From an uncultured Armatimonadetes bacterium (GTDB lineage: Bacteria; Armatimonadota; UBA5829; DTJY01), in contig OY970325.1 in assembly GCA_963717145.1 (NCBI GenBank), positions 4,768,001 to 4,832,000 of the forward strand: 64,000 nucleotides of DNA, given 5' to 3'. Within the stretch, counting starts at the first letter, position 1, and every line of letters starts with the position of its first letter. Positions 1 through 64,000 of this stretch are shown here, in pieces. A program made the position numbers and the translations under genes. The notes below the pieces were generated by a model, which was given only the letters and a program-made list of their open reading frames with translations, was not told the origin of the DNA and made no database searches.

Positions 1-7
1 AGTAGGG

Positions 8-985
8 ATGGCACCCAAGTTTCTCGATTACGGACCTGGTCCGATGGCACTTGCGGTATATACAGTCAGCCTGACGGGGCTAGTCTATCTGGGCCTCTTC
101 CTTTTTCCCCTGTTAGTTCCAGCGTTTCTCAGCCGCTGGAAGTCCCATCCTTCTGTGCCGAGAGCCATCGGTCTTGCGGTCTTGACGTTCACGATCTATA
201 TGCTGGGTCGCACGTTTGGCTGGATGGGAGGCATGCCACTTAGTCTTCATATCGGGGATATCATGACTCCGTTCGGGATGGGGCCGATGACGCTAAGCGA
301 TGTTGTCGTCATGAAGCTGTTCAGCTTTACGCCTCTCCCCCAGGCATTCTGGTCATCGGTCACACTCGTATCCGTTACCGGCGCGGGCCTGCTGGTGCTT
401 GAGGTTGGTTCAGCTGCGGTGGTGTGTCTTCGAAGGTGCCGGGGCAGCTGCAATCCGGCGAGACCGCTGCAGGCTATGATGCTTACAGGCGCTCTCGCAT
501 CACTCGTACCTATAACCGTGCTGTTTTATTTCGCTTACTTTGACCGTTATTTCCTGGCATTGATTCCGTTTCTCGTCGGTTCAGTTGTGCTGGCCGGACG
601 ACCCTTGATCACAAGAACGCGGATGGTCGTTATTGTTATTGTGCTCCTGCTCGGAGCCGTCTTCAGTGTCTGTGCGACGCACGACTACCTGGCGTGGAAT
701 AGGATGCGGTGGGCCGCCCTCAACCATCTGACCATCGACAAGCGTATCCCAGCCTCCAAGATCGACGGAGGTTATGAATTTAATGGCTTATACAATTACG
801 AGTCCAGGATGGAGCAGGGCATGTGGCATGAGATTGTCGAGGATTACGCGGTGACTTTTGCGCCGATTGATGGTTACGAGATTGTGGAACAACGCTTCTC
901 ACGACGCTGGATGCCCTATGGACCGCAGTGTATCTATGTGCTTAAGGCGTGGGAATACTCGCCAGAATCCCAAACTACCCACTGA
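8..985 (+). CDS. Polytopic membrane protein, probably the C-terminal part of a GT-C (ArnT/PMT-like) glycosyltransferase; likely 5'-truncated by the window edge
   Basis: Multiple hydrophobic segments and FDRY and IDGGYEFNG motifs; ORF begins at the window edge and converges on the next gene with an 11-bp overlap. Confidence 0.5.
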   Translation: MAPKFLDYGPGPMALAVYTVSLTGLVYLGLFLFPLLVPAFLSRWKSHPSVPRAIGLAVLTFTIYMLGRTFGWMGGMPLSLHIGDIMTPFGMGPMTLSDVVVMKLFSFTPLPQAFWSSVTLVSVTGAGLLVLEVGSAAVVCLRRCRGSCNPARPLQAMMLTGALASLVPITVLFYFAYFDRYFLALIPFLVGSVVLAGRPLITRTRMVVIVIVLLLGAVFSVCATHDYLAWNRMRWAALNHLTIDKRIPASKIDGGYEFNGLYNYESRMEQGMWHEIVEDYAVTFAPIDGYEIVEQRFSRRWMPYGPQCIYVLKAWEYSPESQTTH

Positions 986-3515
986 CCTCTTTCGTCGCCT
1001 TTGCGAGGTCGAGGCGGCTGAGGTAGCGGATTCCGGGGACCTGGGAGATCAGGACCGCCGCGAGGATTCCGACGATCGTCCATGCATAGGTCTTCGGCAG
1101 GATGTGCGTCTGCATGTGGAACGACTCGCTGACGTAAAGCTTCACGAACTTGTCGGCGAGCCAGTTTCCGAGCGGAAGTCCGATGATTGTGCCGACGATC
1201 CACGTGCTGAGGTTCTCGATCGTTACCATCAGCGCCACCCGCCGGCCGCTCACTCCGAGCGCGCGCATCGAGGCGATCTCCCTCGTCCGCTCCAGGATGT
1301 TCATCGTCGTGGCGTTGAACACGATGATGATCGCCAGCGCCATCGCAAACCCGAGCATGACGTTGACGAAGGTCGTGAACCCCTTGATCATCTCCTCGAC
1401 CTGCTGCCTGGTGTCCGTCATGTTGATCACGGCGACCACTCCGGGGATGTCGTACAACTGATCGGCGACCCAGTCCGCGTGCCGGATGTCCGTCCGCACC
1501 ATGATCCCGCTGATCGCGTTCGGCGGAAGCTCCATCGGTCGCCCGTAGATGCGCCGCACCTCGTCGATGTTCATGATCGTGGCGTTCCCGATCGGCTGGA
1601 AGAGCGTCCGGACGATTGGGACCTGCTCCTCCATCTCGACCTCCTGCAGGCTCCGGCTCAGGGCGACGACCTCCTTCCGGAAGCGCGCGGGCGGGCGTGG
1701 AAGCACCGCCCCTACGGAGTCCGAGGGCCCGTAGGGGAGGACTTCAACGGCCTCCCGCTCCGTCGGGGATATGTCCGCCAACTCCGGGATCGTGTTCTCC
1801 GGGAGCGTGAGCGTGACCCGGCGGCCCATCGAGAGGCCGAGCGCCTGGATTGTCGGCGTTCCCATCGCGATCCCCTTTCTGGGCACGGAGAACGTGCTGC
1901 CGTCCGGAGCGGTCAGGCTCAACAGGCGGCAGTCGAGCGGGATGCCGTAGATGACGGTCGTCTTCTCCAAGCCGCCGTTCACGAGCTTGACCGGCACCTC
2001 CATGATCGGCTCGGCGCGCTCGACGCCCTTCCAGGTCCGCACCTGGCCGATGACGGACTCGGTCTGTGGGTGAAGGAATCGCGCGAAGACGTCGTACCGC
2101 TGGACCTTGTCGAAGTAGAAGAGCACCGAGTACTGCGACGAGTCGATCAGCCCCGATGAGACGAGGATCAGCGTGATGGCGGAGGCAATTCCGGCGATCG
2201 TGGAGAACGTCCGCTTCGGATTGCGGAACAGGTTGCGGAATGGCAGCCGCCAGGTGTAGGTCAGCTTCCCAATCATCGGGAGCGCCCGCTCGACCATCGG
2301 CACGCGGTGACCGCTCGGGACGTCGGTGCGGATCGCTTCGGCGGGGGTGAGCTTCGCCGCTGAGAAGGCGGGGAGCATCCCTGCGACGAGCGTGACGACG
2401 AGCGCGATCCCGACTCCGAGCGCCATCGGCCCGGGACGCGGATGCATGTCGTAGAATGGCACGTTCACCATCCGCGTATACAGCATCGTGATGTAGATGC
2501 CCATGCGGTACCCCAGGAGACTTCCGATCACCGAGCCCAGGATGCCGATCAGCACCGCGAACCCCATGTAGTGGTGCAGCACGGCGGCCCGGCTGTATCC
2601 GACCGCCCGCATGAACCCGATCTGCGGGCGCTGAGCATAGACCATCCGGCTGAGCAGGTTGTAGACGCTCAACGAGGCGATGCTCAGGAAGAGGATCGGG
2701 AAGAAGATGGCAAGGCTCTTCAGGGCGATGAGGTCCATGTTGAGCATCTCGTAGCCTGCCTGCTTCTCCATCGGAAGCGGATCGTCCGCGCCGTATGACC
2801 TGAGCACCTGGTGGACGGCCTGCATGACGGCCTCCCTCCGGACGCCCGGCCGGATCGTCACCTGCACCTGGTTGATCGCGCCGGATGTGCCGAACAGCCG
2901 ATCGACCATCTCTTTGCGCATGAACATCACGCCGAAGTGCTTCGGGCTGGGCATCGGCTGGTCGCGGCTTCTGAGGACCACGATGTATTCCGGCGACTTG
3001 ATGATCCCTGCGATCCGGAACCTGATCTCATCGCCGCCGACGACCGGGTACATGAAGTCGCCCGGCTCGTAGTTGTTCCGCCTTGCGAACCCGGATTCGA
3101 GGAGCAGCTCGCGCTTGTTTCCGGCGGAGGGCATCTTACCTCGAATGATCTGAAGTTGGTTCACCGCCGGGAGACTCTTGTCGGGGATCGAGATGATCCG
3201 CCCGCTCACGCGCTTGGGCACTATATTCTTCTGCTCGGCTTCGAGGTCTTCGATCAGTCGCCCCTCGGCCTGCATGACTCCCGGGATGCGGAGGACCCGA
3301 TCGACGACCTGCTCCGGCGCGGACTGGGTATCGATGGTGAAGTCCGCCATGTGGAGCTTCCGGTACGACAGGTTGTACGACCTGTCGAGGTTCAGATAGG
3401 CGAGATATGTGGCGTCGAAGAGCGCGATCCCGGCTGCGACCATCAGCACGACGCCGATGAACAGCCAGGGCGAGAATCGTATGTCACGGATCAGTTTGAG
3501 GTTGATCTTCAGCAT
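975..3515 (-). CDS. FtsX/MacB-like ABC transporter permease with two periplasmic domains
   Basis: Duplicated permease motifs QIGFMRAVG and EIASMRALG; adjacent to an ABC ATPase and a periplasmic adaptor. Confidence 0.9.
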   Translation of the reverse strand: MLKINLKLIRDIRFSPWLFIGVVLMVAAGIALFDATYLAYLNLDRSYNLSYRKLHMADFTIDTQSAPEQVVDRVLRIPGVMQAEGRLIEDLEAEQKNIVPKRVSGRIISIPDKSLPAVNQLQIIRGKMPSAGNKRELLLESGFARRNNYEPGDFMYPVVGGDEIRFRIAGIIKSPEYIVVLRSRDQPMPSPKHFGVMFMRKEMVDRLFGTSGAINQVQVTIRPGVRREAVMQAVHQVLRSYGADDPLPMEKQAGYEMLNMDLIALKSLAIFFPILFLSIASLSVYNLLSRMVYAQRPQIGFMRAVGYSRAAVLHHYMGFAVLIGILGSVIGSLLGYRMGIYITMLYTRMVNVPFYDMHPRPGPMALGVGIALVVTLVAGMLPAFSAAKLTPAEAIRTDVPSGHRVPMVERALPMIGKLTYTWRLPFRNLFRNPKRTFSTIAGIASAITLILVSSGLIDSSQYSVLFYFDKVQRYDVFARFLHPQTESVIGQVRTWKGVERAEPIMEVPVKLVNGGLEKTTVIYGIPLDCRLLSLTAPDGSTFSVPRKGIAMGTPTIQALGLSMGRRVTLTLPENTIPELADISPTEREAVEVLPYGPSDSVGAVLPRPPARFRKEVVALSRSLQEVEMEEQVPIVRTLFQPIGNATIMNIDEVRRIYGRPMELPPNAISGIMVRTDIRHADWVADQLYDIPGVVAVINMTDTRQQVEEMIKGFTTFVNVMLGFAMALAIIIVFNATTMNILERTREIASMRALGVSGRRVALMVTIENLSTWIVGTIIGLPLGNWLADKFVKLYVSESFHMQTHILPKTYAWTIVGILAAVLISQVPGIRYLSRLDLAKATKEVSG
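1689..1756. repeat. GTAG-type REP doublet lying in frame inside the permease CDS
   Basis: Minus strand GTAGGGGCGGTGCTTCCACGCCCGCCC (1715-1689) and plus strand GTAGGGGAGGACTTCAACGGCCTCCC (1731-1756); each is GTAG plus a GC hairpin. Confidence 0.65.
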
Positions 3516-3538
3516 CTGAGTCGAAAGCACCGCAATGT

Positions 3539-3608
3539 GTAGGGAACGGTCGCCGTCCCGTTCCGCCGGTGAACGCTATCACGGAACGGGACGGCGACCG
3601 TTCCCTAC
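3539..3608. repeat. GTAG-type REP inverted doublet (REPIN-like)
   Basis: 27-bp perfect arms GTAGGGAACGGTCGCCGTCCCGTTCCG / CGGAACGGGACGGCGACCGTTCCCTAC; its GTAG supplies the TAG stop of the ATPase. Confidence 0.85.
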
Positions 3609-4315
3609 CATCTCAAGCTCTCCGGGTCGAGCGGCTCGGCGTTCTCCTCGACGGAGACGACCTCGCCGCTACGGAGGCGCACAGTCCGGTCCGCAAGCTC
3701 ACCGATCGCCGAGTTGTGCGTCACCAAGACGATCGTGATATCCCTCGCCCGGTTCACGTTCCGCATCAGCTTCAGGATCAGTTTCGCAGTCTCGTAGTCG
3801 AGGTTTCCGGTCGGCTCGTCGGCCAGGAGCAGTGTGGGATTCTTCACGAGCGCGCGGGCGATCGCGACCCTCTGCTGTTCGCCGCCCGACAGCTCGGACG
3901 GGAAGTGGTCAGCTCGCTCACCGAGGCCGACCTCGGCCAGCACCTCCATCACATCAGCCGGGCTGTCGACCAACTCGGCGACGAACTCGACGTTCTCGCG
4001 CGCGGTGAGCGTCGAGATGAGGTTGAAGAACTGGAAGACGAATCCGACGCTTCTGCGGCGGTACTCGGTGATCTCAGCCTCGGCCATGTGGGTGATGTCT
4101 CGGCCATCGAAGTAGATCTTGCCGGACGTGGGGCGGTCGATCCCGCCGATGAGGTTGAGCAGCGTCGTCTTACCCGAGCCGCTCGGGCCGAGCATCACGA
4201 GGAACTCGCCCGGCCTGATCGCGAGGTCCGTCGGCTTGAGCGCGGGCACGGTGACCTCGCCCATGAGGTAGGTCTTCTCCGCTCCCTCCAGGCGTATCAG
4301 ATCAGCGGGATTCAC
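3605..4315 (-). CDS. ABC transporter ATP-binding protein (LolD/MacB-like)
   Basis: Walker A GPSGSGKT, signature LSGGEQQR, Walker [14 protein letters not shown]-loop VTHN. Confidence 0.95.
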
Positions 4316-5729
4316 CGGTCGCCCTCACGATCTTGACCCGCATGCCGTCCTCCATGCGGTCGGGCATCGAGACGGCGACGACATCCCTGGGCTCGAGTCC
4401 GCTCAGCACGGCGGTCTGCTCGTAGTTCGATGGGCCGGTTGTGATGAACTGGTGATGCACCCGCCCGCCGCGGATGAGGTAGACCTGCTGCCGGTCGCCG
4501 ACCTGGATGAGCGCCTCGTTCGGCACGAGGACCAGATCGCTCCCGATCTTCTTCCGTCCGGTGATATCGACCTCCATGCCCGGTTTGAGCGGGAATGAGC
4601 TGGACTCCACCTCGATCTTCGCGCGCACGATCTTGGCGCGGACTCGGCCGACCGCCTTCGGTTCGGCGATCGGCGACACCTGGATGATCCGTCCCTTCGC
4701 GGACCGGCCCGGATACGCGTCGGTCGTGATCCCGACCTTCTGGGCCATGTCGAGGGATGCCAGGTCCTCCTGGTCGACCTCGGCGGTCACCCACGTCTTC
4801 TGGATCGGCGACAGCGTGAAGATCGGGTTCTGCGGGCCGGCGACCTCTCCGACCTCCATGTGCTTCCGCGCAACGACGCCGTTGAACGGGCTGCGGACGA
4901 CGGCGTAATCGAGTTGAGACTGAGCGGCCCGGAGTCCGGCGGCGGCCCGAGCGACCTGCGCCGACGCGGTGTCCGCCTGACGTTCGGTTACCCGCACGCC
5001 ATCCTTCGATGCGAGCGCTTCATTCACAGCGGCCTTCGATTCGGCCAACTGCGCCTTCGCGGCCCTGACGGCGTCGGGTCGGGCGCCTTCTCTGAGGAGT
5101 GCGAGCTGTGCCTGAGCGGTCCGGTACGCGGCGGTGGCGGAATCCGATGTCGCCTTCGCGGCGTCGCGCTGCTGAGCCGGGATCGCGCCCTTTGCGAGCA
5201 ACTTCTCGGCGCGTTCGAGGTCGGATCTGGCGCGTTCCATCTGGGCGCGTGCCTGCTCGGCGTTCTGCTCAGCCTGCTCGATCTCCTGCGATCGCGCGCC
5301 GCTCTGCAGGTTGGCGAGTTGAGCCTCCGAAGCGCTCACTCCGGCCTCGGCTCTCTTGATCGATGCGGCGCTCTGCTTGCGTTGAGCCGTGACAGAGGCC
5401 TGCGCGCGTGAGAAGTCGGCCTCGGACGCCGATACGGCGGCTCGGGCCTCGTCGACCTGCGAGCTGAGGTTGGCGTTGTCCAGGAGTGCGATCGTCTGGC
5501 CGGCGGATACCATGTCGCCCTCCCGGACGGTCAGCGACTTGATCCGGCCGACCATCCTCGGTGCGAGGTCCACGAGGTCGGCCTCGACGACGCCGGTCGT
5601 CGAAAGCTCCGTCTCGAGGTTGGCGCGGGTGACCTCGGCGACCTCCACCTTCGGCAGCCTTGGCATCAGAAGGTAAGTGACCGCGCCAATGACCAATATG
5701 ATTGCTATCCAGGTTTTCGGGTTGCGCAT
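4302..5729 (-). CDS. HlyD/MacA-family periplasmic adaptor subunit
   Basis: N-terminal TM, lipoyl halves (VREGDMVSAGQ; VRSPFNGVV), long coiled coil. Confidence 0.9.
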   Translation of the reverse strand: MRNPKTWIAIILVIGAVTYLLMPRLPKVEVAEVTRANLETELSTTGVVEADLVDLAPRMVGRIKSLTVREGDMVSAGQTIALLDNANLSSQVDEARAAVSASEADFSRAQASVTAQRKQSAASIKRAEAGVSASEAQLANLQSGARSQEIEQAEQNAEQARAQMERARSDLERAEKLLAKGAIPAQQRDAAKATSDSATAAYRTAQAQLALLREGARPDAVRAAKAQLAESKAAVNEALASKDGVRVTERQADTASAQVARAAAGLRAAQSQLDYAVVRSPFNGVVARKHMEVGEVAGPQNPIFTLSPIQKTWVTAEVDQEDLASLDMAQKVGITTDAYPGRSAKGRIIQVSPIAEPKAVGRVRAKIVRAKIEVESSSFPLKPGMEVDITGRKKIGSDLVLVPNEALIQVGDRQQVYLIRGGRVHHQFITTGPSNYEQTAVLSGLEPRDVVAVSMPDRMEDGMRVKIVRATGESR

Positions 5730-5740
5730 ATTCAGTCTCT

Positions 5741-5827
5741 CGTAGTGGCCGTGCCTCCGTGCCGGCCTTCCGGGTCAGGCGAGTAAGGTCGGAAAGGGAA
5801 GGCCGGCACGGAGGCACGGCCACTACG
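5741..5827. repeat. GTAG-type REP inverted doublet
   Basis: 31-bp perfect arms CGTAGTGGCCGTGCCTCCGTGCCGGCCTTCC / GGAAGGCCGGCACGGAGGCACGGCCACTACG; supplies the TAG stop of the permease at 5823-5825. Confidence 0.85.
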
Positions 5828-6896
5828 ACGCTCTCCTTAACAGATACAGAAAGAACGGTGCGCCGAGCAGGGCGGTGATGATCCCCACCGGGATCTCACC
5901 CGGGGCCATCACCGTGCGCGCGACCGTGTCCGCCGCGATCATCATCAGAGCGCCGAGCAGGGCCGAGCATGGAATCAGTATCCGATGATCCGGCCCGACG
6001 AGCCGACGCGTGATGTGCGGCACCATCAATCCTACGAATCCGATTGTTCCGCTAACGGATACCGCCGCCGCCGTGAGAAGCGCTGTTGCGGCGATCAGCT
6101 TCCTCTTCAGCGACTCGGTCTCGATCCCGAGATGCCTCGCCGATTCCTCACCGAGCGCGAACAGGTTCAGGTCGCGGGCGTAGGCATACAACACGAACGA
6201 GCCCACGACCGTGAATGGAAGGATCACCAAGACTCGCTGCCAGGGATCCGATCCGGCGAAACTGCCCATCGTCCAGAAGACGATCGTCTCCAGGTTCTCG
6301 CTGGAAAACGTCATCAGGAATGTCAGCACCGCCCACATGAACGAGCCGACCACAACTCCGGCGAGCAGGAACGAGAGCACGGAGACCTTGCCGGCTCTCA
6401 TCGCCAGACCGTAGACGATGCCGACCGCGATCAGCGCGAAAAAGAACGCCAGAACAGGGATGCCGAAGCCCATCATCCAGCCCTGAATCCCCAGGATCAC
6501 TCCGATGCCCGCGCCGACCGCCGCGCCCGACGAGACCCCTATCATGTATGGGTCCGCGAGCGGATTCAGCAGCAGGCCCTGGAGCGACGCTCCGGCCACC
6601 GCGAGCGACAGCCCGACGAGCGCGGCCAGAAGCGTCCGTGGGACGTGGAACTGCCAGACGATCGAGTCTACTCCCTCGGGCAGGCGGAAATGCACGGCTT
6701 TGCCTATGATCGGAAGATGATTGACGACGGTCTTTGCCACATCGGCCAACGGGACATTGACGGCTCCCAATCCGGCGCTGACGATGACGGCCGCGACCAG
6801 CAGCACCAGCAGGATCGCCGATGCGCGCAGGAGTCTCGCCGTCAGATTGAGCCTGACCTGGGGTATGTGCGCCGTTTCAGAGTTTGCCGAAGACAT
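5823..6896 (-). CDS. FecCD/BtuC-family ABC permease (cobalamin or iron chelate)
   Basis: NPLADPYMIGVSSGA, GEESARHLG, IGFVGLMVPH, GEIPVGIITALLGAPFFLYLL. Confidence 0.93.
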   Translation of the reverse strand: MSSANSETAHIPQVRLNLTARLLRASAILLVLLVAAVIVSAGLGAVNVPLADVAKTVVNHLPIIGKAVHFRLPEGVDSIVWQFHVPRTLLAALVGLSLAVAGASLQGLLLNPLADPYMIGVSSGAAVGAGIGVILGIQGWMMGFGIPVLAFFFALIAVGIVYGLAMRAGKVSVLSFLLAGVVVGSFMWAVLTFLMTFSSENLETIVFWTMGSFAGSDPWQRVLVILPFTVVGSFVLYAYARDLNLFALGEESARHLGIETESLKRKLIAATALLTAAAVSVSGTIGFVGLMVPHITRRLVGPDHRILIPCSALLGALMMIAADTVARTVMAPGEIPVGIITALLGAPFFLYLLRRAS

Positions 6897-7758
6897 CGGG
6901 ATGGATCAGTCTCGCGATCGCTTTCAGGCCGTCGGTCAGTCGCGGACCGGGCCGGACGAGGAGATCAGGATCGACCGCGTGCACTCGCTTCTTCTTTGCG
7001 GCGCTCGTGCCGGCCCAGAGCCCCTTGGAGAAAACTTTGCTGTCGCCGGCTGTAGTATATATGATAACGTCCGGCTTGCGCCAGACCGCCGCTTCGGCGG
7101 AGAACTGATTGAAGCCCGTTTTCGCGTCCGAGGCGAGGTTCGTCCCGCCGGAGAGCCGGATCATCTCATCGATGAAGGTCTTCGGGCCGGCCGCCCAGAG
7201 CGGGTCGCCCTGGACCGCGACCAGCACCTTCGGCTTGGCCTTGATGCCGGCGGATTTCTTCTTGATCAGCGAGATCGTCGATTTCATGTTCGTGACGATC
7301 TTCACCGCCTGCTTCTCGCGGTTGGTCATCAGCCCGATCGTCCTGATGTCGCGCATCGCTTCGTCGAGAGTCTTCGGATCGAATGCGACCACGACGATCT
7401 TGTGCTTCTCGAGCGACCGGACCGCCTCGTCGTTCAGGAATCCGTGCGCCAGCACGAGGTCCGGCTTGAGGGAAACTACCTTCTCGACGCTCGTCGTCAG
7501 GTCGCCGACCTGAGTCTTCTTCTTCGCGGCGGCGGGGTAGTTGCAGAACTTCGTCACGCCGATGATCTGCTTGTCGAGCCCGAGCGCGAAGAGGATCTCC
7601 GTGTTGCTCGGCGCGATCGACACGATCCGCTTCGGCTCGCGGACGATCTTGATCGCCTTCCCCCGGCAGTCCTTCACGGTCACCGGGTACTTCGTCGCCC
7701 CCGCGACACACGGCAGCAGAAACAGGGTCAGGAATATGGTAGCCAATCTTCTTATCAT
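6877..7758 (-). CDS. BtuF-like periplasmic cobalamin/Fe-siderophore binding protein
   Basis: Signal peptide, PKRIVSIAPSNTEILFALG, RPGPRL; start placed at MIRRL. Confidence 0.88.
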   Translation of the reverse strand: MIRRLATIFLTLFLLPCVAGATKYPVTVKDCRGKAIKIVREPKRIVSIAPSNTEILFALGLDKQIIGVTKFCNYPAAAKKKTQVGDLTTSVEKVVSLKPDLVLAHGFLNDEAVRSLEKHKIVVVAFDPKTLDEAMRDIRTIGLMTNREKQAVKIVTNMKSTISLIKKKSAGIKAKPKVLVAVQGDPLWAAGPKTFIDEMIRLSGGTNLASDAKTGFNQFSAEAAVWRKPDVIIYTTAGDSKVFSKGLWAGTSAAKKKRVHAVDPDLLVRPGPRLTDGLKAIARLIHPDVFGKL

Positions 7759-7774
7759 AAGTCTCATTTCTGTG

Positions 7775-7877
7775 GAACACAGATGACACGGACGGGAAGG
7801 GATGATGGGGATGGTCTCAGATTGACCAAATCCCATTCAATCCATTCCATCGTCTGCAATCTGTTTTATCTGTGTTC
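7775..7877. repeat. Gene-less palindromic element of the ACACAGA type
   Basis: GAACACAGAT...ATCTGTGTTC termini with internal ACGGA/ACAGAT iterations; resembles the GxxExxY flanks. Confidence 0.6.
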
Positions 7878-7886
7878 TGACAGGGT

Positions 7887-8612
7887 CTACGATGCCATCG
7901 AGAGCAGCTCCTCGACCTCTTCGGGCTTGAGGAAGCGCCACTCGCCGGGACGCAGGTCGCCGACGGTCAGGTTGCCCAGCTTGATCCGGGTCAATCGTAT
8001 CACGGGATGGCCGACTGTGTCGAGCATTCGGCGGATCTGACGCTTCCGACCCTCGTGGATCGTCAGCTCGATGACGCTCGTCTCCCTGAGAGTGTTCACC
8101 CCGATCAGCCGCACTTTCGCCGGCGCCGTGATGCCGTCGTCGAGGACAACTCCGGTCGCGAGGTGGTGAGCCGTCTGCTCGGCCACCAGACCCCGCACGT
8201 CCGCGCGGTAAGTCTTCGGCACCTGGTGGCTCGGGTGGGTCATCTTGTAGGTGAAATCGCCGTCGTTCGTGAGGATGAGAAGGCCCTCGGTGTCCACATC
8301 GAGCCGGCCGACGGGGTAGAGCGAGGCGCCGATATCCTTCACCAAGTCGACGATCACGCGCTTGGCATGGGGGTCCTGAGTGGTGCTGGTGTATCCTCTC
8401 GGCTTGTTCAGGAGGACGTAGACCTTCTCCGGATGCAGGGCGATGGGCTTGCCGTCAACGGATAGGGTTACCTCGTCCGGATCGACCTTCGTCCAGAGTT
8501 CAGTGACCACCTGCCCGTCGACCGCGACGCGTCCCGCCCTGATCAGTTCCTCAGCTTCCCGCCGCGACGCGACGCCTGCGGCGGCGAGCAACTTTTGCAA
8601 CCGCTGTTCCAT
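7887..8612 (-). CDS. rluB: rRNA pseudouridine synthase (RluB/RsuA family)
   Basis: S4 domain RLQKLLAAAGVASRR, catalytic VGRLDVDTEGLL, EGRKRQIRRM; downstream of scpAB-dacB. Confidence 0.9.
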   Translation of the reverse strand: MEQRLQKLLAAAGVASRREAEELIRAGRVAVDGQVVTELWTKVDPDEVTLSVDGKPIALHPEKVYVLLNKPRGYTSTTQDPHAKRVIVDLVKDIGASLYPVGRLDVDTEGLLILTNDGDFTYKMTHPSHQVPKTYRADVRGLVAEQTAHHLATGVVLDDGITAPAKVRLIGVNTLRETSVIELTIHEGRKRQIRRMLDTVGHPVIRLTRIKLGNLTVGDLRPGEWRFLKPEEVEELLSMAS

Positions 8613-9768
8613 AAGACAGAAATGCCGCCAATCCGAGTGCCGACACGGCCAGGAAATTCCGAGTCCATACCCACAGGCCGAAGGCGAATGTCCGTTTCAC
8701 GCCGGACGCCGCAACCAGCGGAACGGATCCGAGCTTCTCGCCGTTGATATACCCGACCAGCGCGCAAACCCTCTCGCCATCCTGCACGGGAGCGGTGATA
8801 CGAGACCCATCGATCTCATACTTCGTCTCCACGCGGGCAGTGCTTCTAACGATCTTCCCGAGGCTTTGCGTCGGAATCAGGTCCACGCTGCGCTCGACTC
8901 CGCCGCGGACCGGCAGCCTGGTCGCCACCATTCCCTTGTGGGCAAAGCAGACGAGCTTGTAGTTCGTGAAGCCATGATCGAGCAGCGCGGTGCTGTCGTC
9001 CATCGTCTTCGCACTCTTGAGGACGACGCTGATCAGTCGCCAGCCGTTCCTGGTGGCCGATCCCACGAAACAGTGGCCGGCCTCCTTCGTGTAGCCGGTC
9101 TTGATGCCGTCCGCCCCGTCGAACTTCCAGAGCAGCCTGCCCGTGTTCTTGAGAGTGACGTCGAGCGTGCTGATCGATCGCGTGATCCGGTAATGCTTCG
9201 TGCCGACGATCTCGTTGAACTCGGGCATGGCCGCAGCATATCGAGCGATCAGCGCGAGGTCATAGGCGGTGGAATAGTGCTTCGGGTCGTGAAGCCCGTG
9301 CGGATTGACGAAATGAGTGTCCTTCGCGCCGATCTCCTTCGCCTTCTCGTTCATCATGGCGACGAACTTCGGCTCGGCGCCGGCGATGTGCTCCGCGATG
9401 CAGACCGCCGCGTCGTTTGCAGATCGCATCAGGAGCGCGTAGAGCATGTCCCTGAGCGTGATCTTCTCGCCCGGCTTGACGTGCAGCGAACCGAAAGGAG
9501 TCTTGGAGGCACAGGCCGAAGCGGTCAGCACCTCGTCGAGGTTGCCGTGCTCGAGAGCGAGGATGGCGGTCATCATCTTGGTCGTGCTGGCCGGCGGACG
9601 GCGCGCGTGACACGCCTTCTGGGAAAGGACCGTGCCGGTGGTCGCGTCGACGAGGATCGCGGATTCGGCCGTGACCTCAGGCGGCGCCAGAGCATCTGAC
9701 GCATATGCGCCGAATGAGATCAGAAGCGCGCACAGAAAGAGTGTCGCGAGCCTTGCTATTCTGATAAT
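8551..9768 (-). CDS. D-alanyl-D-alanine carboxypeptidase (peptidase S11, DacB/DacF-like); probable non-canonical ATT start
   Basis: SxxK (ASTTK), SAN and KTG motifs; signal peptide and C-terminal TM; GGAGG 7 nt before ATT. Confidence 0.88.
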   Translation of the reverse strand: MIRIARLATLFLCALLISFGAYASDALAPPEVTAESAILVDATTGTVLSQKACHARRPPASTTKMMTAILALEHGNLDEVLTASACASKTPFGSLHVKPGEKITLRDMLYALLMRSANDAAVCIAEHIAGAEPKFVAMMNEKAKEIGAKDTHFVNPHGLHDPKHYSTAYDLALIARYAAAMPEFNEIVGTKHYRITRSISTLDVTLKNTGRLLWKFDGADGIKTGYTKEAGHCFVGSATRNGWRLISVVLKSAKTMDDSTALLDHGFTNYKLVCFAHKGMVATRLPVRGGVERSVDLIPTQSLGKIVRSTARVETKYEIDGSRITAPVQDGERVCALVGYINGEKLGSVPLVAASGVKRTFAFGLWVWTRNFLAVSALGLAAFLSYGTAVAKVARRRRRRVAAGS

Positions 9769-10361
9769 GCCACCTCCTCCATCTGAGGCGACTCCTCTAC
9801 CTGCACCAGTTCCAGCGTCTCCGGCGTCTGCTCCGGGAGCACGACGTCCTCCAAGTCCGGCAACTGCGTCAGGTCGTTGAGGCCGAAGTGGTTCAGGAAC
9901 TCCTCGGTCGTTGCATAGAGCATCGGTCGCCCGGCGGTCTCTCTGCGACCGACCTGCTTGATGAGGTGGCGCTCCATGAGAGTCCGGACGACTCCGTCGG
10001 AGTTTACGCCTCGGATCGCCTCGATCTCGGGCTGAGTGATCGGCTGACGGTACGCGATGATCGCCACGGTCTCGAGCGCCGCACGGGAAAGCTTCATCCG
10101 CTCGGGCTTGAGGAGCTTCGACACGTGATCTGCGTACTCGGGCCGCGTGCACATCTGGTACCCCCCGGCGATCCGGAGTATCTGCAGCCCGCGACCGCCG
10201 TAGTCGAGCCGCAGTTCGTGGATCGCCGCATCGACGACCGCCTCGTCGATCTCGAGCGACTTGGCGACATGAGCCGTCATCAAGGGCTGCGGAGACACGA
10301 ACAACATGCACTCCAGCACCGGTTTCAGGTTTACGTCAAGTATGCTAGTATCTTCGCTCAT
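9756..10361 (-). CDS. scpB: SMC-Scp complex subunit ScpB
   Basis: LSRAALETVAIIAYRQPIT, IRGVNS, GRPMLYATTEEFLNHFGL. Confidence 0.95.
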   Translation of the reverse strand: MSEDTSILDVNLKPVLECMLFVSPQPLMTAHVAKSLEIDEAVVDAAIHELRLDYGGRGLQILRIAGGYQMCTRPEYADHVSKLLKPERMKLSRAALETVAIIAYRQPITQPEIEAIRGVNSDGVVRTLMERHLIKQVGRRETAGRPMLYATTEEFLNHFGLNDLTQLPDLEDVVLPEQTPETLELVQVEESPQMEEVALSE

Positions 10362-10373
10362 GATTTCAAATGC

Positions 10374-10892
10374 AGAACACAGAAACACGGAAGGACACAG
10401 AAATACAGAAGGGTTAGGGAATTCTCTCTTTGTTGCCCAAGCGCTTGATCTCCAGTGTAGGCCTGCCGAAGTTCAGGATCAGCGCGACCTGCTTCTCAGT
10501 AGCCTTCAGGTAAGACAGAGTGGTAGCTTTATCAGCCTGGCATATCTGCTCTTTGGCTTTCAATTCGACAATCACCTTGTCATCCACCAGCATGTCAAGC
10601 CGATGGACCCCCACTGCCTGTCCTTCGTACAGCAAGTCGATGGTGATCTGGCGGCCGAAAGGGATCTTACAGGCTTGGAACTCGATTGCCAAAGCGTTCT
10701 CATATACTGATTCCAGGAAACCCGGTCCCAGTGTCTTGTGCACTTTGATGGCGCAGCCAAGAATCCGATCCGTCAACTCCTTGTACAGCCCGTCGAAATC
10801 CACATCAGGCTGTGGCACAAACGGCATCTCCCTCGTGTCCTCCCGTCCCAATATACTTCTGTGTTTCCTATCCTTCCGTGCTTCTGTGTTCT
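10374..10892. mobile_element. Putative minimal element: GxxExxY gene bounded by ~37-bp imperfect terminal inverted repeats, between scpA and scpB
   Basis: Left arm 10374-10411 AGAACACAGAAACACGGAAGGACACAGAAATACAGAAG; reverse complement of 10856-10892 AGAACACAGAAGCACGGAAGGATAGGAAACACAGAAG. Confidence 0.65.
10414..10827 (-). CDS. GxxExxY protein (PD-(D/E)XK nuclease superfamily)
   Basis: LGPGFLESVYENAL, RLDMLVDDKVIVELKA, LNFG motifs. Confidence 0.92.
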   Translation of the reverse strand: MPFVPQPDVDFDGLYKELTDRILGCAIKVHKTLGPGFLESVYENALAIEFQACKIPFGRQITIDLLYEGQAVGVHRLDMLVDDKVIVELKAKEQICQADKATTLSYLKATEKQVALILNFGRPTLEIKRLGNKERIP

Positions 10893-11650
10893 TCCGCCCT
10901 GTGTTCCTCCGGCGCCGGTTTGATGCAGATGTCGCCGAGGGCTTTCTTCTGTTGCAGGCGGATCTTCCTCAGGCGCAGCAGTTCGAGTATCGCCAGGAAT
11001 GTGATCACTATATCCACCCGCGTCGGCGGCCCGATGAACAGGTCGCGGAAGCCGAGGCCATCGGGATGCGCGCGGACGTGCCGCCAGACCTCGCTCATCT
11101 TCATCCTGAGTGTTATCTTCTGCCGCTGGAGGCTCGTTACCTCTTCCGTGCCCTCGCCGACTTCCTCCAGCATCTGCTGGAGCGCGAAGAGCAGGTCCAT
11201 CGCCTGCGCGTTCATCGGAATCACCGGCGCATCGTAGCCGGCCAGCTCATCCGTGACGCGCCAGTACGTCGTCCGCCGGTCATCCTCGGACTGTTTGAGT
11301 GACTCGGCCGCGTACTTGAACCGCTCGTACTCCAGCAGCCGTTCGACCAGTTCCGCCCGCGGGTCGATCCCTTCCTCGCCTTCCTCATCGCTCTTCTCGA
11401 TCGGCAGGAGCAGCCGCGACTTGATCTCCAGCAGGGTCGCAGCCATGACGAAGAACTCGCCGGCGACGTTCAGATCGAGCGATTCCATGAGCTGGAGGTA
11501 GTGCAGGTACTGATCGGTCACTTCCGCGATCGGGATGTCGTAGATATCCACCTTGTGCTCGCGGATGAGGTGCAGGAGTAGATCGAGGGGACCCTCGAAC
11601 GCCGGGAGCTTGATCGTGTATCCGGGTTGTGGTGGGGTCTGTACTGACAT
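10868..11650 (-). CDS. scpA: Segregation/condensation protein ScpA
   Basis: FEGPLDLLLHLI, EFFVMAATLLEIKSRLLLP, DPRAELVERLLEY, TFLAILEL. Confidence 0.95.
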   Translation of the reverse strand: MSVQTPPQPGYTIKLPAFEGPLDLLLHLIREHKVDIYDIPIAEVTDQYLHYLQLMESLDLNVAGEFFVMAATLLEIKSRLLLPIEKSDEEGEEGIDPRAELVERLLEYERFKYAAESLKQSEDDRRTTYWRVTDELAGYDAPVIPMNAQAMDLLFALQQMLEEVGEGTEEVTSLQRQKITLRMKMSEVWRHVRAHPDGLGFRDLFIGPPTRVDIVITFLAILELLRLRKIRLQQKKALGDICIKPAPEEHRAEEHRSTEG

Positions 11651-11656
11651 GATAGT

Positions 11657-11730
11657 ATTTCAGTTTTTCAGTTCGTCAGTTTGACAGTAGATCAGGTAGC
11701 TGACTGACAAACCGAGATACTGACCGGCTA
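11657..11730. repeat. Degenerate 8-mer tandem hairpin (TCAG.../...CTGAC)
   Basis: tttcagtttttcagttcgtcagtttgacagtagatcag followed by ctgactgac...actgac. Confidence 0.5.
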
Positions 11731-11801
11731 ACAGAGTATTCGCGCTCGATGGGGTGCAGTTCCTCCCCGCATCGGGGGTTGTCTGCACGAAATCAGGGCT
11801 C

Positions 11802-12437
11802 TTAGTAGGGTATGCCGGTCAACAACGCGAACAGGATGCGCAGCGGGGGTCGGATCATGTCGCCCACAATTCCCGTGAACAACAAGCCGAGGAGAACGAG
11901 CATCCCGAACTTGCCCATAAAGACATCGTAACGCCGGGCCTGGTCGTAAGGGAGCAGGCTCGAGAGAATGTGCGATCCGTCGAGCGGCGGGACGGGGATC
12001 ATGTTGAACAGAGCCAGCATCAGGTTCAGTTGGATGCACGTTGCCACGAGTCCGAGGTAGTTCATCCCTGCTACCTGATGGACCATGAGCCTGAGGAGGA
12101 CGGAGAGCGCGCACGCGAACAGAATGTTGGAGAACGGTCCCCAGAGCGAAACCTTCAGGTTGCCCCATCTCGGGCTCTTGAAGCGCATCGGATTGACGGG
12201 CACCGGCTTCCCCCAGGCGATACCGAACCCGCCGAGCATCATGAAGACGAACATGATCGTGCCCAGCGGATCGAGGTGATCGATCGGATTGAACGACACC
12301 CGCCCGGCGCGCTGAGCCGTGTCGTCGCCCTGAGCGAGGGCCGCCCGGGCGTGCGCATACTCGTGGACCGTCAGTGCCGTCAGGAACGCCACCGCCATTA
12401 TCAGCATTTCCTGAACGCTCGGAATATCTCGAAACAT
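11802..12437 (-). CDS. Site-2 protease family (M50) zinc metalloprotease
   Basis: HEYAH, GPFSN, FNMIPVPPLDG. Confidence 0.93.
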   Translation of the reverse strand: MFRDIPSVQEMLIMAVAFLTALTVHEYAHARAALAQGDDTAQRAGRVSFNPIDHLDPLGTIMFVFMMLGGFGIAWGKPVPVNPMRFKSPRWGNLKVSLWGPFSNILFACALSVLLRLMVHQVAGMNYLGLVATCIQLNLMLALFNMIPVPPLDGSHILSSLLPYDQARRYDVFMGKFGMLVLLGLLFTGIVGDMIRPPLRILFALLTGIPY

Positions 12438-12455
12438 CTAACTCCTCAAGTTGGT

Positions 12456-12578
12456 GGGGAATGGTTGATGGGAAATGGTTGATGGTTCATGGCTGATGGT
12501 TGATGGGGGCCGGTCCTTCATTCCCCATTAGCCATCAGCCATGAACCATTTCCCATCAACCATCAGCCATCAACCATT
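12456..12578. repeat. Heptamer (TGATGGT/ACCATCA) tandem arrays forming a long inverted repeat
   Basis: (a)tggttga iterations at 12461-12505 mirrored by ccatcaa/ccatcag at 12524-12578; supplies the lysA TGA stop. Confidence 0.85.
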
Positions 12579-13898
12579 CAGTTTCTCAGGGATGACGTCG
12601 TTCTTGACAACATCATCGAGCGTCTCGCGCTTCACGATGACGTCGGCCTGTCCGTCGGCGACGAGGACCACCGCCGGGCGCGGGAAACGATTGTAGTTGC
12701 TGGCCATCGAGTAGTTGTACGCGCCGGTGCACAGGACCGCGATGATGTCCCCGGACTCGACGGGCGCGATCGTGGTATTCGCGATCAGCGTGTCCGTTTC
12801 GCAGTGTTTCCCTGCAATGGTGACGATCTCCGACGCAGCCGCGTTCGCCCTGTTTGCGATGAGAGCCGTGTAGACCGCCTGGTAGAGCCCCGGACGCGGA
12901 TTGTCCATCAACCCGCCGTCGACCGCGACGTAGGTCCGATGCCCGGGATCCTCTGTGATCGGCACCGTCTTGATCGGGCCGACAGCATAGAGAGTCGTCC
13001 CCGCCGTGCCGACGATCGATCGCCCGGGCTCCTGGATCAACTTCGGCTCGTGGCTGATCGCGGACTCCTTCAGGCATCGGATGAACGTGCCGACCACCGT
13101 CGCCGCGAACTCGTCGATCGTCGGTGGGATCTGCTCCTCCACATATTGAATGCCGAGCCCACCGCCGGTGTTGACCTCCTCGACCTCGTAACCCGTCTCG
13201 TCGAGGACCTGCTTGATGAACTCCACGAAGATGCACACCGCGCCACTGTGGGCCTCGGTGTCGAGAAGCTGCGAGCCGACGTGGCAGTGGACCCCCCAGA
13301 GCCTGATGCCGGGGCATTCGAGCGCGCGTCTGACCGCGGTCATCGCCGTGCCGTCCTCGATGTTCATCCCGAACTTCGTGTCCGCCTGGCCGGTCCGGAT
13401 CAGCTTGTGCGTGTGCGGATCGATGCCGGGAGTGAGTCGGAGCAGGATGTCCGCCTTCTTCCTCGCCGCCACCGCCAGCGAGTTCAGAAGCTCCAACTCG
13501 CGCAGGTTATCGACGACGATTCGCCCGACGCCGTGGTCGAGGCCCATCGAAAGCTCGCCCTCGGTCTTGTTCACCCCATGGAAGTAGATCCGCTCGACCG
13601 GGAACTCGGCCTTGAGCGCCGTATACAGTTCCCCGGCGGAGGCGACATCGAGCGACATCCCCTCCTGGTCGAGGATCCGGCACATAGCGGTGTTCAGGAA
13701 CGCCTTGCCCGCAAAGGCGATGTCGGTGTTCGGGTAGCGCTTCCTGAAGCTCTCGAGGTATTCGCGGCAGTTCTGTCGAACGAGCGCCTCGTCCATCACG
13801 TAGAGCGGCGTCCCGAAGCTCTGCGCGAGTTCGACTGTGTCGCATCCACCGATCTCGAGGTGGCCTCTTGAGTTGATCTTCTGCGTCCCGAAAAGCAT
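12570..13898 (-). CDS. lysA: Diaminopimelate decarboxylase
   Basis: GTPLYV, FAGKAF (PLP Lys), HCHVGSQ, EPGRSIV, GKHCE, TGAYNYSMASNYN. Confidence 0.95.
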   Translation of the reverse strand: MLFGTQKINSRGHLEIGGCDTVELAQSFGTPLYVMDEALVRQNCREYLESFRKRYPNTDIAFAGKAFLNTAMCRILDQEGMSLDVASAGELYTALKAEFPVERIYFHGVNKTEGELSMGLDHGVGRIVVDNLRELELLNSLAVAARKKADILLRLTPGIDPHTHKLIRTGQADTKFGMNIEDGTAMTAVRRALECPGIRLWGVHCHVGSQLLDTEAHSGAVCIFVEFIKQVLDETGYEVEEVNTGGGLGIQYVEEQIPPTIDEFAATVVGTFIRCLKESAISHEPKLIQEPGRSIVGTAGTTLYAVGPIKTVPITEDPGHRTYVAVDGGLMDNPRPGLYQAVYTALIANRANAAASEIVTIAGKHCETDTLIANTTIAPVESGDIIAVLCTGAYNYSMASNYNRFPRPAVVLVADGQADVIVKRETLDDVVKNDVIPEKLNG

Positions 13899-13936
13899 CT
13901 TCCGACTCCTCGCCCGGGTCGTGTCCCGAGACATAT

Positions 13937-13977
13937 AAAAAAGGAACCAGTGGGCCGCAGAACACGCGGACTGGTTC
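13937..13977 (-). terminator. Terminator-like hairpin plus U-tract in the lysA leader
   Basis: Minus strand GAACCAGT-CCGCG-TGTTCT-GCGG-CCC-ACTGGTTC-C-TTTTTT. Confidence 0.55.
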
Positions 13978-13983
13978 GCCCAT

Positions 13984-14012
13984 AATCTACCAGAATTCCG
14001 CCCCGATGTCAA
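13984..14012 (-). promoter_or_regulatory. Sigma70-type promoter for lysA
   Basis: TTGACA-17 nt-TAGATT with TG extension. Confidence 0.7.
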
Positions 14013-14055
14013 ATAGCACCAAGCGCGAGGTGTCCAAGCGAGGCCTGTCTCGCAC

Positions 14056-14084
14056 TTGACACAGTTCTTGAGCAGTGCTAATAT
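14056..14084 (+). promoter_or_regulatory. Divergent sigma70-type promoter facing the epimerase/EPS locus
   Basis: TTGACA-17 nt-TAATAT with TG extension. Confidence 0.65.
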
Positions 14085-14191
14085 CGGGTCAATTGTGCAG
14101 TACTGAAAGCGCCTGTCCCAGCAGGGCAATGCGTTCGAGCGCATGCTTGCCGGGCCGGGCGTTCCTGTGTCGGAGATGGTTGATGGTTGAT

Positions 14192-15263
14192 TGTCAAGTC
14201 CCACCACGTTGTGAACGGTAGTTCAGTAAGTCGGTAGGCTCTTTGATAAACAGATCTGGTCTTTGCGCGTACCAGTCGCAGACCTTCTCATAGGGTGTCT
14301 TGCCACCGATCGCGCTGTGCTGTCTCCTTAGATTGTAGATGGTCAGCCACTGGTGGAGTCCATCTATCAACTCCGGATATCCAGGATATCTGTGCATCTT
14401 GTACGTGCCCTCCTGGATCAGTCCGTTCATGCGTTCCACCAGACCGTTGGTCTTTGGTGTATACGGCCGGGTGAGCCTGTGTTCAATACCACAGGCTGAG
14501 CATACTTCATCAAAGAAGTGAGGTCTCTTCGCCGGACTGCCCCAACGGCTCCAATTGGCCAGAGTGAACTCTCTACCGTTGTCTGTCAGGATCTTGTGGA
14601 TCATGAACGGATAGAACCACATGCACAGTCCAAGGAAGCCCACTGCGGATTCCTTGGTTAGGTTGTCGTACACCTGGAGGAAGGCTAGCCTTGTTGCTCT
14701 GTCTACCGCAACGAAGCAATACTTCCTCTTGCCCCCGATCTTGGGCAGGTAGAAACAGTCTATGTGAAGGTATCCAGGCAGATACTCTTTGAACTTGCCT
14801 GGACTTTCTCTCTTTTCTTTTTGGTACTGGGGGAGTCTGCTCACCCCTTTTCTGCTCAGTAAGCGATGTATACTGGCGCGTTCTGCATTCGGCAGAACTG
14901 TGACTACTGCACGCACCAGTGCATCGAGTGCTAGACCTTTGTCCCGGAGCGAGAGGATGATCTCCTCCTCTTCGGGGCTGAATGCATAATGGATCTTCCT
15001 GGGCCGACTGCTGCGGTCTTGCTGGTCACCCCGGGCCTTCCATTTGCAGACTGTTGCCGGCGATACATGGCAGATATCTGCGAGCTTTCTGCAGCTCTTG
15101 GGACTCTGCCTGAAAAACCGCCGTTGCTTCATATTGCTGGTTGCGTTAGAATGGATCTGCATGCGAGTGGTCTCCTTTTTTGGTTTGGCGATCATCAAAG
15201 AGACTACCGCATGCACCTCCTTCTTTTCAACCCACGGTGTTCATAATGTCATGAGACTGGACA
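14192..15263 (-). mobile_element. IS481-family insertion sequence, 1072 bp
   Basis: TGT...ACA ends; 25-bp imperfect IR (TGTCAAGTCCCACCACGTTGTGAAC vs TGTCCAGTCTCATGACATTATGAAC); 6-bp target duplication GTTGAT at 14186-14191 and 15264-15269; visibly lower GC. Confidence 0.92.
14194..15162 (-). CDS. IS481-family DDE transposase
   Basis: HSNAT start, PGYLHID, ILTDNGREF, PKTNGLVERMN, YNLRRQHSAIGGKTP. Confidence 0.93.
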   Translation of the reverse strand: MQIHSNATSNMKQRRFFRQSPKSCRKLADICHVSPATVCKWKARGDQQDRSSRPRKIHYAFSPEEEEIILSLRDKGLALDALVRAVVTVLPNAERASIHRLLSRKGVSRLPQYQKEKRESPGKFKEYLPGYLHIDCFYLPKIGGKRKYCFVAVDRATRLAFLQVYDNLTKESAVGFLGLCMWFYPFMIHKILTDNGREFTLANWSRWGSPAKRPHFFDEVCSACGIEHRLTRPYTPKTNGLVERMNGLIQEGTYKMHRYPGYPELIDGLHQWLTIYNLRRQHSAIGGKTPYEKVCDWYAQRPDLFIKEPTDLLNYRSQRGGT

Positions 15264-15335
15264 GTTGATGGTTAATGGCGGATGCGGATCCCTTCCCCAT
15301 TAACCATCAACCATTCCCCATCAACCATCTCCCCG
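15264..15335. repeat. Right part of the heptamer hairpin interrupted by IS481
   Basis: gttgatggttaatgg...ccattaaccatcaaccattccccatcaaccat; same family as 12456-12578; left part at 14176-14191. Confidence 0.8.
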
Positions 15336-15345
15336 AAAGGATGCT

Positions 15346-16281
15346 ATGAGCGTATACGTCGTGACCGGCGGAGCCGGTTTCATCGGATCGCACCTGGTCG
15401 ACCACCTGGTGGACCGGGGAGAGGATGTCCGCGTCCTCGATGACTTCTCGAGCGGCAAGATAGAGAACATCCGCCGGCATCTCGACAAGATCAGCCTCAT
15501 CGAAGGCAGCGTCGCGGACCCCGAGACGGTTCGCAAGGCCACGGAAGGCGCCGACTACGTGCTGCATCACGCCGCCATCGCCTCGGTCATCAACTCCATC
15601 GAAGACCCTCTCTCGTCCAATGACGTCAACCTGACCGGCACACTGAACGTCCTCATCGCCGCCAGGGATGCGGGCGTCCGGAGAGTGGTGCTCGCCACGT
15701 CGGCGGCGGTCTACGGCGATCTGCCCGGTCTCCCCAAGACGGAGGGCATGCCGACCGACTGCCTGTCGCCGTATGCCCTCACGAAGCTCGCCGGCGAGGA
15801 GTATTGCCGCATGTTCACGAGGCTCTATGGCCTCGAGACTGTGGCGCTCAGGTACTTCAACGTCTTCGGCCCGAGGCAGGATCCGAACTCCCAGTACGCT
15901 GCTGTGATCCCCAGATTCCTGACCAGAATGCTGAACGGCACGCCGCCGACCATCTTCGGCGACGGCCTGCAGTCTCGAGATTTCACTTATGTGTCCAACA
16001 ACGTGGACGCCAATATGCTCGCCTGCCGAACGCCGGGCATCGCCGGCGAGGTGTTCAACATCGCCTGCGGGGAGAGCTTCAACCTGCTCGATCTCGTGGC
16101 CGGGCTGAACGACGTCCTGGGCACGAGCATCGAACCGGTCTTCGAGCCGGCGAGGTCCGGAGAGTTGAAGCACTCCGTGGCTGGCATCGACAAGGCCCGG
16201 AAGCGGCTCGGATTCCCGCCGTCCATCGGATTTCGGGAAGGTCTCGAGAAGCTCGCCGCGTCGTTCAAGGATGGGCAGTAG
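15346..16281 (+). CDS. NAD-dependent nucleotide-sugar 4-epimerase/dehydratase (extended SDR, WbpP-like)
   Basis: GGAGFIG, YALTK, LRYFNVFGPRQDP. Confidence 0.92.
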   Translation: MSVYVVTGGAGFIGSHLVDHLVDRGEDVRVLDDFSSGKIENIRRHLDKISLIEGSVADPETVRKATEGADYVLHHAAIASVINSIEDPLSSNDVNLTGTLNVLIAARDAGVRRVVLATSAAVYGDLPGLPKTEGMPTDCLSPYALTKLAGEEYCRMFTRLYGLETVALRYFNVFGPRQDPNSQYAAVIPRFLTRMLNGTPPTIFGDGLQSRDFTYVSNNVDANMLACRTPGIAGEVFNIACGESFNLLDLVAGLNDVLGTSIEPVFEPARSGELKHSVAGIDKARKRLGFPPSIGFREGLEKLAASFKDGQ

Positions 16282-16540
16282 TTTTCGGTGCGTCATCGTC
16301 CCCGGTTCGACGACCCAGCAGGAATACAAGGAACCCTGGGACGATGAGTTGCGTAAATTCAAGTGAGCATTCTGCAGATTCAAGGCACTCAGTTCTCCAG
16401 CCAGAGTCAGGAAAGGCCATAATGTTTATAGAGAAAGCCGGTATATTTACCAGGATGTCCGCCGTTCCATCTCGTACAGGTACAGCGGATGTCTCTTTCC
16501 GGCTGTGCTGCCTCGTGTCTCCTTATTCGGAGGGAGTCGG

Positions 16541-17548
16541 ATGATGAAACGCATATCTGTCATATCGCTTTTACCTTTATTGCTGCTCGCACTGGTCGCG
16601 GGGGCGTGGGCGCAAGATGAGCCGTCGATGGCTACGACGCCGATGGCGATCGAGCCCTCGGCCGAATTGCAGCCAGTGCAAGAGTCGCCGACACCTGTGA
16701 CCGAAGCGCTTCCCGTCCAGTATCGCCTGCAGACCGAGGACATTATGAGGATCACGGTCTGGGGCGAGCAGAACCTCACTGGAGAGCACATGGTTGACCC
16801 GGAGGGCAATATCAGCCTTTCGCTGCTGGGCCAGGTGCATGTGGGCGGCTTGACCGTGGCTGAGCTGGTAGACACACTTCGTAAGGGGCTCGACACCTGG
16901 CTGGTAGATCCCAAGATCGAGATCACGATCACCAAATTCCGACAGCCGAAAGTCCACGTGCTCGGCGAAGTCAACAGGCCGGGCGTCCACGAGTTCAAGA
17001 TGGGCGACAGGGTCATGGAAGCGATCGCGCTGGCGGGAAGCTTCCGGGAAACGTCTTACCTCAAGGGCGCCACACTGACCCGCAAGGGCCAGATCGATTC
17101 GGTGCCTCTCGATCTTCATAGCCTGTTTCTTGCGGGCGACATGTCGAAGAACCTGGAACTCAAGGATGGGGACGCCATCTATATCCCCGAGGACACTACC
17201 AACAAGTTCTATGTACTGGGTGAAGTGCAGCGTCCCGGTCAGTTCAAGCTCAAGGAGAACATGACCGTCATGGATGCCATCACAACTGCAAGCGGCCCGA
17301 CTCCGAGAGGGATATTGAAAGGCACCGTCGTGATTCGAGGAGGTATTGATCCCTCGAAACCGTCTGAGCGCATCAAGCTCGATCTGGGGAAGTTCATCGG
17401 CAAGGCTGATCTGACTCAGAACATCAAGCTGCTTCCGGGCGACGTAGTGTATGTCCCGGAGACTACCAAACCTGACTGGAGCAAGGTATCTCAGATCATC
17501 TCCGCCCTTTTCAACTCCAGCTACCTGTTCCGCATGCTGGGGCTGTAA
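16541..17548 (+). CDS. Polysaccharide export protein (Wza-like; Poly_export plus SLBB domains)
   Basis: Signal peptide, VDPEGNISL, two V(L/H/Y)VLGEVxRPG SLBB repeats, LLPGDVVYVP. Confidence 0.9.
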   Translation: MMKRISVISLLPLLLLALVAGAWAQDEPSMATTPMAIEPSAELQPVQESPTPVTEALPVQYRLQTEDIMRITVWGEQNLTGEHMVDPEGNISLSLLGQVHVGGLTVAELVDTLRKGLDTWLVDPKIEITITKFRQPKVHVLGEVNRPGVHEFKMGDRVMEAIALAGSFRETSYLKGATLTRKGQIDSVPLDLHSLFLAGDMSKNLELKDGDAIYIPEDTTNKFYVLGEVQRPGQFKLKENMTVMDAITTASGPTPRGILKGTVVIRGGIDPSKPSERIKLDLGKFIGKADLTQNIKLLPGDVVYVPETTKPDWSKVSQIISALFNSSYLFRMLGL

Positions 17549-17584
17549 GCAGGGTTGCGATCCTGTAAGTAGGAGGAAGCTCGA

Positions 17585-19744
17585 TTGGAACTCTGGCAAT
17601 ATTATAGGATACTCCGGAAGCGCAAATGGCTGATCGTCATCGGCACATTGATCTGTGTCGGGATCGTCGTGGTGGCCAACCACTTCACGCCTCAGATGTG
17701 GGAAGCCTGGACGACCGTCATGGAGAAGATGCCGGGCGATGACAAGGTTTCCATCTACAACGCGCCGTATGCCATACAGATGGACCCGAAGATGCGTCTA
17801 TCCAACCTGGGCCAGCTCGTCAAGAGCCAGACGGTCATGCAGCGATCAGTGGAAACCCTCTACCGCCTCGGGATTGTCGCGAAACCTGAGTCGGTTGTCG
17901 GCACACTGGATGTGACGCCTGTGCTCGATACGGTGATGCTCCGAATCATCGTTCGGTCGGATACTCAGGCAGAATCAGAGGCGACGGCAAACGTCGTCAC
18001 TGCTGAATTCGTCAAATTCTATAATGAGATGAATTATGGGGGGACAACCCACACGAAGCAGTTCATCAAGCGCGAGTTGCCGAAGGTCGAGAAGCGACTG
18101 ACGGAAGCTCGGGAAGCCAGCCGCAAGTACAAAGAGGACACCGGCGCTGTCATGCTGACACAGCAGACCAGCACCCTGATCCAGAAGCTGGCGCAGCTCG
18201 AGACACAGCTATCGCAGTACCAGGTGCAGTCCGTGCAGGCGCGCGGCAAAGCCGAGAGCCTTGAAAAAAAGCTCGCGGATCAGAAGCAGTTCCCGGCGCT
18301 TCGAGATGCTCAGACGACAGTGGCCAGCAATCCGGTCTGGCAGTCGCTCAGGATCGAGCTTTCCAAGCAAGAGATCGAGATGCAGAAGATGCTGCGCGAT
18401 CGGAAGCCGGCTCACCCCGAGGTCATGGCTCTTCAGAATGCGATTGATGAGAACAAGAAGAAGCTGGTAGAAGCGGGGGAAACGGCTCTCAGCAGCACGG
18501 TCACCGCGAACAATCCTGTATACGACAGTCTCATCCAGAACTATGTAGCGGCTGCAGCGGAAGCGATTGCGATGGAAATGGCTCGGGTGGCTGCGGAGGG
18601 GGAGATAGCGGTCGTAAAACCAAAGCTGCAGAAGCTTCCCGCCGAGGAAGCCAAACTCGCTCAGTTGACTCTCGATGAGGACGCTGCCAAGAACACATAC
18701 ACCCTTCTGCGACAGAAGCTCGACGAGGCAACTATCAGAGAGCAGGAAGCCGCAAATGTCACTTCGATCCAAGTTGTGGACCAGGCGCGATCGGGCCCGG
18801 CTGATCCTCGTAAGACGCTGAAGCTGCTCCTGGCCTTACTCCTGGCTCCGATCCTCTGCGCCGGCATAGCGTTCCTTATGAACTACCTGGACAATACCGT
18901 TAAGACACCCGAAGAAGCAGAGGCTTTGCTCAACATGCCGGTTTTTGCGGTAGTCCCGATGGCCAGGTCTCATTCACTGTCCGATAGGAAGCACGTGTCG
19001 GCAGTGATCGGTTCTTCTTACCAGATGCTCTCCACCAATCTCTGGATAAGTCATGCGGAGATGCAGGGACACACAATCCTGGTGGCGAGCGCCGAGCCGG
19101 ATGTCGGCAGATCGACTACGGCCGCGAATCTGGCCATCTCGCTGGCCAGAGACGGCGCTAGAGTCATCCTGGTAGACAGTGACCTCAGACAGCCGTCGCA
19201 GCATGAATTCTTCGAGGTGGTCAACGAGAAGGGACTCAGCAACATCCTGGCCGGTCAGTTGGCCCTCAAGGATGCCCTGCAGCCGACTTCCGTGACGGAC
19301 CTGCTGTTGATTCCCGCTGGGCCGTTGCCTGCGAACCCAGTCAGGATGTTCCGCTCGCCTGAGATGGCGAGATTCGTCAAAGAGATCAATGAACTGGCCG
19401 ATTTCGTGATATTCGACAGCCCGTCGGGCGCAGCATTTGCCGATGCCACCCTGCTGGCAGTACTGGTCAAGAATGTCGTCATCGTCCATGCCGCTGGGAG
19501 TGTGCCGAGAGGTGCGGAGGCGGAGTTCAACGCCCGACTGGCACAGATAGATTCGAACCTCCTCGGCGCCGTGTTGAATATGGTCAAGCCGGAGGACAGT
19601 CACGGCTACTACCACTTCAAGGCAGCTTACGAGGAGACCACTGGCAATGGCAAGCATGCTGGCGCTCTGCCCCTGGGGCGTATCTCAGAAGTGGCCGATG
19701 ATTCCCCGAAGCAGGAAGTAGGGGCCGGCAATACCGAGACGTAA
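17585..19744 (+). CDS. Wzc-like chain-length determinant / BY-kinase
   Basis: Two TMs flanking a coiled coil; cytoplasmic P-loop domain with DSDLRQP and FDSP; TTG start with RBS. Confidence 0.88.
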   Translation: MELWQYYRILRKRKWLIVIGTLICVGIVVVANHFTPQMWEAWTTVMEKMPGDDKVSIYNAPYAIQMDPKMRLSNLGQLVKSQTVMQRSVETLYRLGIVAKPESVVGTLDVTPVLDTVMLRIIVRSDTQAESEATANVVTAEFVKFYNEMNYGGTTHTKQFIKRELPKVEKRLTEAREASRKYKEDTGAVMLTQQTSTLIQKLAQLETQLSQYQVQSVQARGKAESLEKKLADQKQFPALRDAQTTVASNPVWQSLRIELSKQEIEMQKMLRDRKPAHPEVMALQNAIDENKKKLVEAGETALSSTVTANNPVYDSLIQNYVAAAAEAIAMEMARVAAEGEIAVVKPKLQKLPAEEAKLAQLTLDEDAAKNTYTLLRQKLDEATIREQEAANVTSIQVVDQARSGPADPRKTLKLLLALLLAPILCAGIAFLMNYLDNTVKTPEEAEALLNMPVFAVVPMARSHSLSDRKHVSAVIGSSYQMLSTNLWISHAEMQGHTILVASAEPDVGRSTTAANLAISLARDGARVILVDSDLRQPSQHEFFEVVNEKGLSNILAGQLALKDALQPTSVTDLLLIPAGPLPANPVRMFRSPEMARFVKEINELADFVIFDSPSGAAFADATLLAVLVKNVVIVHAAGSVPRGAEAEFNARLAQIDSNLLGAVLNMVKPEDSHGYYHFKAAYEETTGNGKHAGALPLGRISEVADDSPKQEVGAGNTET

Positions 19745-19756
19745 TCGGAGCAATAC

Positions 19757-20455
19757 ATGAGCTTAGGATCGGAAGAACAACGTTCCATGAATAAGGCGGT
19801 TGCACAGTCTGCCGACGAACCGAGGGCAGTTCTGCCCGTACCACACTTGTCGATGTACGAGCTTGCGGTCAAGCGCATGATCGACATCGCAATATCACTG
19901 GTCGCGGTGTTGGTCTTGATCCCGCTGGCCGCGGTGGTCGCCGTCGCTATCAAGCTGGACTCCAGAGGGCCTGTGCTCTTCAAGCAGGCGAGGGTCGGTC
20001 GGAATGGTAGACTGTTTACGCTCTACAAGTTTCGATCGATGCACGAGAATGCGGACCAGATCAAGCAGAGCCTGGGCCACATGAATGAAGCCGAGGGTCC
20101 AGTCTTCAAGATCAAGCGTGATCCCAGGATCACGAAGATAGGGGCCTTCATTCGGAAGTTCAGCCTGGACGAGTTGCCTCAGTTCATGAATGTGCTGAGC
20201 GGCGAGATGAGCCTGGTTGGTCCGAGACCGCCGCTTCCCCAGGAGGTCGAGAGGTATACCGACTACCAGAGGGGACGCCTCGCCGTGAAGCCTGGGCTAA
20301 CCTGCCTGTGGCAGGTGCAGGGACGGAGCAGCGTATCATTCGATCGCTGGGTCGAGCTTGACCTGGAATACATCCGCAGGCAGTCCCTGTGGCTGGACCT
20401 GACGATCATGCTGAAGACGATACCCGCAGTACTGAAGGGTACAGGGGCTTGGTAA
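19757..20455 (+). CDS. Priming sugar-phosphate transferase (bacterial sugar transferase family)
   Basis: KFRSM, DPRITKIG, SLDELPQFMNVL, SLVGPRP, KPGLTCLWQV. Confidence 0.93.
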   Translation: MSLGSEEQRSMNKAVAQSADEPRAVLPVPHLSMYELAVKRMIDIAISLVAVLVLIPLAAVVAVAIKLDSRGPVLFKQARVGRNGRLFTLYKFRSMHENADQIKQSLGHMNEAEGPVFKIKRDPRITKIGAFIRKFSLDELPQFMNVLSGEMSLVGPRPPLPQEVERYTDYQRGRLAVKPGLTCLWQVQGRSSVSFDRWVELDLEYIRRQSLWLDLTIMLKTIPAVLKGTGAW

Positions 20456-20533
20456 GCGTGAGTTTTGTTGCCTGCTCGATTGAGCGATCCTGGGCCAATG
20501 GGGTGTATCGGCCCGGGGTGGAGAGGTATCCGC

Positions 20534-21451
20534 ATGACAACCACTGATTCCATTAGAGGTATAGGTAAAGAGGAGCATTCACCCGAACGGGAGGCCACGA
20601 TCAGCAGTCTCGGCCGGTTGGACTACGTCATCGTGGCTGTGCTTGCAGGACTGGTCGCCTGGATCTACATGCCGAGCTTCAGATGGTGGTATGACGCATG
20701 GATGGCCAAGGAGAGTTCATACTCTCACGGCATACTTATCCCCATTATCGTGGGCTTCATTGTGTGGCTCAAGAGGAAGGCTATTCTGGCAACTCCGGTC
20801 AAGCCGTGTGCGTGGGGGTATGCGGTACTAGTGCCTGCGTTGTTCCTGGTGCTCTTCTCGGCTGTTGCCAACTCAGCAAGCGTTCGAGGCCTCTTATTCC
20901 CCATCGTGATCGGGGGGCTGGTACTGGTGTTGCTGGGGAAAGCAATGTTGAAGCAACTCGTGTTCCCCATATTCTACCTGTACTTCATGTGTGTACTGCC
21001 TGGTCACCTGTTGGCGCCCATGTCATTCCGCATACAGATGCTCTCCACCGCCGGGGCCGCTATGATCCTCAAAGGAATAGGACTCGGTGTCACTCAGGCC
21101 GGCCAGATCATAACGATGCCGAATGGAGTCGAGGCGCAGGTCGCAGAGGCATGCAGTGGCTTCCGTCTTCTCATCTCGCTCTTCGCGTTTTCAGTCTTGT
21201 TTGCGTTTCTGAAAGAGGGGCCGTTGTGGGGACGGCTCTCGCTCATCGCGGTGACGGCGCCGCTAAGTCTCGTGGCGAACTCAGTAAGGATAGCGCTGGT
21301 ATGCATGGTCGGTGAGTATGGGGGAGTGGATGCGATGCATTCGTTTCACGACTACTCAGGCTATCTCGTTCTGCTGCTGGCCTTCATTGTTCTTCCCCAG
21401 ATCGCGAGGTTGGTGAAATGTCAAAATTTCAACTCCATGCTCTCATCATGA
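20534..21451 (+). CDS. Exosortase (EpsH family)
   Basis: YSHG, catalytic EACSG, NSVR, FHD triad; multiple TMs. Confidence 0.9.
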   Translation: MTTTDSIRGIGKEEHSPEREATISSLGRLDYVIVAVLAGLVAWIYMPSFRWWYDAWMAKESSYSHGILIPIIVGFIVWLKRKAILATPVKPCAWGYAVLVPALFLVLFSAVANSASVRGLLFPIVIGGLVLVLLGKAMLKQLVFPIFYLYFMCVLPGHLLAPMSFRIQMLSTAGAAMILKGIGLGVTQAGQIITMPNGVEAQVAEACSGFRLLISLFAFSVLFAFLKEGPLWGRLSLIAVTAPLSLVANSVRIALVCMVGEYGGVDAMHSFHDYSGYLVLLLAFIVLPQIARLVKCQNFNSMLSS

Positions 21452-22077
21452 TCGTCCTGTGTGCCCTGACTCTTGCCGGCACGAAGGCAGTCGCTCCGAC
21501 GAAGACAGGTAGGGTTACCACCGATTTCTCTGCGATTCCGTTCGAATTCGCCGGTTGGACTACCCTGGACGATCCCGGTTTCGACGACGAGTCGAAGCGG
21601 CTGCTACCGTCCAGTAGCCTGATGCGCCGCTTCTACGAGCATTCCGATTACGATGGCGCCGTTGAGCTTGCCATAGTCTACGGAGCGGATCTGGGCAATT
21701 TCCATCAGCCCGAGATATGTCTCGAAGGACAAGGTTGGCGTGGTCAGTCGAGCCGTATGGTGCGAATCAAGAATACCGACGGATCATCATTCGATGCAAT
21801 GAGCCTGATCATGACACACGAGGCGCAAGGCAGAACGGCCTTTCTGTACTGGTTCATGTCCGAAGGTACGATCTCAACTTCTCTCGGGAACTACAAGACG
21901 AAGGTATTGGTCAATCGTCTGATGCTGCGGGAGGTTCATCCCTCCGCCATGATCAGGCTGTCAGCCCCTGCGGCCAACGGCGATGAGGACGCGACGAAGC
22001 AGCTCATCGGTTTCGCAGATGCGGCACTGCCATTCCTGAAGAAGGAATTCGTGCGACCGACTGTGGGCATGGACTGA
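21418..22077 (+). CDS. EpsI family exosortase-associated protein
   Basis: HQPEICLEGQGW motif, LYWF; overlaps the exosortase end. Confidence 0.85.
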   Translation: MSKFQLHALIMIVLCALTLAGTKAVAPTKTGRVTTDFSAIPFEFAGWTTLDDPGFDDESKRLLPSSSLMRRFYEHSDYDGAVELAIVYGADLGNFHQPEICLEGQGWRGQSSRMVRIKNTDGSSFDAMSLIMTHEAQGRTAFLYWFMSEGTISTSLGNYKTKVLVNRLMLREVHPSAMIRLSAPAANGDEDATKQLIGFADAALPFLKKEFVRPTVGMD

Positions 22078-22217
22078 TGCCGTGGATCTGAAGTCCGCGA
22101 TAGATCATCGTTCCGTGAGTTGACGAGGGGCTCTCATCAGCAGATATGGGTGAGGCAGAGTCGCCTGTGGGCGATGCGGAATGAGCGCGTGGCGTAACAA
22201 TCGGAGTTGCCAAACCT

Positions 22218-24077
22218 TTGAGTGTCAAACGATTTCGAGCCCGAAGAGCCTGGCATAGAAGGCTTATTCGGAGAGTGCTCAATTTCATATGGGTCAGGAT
22301 TGTTGTAGCGGGACGATTCATCGCTGGTTCCTCTCTTGTTCGTCGGATCGTTCGGCTGCGTGCAGTTCGTGTTGTGCGATGGCTGCTGGTCTTTCTGTGG
22401 AGTCGGCTCATGTGGCCGGCTTGGCGATGGTCCTCGCGGTCGATAGGCTTGGCACGTCGCTCTCTGGGCAAGCACGAGGTATGGTACTGGCTGGTTGCCT
22501 GGGCCTGCTGCGGCGGTCTTGCGTACGCGATTCTGCAGCTACCCCCGACCAAAGTGTTCACACTCGTATTCGGCCTCATTGCCTTGGCGGTTTTCGTACG
22601 GCGATTAGAGTTGGGGATAGTTGCAGTGATGGTTTTCGTCGCCAGTTTCATCCACCATGCTTCCCTGCCGAAACTCGCACTTGGCGGAATGGGTCCTAAT
22701 TCACCCGAGTTACTCGTCATCATCATGCTCGGCATCGTATTCCTCCACTCGTGCAGGCACCGCAAGGTTCGGCTGTTCCAGAGCCCGATCACCCTGCCGC
22801 TCCTTCTGCTATATGTAGCTGTTATGATGTCTATGGTCGAATCATTCAGGTTATTCAAGACCAGAAATGAGGCGGACCTCTTCTCACTCAGCCAGATCTA
22901 TAGCAACGCTCGCCCGATGTTCTACTATGCTTTCTTCTTTGTGGTTGCATTTGGGATACAGACTCAGCGACAACTCAGATTTGTGCTCAGGACCGTCGTC
23001 TGGATAGGCGCGATCGTTTCTGTGATGATAGTTCTGCAATCCTATCTGGGGCCACACGGCAAGAACCTGTTCATTGGCGGACAATTTCAGCAATCATACA
23101 CGGAGTCCTTTTCACCTGACCAGCAGGAGATAGCTCGCTCGATCCCCCCTGGGCTAGCACCCATATGCATCTTTTTCCTTGTTACCATAGCGGCTGCCGG
23201 ATATCAGAAATCTCGCGCGGCCATTATCAGTTCTATGGCGGCGGTTATTCTCGGCGTGGGAGTCATCTTCAGTTTCTACAGGAGCTTCATGATCAGCAGT
23301 CTGCTGGGGATATTTATCATGTGGCTGGCATCGGGCGCCGAGGCAAAGCGCCGGTTGATGGTCTATGGCACAGTAGTGGTACTTGTGACCGTGTTGGGGA
23401 CGATCACGATTGGGACATTCGTCCAAGCGGGCACGGGATCGAAAGTAGTGAGCTTGGTTACCTTGAGATTCGTCTCCCTCTTCACAACGGAGACCTACGC
23501 TGTGGACGAGTCGTATCGGAACCGAGTGCGGGAGGACCGTGAAGCGATTGAGAATATCAAGCGGAGCCCCATCATCGGTATCGGCTCCGGAACGCCGCGT
23601 CAATACCTTCACTGGACTCGGCCGGGCACGTATACCCAATTATTATATCCAATCTTTTATATCCATAACAGCTATCTGGAGTTGTGGGAGATATACGGTC
23701 TCCTCGGAATCGTCAGCTTCCTCTGGATTTCCATAGCCTTTCTGATAAGGTCGTTCGTCGTGTTCAGGCGTGTGCCGCACCCGTCATGGAAGGCGGTTGC
23801 CATCGGATGCTTCGCGGGCTATATCGGGTTCCTGATCAGGTCGATCACGCAGCCTCATATCATGCACGACGTCTACTACATCGTGACGGCCGCTCTGGTG
23901 TGGGGGATCATAGAAGTAATCTCACGGTTGCACGACGAAGGTCAGCTCACGGAAGGGAATGAGGATCCGGTCACGTCCGCATCCAGCGAGGTTCCGGCGC
24001 TTCCGCGGCCCGGCGCAAGGCTCAGAGGCCGGGTAGGCCTCCCGCAACGCGCTTTCATGCGAGGCCGTAGCGCGTAG
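22218..24077 (+). CDS. O-antigen ligase / Wzy-like polymerase
   Basis: More than 10 TMs, SFYRS, PIIGIGSG, HNSYLELWEIYGLLG; start uncertain. Confidence 0.8.
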   Translation: MSVKRFRARRAWHRRLIRRVLNFIWVRIVVAGRFIAGSSLVRRIVRLRAVRVVRWLLVFLWSRLMWPAWRWSSRSIGLARRSLGKHEVWYWLVAWACCGGLAYAILQLPPTKVFTLVFGLIALAVFVRRLELGIVAVMVFVASFIHHASLPKLALGGMGPNSPELLVIIMLGIVFLHSCRHRKVRLFQSPITLPLLLLYVAVMMSMVESFRLFKTRNEADLFSLSQIYSNARPMFYYAFFFVVAFGIQTQRQLRFVLRTVVWIGAIVSVMIVLQSYLGPHGKNLFIGGQFQQSYTESFSPDQQEIARSIPPGLAPICIFFLVTIAAAGYQKSRAAIISSMAAVILGVGVIFSFYRSFMISSLLGIFIMWLASGAEAKRRLMVYGTVVVLVTVLGTITIGTFVQAGTGSKVVSLVTLRFVSLFTTETYAVDESYRNRVREDREAIENIKRSPIIGIGSGTPRQYLHWTRPGTYTQLLYPIFYIHNSYLELWEIYGLLGIVSFLWISIAFLIRSFVVFRRVPHPSWKAVAIGCFAGYIGFLIRSITQPHIMHDVYYIVTAALVWGIIEVISRLHDEGQLTEGNEDPVTSASSEVPALPRPGARLRGRVGLPQRAFMRGRSA

Positions 24078-24195
24078 GAGATTCGGAATCACTCCTACAC
24101 CGGGTGGTTTTGAGCGATGGAACAGCGCCCATTGGGCCCAATGTCCTCGAATCCACCACACTTGGCATACAGCCATAGGATACGGTCACACAGCC

Positions 24196-25647
24196 ATGGG
24201 TAAAGACGCCCGAAGCGTTCTGAAGAACTCGGTAGCCAGCATTGCGGGGCAGATGGTCACCCTCCTCGTCGGCATCGTATCGAGCGTCTACGTCGCGCGG
24301 ACCCTCGGGAAAGATCAGTTCGGCATGCTCAGTTGGGCGCTGGGACTCGTCATGATCGTCCGGGCCATCGCGACGATCGGACTGGACAATGTCATCACGC
24401 GTGACGCTGCGCAGAATCGGGAGAAAGCTCCGGAATATCTGCTCAGTTCGTTTGTCCTGAAGCTGTTCTCTGCCAGCCTGTGCTACGCGGGCATAGTCGT
24501 ATACCTGCGGATGAGAGGCTATGGGGGACTGCAGATCGCAGTAGGGTACATTCTGTGCTCGATGGTTCTATTCGAGACGCTGGATTCCAGTTGCAGAGCT
24601 GTGTTGATCGGGATCGAGCGGCAGGACGTGTCCGTCGGAGTGGCGGTGGTGACCAATATAGTGAGAGTCGCCGCCGTCGTCATCCTGATCTACCTGGGCT
24701 ACAACGTGATCGCCGTAGCCTGGGTCACCATAGGTGCGGCGGTTGTGACACTTATCCTGCACTTCGTGGCCATTCACCGGCTGCTGGGCGGTGTGTGGCG
24801 GCCCAGTGTGTCGGCTATGAAGCACATGTTGCTCGTCGGCTCCACGTTCTTCGCATCCTATTTCTTCGACAAGGTCTTCGACCGCGCTGACTATGTCATG
24901 CTCGACTGGTTCAAGGGTGTCGGCGAGGTGGGCGTTTACTCGGCGGCATATCGCATAATGGACGTTGTGACGATGGTCGCCTGGAGTAGTAGTGTTGCTC
25001 TGTACCCGATAATGTCCAGAAGGGCGCAGGGTTCCAAGGACGCCTATGCGCGTGCCATCGAGAGGTCCACGAAGTATCTGACCATGCTCGGCATCCCCCT
25101 GTGCTTCGGCATATTCTTGCTGAGCCATCCTCTCATGGTCCTGCTATACTCCAGCAAGTTCGCCATCTCCGGATCGTGTCTGGCCATTCTGATCTGGGGC
25201 AGGGTGCTGTCTTTTGTCATTTTCCCGGGTCTGCAGGCCGTCCAGTCGAGGAATGCCCAGCTCTGGCTTGTACCACCTGCGGTGATCAGGGTGTTGATCA
25301 ACTTGGCCATGAATCTGTACCTGATCCCCAGGTACGGTTGCATCGGGGCCAGTATCGCCATGCTTGTTACGGAAAACGTGTATTTCATCCTGCTGTACGT
25401 GATTGCCTTCAGGGGACCTGAGCGCTTCAACTGGATTGCCCTGCTGACTCGTCCGGTATTGGCCGGATTGGTGATGGCAGGGGTGGTGCTCTTGGTGCGT
25501 CCCCTTGGCATCGTGGTGGCCACCGCAGCAGGAATGATCGCATATGTGCTGGCACTGCCAGCTTTGGGCGCCATAGACTCGGATGATAGAAGACTACTGG
25601 CTGGTCTGGTTAGCGACTTCCGGAACCGACGCCAGAAGGCGGCTTGA
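24196..25647 (+). CDS. Wzx flippase
   Basis: ARTLGKDQFG, VGVYSAAYRI, LIPRYGCIGASIA; MOP-type TM pattern. Confidence 0.9.
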   Translation: MGKDARSVLKNSVASIAGQMVTLLVGIVSSVYVARTLGKDQFGMLSWALGLVMIVRAIATIGLDNVITRDAAQNREKAPEYLLSSFVLKLFSASLCYAGIVVYLRMRGYGGLQIAVGYILCSMVLFETLDSSCRAVLIGIERQDVSVGVAVVTNIVRVAAVVILIYLGYNVIAVAWVTIGAAVVTLILHFVAIHRLLGGVWRPSVSAMKHMLLVGSTFFASYFFDKVFDRADYVMLDWFKGVGEVGVYSAAYRIMDVVTMVAWSSSVALYPIMSRRAQGSKDAYARAIERSTKYLTMLGIPLCFGIFLLSHPLMVLLYSSKFAISGSCLAILIWGRVLSFVIFPGLQAVQSRNAQLWLVPPAVIRVLINLAMNLYLIPRYGCIGASIAMLVTENVYFILLYVIAFRGPERFNWIALLTRPVLAGLVMAGVVLLVRPLGIVVATAAGMIAYVLALPALGAIDSDDRRLLAGLVSDFRNRRQKAA

Positions 25648-25725
25648 GAAGCCATGTGGTACACGGGCGAGCGCAACCGTCACGGCGGTTGCCGAATTCT
25701 AACACACCAAGATGGAGGCTGAATT

Positions 25726-26490
25726 GTGGATCTAGTCAAACGAGGGTTACTGCGAGTTCTGATTGCTTTGAGAGTCTACCCAAGTAGGTATTTCTTGCCG
25801 TCACCCAGAAAAGCTCACGAGTTCACTGAACTTCTGCGGGGAGTGAAGTTCTCCGGAAATGAGTCCGTCCTGGACTTCGGCTGCGGGGCTGGTTTACAGG
25901 CCTTTCTTATTGGAACAAAATGCGCTAGCATTCTTGGTCTGGACCTATCCGACAACCTGACAACGAGGGCAAAGCCAAAGTCGGAACTCCTGAGAGGACG
26001 GATCAACAGCAAGTTTCATCATGGACTGATCGAGGAGGCGGGGCTCGAAGATGAGTCGTTCGACAAGGTCTTCAGCTTTTGTGTGATCGAACATGTGCCG
26101 AACTACGAGGAGGTGCTCCGTTGCATCTACCGCATAATGAAAAAGGGTGGCGAGTTCATATTCGACGTCGATTCTCTGGAGAGCATCGATGATCCGAAGC
26201 TCATCGAGAAACACAGAGTTGACTGCTATATCGAGAGGTATTTCCGAGAGGACGACCTCAGGGAACTACTCGAGCGAGTCGGGTTTACCGATATTCGGAT
26301 TAGCCCGCTATTAAGAAGCGACTATGCCAAGCAGGTATTCATCGAGGGGCTTGTCGAGGGGAGATTTGCCTCTGGATTTGTCAAGACGTTCTTTGGATAC
26401 ATCCGCCTGAAGCGCGAGGAGAACCGCAGCAGATCCAAGACAAAGGGCTTATTCCTCATGGCAAAGTGTCGGAAGCCTGCGGTGGGTTAG
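25726..26490 (+). CDS. Class I SAM-dependent methyltransferase
   Basis: VLDFGCGAG, FDKVFSFCVIEHV. Confidence 0.85.
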   Translation: MDLVKRGLLRVLIALRVYPSRYFLPSPRKAHEFTELLRGVKFSGNESVLDFGCGAGLQAFLIGTKCASILGLDLSDNLTTRAKPKSELLRGRINSKFHHGLIEEAGLEDESFDKVFSFCVIEHVPNYEEVLRCIYRIMKKGGEFIFDVDSLESIDDPKLIEKHRVDCYIERYFREDDLRELLERVGFTDIRISPLLRSDYAKQVFIEGLVEGRFASGFVKTFFGYIRLKREENRSRSKTKGLFLMAKCRKPAVG

Positions 26491-26532
26491 ATGTTCGGCT
26501 GTCGTGAACATGCAAGATAAGGAGGTTGTCAA

Positions 26533-27682
26533 GTGAGATCTGAGAGTGAAGATGCGAGTAGGCTGAAGATAACGCATGGCGCTTACTGGTTTGCTACAGC
26601 TACCCTTCATCTGGCGAATGAGCAAGTCAAGCGCCATGATGTCATGGTGATCACGACACGCAGGGCGGTGGAGTGGATAGTCGAAGACGGTTGGCGAGAA
26701 CTCTATGATCCGCGCGTTCGCCTCAGGGTCGAGCGAGACAGGGCGCGCAGAGATCCACTGTACTACACGGATCGGATCATCGGTTTCTGGAAAGGCGTGC
26801 ATCAGTTCAAACCTGACGTGCTCCACATCCAACAGCCTTCCGACCACTTCCTGAACCATCTGTTCGTCCGATTGGACCGTCTTCCCATAGTCCTCACGGT
26901 GCACGATCCTGCACCCCACCTGGGTGACAAGATACTGGATTTCCGTCGGAAGGAGCCCTTGACCCGGGAACTCCAGCGGCGGGCTGACTGGATCATCGTC
27001 CACGGCCAGGGAGTCAAGGACCAGCTTCTGGAGGTCAATCCCGATCTGGATCCGGAGCGAATCTCGGTCGTACTGCTTGGAGCATGGCAGTACGTGCTGA
27101 CATGGAAGAAGCCGGAGTACCGGGAGCGTCCGAAGTCCGTTCTCTTCTTTGGACGGATCAACGCCTACAAGGGGCTCTGGGGTTCTTCTCGATGCCTGGG
27201 AGCATGTTCGCCGAGCTTCACCGGAGGCGCGGCTCGTCGTCGCCGGCACGGGATACGACTTGCCGAATCATCGAGACAGGATACTGGCGGATCCGAGCTG
27301 TGAGTTGGTCGACAGAGTTGTGTCAACACCGGAGATGTCCCGATTATTCGCGGAGGCAAGCATCGTTGTCATGCCGTATATCGAGGGCACGCAGAGCGGT
27401 CCACTGTCCGTATCCGTGGCGTTCGGAAAGCCGGTCGTGGTGACAAATGTTGGCGGCCTCCCGGAAATGGTGGACGAGAATCGGAGTGGACTCATCGTAC
27501 CGCCAAAGGATCCGGAAGCTTTGGCCGATGCGATCGTCCGATTGCTGGAGGACGAGCCGCTTCGGCAGAAGCTGGCACAGGGGGCGACGGAGCTAAGCCA
27601 GGGCAGGTTGAGCCCGGCTGTTCTGGCGGTGGAGACGGAAGACGTCTACCGCCGGGCAATCGATTTCCATAAGAGTAAGTAG
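26533..27682 (+). pseudogene. GT4 glycosyltransferase with a +1 frameshift near 27178 (possible sequencing error)
   Basis: FFGRINAYKGL joins GVLLDAW...TQSGP...GGLPEMV in another frame. Confidence 0.8.
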
Positions 27683-27705
27683 AGCTTGTGACTGACAAAG
27701 ACACT

Positions 27706-28847
27706 ATGAGTGAAGCCAAACCGCGAGTCTGTCTAGTCTCGACATCTCAGATACTCAGCAATCTGATGTTGGACCAGAGCTATAAGTACGTTGGCGGCGC
27801 CGAGGTGCAGCAGACTCTCATCGTGCAGATGCTCAAGGACATCGGCTGCGAGGTCAGCGTTCTGGTTCACGATCTTGGTCAGCCGGATGAGGTGGTTACC
27901 GAGGAGGGGGTGCGTCTCATCAAGGCATACAGAGCGCGCAGGCGGCTGAGCGATCTGGTTCTCTTCTGGCGACATCCGCTCTGGAAAGCAATGAAGCGGG
28001 CCGACGCCGATCTGTTCTACCAGCGCGCTACCGGTACTATGACGGGTATCCTCTGTATCCTGTGCAAGCTGTTGGGCAAGCCCTTTGCTCATGCCACATC
28101 CATTGACCTGGATCTGGACGGCACCAAGGAAGCGGGGCTGAATCCTGTCAAGCGCGTGGTGTACAGATATGGTATCCGCAACGCCACCGCTGTAGTCGTA
28201 CAGACGGATAAGCAAGACTCGGACCTGCGGAAGCGATTCGGCAGAGAAGGGTTCATCGTACGGAATACATTCGTGTGCCCGCCGAGAGTTCGGATCGCGA
28301 GCGGCGATCCGTCATCTGGGTGGGCAGCTTCCGCGATCACAAGCGTCCGGAATGGTTCGTGGAGCTTGCCAGGAGCTTGCCCGAACAGGAGTTCCTGATG
28401 GTTGGCGGCCCGTTCTATAGCCATCCGGAGTTGTTCGAGGAGATCAAGAGGCGGGCCGATGAGATCCCGAACTTGAAGTTGACCGGCATGGTGCCTTTCA
28501 AAGAGGTCGGGGAGTACTTCCGAAAGGCCAGGCTGCTGGTGTGTACGTCGATCATGGAAGGTTTTCCAAACACGTTTCTGCAAGCCTGGAGTCTCGGCGT
28601 ACCGGTTGTATCTACCTTCGACCCGGATGGGACTATCGAGAAGTACGGGATCGGGCGGCATTGCACCACCTTATGTGATATGATAGAGGCGGTCCGTGAT
28701 CTGCTCTCCTGCGGCAGCTCGTACGAAGAGACCAGCGGGCGCTCGATGGAGTACGTCAAGCAGAACCACAGCCCAGAGGTCGTCAGCGCTCGCTATCGCG
28801 AGTTGATCGAGCGCCTGACGTACAGCGCGAGTGATGCGAATGCATAG
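27706..28847 (+). pseudogene. GT4 glycosyltransferase with a frameshift near 28276
   Basis: GGAEVQ N-domain and HKRPEWF/EGFPNTFLQAW C-domain are in different frames. Confidence 0.8.
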
Positions 28848-29623
28848 TGTCAAAGATTGCCTGGAAGGAGTCGATTGGTATGGAGCGTAGCTCACTGGTC
28901 AGCAGATACTTCGATGTGGTGCGGGAACTCGGTCTTTATTCCTCTTCGGACAGGTTGAGGGTGTATGTCGCCCATGTGTTTCAGGACGCCGATCTCAACG
29001 GCGTGGCCATGCTGGATATCGGCTGTGGAGTGGGCCTGGTCAGTATCTACGCAGCATGTGCCGGGGCTCGCAAGGTCGTCAGCCTGGAACCCGAGGCCGC
29101 AGGCTCCACCGCGGGCGTGACGAGCAAGTATCAGAAGCTGGCCGACAGCCTGAACCTCGAGAACGCGACCCTGCATGGTGTCACTTTCCAGGAATTCGAT
29201 CCAGGTGACGAAAAGTTCGACGTGATCCTCCTCGATGATTCCGTCAACCACCTGGATGAGGAGGCCTGCATCAACCTGCAGCACGACCAGGCGGCCATCG
29301 AGAGTTACGCCGAGATCTTTCGCAAGATACATGCTTTGGCGGCGGATGGCGCCAAACTGATTATCACTGACGCATCGAGGTATAACTTCTTCGCGATGCT
29401 CGGCCTCAGGAATCCGCTGGCTCCGACTATTGACTGGAGTGTGCACCAATCACCGACGTACTGGGTGAAGCTGCTGTCGGACGCCGGGTTCTCCAGGCCG
29501 ATTATCCGGTGGAGATCGTTCAACCGATTAGGCCGGATCGGCAGTCTGCTGCTTGGAAACAAGGCTGCGGCTTTCTTCCTCCGGAGCCGCTTCTGCCTGA
29601 CCATGGAGAAGAAGGCAGACTGA
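28847..29623 (+). CDS. Class I SAM-dependent methyltransferase
   Basis: MLDIGCGVG, FDVILL. Confidence 0.8.
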   Translation: MSKIAWKESIGMERSSLVSRYFDVVRELGLYSSSDRLRVYVAHVFQDADLNGVAMLDIGCGVGLVSIYAACAGARKVVSLEPEAAGSTAGVTSKYQKLADSLNLENATLHGVTFQEFDPGDEKFDVILLDDSVNHLDEEACINLQHDQAAIESYAEIFRKIHALAADGAKLIITDASRYNFFAMLGLRNPLAPTIDWSVHQSPTYWVKLLSDAGFSRPIIRWRSFNRLGRIGSLLLGNKAAAFFLRSRFCLTMEKKAD

Positions 29624-29682
29624 AGAGATACAACGGATGATCTGTGCCAGTCCCAAAGAATGAGCTATATTAGGACGACCGA

Positions 29683-30744
29683 ATGCCTTCTAAGATATGT
29701 CTATATGTATTGCAGCTGGAGCCTCCGTATGACGAGGGCTTCAAGAATTTCACCTACAACCTTTTGAGGGAAGCTGCCTCCAAGCGCAAAGCCCTGCGTC
29801 TGGGTCACGGCGACCCGGAGGTCATCGACGTCCAGATCGGTGTCAACCGATTGGGTGTCAACAGGGCTCTGCGCGATGCTTTGCGCGGCTATAGACCTGA
29901 GGCGATAGTATACATTCCGGCCGGGCCCGTGACTCTGATGAACTTCATCCGGGCCAAGATGCTCAGGTGGTATGCAGGGGATGCACCCTTGGCCATGATC
30001 TGCCTGCAGCCGCCTCGAAGCTCAAGGTTGCTGCTCCGGATGCTCCGGACGATCGCGCCCAACGTGATCTATGCGCAGTCAGAGTCCGGAAGGAAGGTTC
30101 TGCAGGAAGTCGGCTACAACGCTCGGATCATACGCAGTGGCGCCGACTCGAATCGATTCCGTCCGGCCGATCCGGATGAGAAAGCTCGACTTCGAGCGGA
30201 GTATGGGATCGATCCATCAGCCTACGTCGTGCTTCACGTCGGCCACATAAACGAGGGTCGAAACCTGCGCATGCTCGGCGAAGTAGCCTCCGTGCCAAAT
30301 GCTTGCCCGGTGCTGGTGGGCAGTACGAGTACCGCTCAGGATGCGAGTCTGGCGACATGGCTGAAAGGGAAGGGCGTCAGGATACTCGATAGCTTCATCG
30401 AGCGGATCGAGGACGTGTATCGGCTAGCGGATCTCTACCTGTTCCCTGTCATTGACCACGGCCATGCGGTGGAAATCCCGCTCTCCGTGCTGGAGGCGAT
30501 GGCCTGCAACCTCCCGGTGGTGACGACTCGGTTCGGTGGGCTGCCGGAGTGCTTCCAGGAGGGAGATGGTCTGTACTTCGCAAACTCATCCGCTGAGATG
30601 TTGGAGAAGATCGAGACCGCAAAGGAAGCCGGTATGGCGCATACCAGGCCGAAGATGGCCGACTACACCTGGAGCGCAGTAGCCGAGGAGTTCTTTGCGG
30701 AGGTGGACGAGCTGGCTGAAAGAGGACGTAACCGTCAGTCGTGA
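29683..30744 (+). CDS. GT4 glycosyltransferase
   Basis: EIPLSVLEAMACNLPVVTTRFGGL. Confidence 0.88.
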   Translation: MPSKICLYVLQLEPPYDEGFKNFTYNLLREAASKRKALRLGHGDPEVIDVQIGVNRLGVNRALRDALRGYRPEAIVYIPAGPVTLMNFIRAKMLRWYAGDAPLAMICLQPPRSSRLLLRMLRTIAPNVIYAQSESGRKVLQEVGYNARIIRSGADSNRFRPADPDEKARLRAEYGIDPSAYVVLHVGHINEGRNLRMLGEVASVPNACPVLVGSTSTAQDASLATWLKGKGVRILDSFIERIEDVYRLADLYLFPVIDHGHAVEIPLSVLEAMACNLPVVTTRFGGLPECFQEGDGLYFANSSAEMLEKIETAKEAGMAHTRPKMADYTWSAVAEEFFAEVDELAERGRNRQS

Positions 30745-30791
30745 CGGAAACAATCATAGCGATCGTTTCTCGTGAAGACAAGGAATAGAGG

Positions 30792-31502
30792 ATGATTTCG
30801 AAGTCCGGCAGTACGGCAAAAGGGATGTTCATCTGTTTCACAGGCATTGACGGTTCAGGCAAGACTCTCCAGGCAGAGCGTCTGGTCGAGAACCTGAAGG
30901 CCCGAGGGATTCCGTGTACCTACACCTGGTGCAGGTATGCCCCGCACGTTCTGAGGCTGCTCAACCAGTTGGCGAAACTCCTGATCGGCCGCAGGAAGGG
31001 GGGATCGGAATACGCCGGGTATACGTCTTCAAAGAAGGGCATTTTCCGGAAGCCCGTGATTGGATGGATCTGGCTGAATATCAGCCTGTTGGAGTACCTG
31101 ATGCAGGCCGGGTCGTGTATCAAAAAGTTGAGGAGAGGAGGCGCGACGCTGGTGTGTGACAGGTATCTCTATGATATGATCGCAGATGTGGCTGTCAACT
31201 TCGATCACCAGGACGACGAGCTTCTCCGTCTAATGCGTCATCCGCTGGTGCGTCGCTTTCCCAAGCCGGACATAGTCTTCTTGCTCGATGTGCCGCCCGA
31301 TGTAGCCTGGGCGCGCAAGATGGATCCCGTCCTCAAGGGCCAGCAGTATGTGGAGGATCGGGCGAAGGTGTACTCGATCCTGTGCGACAATCTGGGCTTT
31401 GCTCGGATAGACGGCACCAGGACCATAGAGGAGATCGCGGACACTGTTCTGGAACACTGCGCCAAGTACTTTCAAGGCGATGCTAGCGAGGCCAAAAGTT
31501 GA
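30792..31502 (+). CDS. Thymidylate-kinase-like P-loop kinase within the EPS locus
   Basis: GIDGSGKT, CDRY, PDIVFLLDV. Confidence 0.8.
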   Translation: MISKSGSTAKGMFICFTGIDGSGKTLQAERLVENLKARGIPCTYTWCRYAPHVLRLLNQLAKLLIGRRKGGSEYAGYTSSKKGIFRKPVIGWIWLNISLLEYLMQAGSCIKKLRRGGATLVCDRYLYDMIADVAVNFDHQDDELLRLMRHPLVRRFPKPDIVFLLDVPPDVAWARKMDPVLKGQQYVEDRAKVYSILCDNLGFARIDGTRTIEEIADTVLEHCAKYFQGDASEAKS

Positions 31503-32970
31503 GCCGTGTAGTAGTCTTAGGGATGGATGGACTGGATCCTGACCTCCTCGAAAGATGGTCGGAGGAGATGCCCAATTTCCGCCGTCTGTTGGAAGAAGGA
31601 TGGTATCGGAGGGTCGATTCGGTGTTCCCGCCGGATTCCATCCCTGCGTGGGCATCTATCTACACGGGTGCGACGCCTGACCACCATGGCATACTCGATT
31701 CCGTGGATTACCTGGATGCGAGCAAGCAGGTGATGAAGTGCGATACCTCCGGCCTTCAGGGGAACTGCTTCTGGGATGCGGCCAGCCGAGGTGGAAAGCG
31801 GGTCTGCGTCGTCAACCCGTTCATGGCATACCCGGTCTGGCCGGTGAACGGCATCATGGTCAACGGTCCGGTGTTCGTCACCGGGGAGATTCAGGCCTAT
31901 CCCGAGTGCTTGCTCGCAGAATACGATGTGCCGGAACTCGGCGGAATGGTGGATCAGCCGACGAAGAAGACCCTCGGACCGTTTGCGGAGAGAGCCAGGA
32001 ACCTGATCCGGGAGCACCTGAGATTCAGCAAGGAGCTGTTCGGCCGGGAGAAATGGATCTGTTCTTCATCAACTTCCTGACCTTGGACAGAGTGCAGCAT
32101 GTATTCTGGCGGTATTTCGACGCGGATGATCCTACATATCCGGGCAGAAATCAGCACTCTGAGGTCATCAAGGAGTTCTACCTGCTGCACGATCGGGTGC
32201 TGGGGGAATTCCTCGATATGATAGATGACGACACGACCCTGATGGTCCTCAGCGACCACGGACACGGCCGGCGCTGCACGAAGGCGCTGCTCGTGAACGA
32301 ACTGCTCAGGCAGAGAGGCTTGCTCAAGTCCAGCACCCGAGGCAAGCTGGATCCGAAGTACCTTTTGGAAAAGGCCAAGGTCTTCACACTGCGAATGCTC
32401 GACAGGTACGACCTCCAGGATCTCAGTTTCAAGATTGCGAGGCTGATCCCCGGGGCGAAGTCGCTCAAGAAGTCGACTTTCGTGATAGACAGCGCCGGGA
32501 GTTCCGCTCGAGTGGCACGTTTCGCCGGCATGAACCCGTACGGCGGCATCGAATTTCCGTGGACCGCGTTTGACGGCGATGACCAGGCCTACGAGGTTCT
32601 CCTCGAGAGTCTGATCGGCGATCTCAGGACGCTCAAGGATCCGAAGACTGGTCAACAGATAGTGAAATGGGTGAAGAGGCGCGAGGACATGTTCCGCGGG
32701 CCGCACGCTAAGGTCTACCCTGAGATCATATTCCAGCTCGATTTCGATTACGGAGTTAGCAGGTCGTTGTTCGGCCCACTGGTAGATATCAACCCGACTC
32801 ATAGGAAGATATCCGGCGGACACATGCCGCAGGCGGTACTGGTTGCAAACAGAAGGTCGCCTATCCTGGCGGGTGAAGAGCTGAGCATCGTATCGATCGC
32901 CCCTGCGATCCTTGGCATGCTCGGCATCGAGTCGCCTGAGAGCATGGGGGCTGTGATAAGAACACCGTAG
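31499..32970 (+). pseudogene. Alkaline-phosphatase-superfamily (nucleotide pyrophosphatase/phosphodiesterase) protein with a frameshift near 32056
   Basis: GMDG, PPDSIPAW, DRVQH, SDHG, GGH; EKW|DLFF restored by adding one G. Confidence 0.8.
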
Positions 32971-32987
32971 CTTGAGGAGGAGAAGAG

Positions 32988-34049
32988 ATGGCATTGAAGA
33001 ACCCGACTATGGCTCTTGCCGCGGCGAATCTGCGCAACCTTGCTGCAGAGAAGCTGTACGTGAAGACAGGCATAGATAACACCCGGCCGATCCAGATCTA
33101 CAGTCTGGTGAACATGCGCTGCAATGCCAGATGCAAGATGTGCGTCTGCTGGAGAGAGAAGGACCCACCTGAGCTGCCCGCATCCGCTTGGATCGCCTTC
33201 CTGAAGGGGCTCAAGGAGTTCTCCGGGACCTACAACGTCAGCTTCAGCGGGGGCGAGCCCCTGGTGAAAAAGGACATGTTCGAGATCCTGGACTTCTGCA
33301 AGCGCGAGCACATTATCTCGGGCGTCACCACCAACGGTCTCCTGCTCAAGGGAGACAACATCAGGAAGCTGATCGACAGCGAAGTGTTCAACATCAACAT
33401 ATCGCTCGACAGCATGGAAGACGCCGTTCACGATGACTTGAGGGGAGTGCCGGGCCTCCTTTCGAAGCTGCGTACCAATATGGACGAGTTGGTCGAGTAC
33501 AGGAAGAGTACCGGCAGCAAGGTGCGCATCATCCTGAAGCCGATGGTCTGCACAGAGACTCTCCCAGGCTTGCCCAAGATAGCCGAGTATGCGAAGGACT
33601 TGGGCCTGGAAGGAGTCAACTTCCAGCCGGTCTTCGATTGGTCGGAAGAGTCGAAGGAGATGTCGAAGGTGGACCGCACGCTTCTGAACGAGGTTATCGA
33701 GCGGCTCATCGAGATGAAGAAGAGCGGCTATCCCATCCTGAACTCCGACGCATCCATGCGCCAATGGATCGAGTATTTCGACGGCACGCTCGCCGGACAT
33801 ACGGGCCCATGCGTGGTGTCGCTGAGGAGTCTCAGTGTCGCGCAGGACGGCACGATCCGCCTGTGTGGGTTCGTCGACGCCAACATCGGCAACATCACGG
33901 ACGGTCATATCAGGGATATCTGGTATCTGCCTGAAACCCGGAAGATCAGACGAGCACTGATCGGATGTCAGAAGGCCTGTCTGGCCACGTGCGTGGTCAA
34001 GCGGGGTGTCAAGGACTACATCAGCCTCTTCCGCAGGCTCATGCGTTAG
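32988..34049 (+). CDS. Radical SAM protein with SPASM/Twitch domain
   Basis: CNARCKMC, SGGEP, TTNG, C-terminal Cys cluster. Confidence 0.9.
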   Translation: MALKNPTMALAAANLRNLAAEKLYVKTGIDNTRPIQIYSLVNMRCNARCKMCVCWREKDPPELPASAWIAFLKGLKEFSGTYNVSFSGGEPLVKKDMFEILDFCKREHIISGVTTNGLLLKGDNIRKLIDSEVFNINISLDSMEDAVHDDLRGVPGLLSKLRTNMDELVEYRKSTGSKVRIILKPMVCTETLPGLPKIAEYAKDLGLEGVNFQPVFDWSEESKEMSKVDRTLLNEVIERLIEMKKSGYPILNSDASMRQWIEYFDGTLAGHTGPCVVSLRSLSVAQDGTIRLCGFVDANIGNITDGHIRDIWYLPETRKIRRALIGCQKACLATCVVKRGVKDYISLFRRLMR

Positions 34050-34093
34050 GGCAGGGCAAGTGCTGCGCCGGCTCGAAGGAGAAGGACGGTTGG

Positions 34094-35324
34094 ATGAAGA
34101 TACTCGTATGCAACAAATTCTACCGGCCTGTTCGGCGGCCCGGAGACCATAGTATTCGATACTATCCGCGAACTGGAGGCGCTTGGCCACACGGCGATCG
34201 CATTCGCCATGCAGCATCCGGAAAACCTGGAGTCGAAGTACTCCGATTACTTCGTGCCGGGCATCGACTACAACGCCAGGCAGTCGAAAGGGATTGGACA
34301 CCTCGTCAAAGAGGCATCGGGCATCATCTACTCACGCGAAGCCCGAGAGAAGATGGAGAAGCTGATCATCGACACGAGTCCCGAGATCGCTCATCTGCAC
34401 AACATCTATCACCAGCTCTCGCCATCGATCCTGGCTCCACTCAAGAAGGCCGGCATCCCGACCATCATGACCCTGCACGACGGGAAGCTACTGTGTGCGA
34501 ACATGCTCTTCCTGACCCACGGAAAGGTGTGCGAGAAGTGCGCAGGGAGGCGGTTCCACCACGCCGTCTTCAACCAGTGTGTAAAGGACTCCTACGCCAG
34601 CAGCCTCATATGCTGCGTCGAGGAGACGATCCACCGAATGCTGGGGAACTACGAGCGTAACATCGACCTGTTCATAACGCCAAGCCGGTTCCTCAAGGAT
34701 AAGATGGTTGAGCATGGCAGGTTGAAAGCAGAACAGGTCGAAGTTCTCTACAACTACGCGGACACAAAGTCGTTCGTTCCGAACTACACTCCGGGAGACT
34801 ACGGCCTGTTTCTGGGCAAGGTGGAGTCGTTCAAGGGAGTGCTGACTCTGCTGGAGGCCTGCAAGCAGATCCCTGATTTCGAGATCAGGTTCGCGGGGAG
34901 AGGCACACTGCTGGAAGAGGGGCAGCGCATCGCAGCCGACGAGGGGCTCAAGGCGAGCTTCCTCGGCTTCCAGACCGGCGACGATCTCAAGCGTCAGATC
35001 AGCGAATCCCGATTCGTGCTCCTTCCCGCCGAGTGGTACGAGAACTGCCCGATGGTGATCCTGGAGGCATTCTCTGCGGGGAAGCCGGTGATCGCGTCGA
35101 ACATGGGCGGCATACCGGAGCTGATCGATCACGGCGTCGATGGCCTGATCTTCGAGGCGGGCAACGCGGACGAACTCGCGTCGTGCATGCGGCAGTTGAT
35201 CGACAACCCGGATATGGCTCGCGAGATGGGCAAGAGGGGTCGCGCCAAGATGGAGGAACGGTTCTCAATCGAGAGATATATGCAGTCGCTCCTCGGCATC
35301 TACGAACGAATGCTGAACCGGTGA
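34094..35324 (+). pseudogene. GT4 glycosyltransferase with a +1 frameshift near 34130
   Basis: MKILVCNKFY out of frame with GGPET...HNIYHQLSPS...ENCPMVILEA. Confidence 0.8.
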
Positions 35325-35466
35325 TCCGTGAGTGTTCGAAGGAATCGAGGGGCCGAAGCGCGAATCTCTTATATGTTACAACCGCAGTTTTGTTCTCCCG
35401 CGCAGAAGGTGCACTTCGATCGCATCTCGACCGATATGATATAGAGCAAGAATCAGCAGGCCAGAC

Positions 35467-36594
35467 ATGAAGATCGCGATGCTCGGCACAAAAGGAATAC
35501 CGGCGACGTGGGGCGGGATCGAGCGCCATGTGGAGGAGATCAGCACACGTCTGGCTGCGATGGGGCATGACGTGACCGTCTACTGCCGCCCGTATTACAC
35601 GGAAACGCGCGATAAAACCTACAAGGGCGTGCACCTCAAGAAACTGCCGACGATCCCCAGCAAGAACCTCGACGCGATCATGCACACGTTCATCGCCACC
35701 CTGCACGTGATGCTCGAGGATTACGACATAGTGCATTACCATGCGATCGGCCCCGCGACGCTCGCGCTACTGGCGCGGCTTGCGGGCAAGAATGCCGTCG
35801 TAACAGTCCACGGGCTCGACTGGCAGCGCGAAAAGTGGGGCGGAAAGGCCAAGTTGTTCCTCAAGCTCGGTGAGCGCGCTTCTGTGTACCTCCCATACAG
35901 CACGATCACCGTGTCGAAGTTCCTCAAGGGATACCTGGAGGACAAATATCACAGGCCTGTCACTTATATCCCCAGCGCGGTTACCGATCCGATCCACCGC
36001 AAGCCCGACATCATCAAGAAGTATGGGATTGGGGAGCGCGACTACCTGCTTCTCGTGGCGCGCCTCGTGCCGGAAAAAGGCGCCCACTTCCTGATCGAAG
36101 CATACGAGCGCCTGAATCCGGACATGCCGCTCGTGATTGCGGGCGGATCCAGCCACTCGGACGAGTACGTGGCCGAACTCCAGAAGCATGCTTCCGACAA
36201 GATCATCTTCACCGGATATGTCTATGGCGAAGAGCTTCAGGAGCTGTACAGCAACGCGTACTGCTACGTGCATCCATCGACCATCGAGGGCCTGCCCGTG
36301 ACCCTGCTGGAGGGAGTGGCTTACGGCAACTGCGTCATCGCAAGTGACATCCCCGCCAACACCGAAGTGGTCGAGGACAATGGAGTCGTCTTCGAGAGCA
36401 TGAACGTAGACGATCTCTGCGAGGCGCTCAAGATGGTGATCGGAAACCCGGCGCTGGCACGGGAACTCGGCGAGCGGGCCAGGGCGCATGGCGTGGCGGA
36501 ATACAACTACGACAAGGTGACTGCGAAGACCGAGGATCTGTATCGCAGGGTGCTCCGGGGCGAGATGCCGATGCTGGACAGCACCGAGACCTAG
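35467..36594 (+). CDS. GT4 glycosyltransferase
   Basis: GTKGIPATWGGIE, RLVPEKG, EGLPVTLLE. Confidence 0.92.
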   Translation: MKIAMLGTKGIPATWGGIERHVEEISTRLAAMGHDVTVYCRPYYTETRDKTYKGVHLKKLPTIPSKNLDAIMHTFIATLHVMLEDYDIVHYHAIGPATLALLARLAGKNAVVTVHGLDWQREKWGGKAKLFLKLGERASVYLPYSTITVSKFLKGYLEDKYHRPVTYIPSAVTDPIHRKPDIIKKYGIGERDYLLLVARLVPEKGAHFLIEAYERLNPDMPLVIAGGSSHSDEYVAELQKHASDKIIFTGYVYGEELQELYSNAYCYVHPSTIEGLPVTLLEGVAYGNCVIASDIPANTEVVEDNGVVFESMNVDDLCEALKMVIGNPALARELGERARAHGVAEYNYDKVTAKTEDLYRRVLRGEMPMLDSTET

Positions 36595-36604
36595 AGGTTC
36601 TCTC

Positions 36605-37420
36605 ATGGCAAAAGTCATAGTAGTGATGCCGGCTTACAATGCGGCATCCACGTTGCTCAAGACGTACGAGCAGATACCGAAGGACATCGTAACTGAGGTC
36701 CTGCTGGTCGATGACGCCAGCCATGACGAGACAGTCAGCGAGGCCGCCAAGCTCAACATACCGACACTTGTCCATCCCGAAAACCGCGGCTACGGAGCGA
36801 ATCAGAAGACATGCTACACGGAAGCGCTCAGGCGTGGGGCGGACATCGTCGTCATGCTGCATCCCGACTATCAGTACGATCCGACGCTGATCCCCGAGAT
36901 GATCCGCCCTATCCAGGAAGGCAAGGCGGATCTCGTCCTTGGATCCCGCCTCCTTGGGGTCGACGGTCGCCGGTATGGCATGCCGGCGTACAAATACTTC
37001 GCCAATCGGTTCCTCACCTCCGTCGAGAACAGGTCGATGGGCACGGGACTCAGTGAGTTGCACACCGGTTACAGGGCATACTCCAGAAAACTGCTGACCA
37101 CCATTCCTTTCCTGCGAAACTCCGATGATTTCGTGTTCGACTCTCAGGTGCTCTTTCAGACAGTCGCATTCGGGTTCAAGATAGGCGAGATCAGTGTCCC
37201 TTGCCGCTACATGCCCGAGGCATCGTCGATCAACTTCGTCAGAAGTCTCAGGTATGGTTTGTCGACTCTCACCGTCGCCGGGCTCTACACTCTTCACCGA
37301 AAGGGTCGGATCAAATGCCCTCTGTTCCGCCCGGACTTCGCCTCTAAGGTCGTCCTGGCGGAGCGCGATAGTCTCCTTTCTCAGTCGGAAGCAGGGCGGC
37401 CAGGTCCTGAAGCCAAGTGA
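36605..37420 (+). CDS. GT2 glycosyltransferase (polyprenol-phosphate glycosyltransferase-like)
   Basis: VMPAYN, VDDAS, NRGYGANQK, HPDYQY. Confidence 0.9.
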   Translation: MAKVIVVMPAYNAASTLLKTYEQIPKDIVTEVLLVDDASHDETVSEAAKLNIPTLVHPENRGYGANQKTCYTEALRRGADIVVMLHPDYQYDPTLIPEMIRPIQEGKADLVLGSRLLGVDGRRYGMPAYKYFANRFLTSVENRSMGTGLSELHTGYRAYSRKLLTTIPFLRNSDDFVFDSQVLFQTVAFGFKIGEISVPCRYMPEASSINFVRSLRYGLSTLTVAGLYTLHRKGRIKCPLFRPDFASKVVLAERDSLLSQSEAGRPGPEAK

Positions 37421-37427
37421 TTTCCAT

Positions 37428-38057
37428 ATGAGCAACAGGACCATGGGTAGAGACGCAACGATAGCCATTGATCGGCCCGGCGCGCTGGGATTCATGGCCC
37501 CTACGGAGTCCGGATTCCAGCAAATGGTCCGATTCGGCATCGTTGGCGCGGTAGCCACTGCTCTCGACTATGCAGTGCTTCTTACGCTCTACAGGTTTGC
37601 ACATGCCCCGAATCTGGTTGCCGTTGCGGGTGGTTACATCGTTGGGCTTGCCTTGAGCTACGTGTTCAGCATAGCCTGGGTGTTCTCCCACCGAAGCGTC
37701 TCGAACAAGCACCTGGAGTTTGCGATCTTCGCCGTCATCGGTGTGATAGGGCTAGTGCTCACCGAGATCGTGATATTGCTCAGTCTGCACTGGTTGCAGA
37801 GCCAACCGGTGATATCGGCAGGCTGCGGTCGCTTCATTCAGGCATGGGTAGACAGGTGTTTCGCAGTCATACCGGGGCTCTCATCGAGAAGCATGCATAT
37901 TACCGTACACGCTTCACAGATCATCGTCGCAAAGTCCGTAGCCGTCGTCCTGGTGTTCTTCTTCAACTTCTGGGCGCGCAAGTTCGTCCTGTTTGCCGCT
38001 CCTCGCAGGGCTGCTCTGAATGTAAGAGTGAGCGAACATGAGTCAGCCGGCCGATAA
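37428..38057 (+). CDS. GtrA family protein
   Basis: RFGIVGAVATALDY, WVF, FNFWARKFVLF. Confidence 0.82.
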   Translation: MSNRTMGRDATIAIDRPGALGFMAPTESGFQQMVRFGIVGAVATALDYAVLLTLYRFAHAPNLVAVAGGYIVGLALSYVFSIAWVFSHRSVSNKHLEFAIFAVIGVIGLVLTEIVILLSLHWLQSQPVISAGCGRFIQAWVDRCFAVIPGLSSRSMHITVHASQIIVAKSVAVVLVFFFNFWARKFVLFAAPRRAALNVRVSEHESAGR

Positions 38058-38958
38058 GGGAAACGTCATGTCCAAAGTCGAAGCTCTGATACGGCTTGCT
38101 CGCATAGGGCACTGGATCAAGAACGGTTTTGTTCTTGCGCCTCTCGTGTTTGCGGGAAGGATGAGCCACTTGCCGGATGTGATCGCCGCCGGCATGGCCT
38201 TTCTCGCATTTGGGCTGGCGGCGAGCGCGGGATACGCGCTCAACGATATCCTTGATGCCGACTGCGACAAGCTTCATCCGCGCAAGAAGAAGCGTCCGGT
38301 CGCAAGCGGCGCAGTGAGCATTATGGAAGCCGGCGTATTTGCAGGCGTGCTTGCGGCCATGGGCCTGACGCTGGCCATCGAAGTTAGCTGGGCGTTCTTC
38401 TTCGTCGTCGTCACCTACATTCTGGTGAACTTGTTCTACGGTCTGCGAGGGAAGCAGTTAGCGATCCTGGATGCGTTCTGCATCGCCATAGGCTTTGTCC
38501 TGAGGGTTATCGGCGGCGCATATGCGATTCATGTCGAGGCGACCGGATGGATAGTCGTAACGACCTTCTTCCTTTCGCTCTTCCTTGGATTCGGCAAGAG
38601 GCGCGGAGAGATCCAGTTGCTCGAGAACCGCGGTGCTGGCCACCGGCAGGTGTTGGGCGACTATGATCGCAATCTGCTGGATCAGGTTATCGTATCCACG
38701 GGCACGATTGCCATAATAAGTTACGCTTTGTACACTCTGGACGCGGGCGTTGCGGCCAAGTTCGGGACAGACAAGCTCTTCTACACGGTACCATTTGTGG
38801 CATACGGCGTGTTCAGGTACATGCACGTACTCGGCAGGAGCAAGGAAGGCGATCCGACCGAGGTACTTACATCTGATAGCGGCATTGCCATCGCAATCGC
38901 CCTGTGGCTGATCGTCGCCATAGCGATAATATATATCGACGGGACACATTTTCGGTAG
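38038..38958 (+). CDS. Decaprenyl-phosphate phosphoribosyltransferase-like (UbiA family)
   Basis: HWIKN, NDILDADCDKLHPRKKKRPVASG, KRRGE, GDPT. Confidence 0.88.
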   Translation: MSQPADKGNVMSKVEALIRLARIGHWIKNGFVLAPLVFAGRMSHLPDVIAAGMAFLAFGLAASAGYALNDILDADCDKLHPRKKKRPVASGAVSIMEAGVFAGVLAAMGLTLAIEVSWAFFFVVVTYILVNLFYGLRGKQLAILDAFCIAIGFVLRVIGGAYAIHVEATGWIVVTTFFLSLFLGFGKRRGEIQLLENRGAGHRQVLGDYDRNLLDQVIVSTGTIAIISYALYTLDAGVAAKFGTDKLFYTVPFVAYGVFRYMHVLGRSKEGDPTEVLTSDSGIAIAIALWLIVAIAIIYIDGTHFR

Positions 38959-39053
38959 GGAGCGGCATGGCGCTCCACTAGCGCAAATGTCCTGGTCTAT
39001 CCTCACTCTTTCCCCACAAGTGGAACCCGCGATCCGCAGGATCGTCCGCCCCC

Positions 39054-39082
39054 TTGTTCGGACCGACGGCGCATGGTATAAT
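39054..39082 (+). promoter_or_regulatory. Sigma70-type promoter
   Basis: TTGTTC-17 nt-TATAAT with TG extension. Confidence 0.6.
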
Positions 39083-39116
39083 CCGGTGGATGCCAGCGCC
39101 CCGTGTCGAGGAACAG

Positions 39117-40190
39117 ATGTCCACCGTTGCCGTGCTCAAGACAACTCCGCAGACCGTGCTGGACGACTACAGTCGTCTGATGGACTTGGCGCGATACAAC
39201 GATTTCCTCCCGCCCGAGTACGATACGCTCATCAAGCTGAACCTCTCCTGGACGAAGTATTTCCCCGCGTGCTCGAGCGCGCCCTGGCAACTCGAAGGTG
39301 TCGTCCGCAAGCTCATCGCGGATGGGCGGGACCGTGCGAAGATCATCCCCATCGAGAATAAGACGGTCGTCACCAACCCGCGAAAGGGCGCGGTCAACAA
39401 CAAGTGGATGCCGGTGCTCGAGGAATGCGGCCTCGAGTTCGTGCCGCTGCCCGAAGTCGAATGGATCAAGTACGAGTTCAAGTCGAAGCTCCTCAAGCTG
39501 AACGACATCTTCCCCGAGGGCATTCTGATTCCCAAGATGTACGTCGGCAGGAACGTTCTCCATCTCCCGACGGTCAAGACTCACGGCCACAGCGTGACCA
39601 CCGGCGCGATCAAGAACTCATTCGGCGGCCTGCTCAAAGAGGTCCGGCACTACGCGCATAAGTACATACACGAGGTACTCGTCGACCTCATGCTCATGCA
39701 GAAGGAACTCCACCCCGGCGTCTTCGGCGTCATGGATGGCACAGTCTGCGGCGATGGGGCCGGGCCGCGAACGATGGATCCAGTCGTGAAAGGCTACATC
39801 CTCGCGAGCGGGGATTCCGTGGCGATAGACGCGATCGCGGCGAAGATGATGGGCTTCGACCCGATGAGCATCCCCTACATCCGCATGGCGACCGAGATGG
39901 GCCTCGGATGCGGCGATCCCAGGGAGATCGAGGTCGTCGGCGAGGACATCTCCGGCGTCAACTTCGGCTTCACGTCGAAACGCAGCTTCGTCATCGCGGG
40001 AGACCAGATGATCCGCAGGGGTTGTCTCCGCCCGCTGGAGAAGTTGCTTCTCCACTCGCCCCTGGTGTTCTGGGCGCCGCTGGCATCCACGATCTATCAC
40101 GACTACTACTGGTATCCCACCAAGGGCCGCAAAGCGATCAACGAGTTCATGGGAACTGAATGGGGCCAACTCTGGCGGGACTACCGCTGA
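39117..40190 (+). CDS. DUF362 domain-containing protein
   Basis: LIKLNLSW, LPTVKTH, TTGAIKNSFGG, DGAGP, DSVAIDA. Confidence 0.85.
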   Translation: MSTVAVLKTTPQTVLDDYSRLMDLARYNDFLPPEYDTLIKLNLSWTKYFPACSSAPWQLEGVVRKLIADGRDRAKIIPIENKTVVTNPRKGAVNNKWMPVLEECGLEFVPLPEVEWIKYEFKSKLLKLNDIFPEGILIPKMYVGRNVLHLPTVKTHGHSVTTGAIKNSFGGLLKEVRHYAHKYIHEVLVDLMLMQKELHPGVFGVMDGTVCGDGAGPRTMDPVVKGYILASGDSVAIDAIAAKMMGFDPMSIPYIRMATEMGLGCGDPREIEVVGEDISGVNFGFTSKRSFVIAGDQMIRRGCLRPLEKLLLHSPLVFWAPLASTIYHDYYWYPTKGRKAINEFMGTEWGQLWRDYR

Positions 40191-40226
40191 CGCTTCCCGG
40201 ATCGATCAGCCTCGGAGGTTAGCCAG

Positions 40227-40953
40227 TTGTCACGCAGAAAGAAGCGGCTCGGGCCGAAGCTCGTTTTCATCGCCGTTCTCGTGGTCGTCATCCTGGTCCT
40301 TATGCCTCACCGCGGGGAGAAGCGGCCGGCCCCGCCGCCGGGAGTGCGACTGGTCGAGATCGACCTCACGAAGGGATATCGCATCGAGCCCGTGATGGCC
40401 TCGGACAAGGCGTATGGCGATCTCTTCGCCGAAATGGTGACCCGCCTGAAGCCCTACGCCGCGATCAACGGCACTTTCTACGACGAGAATCTGCGCCCGC
40501 TCGGAGATGTGGTCATCGGCGGTAAGCTCGTGAACCGGGGGCACTATCGGACTGCGATCGGCGTCAGGAATGACGGCACGATCGAGTTCCGACATCGGGC
40601 AAGCGGCAGGTTCAACTGGAGCGGATTCAAGGCTCGGTCTCGCCGCAGGACCTAGGCTGGTCCACGAGGGCAAGATCGACTGCGATCCGGTGGCCGATGG
40701 ATTCGGTCCGGGGAGCGTGACCCTGAGCGCGCCCAGGTCAGGGGTGGGGGTCACCGCCGACAATCGCCTGCTCCTCGTGACGACTACGAGCCGGTTTACG
40801 CTCGCTCAGTTCGCGGGGATGATGCTCGAACTCGAATGCGTGGAGGCGATGAACCTCGATGGAGGGGGCGCGTGCGCGCTCTACCGCGACGGCGACTTCC
40901 TCGAACTCCCCGGCCTTCCGATGGCGAACATCCTCGCGGTGTATAACAAGTGA
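40227..40953 (+). pseudogene. Phosphodiester glycosidase (NAGPA-like) protein with a +1 frameshift near 40631
   Basis: AAINGTFY out of frame with AGPRLV, PRSGVG, AMNLDGGG. Confidence 0.78.
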
Positions 40954-41024
40954 TGAGTGCAGAGCGCGGAGCGTCCAGAGTGACGGGAGTGGTTCCCGTC
41001 TGCTCAGCTCTGTTCGTCGGCAGC

Positions 41025-42290
41025 CTATATCTCCGGGGCATTCTGCAGGAGATACTCCTCGGCCTCCCTGTTCCAAAGCCCGTTTGTCTTCTCAATCAGC
41101 TCTGCCAGCTGCGCAAACATCGGATCGGTCTTTCCCTTTGCCGCAAAGTCGCTTAGGGCAGCTAGCTCCAAGTCTATGTTGTTGTAGATCAGCTTCTTTC
41201 CTCCCGGGGTAGCCGGTAGGTTCACAATGGTATCTGCGACGCAGTTGAGTCCACCAATGTGGGTAATGAGGACCTGCGGATTCATGATGCCTGCTTCAAC
41301 CATCCTCAGATACTCGACCATGTCCTGTGTAGTACCCCCGCTTAGCCCGACCATGTGTGTGGATCTGTAATGGATATTGTAGAAGTTGATCTCGGATCTG
41401 AACGATTTGTCGTAGGGCCCGGCGAACAGGTTCATGCAGCCGTCATGCGCAAGTACCTCATCGCCCAGTTCCACGAGGTCGCGGACCGCGGCATAGAGGA
41501 ATATGTCGTCAAATCCGCTATTCCCACTTGCGTTCAGCAGAAGCTCCCTCTGTTCGCTCAGCAAGAGCCCCTCGACGTTGACGTACTCAAGCTCAACACC
41601 GTTCTGCTTCGCCATTTCCACCGAAACAATGGAGGCAGCTCTGTCGAGTTTCTCCCGGACGTTATCAACCACTACTATCTTGCGGGGCTTTACATCGCGT
41701 TTCACCGCGTAGTCTACCGTACCGATCCCCATCGGACCTGCTCCACCCAGTATAAGGAGCTGTCCGCCCTGTTTGATATCGGTCTTGAGCTCATACGACC
41801 CCGGCAGGGTGTGGAACATCTTCTTGAAACCGCCGATAATGCAGGACATCGGCTCAGCCAGACAGCCAGAGAAGTATGAATCGCCACCGTATCTCAGCAG
41901 GCATCCCATTTCCATCACTTCGTTCGGGATGACCACGAATGTCGCGCTTCCTCCAATGTACTGGTAGGAATACCCTGGGGCAGACGGGCTGCCCTTGTAG
42001 TTGAGTGCGGGCTGGAGAATGAACTTCTCGTTCGGAGAGAAGCTGTCTTGCCATTTGCTTCCCACCTCCAGGATTTCCCCGCAGAATTCGTGGCCGATGA
42101 TGACTGGTCTTTCCGCAACATCATCAGGGATCCGAATGTGCTCTCTCCCCTGCTTCACCGCCTTGTATGTCGAGAGACACAGAGTATCCGTTACCACCCG
42201 CGCCAGGATTTCATCCTCCCTCAGAGCGGGCAACGCGAAGGTTTCCAGCGCCAATCGGTCGCCATAGAATCGGACTGCTTTCGTTTTCAT
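41025..42290 (-). CDS. Zinc-binding dehydrogenase, L-sorbose-1-phosphate reductase (SorE)-like
   Basis: MKTKAVRFYG, CLSTYK, GHEF, AEPMSC, GGAGPMG, ITHIGGLN, GGKKLIY. Confidence 0.82.
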   Translation of the reverse strand: MKTKAVRFYGDRLALETFALPALREDEILARVVTDTLCLSTYKAVKQGREHIRIPDDVAERPVIIGHEFCGEILEVGSKWQDSFSPNEKFILQPALNYKGSPSAPGYSYQYIGGSATFVVIPNEVMEMGCLLRYGGDSYFSGCLAEPMSCIIGGFKKMFHTLPGSYELKTDIKQGGQLLILGGAGPMGIGTVDYAVKRDVKPRKIVVVDNVREKLDRAASIVSVEMAKQNGVELEYVNVEGLLLSEQRELLLNASGNSGFDDIFLYAAVRDLVELGDEVLAHDGCMNLFAGPYDKSFRSEINFYNIHYRSTHMVGLSGGTTQDMVEYLRMVEAGIMNPQVLITHIGGLNCVADTIVNLPATPGGKKLIYNNIDLELAALSDFAAKGKTDPMFAQLAELIEKTNGLWNREAEEYLLQNAPEI

Positions 42291-42317
42291 ATCAATAGTC
42301 TCCACAGCAAAGGATGG

Positions 42318-43976
42318 TCAGGGCCTCGGGGTATCCTTCAGTTCGCCGGGCATGTATTCGTAGAACGTCGTCCCATCCGGCCCGCCCATGAGACCGCCCT
42401 GGCCCGCTCCTGTGACGACACATTCCTTACCATCACGAATGGGATCGGCGTAGCGCTCGAACCACCCGTCGAGCCGCCGACGCATCTCGCCGACGATCGA
42501 TCTGCACGCCGCATCGGAGATCATGTTCGTCTGCTCAACTGGATCGTCCGTGAGGTAGTACAACTCGTCCGGGCCGTCGGGGTAGCGGCGCACGTACTTC
42601 CACTCCTTCGTCCGCACCATCCGCACCGGGCCGTACTCGTCGATGACCACGACGTGCTCCCGACCCTGGCACGATTCGCCCATCAGCAGCGGGACGAAGC
42701 TCCGACCCGGGAGCGTCTCGGCCTGCGGGTTCTCGATCCCCACGTAGTCGAGCAGCGTCGGCATGAAGTCGTACTGGCTGAGCAGTTCGGAGCAGACGAT
42801 CCCCTCGGGAATCCGGCCGGGCTGCGAGATGATGCACGGTACCTTCACCGACTCCTCGAACATGTTCAGAGGCCGCGTGCCGTTCCCCTTGCCGTAGACT
42901 CCGTGATGGCTCATGCACATTCCGTTGTCGCTCATGAAGACGACGAGCGTTTCCTCGCGCAGGTTGTGTGCATCGAGCCAATCGAGCAGGCGGCCGATGT
43001 TCGCATCCATCGCCGTCACCGCCGCATAGTATCCGCTGAGCATGGTCCGCCTCTTCTCCGGGGTATCGGCGAACCTCTGGACCTTGCGCACCCATTCCGG
43101 CGGGGTGACCATGTTCGGCACGGAGTCGAACGGGCAGTTCTCGAAGTAGTCGTCGTAAATCTCGATGGGGTGATTCCCCCTATCCCACGGCGAGTGAGGC
43201 GAAGTGTAGTGCACGCTCAGGTAGAACGGCGTGCCACCATGTTGGGGATGGCGCCCACGATGTTGGGGATGGAGTTGGACTCCATCCCCCGCGCTCCTGA
43301 TGTTGACAGCCGGACCCACGATGTTGGGGTCGGAGTTGGACTCCGACCCCACACCACTGAGTGTTGCGGGGTCGGAGTCCAACTCCGACCCCAACATCGT
43401 GGGTGCCATCCCCAACGTCGTGGGTGGTGCTGCCCACTCATCCAGAAACACCAGCGCAGTATCCGTGATCGCGTCCGTCACGTAGCGGGGCTCCTCGTAC
43501 GTCTCGCCGTTGTGTACCATCGGCGCATTATAGTATGGCCCTCCGCCCTTTGCATGAACCTCCCAGAACGAGAATCCTTTCTGCGGATGATGGCAGTCGC
43601 CGAGATGCCACTTCCCGCTGATCCCGCACGTGTATCCCGCGGCCGCGAGGTGATCGGTGTATCCGGGCATGCCCGCGAGGTATTCGATCAGCCGCCCGCC
43701 GCCTTCCTTCTCGTACTTCTCGATGGTATCGCCGGTCCGAAGCCAGTCGTGGACACCGTGCGCGGACGGGATTCGGCCCGTCATGATCGACGCACGTGCG
43801 GGAGAGCACACGGGTGACGCGCAGAAGAAGCTGTCGAAGCGCACCCCGGTGTTCGCCAGGCGGTCGAGGTTCGGCGTGCGGATCTCGGTGTTCCCCGCGC
43901 ATCCCATCGCCCACGGCCCCTGGTCGTCGCTCAATATGAAAAGTATGTTCGGCTGTCTCACTTCTGCGGGTTTCAT
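42318..43976 (-). CDS. Formylglycine-dependent sulfatase (choline-sulfatase-like) with an internal repeat-derived insert
   Basis: PNILFILSDD, CSPAR, GKWHLG, PHSPW, SDNG. Confidence 0.92.
   Translation of the reverse strand: MKPAEVRQPNILFILSDDQGPWAMGCAGNTEIRTPNLDRLANTGVRFDSFFCASPVCSPARASIMTGRIPSAHGVHDWLRTGDTIEKYEKEGGGRLIEYLAGMPGYTDHLAAAGYTCGISGKWHLGDCHHPQKGFSFWEVHAKGGGPYYNAPMVHNGETYEEPRYVTDAITDTALVFLDEWAAPPTTLGMAPTMLGSELDSDPATLSGVGSESNSDPNIVGPAVNIRSAGDGVQLHPQHRGRHPQHGGTPFYLSVHYTSPHSPWDRGNHPIEIYDDYFENCPFDSVPNMVTPPEWVRKVQRFADTPEKRRTMLSGYYAAVTAMDANIGRLLDWLDAHNLREETLVVFMSDNGMCMSHHGVYGKGNGTRPLNMFEESVKVPCIISQPGRIPEGIVCSELLSQYDFMPTLLDYVGIENPQAETLPGRSFVPLLMGESCQGREHVVVIDEYGPVRMVRTKEWKYVRRYPDGPDELYYLTDDPVEQTNMISDAACRSIVGEMRRRLDGWFERYADPIRDGKECVVTGAGQGGLMGGPDGTTFYEYMPGELKDTPRP
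43234..43428. repeat. Composite palindromic element in frame within the sulfatase
   Basis: Three GGGG(TC/AT)GGAGT(TG/CC)(G/A)ACTCC(GA/AT)CCCC hairpins with outer inverted arms CCCACGATGTTGGGG / CCCCAACATCGTGGG. Confidence 0.85.
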
Positions 43977-44005
43977 GCTTGCTCCCCCCTTACTCACTCC
44001 ACCGG

Positions 44006-44076
44006 CTGTCATTCTGAGCCCGGCGAAGAATCTGGCTATGCACGGGCCAGATTCTTCGCCGGGCTCAGAATGACAG
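44006..44076. repeat. Palindromic element with perfect 31-bp arms (GTCATTCTGAGC family)
   Basis: CTGTCATTCTGAGCCCGGCGAAGAATCTGGC / GCCAGATTCTTCGCCGGGCTCAGAATGACAG. Confidence 0.85.
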
Positions 44077-44085
44077 ATGTTTGAC

Positions 44086-45972
44086 TCATTTCTGCGGTTT
44101 CAGGACTATACCCACGAGCGCGTAGTTGTCTATCCTGCTGATCTTGACGCGCAGGCGGCCGCCGATGCTCTCAGTGCTGAATGACATCTCCGCGGAGGGG
44201 AAGTCCGGACTCCACACGGAAACCTCATCGGCGCGATAGCCCCTTGGTATCTCGTACTCCACCGAAACCGCGCGATCCTTCAGGGCATCGACATCCCCGA
44301 AGCGGATGAGATGGATCGAGCGCCTGTCACCCTTGCCCCTGATCGCGCTCTCAATGTGCGACGCGGATTCGATCTTGAGTTGCGAGACCAGACCAACGGC
44401 CTCGCAGGCCGAACGGAACTCATCCGACGTGCTGGGAGCAAATGCGATCACGCCTTTGCCCATCGTCTGATCGCCGGCCCAGAGCGCCGAGAGCGACGTT
44501 TCGCGGTTGATGATCTCCTGCCCCGATGAGAAGCAGTCGCCCATCTCGCCGATGATGAGGAGCTTGCCACCTTCGCGGACGTACTTCTCGATGGCGACGG
44601 CATCCTCGTCATCGACGAGAGAAAGCTCCGGGACGACGACGATCTTGTAGCGGCTGAGTCGGCTGCTAAGTCCCCTCTCGACGATCAGGCAGTCCGCGGG
44701 GACTCCCATCTTCGCAAGGACGGACGCGGCGCGCTGATAGTGATCTCTCTTGGGGTCGAACTCGACTTTGGATTCCGCCACGAGGTCGCCTTGCATGAAC
44801 GCCTGGTCGCGCCAGGAGTAGAGCACGGCGACTTCGGCCTCCGACTTCGCGCCGTCGTACCATTCCCAGTGCGACCGGAAGAAGTCGCAGTATGCCTTAC
44901 TGATATCGTTCCCGGTGACGGCGTAGAATGTGCCGCCACCCGACCATGCTTCGGCGAGAGCGACGCGATACCGATAGTCGGGCTTCATCTGCTCGGCATA
45001 GTTGATCAGCCCGATCATCTTCGCCCCGTTCGCGGCCTCGCAACTGCTGTAGAGATAGAGCGAAGAGTCGTCGCCGAGTTTCAGATGCCACAGCTCGGTG
45101 GATGGATACCCTAACGCGCCGTGCAGGGCTTCGTATGTGAAGTCGGGAGTCCCGCCGCCGTGGTTCATAATGATGATGAAGCCGGGATGTGCCTTGCGCA
45201 CGTCGGCCTCGATGGCCTTCACGAAGTCGACGAAGTTCTGAAGCCGCCAGGTCTTGAACGCTCTATCGACCGGTCGCTTGAAGTCCAGCTTGCCGGAATC
45301 GAGACCCGGCATCGGCTGGGGCTCGCCGAAGAGGGACTTACTGTACGTGCTCCATGCCGAGTTGCAGTAACGGCAGCAGCAGAGGTAACCGGGGTCGATC
45401 GCGTAGGGATAGACGTCGAACTGCAGGCCGTCGAACCCGGCATCGGCGGTCACTCGCGCGACTTGCTTCTGCAGCTTGACCCACTTCGGGTTCCTGACGC
45501 AGGAAACCCCCGCGCCGGCCTTGTCCCACATCGTGTTGATGACGCGCGCGCCTTTGCGGTCGATGGCATAGAGATCGTCGGCGGCGATCCCCTCCGGCTC
45601 GAGCATATCGGGGTGGAACATGATGGCATCGGCGTAACCGATCACCTTGATCTTATGTTTGTGGCTGGTGTCGAGTTCGGGCTTCGTGTTGAGGAGCGTC
45701 TTGGCGAGGAGCTTCGGACCCGTCATGCCGACCGCATGCCAACGCTCGCCGCTCTCCGTCAGCGGCCTGTATGCCACACAGACCAGGGTCGCACGCAGAT
45801 CGATCAGCGGCTCGGGATTCCAATGTCTGGTCGTCCCGTCGGCCCTTTTCGAGTCGCCCCACTGAAGAGTGGGTATCTCCATCGAGTCCGCGCCCGCCGG
45901 CCGCCCCGCCGCCAGAGAGCAGACGAGCATTCCCGTCGCGGCAAGAATCAACAATGACATGGCCCGCTCCAT
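44086..45972 (-). CDS. Secreted putative glycoside hydrolase (TIM barrel plus GH42-trimerisation/GATase-like domain)
   Basis: Signal peptide, CVRNPKW, FDGLQFD, CCCRYC, AEVAVLYS, YKIVVVP. Confidence 0.55.
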   Translation of the reverse strand: MERAMSLLILAATGMLVCSLAAGRPAGADSMEIPTLQWGDSKRADGTTRHWNPEPLIDLRATLVCVAYRPLTESGERWHAVGMTGPKLLAKTLLNTKPELDTSHKHKIKVIGYADAIMFHPDMLEPEGIAADDLYAIDRKGARVINTMWDKAGAGVSCVRNPKWVKLQKQVARVTADAGFDGLQFDVYPYAIDPGYLCCCRYCNSAWSTYSKSLFGEPQPMPGLDSGKLDFKRPVDRAFKTWRLQNFVDFVKAIEADVRKAHPGFIIIMNHGGGTPDFTYEALHGALGYPSTELWHLKLGDDSSLYLYSSCEAANGAKMIGLINYAEQMKPDYRYRVALAEAWSGGGTFYAVTGNDISKAYCDFFRSHWEWYDGAKSEAEVAVLYSWRDQAFMQGDLVAESKVEFDPKRDHYQRAASVLAKMGVPADCLIVERGLSSRLSRYKIVVVPELSLVDDEDAVAIEKYVREGGKLLIIGEMGDCFSSGQEIINRETSLSALWAGDQTMGKGVIAFAPSTSDEFRSACEAVGLVSQLKIESASHIESAIRGKGDRRSIHLIRFGDVDALKDRAVSVEYEIPRGYRADEVSVWSPDFPSAEMSFSTESIGGRLRVKISRIDNYALVGIVLKPQK

Positions 45973-46025
45973 CCCGTGTACTCCCTCTTCGACAGCGCTC
46001 ATCGCTCGATCCACTGACCCAGGGA

Positions 46026-46054
46026 AGGATACCATCGCGCCCCCGAGGTGTCAA
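46026..46054 (-). promoter_or_regulatory. Sigma70-type promoter for the hydrolase/sulfatase block
   Basis: TTGACA-17 nt-TATCCT with TG; -35 overlaps the upstream gene's stop. Confidence 0.55.
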
Positions 46055-48033
46055 GGAATGTCACTGGAGTCCGCCACCCCCTCCGTGCTATCATCCAGAC
46101 TCAGAACGCGAATCTCCGGGGTGTCACCATCTGCAAAGATGAACTGAGCCATCTGCGCCAAATCGCTCATGTGCTGGGCCGTCTGGGAGGCAGATTCTGC
46201 CGTCCACCCCTGTGTCTCCACTAGTTTCATCTCTACCTGGTGCTCGATTGAGTTCCCATGAAGTCGATAGGCCTCATAGAACATGCTCTCGAAGATGAGA
46301 GCTCCCGGGAACGCGAGACCCCTGAACACATCGGTGAAAACCGCCAAGATGGCGTTTGCCCACGCCTCGATATCCCAGTCCTGAGCTATCGCAGTCGCCA
46401 ACCACTCCACGTGGGAGGCACCTTCTGTATCCGCAGGTTGCGAGCCCGCAAAGTTGAACCAGGAGAAGCCGCACAAAGGGTCAGCGCGCAGTGCCTCCCC
46501 GGTGACCGCTCGACGCTCTGCCCTGCTAAGCCCTTCCGCACTGCCTGTGATCTCCCGTGCAGCAGGTGGATTGCGGCTAACCACGTCCCCAAACCTATCT
46601 GTAACAAGAGTAGCAAAGAAGTGCTTGAGTACGAAATGGGCGATTGGTAGGTCAGATTGCTCCAGGCAGATCTCCAGTTCGGACACTGCCTCTGCAAAGC
46701 GTCCTTGATGCAGAAGAACATCCCCGAGTAGGCCATGCGCCAGTGGCTGTTTGACCTCAAGCTCAATCGATCTGCGGTAGGCAGCTTCCGACCATCTGAG
46801 CTTGCCTATCCCAAAGAGACACCCCGCTGCCTCGCGCCACCAATACGGGCGGTGAAGGTAGGTAGGATCGGCAGTCGCAGCACTACGATACGCCGATATG
46901 GCTCGCCGGGGCTCGCCAGAAGCCCGCAAGCCGTTGCCCAGGTTGTAGAACGCAACGGCTTTCTCCGAATGCGAGCGCGCATTCTCAGCTATGAGTTCCC
47001 TTGCGCGGTTCGCGCGTGCTGCGTGAAGATCATGGCTGAGACCGGCATACATTGTACTCATGAGAACCCAAGTGGCTTCATGGGCGCACCCCTGATGTGC
47101 AAGGTCCTCGGCAAGAGAGATAGCATCGCCTATTGCGCCCGCTGAGGAATAGATCTTGGGCGACCACGTATGATTGAGTAGGGAGATCAGATTGTCGGGA
47201 ACGGCTTCGAGATCGGAGAACATGTTGCCGATGATGTCAATGGATGCGGTTGCGCAGCCCGCTTCCGCAAGTATTAACGCTACCCCGAATTGCGCCAAGA
47301 ACAGCACCTCCTCTTGATCAGGCCGCCCGGGGTTCTGAATGAGGAATCCATCTAGACCACGCTCAGCGCAGGCGATAACGACGCCCGGGGGCTCATCTGT
47401 GAATAGCAACGTGCCGTCCACGGCGCTCGACCCAGTGTAGGTCACGTGCTTGGATGAGCGGCTGTAGCACAACCGGTCCAGAATGGTCTGTTTGAACACA
47501 TCCCCCCATGTTGGGGTGTCGAATTTCAGCTGAATGGAGAACCTGTCTCTGTCAGGACGGAACTGCCCCATCCTATAGCATTGATGACGAACATCTCTCA
47601 GCAGGATCGATGCGTCAACCAGATCAAGGCGTTGAGCTAGTCGGACGGATACTGACTCCTGAGTATGCCAGCGTTTTGTCTGCTCCTCATCCAGATTGCC
47701 GTATACAACGTGTGTCCATTCATAAAAGAGCCGTTTCCCTTGGGCATCATACAGGACGAGCATCGTTGGGAAAGGGCATGACAGATAGTGAAGTAGTCGA
47801 GATGTCTTGAAGCGATACGTGGGCGCTTGGGTATCTGGGCTGATCTTGTCTGAACCCTTCACCTGGGCGAAGAAGAAGAATGGTGTGGCTTGGCCGTCTT
47901 TAAACGCCTGAACCTGGAAATCAAAGCCGTAGTCCGGCGTTTGATCTCTCGGCACCCATTCGGCGGGGATTGCAGCGCGGAATGCCCGCCTCGATTCGTC
48001 CTCCAGAACGTGCGCTCGTGGTCTTCTGGGCAT
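46051..48033 (-). CDS. DUF4365 (PD-(D/E)XK-like) domain plus TPR protein
   Basis: HVLEDES...DYGFDFQV...FFAQVKGS; TPR-like AFYNLGNGL, AHGLLGDVLLHQGRFAEA. Confidence 0.75.
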   Translation of the reverse strand: MPRRPRAHVLEDESRRAFRAAIPAEWVPRDQTPDYGFDFQVQAFKDGQATPFFFFAQVKGSDKISPDTQAPTYRFKTSRLLHYLSCPFPTMLVLYDAQGKRLFYEWTHVVYGNLDEEQTKRWHTQESVSVRLAQRLDLVDASILLRDVRHQCYRMGQFRPDRDRFSIQLKFDTPTWGDVFKQTILDRLCYSRSSKHVTYTGSSAVDGTLLFTDEPPGVVIACAERGLDGFLIQNPGRPDQEEVLFLAQFGVALILAEAGCATASIDIIGNMFSDLEAVPDNLISLLNHTWSPKIYSSAGAIGDAISLAEDLAHQGCAHEATWVLMSTMYAGLSHDLHAARANRARELIAENARSHSEKAVAFYNLGNGLRASGEPRRAISAYRSAATADPTYLHRPYWWREAAGCLFGIGKLRWSEAAYRRSIELEVKQPLAHGLLGDVLLHQGRFAEAVSELEICLEQSDLPIAHFVLKHFFATLVTDRFGDVVSRNPPAAREITGSAEGLSRAERRAVTGEALRADPLCGFSWFNFAGSQPADTEGASHVEWLATAIAQDWDIEAWANAILAVFTDVFRGLAFPGALIFESMFYEAYRLHGNSIEHQVEMKLVETQGWTAESASQTAQHMSDLAQMAQFIFADGDTPEIRVLSLDDSTEGVADSSDIP

Positions 48034-48140
48034 GATTCCCTCCAAGGCGCTTCCGCTAGTGGCGCAATCATCAAACGGATCAGGTCTTGTGATTCCATAG
48101 CGAGAGGCACGGCCTCAGCAAATGCGATGAGTCATGAGTA

Positions 48141-48178
48141 AGTATAGACGCATTGACCATGCTTTTCAAGCATGTCAA
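48141..48178 (-). promoter_or_regulatory. Promoter with overlapping operator-like inverted repeat
   Basis: TTGAAA-17 nt-TATACT; palindrome TTGACCATGCTT...AAGCATGTCAA at 48153-48178. Confidence 0.55.
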
Positions 48179-48234
48179 GTCATATCATAGCCCAGAGGCG
48201 CCCGAACCGCTGCCAGAACCAAGACTCCCACTGG

Positions 48235-48273
48235 ACCCACAAACACCCCGGGAGTTTTCACCCCCAGGGTGTT
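48235..48273. repeat. 39-bp hairpin-containing direct repeat, copy 1
   Basis: ACCCACAAACACCCCGGGAGTTTTCACCCCCAGGGTGTT; 36/39 identical to 49599-49637. Confidence 0.85.
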
Positions 48274-48392
48274 TGCAGGTACCTCACCTCGACACTCAGT
48301 TAGCTCAGTTGCGGTGACACCAGCCGCATCCTGAACCAGGCCGATGCAGTAAGCTGTTGTTGTCGCCATATCCCAAGACCCTGGGGCTCGCC

Positions 48393-49379
48393 TCACTCCA
48401 CTTTTTCGTCATCAGCGCTCTGCCCCTCGTCTATCTTGGGGGTATGGTAAAGCCGACAACACATTCTGACGCTTCCACGCGGCTCTGGAGTCCCAGGTTT
48501 CCAGATCTGCTGACATTCGCGACCAAAAGACCTCATCCAGGCGGAGTCTGTCCCAGGGCTCTGACAAAGCATCACCGAGTCGTCTCGCACCTTTCGGTCG
48601 ATTCGCGGCTCTATCAATGACATCGCATATGCCCCGGTGGCTCCAGATGTTTCCCAATCTGTCACCTGTATTCCCTCCAGCATATCAGGAAGCTCGGCAT
48701 AGTCCACAGGCCTGATGTCCATTCTCTTGCAGATAATGTCCTTATCGCTAGCTCCCAAGATCTTGGACATCTCAGCCCGAAATACCGAGAGAACATACGA
48801 GATCGCTCTGTCAGAGATGCAAGCCGCGTTCCCCGCTGTTCCTCGCAACTGATTGCCGAGTTGTGCACTCTCGACCTCTATCTCCTTGTCTTGGAACATA
48901 AGGACATCCCGCTGAAGTGCATCTAGGAGGTACCTGGACGTCATGAGATCCGTTTGCTTCAGCGCCAGGATCGCGTTTGTGAACAGCTCCTGAACCCTTG
49001 GATCATACCCATACAAATCGGCATACGCTATCTCTATCTGTTCCTGCAGGATCCGCATAGAACACTCCGTGTGCACTTTCACCAACTCGCGCCAAAGAAA
49101 GTCACGGACTGGAATAACCGCCCGCTTCTCGATAAGCATGATATCCGCATCCGTGATCACTGGCTCGATGTCATCAAAGAACCTGAGGTTTAGTTCCTTC
49201 CACCGTTCTAGCTTTGCCACTACCATACCGGCAGTACGGCGGACACGATCGGCGTATTCCTTCCTTCTCAGTTGTCTATCCTTGTACCAACTTCCCGCAA
49301 TGGCTGCCGTCGAGACGATTACAGATGATGCGGTTGCTATGTGCCCGACACTGATCGTCTTATCGATGATGAAGTCCAC
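48393..49379 (-). CDS. Hypothetical protein with N-terminal TM
   Basis: Long low-GC ORF; GGAGAGGT RBS before GTG; own promoter. Confidence 0.7.
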   Translation of the reverse strand: MDFIIDKTISVGHIATASSVIVSTAAIAGSWYKDRQLRRKEYADRVRRTAGMVVAKLERWKELNLRFFDDIEPVITDADIMLIEKRAVIPVRDFLWRELVKVHTECSMRILQEQIEIAYADLYGYDPRVQELFTNAILALKQTDLMTSRYLLDALQRDVLMFQDKEIEVESAQLGNQLRGTAGNAACISDRAISYVLSVFRAEMSKILGASDKDIICKRMDIRPVDYAELPDMLEGIQVTDWETSGATGAYAMSLIEPRIDRKVRDDSVMLCQSPGTDSAWMRSFGRECQQIWKPGTPEPRGSVRMCCRLYHTPKIDEGQSADDEKVE

Positions 49380-49476
49380 GCCAATCACCTCTCCAACCAA
49401 TCATACGTACCAGCAATCCATCTTGTATCACTCTGGATACCTTTCCAGACCAGAAAGCGGATATCCACTCTATAGC

Positions 49477-49505
49477 ACTATATGAAACTTGGCGCACTGT
49501 GTCAA
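49477..49505 (-). promoter_or_regulatory. Sigma70-type promoter
   Basis: TTGACA-17 nt-TATAGT. Confidence 0.65.
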
Positions 49506-49598
49506 CCTCGTGTGAGGGAGAGGCTCTTGCGAAACTCCACGGAGCAGGCAGTGGGCCAGGCGGACGGAACACCGACAGCATTTAACGCCCTCTCCCAA

Positions 49599-49637
49599 AC
49601 CCACAAACACCCCGGAGGTTTTCACCCCCGGGGTGTT
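49599..49637. repeat. 39-bp hairpin-containing direct repeat, copy 2
   Basis: ACCCACAAACACCCCGGAGGTTTTCACCCCCGGGGTGTT. Confidence 0.85.
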
Positions 49638-49708
49638 CGGTGGTAGATCAACTGCATGTTTCTTTGGTCCCTTTACGGGGGTACTGCTCCCCGCCGCGCG
49701 GGCTACAT

Positions 49709-49842
49709 CTCCGGTGTCCGGCATCCGGTATCCTGCTGATCCTGCACTGCTTCCGGTGACCGGTATCCGACCTCACCCCGCCGACGGAGAATGCGGCGCG
49801 CGATGCATACTCCGCATTCCGCATTCCCAATTCGTCATTCCC
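49709..49842. repeat. Degenerate heptamer tandem tracts (TCCGGCA / TCCGCAT)
   Basis: tccggtg tccggca tccggta tcctg...; tccgcat tccgcat tcccaat tcgtcat tccc. Confidence 0.6.
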
Positions 49843-50507
49843 TACGCGGCGATCGTCGCCTGGAAGACGTCCGACCAGGAGCCGGCCTCGCCTTTCTGGT
49901 TGACCCAGCGCAGACGGTAGTACGCCATCTTGCCGGCGTCTCCCTCCGCGTGGTTCACCACGGCGGGCGTGCGACCCGCGGTCTTGGAGTAGGTCATGTC
50001 GCTCGGCCCGGAAGGGGCTTCGCCGACCTTGACCCAGATCTCGCAACCGCGGATGCCGGCGGGCTTCGCCTTGCTGACGCCCGCGTCCTCTTCGTTCTCG
50101 AAGCTGACGATGTGCTTCAGCGGCTGGCCTCCGTTCGCGCGACCTGTCGGCCTGAGCGTCGGCGGCATCTCCGCCGGGACGTATGCGCTGCCACGGACGG
50201 TGATGCGCATCCCCGTGCGATCGGTGTCCGTGACGAGCGGACCGGCCTGCAGCCGATTGACGAGCGCGCGGATCTGCTGCTCGAGATCCGTCCGCTGCGT
50301 ATCCTTCGTGACTGTCGCGCCCTGGGCCTGCGCTTTCCACATGATCTGCTTGTTCAGCGCATCCTTCCAGAGCGGGGTCGCGGTCGAGATGGGGGTGAGG
50401 TCTGCATCGGTGAAGCCCATCGCCTCCATCCTCGGCGTCGCGTAGGTCAGGAAGTTATCGACCCACTCGTCGAAGTTCGCATCTTTGGTTGGCAAATAAC
50501 TTGCCAT
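49842..50507 (-). CDS. Hypothetical protein; predicted N-terminal helical bundle plus C-terminal Ig/Fn3-like domain
   Basis: GGAGGT RBS; YLPTKDANFDEW...KPAGIRGCEIW...YYRLRWVNQKGEAGSWS; host-like codon usage. Confidence 0.75.
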   Translation of the reverse strand: MASYLPTKDANFDEWVDNFLTYATPRMEAMGFTDADLTPISTATPLWKDALNKQIMWKAQAQGATVTKDTQRTDLEQQIRALVNRLQAGPLVTDTDRTGMRITVRGSAYVPAEMPPTLRPTGRANGGQPLKHIVSFENEEDAGVSKAKPAGIRGCEIWVKVGEAPSGPSDMTYSKTAGRTPAVVNHAEGDAGKMAYYRLRWVNQKGEAGSWSDVFQATIAA

Positions 50508-50626
50508 TCTTATCACCTCCTCTCCTGCAATCGTTATCTCCATTATCGGCCAACTTATGGTAGAACCACAGAGTTTCCGGCAGTCGCTTTTATAGAAAAA
50601 TGACTTGGAGTTTGGTATGGCAGAAA

Positions 50627-50805
50627 GAATCATTCTTTCCGCAGTAGGAACGGCGGATCCTTTCGAGGGAATCATTCGTTCCTTGGAGGCAATGGCGGAT
50701 CCTGTGGAGGGAATCATTCCCCCCGCAGAGGGAACGGCGGATCCTTTCGAGGGAATCACTCATTCCGCAGAGGGAATGGCGGATCCTGCGGAGGGAATCG
50801 CTCCC
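50627..50805. repeat. Tandem array of 42-bp units (4 complete plus 1 partial)
   Basis: Units start at 50627, 50669, 50711, 50753; invariant GAATCA and GGCGGATCCT blocks. Confidence 0.9.
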
Positions 50806-50823
50806 ACATCAGGCGGAGGGAAG

Positions 50824-51227
50824 GGTGTGGGGGGCGACCAGAGTCGCGGGAACGGCGCCAGAGCGCCTCAGGGGTGTTCGGTGTTGGGTGTTAGGGGCCG
50901 GGAACAGGATCCGTCAGCCCTGAGTGTGCCGGTGAATGACGGCATGTATCGAAGGGCGGCCGGGATCGTGGAACCACGGAGGCACGGAGGACACAGAGAA
51001 GACGGAAGAGGAAACCCGTCAGCCCTGAGTGTGCCGGTGAATGACGGCATGTATCGAAGGGCGGTGGCAGATAGCCCAACCTTTGTGCAGGTCCCACCGT
51101 CCTTCGATACACGCCCAGAGGCGCACTCAGGACTAGCGGGCACTGGGAGGTGGGAGAAAGAAAGCGAGTGTCAGGTGTTGGGGGCGACCAGAGTCGCGGG
51201 AACGGCGTCAGAGCGCCTCAGGGATGT
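50824..51227. repeat. Composite repeat cluster bounded by 54-bp direct repeats
   Basis: 50824-50877 ~ 51174-51227; internal identical 49-mers at 50911-50959 and 51016-51064; degenerate inverted copy at 51097-51134. Confidence 0.85.
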
Positions 51228-51243
51228 CAGGGGCGGAATCCGG

Positions 51244-51279
51244 CTCGTACGCGTACTCCTAATCGTAATCGTACTCGGC
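51244..51279. repeat. Hexamer-based arm (CTCGTA)n, left of the NLR triplet
   Basis: 32/36 identical to the reverse complement of 59243-59278. Confidence 0.75.
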
Positions 51280-51356
51280 TTTTCCGCCGTTCGATGTTGG
51301 ACGTTCGATGTTCGATGTTCGCTCCCCGTCCCTCCTCACTCCTCGCCCCTCTCTCC

Positions 51357-53828
51357 TCACTCCTGCTCCTCGATCTCCCGGAGGACGATGTCCAGCCATG
51401 CCTGCACGGTCTTGGTGTTGGGGTGCTCGTCCCCCAGGAACTTGCGGAGTATGGCCAGCGCCCGCGAGATGTGCTCCTTCGCGCCCGGCAGGTCTCCGAG
51501 GTCTCGCATAACGCTGCCGAGGTTGTTGAGGCGGATGGCGACGTTGGGATGATCCGGCCCGTAAGCGGCCACATCGATCCTGAGCGCCCGCTCGATGTGC
51601 TCCTTCGCGCCCGGCAGGTCTCCTAGGTCTTGCAGGACGCTGCCGAGGTTGTTGAGGCGGATGGCGACCGTGGGATGGTCCGGCCCGAGAGTCGCCTCAC
51701 TGATCCTGAGCGCCCGCTCAAATCGCTCCTTCGCGCCCGGCAGGTCTCCGAGGTCTTGCAGGACGAGGCCGAGTGTACTGGCATATATGGCAGCCTGAGG
51801 ATGATCCGGTCCGAGTGTCGCCTCACCGATCCTGAGCGCCCGCTCGAAGTGCCCCTTCGCGCCCGGCAGGTCTCCGAGGGCTCGCAGGACGTCCCCCAGG
51901 TTGTTGGCATATATCGCAACCTGGGGATGATCCTTCCCCAAGGCTTCCTCACCGATCCTGAGCGCCCGCTCGTAGTGCCCCTTCGCGCCCGGCAGGTCTC
52001 CGAGGGCCTTCAGGACACCGCCCAGGTTGCTGATGATGGCAGCCACCTCAATATGGTCTTCTCCGTAGAACACCCCGTGCGCGGCGAGCGCCCGCTCATG
52101 GGCGACCTTCGCCTCCGCGAACTGCGCGCGGCCTCTCAGATAGATTCCCGCCTGATTGAGAACACGCGCTGTGGCGTCGGGAGCTATCCCTAGATCCTCC
52201 GCGTGGCCCGCGGACGCGAGGGCATGGGGTAGGAGGCGCGCGCATTCCTCCCAGGTGCGAACATCATCGCTATGCTGAGGGAAGGCGTCGTTCACGACTT
52301 GGACGGCGGCCTCGGCCCATTTGTTGTGATCGTCTCCGTCGAGGCGCGCGCGGGTTACGGCTTGTACCAGGCGGTGGACGGAGAGCATCCCATCCGCGGA
52401 CTCGACGAGCGAATACTTCCGGAGAGCCGCCACAGCATCATCGAGCGCAAGCGGATCCTTGACCGCTTCGGCGAGAGGCTCGGGAAGGAACTTCGCGCCG
52501 GCAGTGATCGCGCCGAGCGGGATGTCGTCCGGGGCGAAGAAGGCGCAGAGATCGAGCAATTGCGCTCCGGCGGGTGACTCACCCTCGACCGCCTTGAACG
52601 AGATCTCCCAGGTCGTGGCGACCGTCGCTTCGTAGTCGTCGGCGGGCTTCCCGCGAGCGAGCAGTTCCTTCTCCGACCGCCGATAAAGGTCCAGGTACTC
52701 GGCAGGCGTCTTGTTCGCCTCCTCCATATACGCGGCGGCCTGCGCCAGTGCGAGCGGGAAATCGCAGAGAGCCTCCGCCAGGGCGTCCGCTCCCTTCCGA
52801 TCCGTCTGCCCGGAGCGCTTCAGCAGGAGGTCGATCGATTCGGTCCGCTTCATCCTGGTCACGGGCAGCGGCTCGGCCTCCCCGCGCCAGTTCGGATTCC
52901 TGGAGGTCACGATCACGTGTCCGGCCTCTTCGAGCGGAAGATAGGGCACGATGTCCTCCGGCATATTCACGTTATCGAAAACGATGAGCCAGCCGGTCGA
53001 ATCGCTCAGGAACGCGCGGACTGCCTGTGCGATCGCGGGCTCATCGGCGGCGTCCGCCTCCGGAAGTCCGATCCTCCCCGCGAGGGATGCGTAGTCCGAG
53101 ATCAGAGTGGACGGCTTCTCGCAGCGGACCCACCAGATGATGGTGTAATCGCTCATGTGCCGGTACGCATATTCCAGGGCCGCCTGCGTCTTCCCGATGC
53201 CCCCGAGCCCGTGCATCGCCTGAGTGAGCGCGGCAAGTTTGCCCGAGGTCAGCTTCTTGCGCAGATCGTCGAGGAGCTTCCCGCGGCCGGTGAAGTTGCG
53301 ATTGCGCCCGTGCGGGATGTTGTGGACCGTGCGGGCTCCCACGGGGAACTCAGGCCGCTCCGGCATCGCCCGTGTCGCAGTGATAGGGCACGGGGGCTTA
53401 GTGTCGGGCTTCCCTCTCGGCTTGAGGCCGTCGAGGAGTGCCACCCTGATCTCCTCTTCGTCGGTCAGCCCGACCAGGTCGAGATAGCTCCTGGACTTGA
53501 GCAGACCGGGCGGTTCACATTCCTCGATTCGGATGGGAAAGAGCTTTCTCTCCTCACCCGTGGGATCGTCCGCGAAGAACGTCGCCCACTCGGCCTCGAC
53601 AAAGCCTGACTCCAGGGAGTTCGGCGAGAGGACGAGGATGAGGCGGTCGGCCTTCTGCAGGCCCCTGTGCATATCGAGGGCCCAGTTTCCCCCGGGCCGG
53701 AAGTCCCACGCCTGGATGATAACGTGGTATCCCGCTTCCTCCAACTCCCAGGCGATCCACTCCGCCCACTCCCGGTCATCGCCGGTGTAGCTGATGAAGA
53801 AGTCTTTGCTCGGCGCGTCTTCGGTCAT
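51357..53828 (-). CDS. TIR - NB-ARC (STAND) - TPR protein, paralogue 1 (FxsT-like NLR architecture)
   Basis: DFFISY...AEW TIR; GLGGIGKT Walker A; WLIVFDN Walker B; five 42-aa TPR units at exact 126-bp spacing. Confidence 0.92.
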   Translation of the reverse strand: MTEDAPSKDFFISYTGDDREWAEWIAWELEEAGYHVIIQAWDFRPGGNWALDMHRGLQKADRLILVLSPNSLESGFVEAEWATFFADDPTGEERKLFPIRIEECEPPGLLKSRSYLDLVGLTDEEEIRVALLDGLKPRGKPDTKPPCPITATRAMPERPEFPVGARTVHNIPHGRNRNFTGRGKLLDDLRKKLTSGKLAALTQAMHGLGGIGKTQAALEYAYRHMSDYTIIWWVRCEKPSTLISDYASLAGRIGLPEADAADEPAIAQAVRAFLSDSTGWLIVFDNVNMPEDIVPYLPLEEAGHVIVTSRNPNWRGEAEPLPVTRMKRTESIDLLLKRSGQTDRKGADALAEALCDFPLALAQAAAYMEEANKTPAEYLDLYRRSEKELLARGKPADDYEATVATTWEISFKAVEGESPAGAQLLDLCAFFAPDDIPLGAITAGAKFLPEPLAEAVKDPLALDDAVAALRKYSLVESADGMLSVHRLVQAVTRARLDGDDHNKWAEAAVQVVNDAFPQHSDDVRTWEECARLLPHALASAGHAEDLGIAPDATARVLNQAGIYLRGRAQFAEAKVAHERALAAHGVFYGEDHIEVAAIISNLGGVLKALGDLPGAKGHYERALRIGEEALGKDHPQVAIYANNLGDVLRALGDLPGAKGHFERALRIGEATLGPDHPQAAIYASTLGLVLQDLGDLPGAKERFERALRISEATLGPDHPTVAIRLNNLGSVLQDLGDLPGAKEHIERALRIDVAAYGPDHPNVAIRLNNLGSVMRDLGDLPGAKEHISRALAILRKFLGDEHPNTKTVQAWLDIVLREIEEQE

Positions 53829-53918
53829 CTCCTCGGCCCTCCTTTCTCCGGTCACCCTCGGCCCGTTCGCCGCTCGATGTTGGACGTTCGATGTTCGATG
53901 CTCGCTTCCCGTCCCTCC

Positions 53919-56372
53919 TCACACCTGCTCCTCGATCTCCCGGAGCACGATGTGCAGCCATGCCTGCGTGTTCTTGGTCTTGGGATGCTCGTCCCCCAGG
54001 AACTTGCGGCGTATCTCCAGCGCACGCTCGATGTGCTCCTTCGCGCCCGGCAGGTCTCCGAGGGTTCGCAGGACGTTGCCGAGGTTGTTGGCATATAAGG
54101 CAACCTGGGGGTGATCCGGCCCGAGGGCTTTCTCGCCAATGGTAAGCGCCCGCTCCAAGTGCTCCTTCGCGCTCGGCAGGTCTCCGAGGTCTTGCAGGAT
54201 GAGGCCGAGCCTGGAGGCATAGATCGCCACGTATGGCGCGTATCTCGCCTCATCGATCCTGAGCGCCCGCTCCAAATGCTCCCTCGCACCCTGCAACTCT
54301 CCGTGGTCTGCCAGGACGCAGCCGAGATTGCCGGCATAAATCGCCATGTATGGCCCGTATCTCGCCTCATCGATCCTGAGCGCCCGCTCGATATGCTCTC
54401 TCGCGCCCGGAAGGTCTCCGCGGGCTTGCAGGACGAGGCCGAGGTTGTTGAGGCGGATGGCGACAGTGGGATGATCCGGCCCGTAGGCAGCCTCATCGAT
54501 CCTGAGCGCCCGCTCGAGGTGCTCCTGCGCGCCCGGCACGTCTCCGAGTTCTCGCAGAACATTGCCGAGGTTGCTGAGAATTTCAGCCACCTCAGTACGC
54601 TCTTCTCCATACAAGGCTCGGTGTGCCTCAAGTGCCCACTCATAAGCGTCCTTCGCCTCTGCAAACTGCGCGCGGCCACTCAGATAGAGCCCCGCCTGAT
54701 TGAGAACACGAGCAGTGGCGTCGGGAGCGATCGCCAACTCCTCCGAATAGCCCGCGGACGCGATGGCATGGGGAAGGAGACGGGCGCATTCCTCCCAGGT
54801 GCGATAGTCATAGCTCTCCTGCGGGAAGGCATCCTTGATAGTCTCGATGGCGGCCTCGGCCCACTTCTTGTGATCGTCACCATCGAGGCGGGCGCGGGTT
54901 ACGGCCTGAACCAGACGGTGGACGGCGAGGTTGCCGGAGTCCGCGTCTAGCAGCGAAAAGCGTCGGAGAGCCCGCAGAGCCTCATCGAGCAAGAGAGGCT
55001 CCTTGACAACTTCGGCCAGAGACTCGGGGAGGAACTTCGCTCCGGCGGTGATCACGTCGAGCGGGATGCTATCCGGAGCGAGGAAGGCGCAGAGGTTGAG
55101 CAGATCGGCAGCGGCAGGGGATTCCTTTTCCACCTGCTGAAACGATATCTCCCAGGTCGTGGCGACCGTCGCCGGGTAATCAACCGGAGGGTCGCCCTTC
55201 CTCAGGAGTTCCTGCGCGTGTTCGTTGAAAAGCGTCAGGTACTCGGGGAGCGGCCTGCCGGTCTCCTCCATATACGCCGCCGCCTGCTCCAGGGCGAGCG
55301 GGAAATCGCCGAGCGCCTTCGCCAGGGCGTCCGCAGCGATTGTGTCCTCCGTCCCGATGCGTCTCTGGAGGAACTCCACCGACTCCTCGCGCTTCCACTT
55401 TTCGACGGTCACAGCAGAGGCCGTTCGACCCCAGGCCTGATAGCGCGAGGTGATGATCACATTGCCGCCTTTTCCCTGCGGAAGATAGCCGTCGAGGTCC
55501 GGGGGCTTCTCGACGTTATCGAAAACCAGAAGCCATCCGGTAATATGCCCGAGATGCGCGCGCACGGCCTCCACGATCTTCGGCTGCTCGGCGGCGTCCT
55601 TCTCGGGAAGATCGAGTTTCCGCGCGAGGGCGGCGTAGTCGGACGCGAGGGTCGAGGGGTCCTCCGACCGAATCCACCAGACGATATCGTAGAGATCGGC
55701 GTACCGATACGCATACTCCAGGGCGAGCTGCGTCTTCCCCACGCCTCCGAGTCCGGCCATCGCCTGAGTGAGCGTGGCATGCGTGCCGGAGGTCAGGGCG
55801 TTGTGCAGGCTGTCGAGAATCTCCGCGCGCCCGGTGAAGTTCGGGTTCCGATTATGCGGCACGTTCCAGTGCGGCGGGAGAGTCCCGGGGAATCGGGGCT
55901 TCTTCTCGACGGCGCGCCTGGCGGTCGGAGGGAATCCGGGGGGAGTCCCCGGCTTCGCTCGACCTTCCTTGACCTCCGCGAGCAGCTTCGTCCTGGCGGT
56001 GCCCTCATCGAGGCCGCACAGGTCGATATAGATGCGCGGACCGAGCAGACCGTCGGGCTTGCAGTCGCGGATTCTGACGGGAACGAGCTTGCTCTCCCGC
56101 CCTGCGGGGTCCTGCGCGAAGACCGCGCTCCATTCGGCGGCGACGAAATCGGATGCGAGGGAATCGGGCGACAGGACGAGGATGGTCCGCTCGGCGTTCC
56201 TCAGGCCCTCGTGCATATCGACGACGAAGTTCCCCCCAGCCGCAAAGTCCCATGCCTGGATGACGCACGGATGGCCCGCCTCCTCCAGCTCCCAGGCGAT
56301 CCACTCCGCCCACGCCCGATCGGCCTTGTTGTAGCTGATGAAGAAGTCTTTCTTCCCGTCTTCAGTGGTCAT
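53919..56372 (-). CDS. TIR - NB-ARC - TPR protein, paralogue 2
   Basis: DFFISY, AAEW, GLGGVGKT, WLLVFDN; TPR units of 42 and 39 aa. Confidence 0.92.
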   Translation of the reverse strand: MTTEDGKKDFFISYNKADRAWAEWIAWELEEAGHPCVIQAWDFAAGGNFVVDMHEGLRNAERTILVLSPDSLASDFVAAEWSAVFAQDPAGRESKLVPVRIRDCKPDGLLGPRIYIDLCGLDEGTARTKLLAEVKEGRAKPGTPPGFPPTARRAVEKKPRFPGTLPPHWNVPHNRNPNFTGRAEILDSLHNALTSGTHATLTQAMAGLGGVGKTQLALEYAYRYADLYDIVWWIRSEDPSTLASDYAALARKLDLPEKDAAEQPKIVEAVRAHLGHITGWLLVFDNVEKPPDLDGYLPQGKGGNVIITSRYQAWGRTASAVTVEKWKREESVEFLQRRIGTEDTIAADALAKALGDFPLALEQAAAYMEETGRPLPEYLTLFNEHAQELLRKGDPPVDYPATVATTWEISFQQVEKESPAAADLLNLCAFLAPDSIPLDVITAGAKFLPESLAEVVKEPLLLDEALRALRRFSLLDADSGNLAVHRLVQAVTRARLDGDDHKKWAEAAIETIKDAFPQESYDYRTWEECARLLPHAIASAGYSEELAIAPDATARVLNQAGLYLSGRAQFAEAKDAYEWALEAHRALYGEERTEVAEILSNLGNVLRELGDVPGAQEHLERALRIDEAAYGPDHPTVAIRLNNLGLVLQARGDLPGAREHIERALRIDEARYGPYMAIYAGNLGCVLADHGELQGAREHLERALRIDEARYAPYVAIYASRLGLILQDLGDLPSAKEHLERALTIGEKALGPDHPQVALYANNLGNVLRTLGDLPGAKEHIERALEIRRKFLGDEHPKTKNTQAWLHIVLREIEEQV

Positions 56373-56414
56373 GTCTTCTCCGCTCCCCACCCGCACGTCC
56401 GTCTCGGCGTGTCC

Positions 56415-58745
56415 CTAGCCGGATTCCTTCTCGTCGATCTCCCGGAGGACGATGTCCAGCCAGCTCTGCGCCCTCTCCGTATCAGGGTGATCGTTTCCCA
56501 GGAACTGCCCACATATCCCCAACTCCCGCTTGAAATGTTCCTTCGCGCCCTGCAAATCCCCAAGGCGTCGCAGGACCAAACCGATACCGCCGAGGTGGCT
56601 TACTATCTTGGGATCATTGGGGCCAAAGGCAGTCTCGTCTATTGCCAGTGCGCGCTCGAAATACTCATAAGCTCGACGGAATTCCCCGCATCTGTACAGC
56701 ACAAACCCAAGGTTGCAGAGACGGATAGCGACGGCGGGATGCTCGGGGCCATAGAGATCCCTATCCATATCCAGCGCCTGCTCATAGTACGCTTTTGCCC
56801 CCTCGTGATCTCCCAAGGTGCTCAGGACGAGACCGAGGTTGTTCAGGTTGATGGCGATCTCGGAATGACTTGGGCCATAAGTGGACTTATTAATAGATAG
56901 AGCTCGCTCGAAGTGCTCCTTCGCTGCCTTGGGGTCTCCAAGATCCAGCAGGACAAGGCCGAGGTCGTTCAGGTCCACAGCCACATTGTGATGATTCGGC
57001 CCGCTGCTCCTCTCATCTTCCATAACCGCCTGTTCCAGCACGTGCTGCGCCTCCACGAATCGCGCGCATCTACGCAAGTACAGCCCCACCTCATCCAAGA
57101 CTTTTCCAGTCGCATTGCACTGAATGGCAAGATCGCGCGCATGTGCCACCGCTGCCATGGCATGTGGCACCAGCCACGCGCATTCGTACCACGGCCGCAG
57201 ATCATAGTCCTCCTGCGGGAACGCACGCTTGACAAGGCGCACGGCGGCTTCGGCCCACTTCTTCTGATCGTCTTCGCTGAGACGGTCGAGGGTGACGGCC
57301 TGGACCAGACGGTGGACGGAGAGCTTCCCATCCTGACACTCCGCAAGCGAATAGTGTCCGAGGGCGATTAGGGCTTCGTCGAGCTTCAACTCATCCTGCA
57401 CGACTCCCGCGAGCGGCTCGGGGAGGAACTGCGCGCCCGATCGGATGATATCCAGCGGGATATCGTCCGGGGCGAAGAAGGCGCAGAGGTTGAGCAGGTC
57501 CGCGCCGGCGGGGGACTCCTTCCTGAGGGCTTCGAAGCTGATCTCCCAGGTGGTCGCAACCGTGGCTTCGTAGTCAGTCGCGGGCTTTCCGCGTTCGAGG
57601 AGATCCTGCCGGTGCTTCTCATAGAGCGCAGTGTAATCGGCCAGGGACTTGCCGGCCTTGCGGATATACGCTCCCGCCTGCTCCAGCGCGAGCGGGAAGT
57701 CGCCGAGAACATCCGCCAGCTTGTCCGCATCGTCCGGTTCGTCGCGCCCGGTGCGTCTGAGGAGGAACGCGACCGACTCCTTGCGAGGCCAGACCTTCAC
57801 CGATAACTCGGACGCCGTTCCGCTCCAGTCCGATTCGCGCGAGGTGATGATCACGTGCCCGGTCTCCCCCAGCGGAAGGTATGGCCTCACGTGCTCAGGC
57901 TTCTCGACGTTATCGAAAATGAGAAGCCATCCGGTGATATGCCCGAGGTGGGCTTTCACCGCCGCTGCGATCTCGGGCTGGTTGGAGGGATCGGCTATCG
58001 GCAGGTTCAGCTCCCCGGCGAGGGCCGCGTAATCGGAAGCAAGCGTGCTGGGGTCTTCGGAGCGGACCCACCAGACGATATCGTAGTCGGCTTTGTGCCG
58101 ATACGCATACTCCAGGGCGAGCTGCGTCTTCCCGATGCCGCCGAGCCCGTGCATCGCCTGAGTGAGCGCGGCGGGTTTGCCGGAGGTCAGGGCCTCGCGC
58201 AGATCGGTCAGAATCTCCTCGCGCCCGGTGAAGTTCGGATTCCGCCGGTGCGGGATGTTCCATATCTTAGGCAGCGTTCCCCGGAAGACCTTCAGCCATT
58301 TCGGACACTTGCCCGGAATCCTGGCGGCGGCGGGATCGCATTTGGCGACTTCCAGGAGGGCCTCCCTGGCATCAGGCTCACTCAGGCCGACGAGATCGAG
58401 ATAGATAATCGATCGGAGCAGACCCTCTACCTCGCAACTCCGAACGCGAATGGGGATGAACTTCCGCATCTCGCCCGTGGGGTCTTCGGCAAAGGTGGCG
58501 GCGAACTCGGCCATGGCGAAACCGGATGTGAAGTAATCGGGAGAGAGAACGCCGATGGTATGCTCGGCAATCTTGAGGGCTTCATCCATCATGAGGACGA
58601 AGTTGTTCCCCGGCCGGAAGTCCCAGGCCTGGATGATCGTGGAGTAACCGGCGACCTCCAACTCGTGCGCGATCCAGACCGCGTGGTCCGCGTCGGCCTT
58701 GTTGTAGCTGATGAAGAAGTCTTTCTTCGAGTCCTTAGCGCTCAT
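56415..58745 (-). CDS. TIR - NB-ARC - TPR protein, paralogue 3
   Basis: DFFISY, MAEF, GLGGIGKT, WLLIFDN; divergent TPR region. Confidence 0.92.
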   Translation of the reverse strand: MSAKDSKKDFFISYNKADADHAVWIAHELEVAGYSTIIQAWDFRPGNNFVLMMDEALKIAEHTIGVLSPDYFTSGFAMAEFAATFAEDPTGEMRKFIPIRVRSCEVEGLLRSIIYLDLVGLSEPDAREALLEVAKCDPAAARIPGKCPKWLKVFRGTLPKIWNIPHRRNPNFTGREEILTDLREALTSGKPAALTQAMHGLGGIGKTQLALEYAYRHKADYDIVWWVRSEDPSTLASDYAALAGELNLPIADPSNQPEIAAAVKAHLGHITGWLLIFDNVEKPEHVRPYLPLGETGHVIITSRESDWSGTASELSVKVWPRKESVAFLLRRTGRDEPDDADKLADVLGDFPLALEQAGAYIRKAGKSLADYTALYEKHRQDLLERGKPATDYEATVATTWEISFEALRKESPAGADLLNLCAFFAPDDIPLDIIRSGAQFLPEPLAGVVQDELKLDEALIALGHYSLAECQDGKLSVHRLVQAVTLDRLSEDDQKKWAEAAVRLVKRAFPQEDYDLRPWYECAWLVPHAMAAVAHARDLAIQCNATGKVLDEVGLYLRRCARFVEAQHVLEQAVMEDERSSGPNHHNVAVDLNDLGLVLLDLGDPKAAKEHFERALSINKSTYGPSHSEIAINLNNLGLVLSTLGDHEGAKAYYEQALDMDRDLYGPEHPAVAIRLCNLGFVLYRCGEFRRAYEYFERALAIDETAFGPNDPKIVSHLGGIGLVLRRLGDLQGAKEHFKRELGICGQFLGNDHPDTERAQSWLDIVLREIDEKESG

Positions 58746-58782
58746 GAAACCTCTCGCTGGGGTCAGGCTTTCACGCGCTTAC

Positions 58783-58810
58783 ATTATACCAGCCGACCGG
58801 TAGGTGTCAA
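58783..58810 (-). promoter_or_regulatory. Consensus sigma70 promoter upstream of the NLR triplet
   Basis: TTGACA-16 nt-TATAAT with TG extension, ~40 nt upstream of the ATG. Confidence 0.78.
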
Positions 58811-58974
58811 GGGAAGGGGGGAGGGCGGGAGGGCATCGGAGGATGGGCCCGGCGGATCGATGTGTCGCGCGCGGGTGGGGGATGACCGGCAACTCGCGGG
58901 CTGAGCGATCTACTCCGCAATCCGCACTCGCGATTCTCTGGGCGGCGATCGTCGCGTCGACGAGATCGCACGCG

Positions 58975-59142
58975 GCGACTGTTATCTCGATGGTTGCGAC
59001 CGTTATCTCGATGGGTGCGACTGTTATCGCGATGGTTGCGACGGTTGTCGCGATGGTTGCGACCGTTATCGCGACGGTTGCGACTGTTGTCGCGATGGCC
59101 GCGACTGTTATCGCGACGGTTGCGACTGTCATCGGGATGAGC
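58975..59142. repeat. Tandem array of eight 21-bp units
   Basis: Consensus GCGACTGTTATCGCGATGGTT. Confidence 0.92.
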
Positions 59143-59242
59143 GCGAGCGATCGAGCGATGCCCGGGATCGAAGCGGGCGTCGAGCCGCCCGGGGGAAAAG
59201 CGGTGTCGAGCCACCGCACTCCATATCCCTCGAAGGCGACAG

Positions 59243-59278
59243 GCCGAGTACGAGTACGATCAGGGGTACGAGTACGAG
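59243..59278. repeat. Hexamer-based arm (TACGAG)n, right of the NLR triplet
   Basis: GCCGAGTACGAGTACGATCAGGGGTACGAGTACGAG. Confidence 0.75.
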
Positions 59279-59304
59279 GGGAAGCGGAGATGATGGCCGG
59301 AGGG

Positions 59305-59333
59305 TTGACCGGGAGGGGTGGGGGACGTATACT
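59305..59333 (+). promoter_or_regulatory. Sigma70-type promoter for the symporter operon
   Basis: TTGACC-17 nt-TATACT. Confidence 0.65.
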
Positions 59334-59370
59334 GTCGGCAACGGATTACTCATGGATCGAGGAATCGCCG

Positions 59371-62061
59371 ATGCCGAGATACGCCGCAAAGATGCTCGCA
59401 GTTCTCTTCGCAGTTGTCCTTCTGAGCGCTCTTCCGCTCTGTGCCGGGTCACCGGAGTACAACTCCGGTGACAACAGGTTGGGGGCCGGCGAGAACAGGT
59501 TGGGGGCCGGCGACAAGAGAGAAAGAGCGTTGTCACCGGAGTTGTACTCCGGTGACCCACCACGGATGTTCGACTGGAAGACGCTGCCGACGCTCCCGAT
59601 GCCGCTCTCCGGTCACTTCGCCGGGACATCAAACGGCGCGCTGATCGTCGCGGGCGGGACGAACTTCCCAGTGTCGCTGTTCGAGGGCGGCACGAAGGAG
59701 TGGTACGACTCGGTCTACGTCCTTCCAAAGGGCGAGAAGGCTTGGAAGAAGGGGGGAACGCTCCCGCACTCCCTCGCTTACGGAGCGTCGGTTTCGACCG
59801 ATGAAGGGCTGGTCTGCATCGGCGGCGGGGATGCCGAGAAGCACTATCCGAAGGCATTCCTGCTTCAGTATGCCAAGGGCGCGACTCCGCGAACAGCCGC
59901 CACCATAGAAAGCGTCTCCCTTCCTGATCTGTGGGAGGCAAGAGCATTCTTCGGGGCAGCCCTGCTGGGCGACCTGATCTATGTAGTAGGCGGACAGACC
60001 GATCCGAAGTCGACCGAAGCCCTCAACTCCGCCTGCGTTCTCAGTTTCCGGTCGGACGACGCCATGTGGTTGATGATAGAACCGCTCCCCGGTCCGGGAC
60101 GAATCCTGCCGGTGGTGGCGGCACAGGACGGCGCGGTCTACGTCTTCGGTGGGTGCTCGCTGAGTCCCGGTCCGGACGGCAAGGCGGTCAGGAAGTACCT
60201 CTGGGACGGCTATTGCTATCGGCCCGGAAAGGGATGGAAGAAGGTAGCGGACCTTCCGTGGCCGGTGACCGCCGCTCCGAGCATCGCGCACGGTCCCTCG
60301 CACATCCTCGTCTTCGGCGGCGATGACGGCGCGCTCGTCGATCGCGTGCAGGAACTCAAGGACAAGCATCCCGGATTCAGCCGCCAGTTGATCGCTTACC
60401 ATACCATTACAGACAGATGGGCCTGGATGGGAACGCTTCCGAAGGGGCTCGTCACGACAAACGCCGTCACCTGGGAGGGAAGCATCGTGATCCCCGGCGG
60501 GGAGGATCGTCCGGGCCACAGATCGGCGGAGGTGCTGAGCGCGAAGGGCATGAAGCCGGAGGGACACTTCTTCCCGCTCGATTACGGGGTCCTGATCGCC
60601 TACCTGCTCGGGATGGTGTGGATCGGGTTCATTATGGCCGGCCGTGAGGAGACGACGGACGACTTCTTCCTCGGCGGGCGGCGCGTGCCGTGGTGGGCGG
60701 CGGGGCTCAGCATCTTCGGCACTCAGCTCAGCGCGATCACGTTCATGGCGATACCGGCAAAGGTCTACGCCACGGACTGGGTCTACATCCTCGGGAACAT
60801 GTGCATCGTGCTCGTGGCGCCGCTGGTCGTGTTCTTCTACCTCCCGTTCTTCCGGCGGCTCAATGTCACGACGGCCTATGAGTACCTGGAGAAGCGGTTC
60901 AGCCTTCCCGTGAGGCTCTTCGGGAGCGCGTCGTTCATCCTCTTCCAGTTGGGGCGGATGGGGATCGTGCTCTTCCTGCCGGCGATCGCGCTCTCGGCGG
61001 TGACGGGGATCGGCATCACGACCTGCATCCTCCTGATGGGCGTGCTGGCGACGATGTACACGGTCATGGGCGGAATCGAGGCGGTGATCTGGACCGACGT
61101 CGTGCAGGTGATCGTCCTGCTCGGCGGCGCGATCGTCAGCCTGATATGGATATTGGCCGAGTACGGCGGAGGGATCGGCGAGGCGTTCGCCGTGGCGCAG
61201 TCGGCCGACAAGTTCCACACCTTCAACTGGACCTGGGACATCACGACCGCGGCCGTCGGGGTCGTCGTCGTGGGCAACATATTCAGCAACCTCGTGCCGT
61301 ACACCGCGGACCAGGCCGTGATCCAGCGCTACCTCACGACCAAGGATGAGAATGCGGCGAAGAAGTCGATCTGGCTCAACGCGTGGCTCTCGGTCCCGTC
61401 GGCGTTCATCTTCTTCGGCGTCGGGACGGCGCTCTGGCTCTTCTACCGCAGCCATCCCGGCCTGCTGAACCCGTCGCTCTCGACCGACGCGATCTTTCCG
61501 CTGTTCATCGCGATGGAGCTTCCGGCGGGGATCACGGGGCTCGTGGTTGCGGGACTCTTTGCGGCGGCGATGTCGACCTTGGACAGCAGCATGAACAGCG
61601 TGGCGACGGCGCTGGTCACCGATTTCTACCGCAGATTCAGGCCGAACGCTCCGGATCGGAGATGCCTCAACCTCGCGCGCTGGCTGACCGTGTTCCTCGG
61701 AGTCGCGGGAGTCGGGACGGCGCTCTGGATGGCGAACAGCGGAATCAAGTCGCTCTGGGACGCCTTCATAACGATCCTCGGGCTGACAGGCGGGGCGCTC
61801 GCGGGGATGTTCATCCTCGGGATCTTCACCCGGCGCGCGCACGGTACGGGAACGCTCATCGGCGCGATCGGCGGCGGATTCGTGCTCTACATGGTGCAGA
61901 GCCGCACGAGCGTCCACTTCTTCCTCTACGCGGCGGTGGGGATCGTCGCGTGTGTCGTGATCGGATACGCGGCGAGTCTCATCATCCCCGCGAAGAAGCG
62001 CGATCTCAGTGGGCTCACCATATACACAATCAATGACGGGAGGGGCGATCTCGGATCCTAA
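59371..62061 (+). CDS. Fusion of a Kelch propeller (NanM/mutarotase-like) and a sodium:solute symporter (SiaT-like)
   Basis: Signal peptide; Kelch GG motifs (VAGGTNFP, CIGG, VVGG, VFGG, IPGGEDRPG); SSS motifs DFFLGGR, AYEYLEKRF, AVIWTDVVQ, QRYL, AAAMSTLDS. Confidence 0.88.
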   Translation: MPRYAAKMLAVLFAVVLLSALPLCAGSPEYNSGDNRLGAGENRLGAGDKRERALSPELYSGDPPRMFDWKTLPTLPMPLSGHFAGTSNGALIVAGGTNFPVSLFEGGTKEWYDSVYVLPKGEKAWKKGGTLPHSLAYGASVSTDEGLVCIGGGDAEKHYPKAFLLQYAKGATPRTAATIESVSLPDLWEARAFFGAALLGDLIYVVGGQTDPKSTEALNSACVLSFRSDDAMWLMIEPLPGPGRILPVVAAQDGAVYVFGGCSLSPGPDGKAVRKYLWDGYCYRPGKGWKKVADLPWPVTAAPSIAHGPSHILVFGGDDGALVDRVQELKDKHPGFSRQLIAYHTITDRWAWMGTLPKGLVTTNAVTWEGSIVIPGGEDRPGHRSAEVLSAKGMKPEGHFFPLDYGVLIAYLLGMVWIGFIMAGREETTDDFFLGGRRVPWWAAGLSIFGTQLSAITFMAIPAKVYATDWVYILGNMCIVLVAPLVVFFYLPFFRRLNVTTAYEYLEKRFSLPVRLFGSASFILFQLGRMGIVLFLPAIALSAVTGIGITTCILLMGVLATMYTVMGGIEAVIWTDVVQVIVLLGGAIVSLIWILAEYGGGIGEAFAVAQSADKFHTFNWTWDITTAAVGVVVVGNIFSNLVPYTADQAVIQRYLTTKDENAAKKSIWLNAWLSVPSAFIFFGVGTALWLFYRSHPGLLNPSLSTDAIFPLFIAMELPAGITGLVVAGLFAAAMSTLDSSMNSVATALVTDFYRRFRPNAPDRRCLNLARWLTVFLGVAGVGTALWMANSGIKSLWDAFITILGLTGGALAGMFILGIFTRRAHGTGTLIGAIGGGFVLYMVQSRTSVHFFLYAAVGIVACVVIGYAASLIIPAKKRDLSGLTIYTINDGRGDLGS
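59446..59558. repeat. Palindromic element in frame within the Kelch-SSS gene
   Basis: 30-bp perfect arms GGGTCACCGGAGTACAACTCCGGTGACAAC / GTTGTCACCGGAGTTGTACTCCGGTGACCC; internal duplication AACAGGTTGGGGGCCGGCGA x2. Confidence 0.85.
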
Positions 62062-62100
62062 GAAAGCCCACAATGACAAACATGGATACAGGAGGATACA

Positions 62101-62934
62101 ATGGCGGAGAAACGCAGTGAGATTCTCAAGAGATTTCGGGAGAAGATAGCATCAGGCAGGCCGATCATCGGGGGAGGCGCGGGCACGGGCATCAGCGCCA
62201 AGTTCGAGGAGGCAGGCGGCATTGACCTGATCGTCATCTACAACTCGGGCCGGTTCAGGATGGCGGGCCACGGCTCGCTCGCGGGCCTGATGCCCTATGG
62301 AGACGCGAACGGCATCGTCATGGAGATGGCGAACGAGGTCCTGCCCGTCGCGAGGAAGACACCGGTGCTGGCGGGGGTCTGCGGCACCGATCCGATGCGC
62401 CTCATGGACCATTTCCTCGCTGACGTGAAGGCGGTCGGTTTCGCGGGAGTACAGAACTTCCCGACCGTGGGGCTGATCGACGGCACTTTCAGGGCCAACC
62501 TCGAAGAGACGAACATGGGCTACTGCAAGGAAGTCGAGATGATCGGCATGGCCCACGACCTCGACCTCCTCACGACGCCCTACGTCTTCGACACGGAGGA
62601 CGCGAAGAAGATGACGAACGCCGGCGCGGACATACTGGTCGCGCACATGGGGCTGACGACGGCAGGGTCGATCGGCGCATCCACCGCCAGGACGCTCGAG
62701 CAGTGTGTGCCGGTGATCGATGCGATTGTGGACACGGCGAAGGGCATAAGGGGCGACGTCATCGTCCTCTGTCACGGCGGGCCGATCGCCGAGCCTCCGG
62801 ACGCGGAGTACATCCTCAGCCACTGCAAGGGCATCGACGGCTTCTACGGCGCAAGCTCGATGGAGAGGCTCCCGACCGAGCGCGCGATCAAGGAGCAGAC
62901 GGAGAAGTTCACGCGGATCACCTTCAGGCGATAG
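62101..62934 (+). CDS. Phosphoenolpyruvate hydrolase family / TIM-barrel protein (Tm-1 C-terminal-like)
   Basis: [50 protein letters not shown]. Confidence 0.88.
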
Positions 62935-62950
62935 GCTTCCTGCAGAACAC

Positions 62951-63065
62951 ACCGTCAGTCCTGAGTGCGCCGGTGAATGACGGCGTGTAACGAAGGACGG
63001 CTCGGTGGAGTAAGGCCGTCCTTCGTTACACGCCGTCATTCACCGGCGCACTCAGGACTGACGGT
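62951..63065. repeat. Palindromic element with perfect 51-bp arms; same family as 50911 and 51016
   Basis: ACCGTCAGTCCTGAGTGCGCCGGTGAATGACGGCGTGTAACGAAGGACGGC and its reverse complement. Confidence 0.9.
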
Positions 63066-63093
63066 GGGGCTTACTAAGAAGGAGGGGAATGCA

Positions 63094-64000
63094 ATGGCTA
63101 AGACGATCGCTCTCCTGGGAGCGCTGGACACCAAGGGCGCGGAGTACGGCTTCGTCAAGCAGGTGATCGAGTCCCGCGGACTGAGCACTCTGCTGATCGA
63201 CGTGGGGGTCATCGATCCACCCGCCATCACGCCGGACATATCACGGACGGAGGTCGCTCAGGCGGCGGGCGCTGATATCGATGTCCTCGCCGCGAAGAGG
63301 GATCGGGGAGAGGCTGTGGCGGCGATGAGTCGTGGGGCGGCGATCCTGCTCCCGAAGTTGTACGCAGAGGGACGGTTCGACGGGATCCTCGCGCTGGGAG
63401 GCACCGGTGGGACGTCTGTCGCGTGCAATGCGATGCGCGCGCTCCCTCTCGGCGTGCCCAAGGTGATGGTATCCACGGTCGCGGGCACGGACGTCTCGGG
63501 GTACGTCGGCGTCAAGGACATCGTCATGATCCCGAGCATCGTGGACGTGTCCGGCATCAACAAGATCAGCCGGGAGGTCTTCGCACGGGCGGCGGGGGCG
63601 ATCTGCGGCATGGTGCAGACGACCGTTCCCACAGGCGAGGACAGACCGCTGGTCGCCGCATCGATGTTCGGTAACACGACGCCGGTGGTCGAGGCGGCAA
63701 AGGCGATCGTCGAAGAGGCCGGCTACGAGGTGCTGGTATTCCACTGCACGGGAACCGGCGGCAGGACGATGGAGAGCCTGATCGAGGCGGGATTGATCTC
63801 CGGGGTGCTCGACATAACGACGACGGAGTGGGCCGACGAACTGGTGGGCGGCGTCTTCTCAGCCGGACCGACGAGACTCGAGGCCGCCGCGAAGATGGGC
63901 GTCCCGGCGATCGTCGTTCCCGGTTGCGTCGACATGGTGAACTTCTGGGCCCCTGAGACCGTCCCGGACAAGTTCACAGGCCGCACGTTTTACCCCCACA
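63094..64000 (+). CDS. UPF0261 / Tm-1-like ATP-binding domain protein, 3'-truncated by the window edge
   Basis: Hand translation MAKTIALLGALDTKGAEY...LPLGVPKVMVST...SMFGNTTP...FHCTGTGG; AAGGAGG RBS; no stop in the window. Confidence 0.88.
   Translation, partial: MAKTIALLGALDTKGAEYGFVKQVIESRGLSTLLIDVGVIDPPAITPDISRTEVAQAAGADIDVLAAKRDRGEAVAAMSRGAAILLPKLYAEGRFDGILALGGTGGTSVACNAMRALPLGVPKVMVSTVAGTDVSGYVGVKDIVMIPSIVDVSGINKISREVFARAAGAICGMVQTTVPTGEDRPLVAASMFGNTTPVVEAAKAIVEEAGYEVLVFHCTGTGGRTMESLIEAGLISGVLDITTTEWADELVGGVFSAGPTRLEAAAKMGVPAIVVPGCVDMVNFWAPETVPDKFTGRTFYPH

Follow-up and report, generated by a model that had tools for sequence, protein, structure and literature searches.

Three tandem genes in the window (the whole 64,000-nucleotide stretch of Armatimonadota DNA that was analysed) encode paralogous TIR-NB-ARC-TPR proteins, here called T1, T2 and T3. 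The reading that we favour, with a probability of about 0.55, is that they are standalone NLR-like STAND sensors for abortive infection with a predicted TIR NADase, in an array that grew by duplication, with later exchange between T2 and T3. It is uncommon to find three such genes in a single operon whose sensor ends show signs of exchange and diversification.

Organisation of the locus

T1, T2 and T3 occupy 51357–58745 on the minus strand and share one orientation, as the initial annotation had proposed; it counted along the plus coordinates, and its paralogue 1 is T3 and its paralogue 3 is T1. T1 (56415–58745, minus strand) encodes 776 amino acids with a likely ATG start at 58745. T2 (53919–56372, minus strand; 817 amino acids) probably starts at ATG 56372, with GTG 56396 as an alternative, and T3 (51357–53828, minus strand; 823 amino acids) at ATG 53828, with GTG 53855 as an alternative. 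The T1–T2 spacer (56373–56414, minus strand) spans 42 nt, with GGAG 5 nt 5′ of the T2 ATG, and the T2–T3 spacer (53829–53918, minus strand) spans 90 nt; in it lie AGGAGG, which is the T3 ribosome-binding stretch, and a short repeat of the heptamer type. All three starts are preceded by a Shine-Dalgarno-like stretch.

The promoter described in the initial annotation was found as TTGACA, a 16-nt spacer ending in TGG, and TATAAT (58783–58810, minus strand), a sigma-70-type element 38 nt 5′ of the T1 ATG. It matches the consensus at 12 of 12 positions, and a TG lies two bases upstream of its −10 hexamer (TTGACA-16-TGnTATAAT). Perfect sites of this kind, the T1 promoter among them, occur 38 times genome-wide against an expectation of about 0.26 from base composition. 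The single promoter and tight spacing imply co-expression of T1, T2 and T3, and the locus is a three-gene operon. A very strong constitutive promoter ahead of three potential NAD-burning proteins is unexpected for a toxic effector and counts against reading the TIR domains as NADase effectors.

Domain architecture and conserved residues

Each protein comprises a TIR domain, an NB-ARC/AP-ATPase, a winged helix (DUF7779) and kinesin-light-chain-type TPRs. The initial annotation had read the TIR-NB-ARC-TPR architecture from the open reading frames, and Pfam matches, the family alignment and a fold model of T3 bear it out. In T1 the TIR domain covers residues 10–130, NB-ARC about 181–333 (Pfam) and DUF7779/winged helix 406–493, followed by a helical linker, four 42-aa TPR units (residues 581–748) and a C-terminal cap. 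T2 and T3 have the same layout with five TPR units each; two of those in T2 are 39 aa long, and the five in T3 are all of 42 aa, with up to 91% DNA identity between adjacent units. Pfam TIR_2 matches are strong (E 3e-26 to 4e-35; 92.6–121.3 bits, cut-off 28), those to NB-ARC are borderline (21.2–24.9 bits, cut-off 23.5), and DUF7779, TPR_12 and TPR_10 are also matched. Pfam and NCBIfam gave no DNA-binding domain in T1–T3. The best PDB sequence matches are kinesin-light-chain-type TPRs, which bind short peptides.

The catalytic-position glutamate claimed for all three TIR domains is present, within AEF in T1 and AEW in the other two, and Glu80 is kept in all 80 aligned family rows. Its aligned counterpart in bacterial TIR chain 7uxr_A is the Glu of WTEYE, the W-x-x-x-E motif, whose first position is here Phe, not Trp. 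We take the Glu in this position to be the TIR catalytic residue; the AbTIR NAD(+) hydrolase is among the PDB matches to the TIR domain. The Walker motifs are likewise intact: G207, G209, G210, G212 and K213 of Walker A (GxxGxGK) and D285 of Walker B do not vary in any of the 80 rows. In nearly all of these rows Asn, not Asp or Glu, follows the Walker B Asp, so ATP hydrolysis may be atypical. The PLxL residues P358, L359 and L361 and His485 are also unchanged across the 80 rows.

A structure model of T3 residues 1–551 (pLDDT 80.4) found the plant TIR-NLR RPP1 as its best structural match (7dfv_B, E 2.8e-12), in keeping with the NLR likeness first noted from sequence. RPP1, CED-4, Apaf-1, NRC, ZAR1 and Roq1 were matched at E values of 1e-12 to 1e-7, and Foldseek gave a probability of 1.00 for CED-4 (TM 0.53/0.57), Apaf-1, NRC, ZAR1 and RPP1, so that T3 has the NBD-HD1-WHD fold of these proteins.

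T1–T3 belong to a described family but lack Fxs partners

By profile score, T1–T3 are further members of an already described protein family: against NCBIfam NF040586 (FxSxx-COOH system TPR protein; cut-off 300) they score 481.3, 491.7 and 496.7 bits, a result that a search of the genome confirmed. The family of NF040586-type proteins is very large, with 3,982 and 7,017 matches in two database searches, and among the homologues listed those with names represent numerous phyla other than Actinomycetota. In the literature searched we found no experimental test of any member. The accessible text of Kaur et al. 2020 (PMC7159879) places a TIR-AP-ATPase-TPR gene downstream of FxSxx peptide-processing genes.

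The initial annotation had remarked that no FxSxx-COOH peptide, FxsB or FxsC is adjacent; profile searches confirmed this and extended it to the whole 5.37-Mb genome. FxsB (TIGR04269; cut-off 370) was not found, the highest score in the genome being 112.6 bits for a match 135 kb away, and the C-terminal domain of FxsC (TIGR04276; cut-off 55) reached no more than 17.1 bits, away from the locus. No match to the FxsA precursor peptide (TIGR04268) at E ≤ 0.01 was seen among the 150 of 240 candidates scored, a search that a very divergent peptide could escape. With none of FxsA, FxsB and FxsC found in the genome, T1–T3 appear to be standalone; the NCBI annotation places their family under a peptide system that is absent here. 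A radical SAM/SPASM gene at 32988–34049 was considered as FxsB and rejected. It sits in a glycosyltransferase cluster and falls below the cut-off in the best 25 of 69 listed families, FxsB not being among the 25. The name of NF040586, together with what is accessible of Kaur et al. 2020 (PMC7159879), ties the relatives of T1–T3 to peptide processing and not directly to phage sensing.

Probable exchange between T2 and T3

The initial annotation described patchwork similarity among the paralogues and a recombining array. Each of the motifs it quoted occurs in exactly the pairs named, but the order of informative sites is not clustered beyond chance (amino-acid runs test over the N-terminal 505 columns, P = 0.11). 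The N-terminal half has 171 informative sites, of which 86 are consensus-like, meaning that the residue occurs in >40% of 153 outgroup rows, and 39 are rare. The quoted short patches thus seem mostly to be family-consensus residues retained by two copies, and the fine patchwork is therefore not supported as evidence of recombination.

Third codon positions gave a different picture of the C-terminal part. A segment of about 300 codons shared by T2 and T3, spanning the linker and TPRs (codon columns 528–828; minus strand, 51360–52262 in T3 and 53922–54806 in T2), stands out as more alike than the rest of the genes in the third-position test (P = 0.0004) and in synonymous divergence, dS falling from 0.74 in NB-ARC to 0.31 in the TPRs. 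Third-position identity of this pair is 0.72 in the C-terminal half against 0.58 in the N-terminal half, and their linker identity of 0.77 is equalled by only 0.04% of the 4,995 family pairs that are about as identical in their N-terminal part. In pairwise NG86 estimates, dN/dS between T2 and T3 is raised in the TPRs, at 0.83 and still below 1, against 0.22–0.45 in the other parts. One exchange, of these C-terminal T2–T3 codons, is probable and has good support from the synonymous sites, by which the two genes have a C-terminal sensor of younger common origin, and there are signs that the sensor ends have diversified.

Shared rare residues also change partner between domains (heterogeneity chi-square P = 0.0004). 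T2 and T3 share 8 of 13 in the TIR domain and 17 of 26 past P0003 position 450, and in NB-ARC T1 and T3 share 12 of 19. A candidate T1–T3 exchange tract at codon columns 387–439 (minus strand, 52527–52685 in T3 and 57465–57623 in T1) contains GKPA.DYEATV and has rare residues common to T1 and T3 at P0003 positions 391, 405, 409 and 422. With an uncorrected P of 0.024 in the third-position test, exchange here is suggestive. The NB-ARC domains are about equally diverged at synonymous sites in all three pairs (dS 0.71–0.74), and other parts of T1 reach 0.93–1.9.

AU tests did not reject one tree for all parts. For NB-ARC, the single tree ((T2,T3),T1) was not rejected, with p = 0.97 in an earlier run and 0.06, 0.54, 0.22 and 0.065 in four runs, and the best topology was (T1,P0124,T3) in four of four outgroup draws. 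Of the recombination claim, the C-terminal T2–T3 exchange has the support of synonymous sites and the domain-wise switch of partner that of rare residues, with the AU and runs tests on the other side. The comparison of pairwise identity along the genes, proposed as a check in the initial annotation, came out in the same divided way: T2–T3 third positions are non-uniform, yet one tree along the genes is not rejected.

P0124, the nearest relative of T1, is 76% identical to it over residues 1–467 and 39–40% over the C-terminal part, the most extreme such contrast among 12,246 family pairs; no database protein exceeds 50% identity to the C-terminal part of T1. We did not accept a T1/P0124 module swap as proven, as the AU test does not reject the sisterhood of the two there (p = 0.12–0.33, three runs) and no donor was found. 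Fast divergence of the C-terminal part is a possible source of the contrast.

The 3′ flank of T3 (51300–51343, minus strand) is 93% identical over 44 nt to that of T2 (53883–53926), and identity of the two flanks over 55 nt is 94.5%. We discarded it as a fresh conversion tract: some two-thirds of it belongs to a short repeat that recurs at many other sites in the genome, and the flank similarity is accordingly given little weight. With physically overlapping flanks excluded, the longest exact DNA match among the three genes is 32 nt (T1–T3). A search of sequencing runs listed one DNA run, with 0.08 of the sequence words, and none of RNA.

Distribution and genomic context

Tandem copies of T1–T3-type genes look rare. 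All 32 other homologous loci examined are solitary, none having a second copy, and a single copy therefore seems sufficient. Any match to T1–T3 was found in 6 of 41 genomes of relatives, with 36% identity at best, and the locus is carried by no close relative. Across the phylum, 32 of 401 genomes exceed the NF040586 cut-off. The flanking sulfatase and Kelch-SSF genes are 15.5 kb apart here and 3.1 and 6.3 kb apart in two relatives, in which different genes occupy the interval. The locus thus appears accessory in character, which fits conflict genes generally. It is not clear that the neighbourhood is a defence island: metabolic genes flank T1–T3 on both sides, one DUF4365-TPR gene lies nearby, and PADLOC gave no match for the 8 ORFs around them. 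The patchy, accessory distribution of the family does not discriminate a role against phage from one in allorecognition or regulation.

Proposed function and alternatives

We propose that the TPR sensor of each paralogue would bind a protein or peptide of foreign origin, in all likelihood from a phage, and that binding would lift autoinhibition and let the NB-ARC domains oligomerise in the ATP-bound state. The TIR domains would then cluster into active NADase sites, and depletion of NAD+, or production of ADP-ribose-type compounds, would halt the infected cell in an abortive infection. In this scheme the NADase activity, the oligomerisation, the trigger and the defence phenotype are inferred. 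Related work is consistent with it: in the accessible text, TIR domains joined to Avs-type STANDs count as effectors that deplete NAD+ (10.64898/2025.12.03.692087), and bacterial STANDs bind phage proteins by way of TPR-like sensors, with sensors common to several clades (PMC13581612). The three copies would probably broaden the range of triggers, the T1 sensor being unlike that of every sampled relative and those of T2 and T3 related yet apparently diverging. The array probably arose by tandem duplication; at least one T2–T3 exchange of the C-terminal sensor came later, and after it the TPRs changed fast at the amino-acid level.

The alternative to this history is an old tandem triplication and nothing more, without exchange between copies. 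Unequal rates, with faster evolution of the T1 sensor and two copies retaining consensus residues where the third drifts, would give the mosaic look, and this would suit the N-terminal runs test (P = 0.11), the excess of consensus-like over rare sites (86 of 171 against 39) and the AU tests, which never reject T2 and T3 as NB-ARC sisters or, at p = 0.12–0.33, T1 and P0124 as sisters in the C-terminal part. We nevertheless hold it to be rather unlikely: synonymous sites should ignore protein-level rate shifts, yet the T2–T3 segment departs at P = 0.0004 with dS of 0.31 against 0.74, the pair of copies that shares rare residues varies from domain to domain (P = 0.0004), and (T1,P0124,T3) is best for NB-ARC in four of four draws. 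Unlikely, too, is the more far-reaching idea that the locus is to bacteria what an R-gene cluster is to plants, an array in which exchange of sensor segments between neighbours, shuffling of near-identical TPR units and NB-ARCs kept compatible for co-oligomerisation would create new specificities. If that were true, the mechanism of cluster-level NLR diversification, and not its parts alone, would predate eukaryotes; if neighbouring genes do not exchange sensor segments, T1–T3 are simply three further members of a known family.

The remaining alternatives concern function. T1–T3 could be orphan receptors of a peptide conflict or signalling system, with TPRs that bind a processed or modified peptide, not a phage protein; the best PDB sequence matches are of a peptide-binding type. 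All three exceed the NF040586 "equivalog" cut-off, and the peptide might come from elsewhere in the genome or from other cells, as in actinobacterial FxSxx-COOH systems, where the accessible text of PMC7159879 has the TIR-AP-ATPase-TPR gene downstream of the FxSxx genes. We find this quite improbable, given that FxsA, FxsB and FxsC were not found in the complete 5.37-Mb contig, that the sole radical SAM/SPASM gene of the window lies in a glycosyltransferase cluster and under the family cut-offs (best 25 of 69), and that the homologues listed span many non-Actinomycetota phyla. The shared promoter and tight spacing would equally suit a single hetero-oligomeric unit in which one protein senses and the others amplify, as in paired or networked plant NLRs, and the even dS of NB-ARC (0.71–0.74, against 0.93–1.9 in other T1 parts) could reflect constraint on an oligomerisation surface. 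In plant helper/sensor NLR pairs, however, one partner often lacks catalytic or P-loop residues or a complete sensor. T1, T2 and T3 all retain these, and each of the 32 other loci examined has a lone homologue, which makes such a unit seem quite unlikely. Fungal NB-ARC-TPR NLRs, for which NB-ARC followed by highly similar TPR_10/TPR_12 repeats is typical, act in allorecognition, and T1–T3 might serve regulated cell death or self/non-self recognition between bacteria, or be NTP-dependent regulators like AfsR or MalT, with no phage involved. The AfsR model is matched weakly (E 1e-11, well under its cut-off), and the accessible text of Kaur et al. 2020 (PMC7159879) links such systems to multicellular habits. 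Both point that way, but the N-terminal TIR with its conserved Glu and the lack of a DNA-binding domain by Pfam or NCBIfam leave it very improbable.

The locus offers three natural variants behind one strong promoter, alike in effector and switch and differing in sensor. It could serve as a compact test bed for sensor ligands, for NAD+ depletion by the TIR domains and for R-gene-like exchange of sensors between neighbouring bacterial NLRs.

Comparison with known systems

The order TIR, AP-ATPase, TPR is the same in T1–T3 and in the FxSxx-COOH/VMAP ternary systems, as far as the accessible text of Kaur et al. 2020 (PMC7159879) describes them, and database homologues of T1–T3 bear this family name. 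Those systems have single copies and belong to actinobacteria; here there are three in tandem, in an Armatimonadota genome without FxSxx peptide, FxsB maturase or FxsC. No vWA, MoxR or metallopeptidase domain was found among the annotated neighbours of T1–T3.

Avs/AVAST proteins are reportedly antiviral STAND NTPases, described by Gao et al. 2022. They follow the same three-part logic of N-terminal effector, STAND NTPase and C-terminal TPR-like sensor (PMC13581612, accessible text), and TIR is one of the NAD+-depleting effector types of Avs-type proteins in the available part of 10.64898/2025.12.03.692087. The NTPase of T1–T3 is, however, of the AP-ATPase/NB-ARC type, with CED-4 and Apaf-1 as best matches and Avs3 at rank 47. 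The "Avs-type" label of the initial annotation could not be upheld, PADLOC returning 5–9 weak matches per protein (to TIR and TPR domains) and no Avs model. The bNACHT proteins of Kibby et al. (10.1101/2022.07.19.500537) are, in the accessible text, likewise single-chain bacterial NLR-like receptors with varied effectors and anti-phage activity; they carry NACHT in place of NB-ARC, and PADLOC gave T1–T3 no bNACHT match.

For TIR and NB-ARC together, the best structural matches are the plant TIR-NLR resistosomes RPP1, Roq1 and WRR4A (7dfv_B, 7crc, 7jlv, 9qlv), and no bacterial proteins resemble plant TIR-NLRs more closely than those of the TIR-NB-ARC-TPR type. Both have the catalytic-position Glu, the P-loop, a GLPLA-like motif and the His at the MHD position, and both occur in tandem clusters, with a sensor that in T1–T3 may be diversifying. 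The sensor of T1–T3 is nevertheless TPR instead of LRR and C-JID, identity of the T3 model to those chains is only 15–19%, and a downstream pathway of the EDS1 type is not expected in bacteria.

Fungal NB-ARC-TPR NLRs (related work: PMC13449251) have NB-ARC followed by 42-aa units of the TPR_10/TPR_12 type, as do T1–T3, which differ in being bacterial, in having TIR as the N-terminal domain throughout and in forming an operon with a bacterial promoter. Two further traits of T1–T3 recall fungal NLRs, namely near-identical adjacent units (91% at the DNA level in T3) and a unit number that varies between copies (4, 5 and 5).

A predicted three-gene receptor operon behind one consensus promoter

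Three co-oriented paralogues on the minus strand encode TIR-NB-ARC-TPR (NLR-like) receptors, named here T1, T2 and T3 in operon order. T1 occupies 56415–58745 (ATG at 58745, 776 aa), T2 53919–56396 (start ATG at 56372, 817 aa) and T3 51357–53855 (start ATG at 53828, 823 aa), with intergenic gaps of 42 nt (T1–T2) and 90 nt (T2–T3). Inspection of the start regions placed each ATG behind a purine-rich ribosome-binding stretch, and the lengths of T2 and T3 agree with the gene calls of database entries P0022 and P0004, at 817 and 823 aa. The promoter proposed by the initial annotation, TTGACA-16-TATAAT, was located upstream of T1 at 58810–58783 (minus, the coding strand), where the 16-nt spacer ends in TGG, 38 nt 5′ of the T1 ATG. 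The 5.37-Mb genome contains 38 perfect TTGACA-N16-18-TATAAT sites, where its base composition predicts ~0.26; the consensus is thus one that the organism uses, and the operon's match to it is among the best in the genome. The genome-wide excess of such sites suggests that the canonical sigma-70 consensus is in use in this little-studied phylum.

Domain architecture and conserved residues

All three proteins matched Pfam TIR_2 (92.6–121.3 bits) and DUF7779, gave strong TPR_12 and TPR_10 matches, and were borderline for NB-ARC (21.2–24.9 bits against a cut-off of 23.5). The family was aligned in 80 rows (T1, T2, T3 and 77 relatives; residues are numbered on T3 from its ATG). Invariant in 80/80 rows are the TIR glutamate E80, the P-loop residues G207, G209, G210, G212 and K213, the Walker B aspartate D285, the PLxL residues P358, L359 and L361, and the histidine at the MHD position, H485. 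The earlier description of intact Walker A and B motifs thus stands for the P-loop and D285, but needs qualifying for Walker B, as the aspartate is followed in nearly all 80 rows by Asn instead of a second acidic residue (Asp/Glu). Judging from this substitution, ATP hydrolysis may be slow or absent in the clade containing T1–T3.

A profile built from the TIR domains of T1–T3 matched solved TIR chains, including the AbTIR NAD(+) hydrolase (E = 5.8e-5), and the family glutamate aligned with the Glu of W-T-E-Y-E in chain 7uxr_A, which we take to be the catalytic residue of TIR NADases. For T3 residues 1–551, modelled with AlphaFold2 (mean pLDDT 80.4, pTM 0.58), the top structural match was the plant TIR-NLR RPP1 (7dfv_B; E = 2.8e-12, 540 aligned columns across TIR and NB-ARC), followed by CED-4, Apaf-1 and the NRC, ZAR1 and Roq1 resistosomes; Avs3 ranked 47.

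We infer the putative activity, trigger and phenotype of T1–T3 by analogy with solved NLR and Avs systems. The TPR sensor would keep the receptor inactive until it bound a foreign protein or peptide, the NB-ARC module would then oligomerise, the clustered TIR domains would cleave NAD+, and the cell would cease to support the invader. Parts of this scheme have support in relatives: a study of bacterial STANDs describes TPR-like sensors that bind phage proteins, and sensor types of which some recur across NTPase clades (PMC13581612), and another report treats TIRs fused to Avs proteins as NAD+-depleting effectors (10.64898/2025.12.03.692087). No experimental work on the NF040586-type TIR-NB-ARC-TPR family was found in the mainly open-access literature searched. 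PADLOC, run on T1–T3 as the initial annotation had suggested, returned weak TIR and TPR domain matches and matched no defence system model.

Probable sensor exchange between T2 and T3

The initial annotation regarded the triplet as a recombining array on the basis of a patchwork of shared motifs. All the motifs it quoted are present, in precisely the gene pairs stated (its numbering follows plus-strand coordinates, so that its paralogue 1 is T3 and its paralogue 3 is T1), but the fine patchwork is not evidence of recombination. Overall identity is 63% for T2–T3 and 52–54% for T1 with either. Over alignment columns 1–505, two-copy agreements divide about equally among the three pairings (63 T1=T2, 56 T1=T3, 53 T2=T3) and show no clustering in their order (runs test P = 0.11), while after column 505 T2=T3 accounts for 81 sites against 16 and 18 for the other pairs. 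Since rate and history are inseparable with three sequences, relatives were added, and informative sites were classed by the frequency of the shared residue in 153 outgroup rows (consensus-like, >40%; rare, ≤10%). Of the 171 informative sites in the N-terminal half, 86 fall in the consensus-like class and 39 in the rare class. Consensus-like sites are uninformative on exchange, and most of the patches belong to this class.

Rare shared residues change partner by domain (chi-square 20.4, P = 0.0004; Monte Carlo P = 0.00015). For T1=T2, T1=T3 and T2=T3, respectively, the counts are 1, 4 and 8 in the TIR, 5, 12 and 2 in the NB-ARC (P0003 positions 185–450), and 7, 2 and 17 after 450. The linkers of T2 and T3 are 0.77 identical at an N-terminal identity of 0.60, a combination matched by 0.04% of 4,995 family pairs of similar N-terminal identity. 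In AU tests on four draws of ten outgroups each, (T2,T3) was preferred in the TIR and the C-part in all four draws, with (T1,T3) rejected in the C-part (p = 0.003–0.006). For the NB-ARC, all four draws preferred (T1,P0124,T3), where P0124 is the nearest relative of T1. There, (T2,T3) was never rejected, either in the four draws (p = 0.063, 0.54, 0.22 and 0.065) or in a test on 44 rows (p = 0.97), so that a single tree for all parts is compatible with the AU tests.

The clearest mosaic-related signal is at synonymous sites. Among 466 polymorphic third positions in 768 gap-free codons, T2 and T3 have an unusually matched segment at codon columns 528–828 (P = 0.0004); T1 and T3 have a weaker one at columns 387–439 (P = 0.024, uncorrected for three pairs), and no matched segment was detected for T1–T2. 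Pairwise NG86 estimates of T2–T3 dS are 0.75 in the TIR, 0.74 in the NB-ARC, 0.63 in the linker and 0.31 in the TPRs, where dN/dS reaches 0.83 against 0.22–0.45 in other parts. For T1 with T2 or T3, dS is lowest in the NB-ARC (0.71–0.74) and 0.93–1.9 elsewhere. One exchange of the sensor segment between these two genes, or its partial re-duplication, is the probable and well-supported reading for T2 and T3, and a small T1–T3 exchange tract is possible.

The C-part of T1 allows two explanations. Residues 1–467 of T1 and P0124 are 76% identical, their collinear C-parts 40%, a contrast larger than in any other of 12,246 family pairs. The C-part of T1, to which no database protein is more than 50% identical, may have been swapped in from an unsampled donor; or the T1 sensor may be diverging very fast with no swap, and sisterhood of T1 and P0124 in the C-part was not rejected by the AU test (p = 0.12–0.33).

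The TPRs of all three proteins are most similar to kinesin light chain (E = 2e-23). T1 has four 42-aa units, T3 five and T2 five, two of them cut to 39 aa. At the DNA level, identity between adjacent T3 units reaches 91%. The shortened pair in T2, adjacent units 3 and 4 (54145–54443, minus strand), lacks the usual 'DHP' turn and forms a 117-nt tandem repeat. A second genomic locus outside the window (C1:3102917–3106002 and 3112270–3112710) has kinesin-light-chain-type TPR matches and, ~6 kb from them, a TIR-like match that is 28–30% identical to the T1/T3 TIR.

Distribution, copy number and relation to FxSxx systems

The family is very large: among 8,000 candidates scored, 3,982 proteins (T3 query) and 7,017 (T1 query) reached E ≤ 1e-20, most with the same domains and 45–58% identity, under names that span many phyla and archaea. 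Closer to home, 6 of 41 relative genomes, this one included, have any match at E ≤ 1e-20 (best 36% identity), and in at least 32 of 401 same-phylum genomes a protein exceeds the family cut-off, with two candidates scored per genome. Copy number was compared as suggested earlier. In a species-wide collection of 42 loci, 12 had an NB-ARC match, with exactly one copy each; two others (Frankia and Streptacidiphilus records) had two or three TIR matches and no NB-ARC match at the threshold used. One copy each was also found in 20 loci from same-phylum genomes, cut with up to ~9 kb either side. A second tandem copy was therefore seen in none of the 32 loci examined, several of which stop at contig edges, and tandem copies seem rare. 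The architecture and protein family are already known. The unusual aspects of this locus are its three copies in a single operon behind a top-scoring promoter, a depth of divergence that differs between parts of the genes, and a sensor that changes fast. In these respects the array recalls plant R-gene clusters and the NB-ARC-TPR NLRs of fungi.

T1, T2 and T3 score 481–497 bits against NF040586 ('FxSxx-COOH system tetratricopeptide repeat protein'; cut-off 300). In actinobacterial vWA-MoxR ternary systems, as set out by Kaur et al. 2020 (PMC7159879), a TIR-AP-ATPase-TPR gene, the same kind as T1–T3, lies downstream of an FxSxx peptide-processing module. The absence of adjacent Fxs partners, remarked on previously, extends to the whole genome: family searches found no FxSxx peptide (E ≤ 0.01, 150 of 240 candidates scored), no FxsB, the radical SAM maturase (best 112.6 bits against 370), and no C-terminal domain of the partner protein FxsC (17.1 against 55). 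T1–T3 thus belong to the NF040586 protein family but lie outside the FxSxx system, and standalone members without Fxs genes appear common. A radical SAM/SPASM gene at 32988–34049 (plus strand) was rejected as FxsB, and it reached the cut-off of none of the NCBIfam models listed for it (best 25 against 69). It is the only one of its kind in the window and lies within a lower-GC stretch (~14–40 kb, GC 0.54–0.59), clustered with genes for glycosyltransferase, GtrA-like and UbiA-family proteins.

Genomic neighbourhood

The variable slot that houses the triplet, as accessory DNA, is no recognisable defence island. The slot is flanked by a sulfatase gene (42318–44012) and a Kelch/mutarotase (NanM-like)–sodium:solute symporter fusion (long ORF 58804–62061, plus strand), both with orthologues in two relatives (70–84% identity). 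In those relatives, 3.1 and 6.3 kb of DNA with unrelated metabolic or transport genes separate the two; the distance here is 15.5 kb. Orthologues of the fusion in three relatives align only from ~residue 247, so its real start is probably near 59542, which puts ~730 nt of unassigned sequence between that start and the triplet promoter. The extra DNA comprises the triplet, a glycoside-hydrolase-like gene, a DUF4365-TPR gene and two ORFs (48393–49400 and 49842–50759, minus strand) without Pfam, NCBIfam or PADLOC match, which lie between the DUF4365-TPR gene and T3; the former ORF has a GC3 of 0.60, below its neighbours. The DUF4365-TPR protein (46051–48045, minus strand; 664 aa, DUF4365 N-terminal and TPRs central) is encoded 3.3 kb downstream of the triplet and had no PADLOC or NCBIfam match; look-alike clusters of this layout (~590–660 aa) are widespread in Bacteria. 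Directly 3′ of the T2 and T3 stops (53868–53922 and 51230–51356) are short repeats dispersed across the genome, one of them a CATCGAA-type heptamer run, and farther downstream of T3 is a ~33-nt repeat unit with >20 partial copies elsewhere in the genome.
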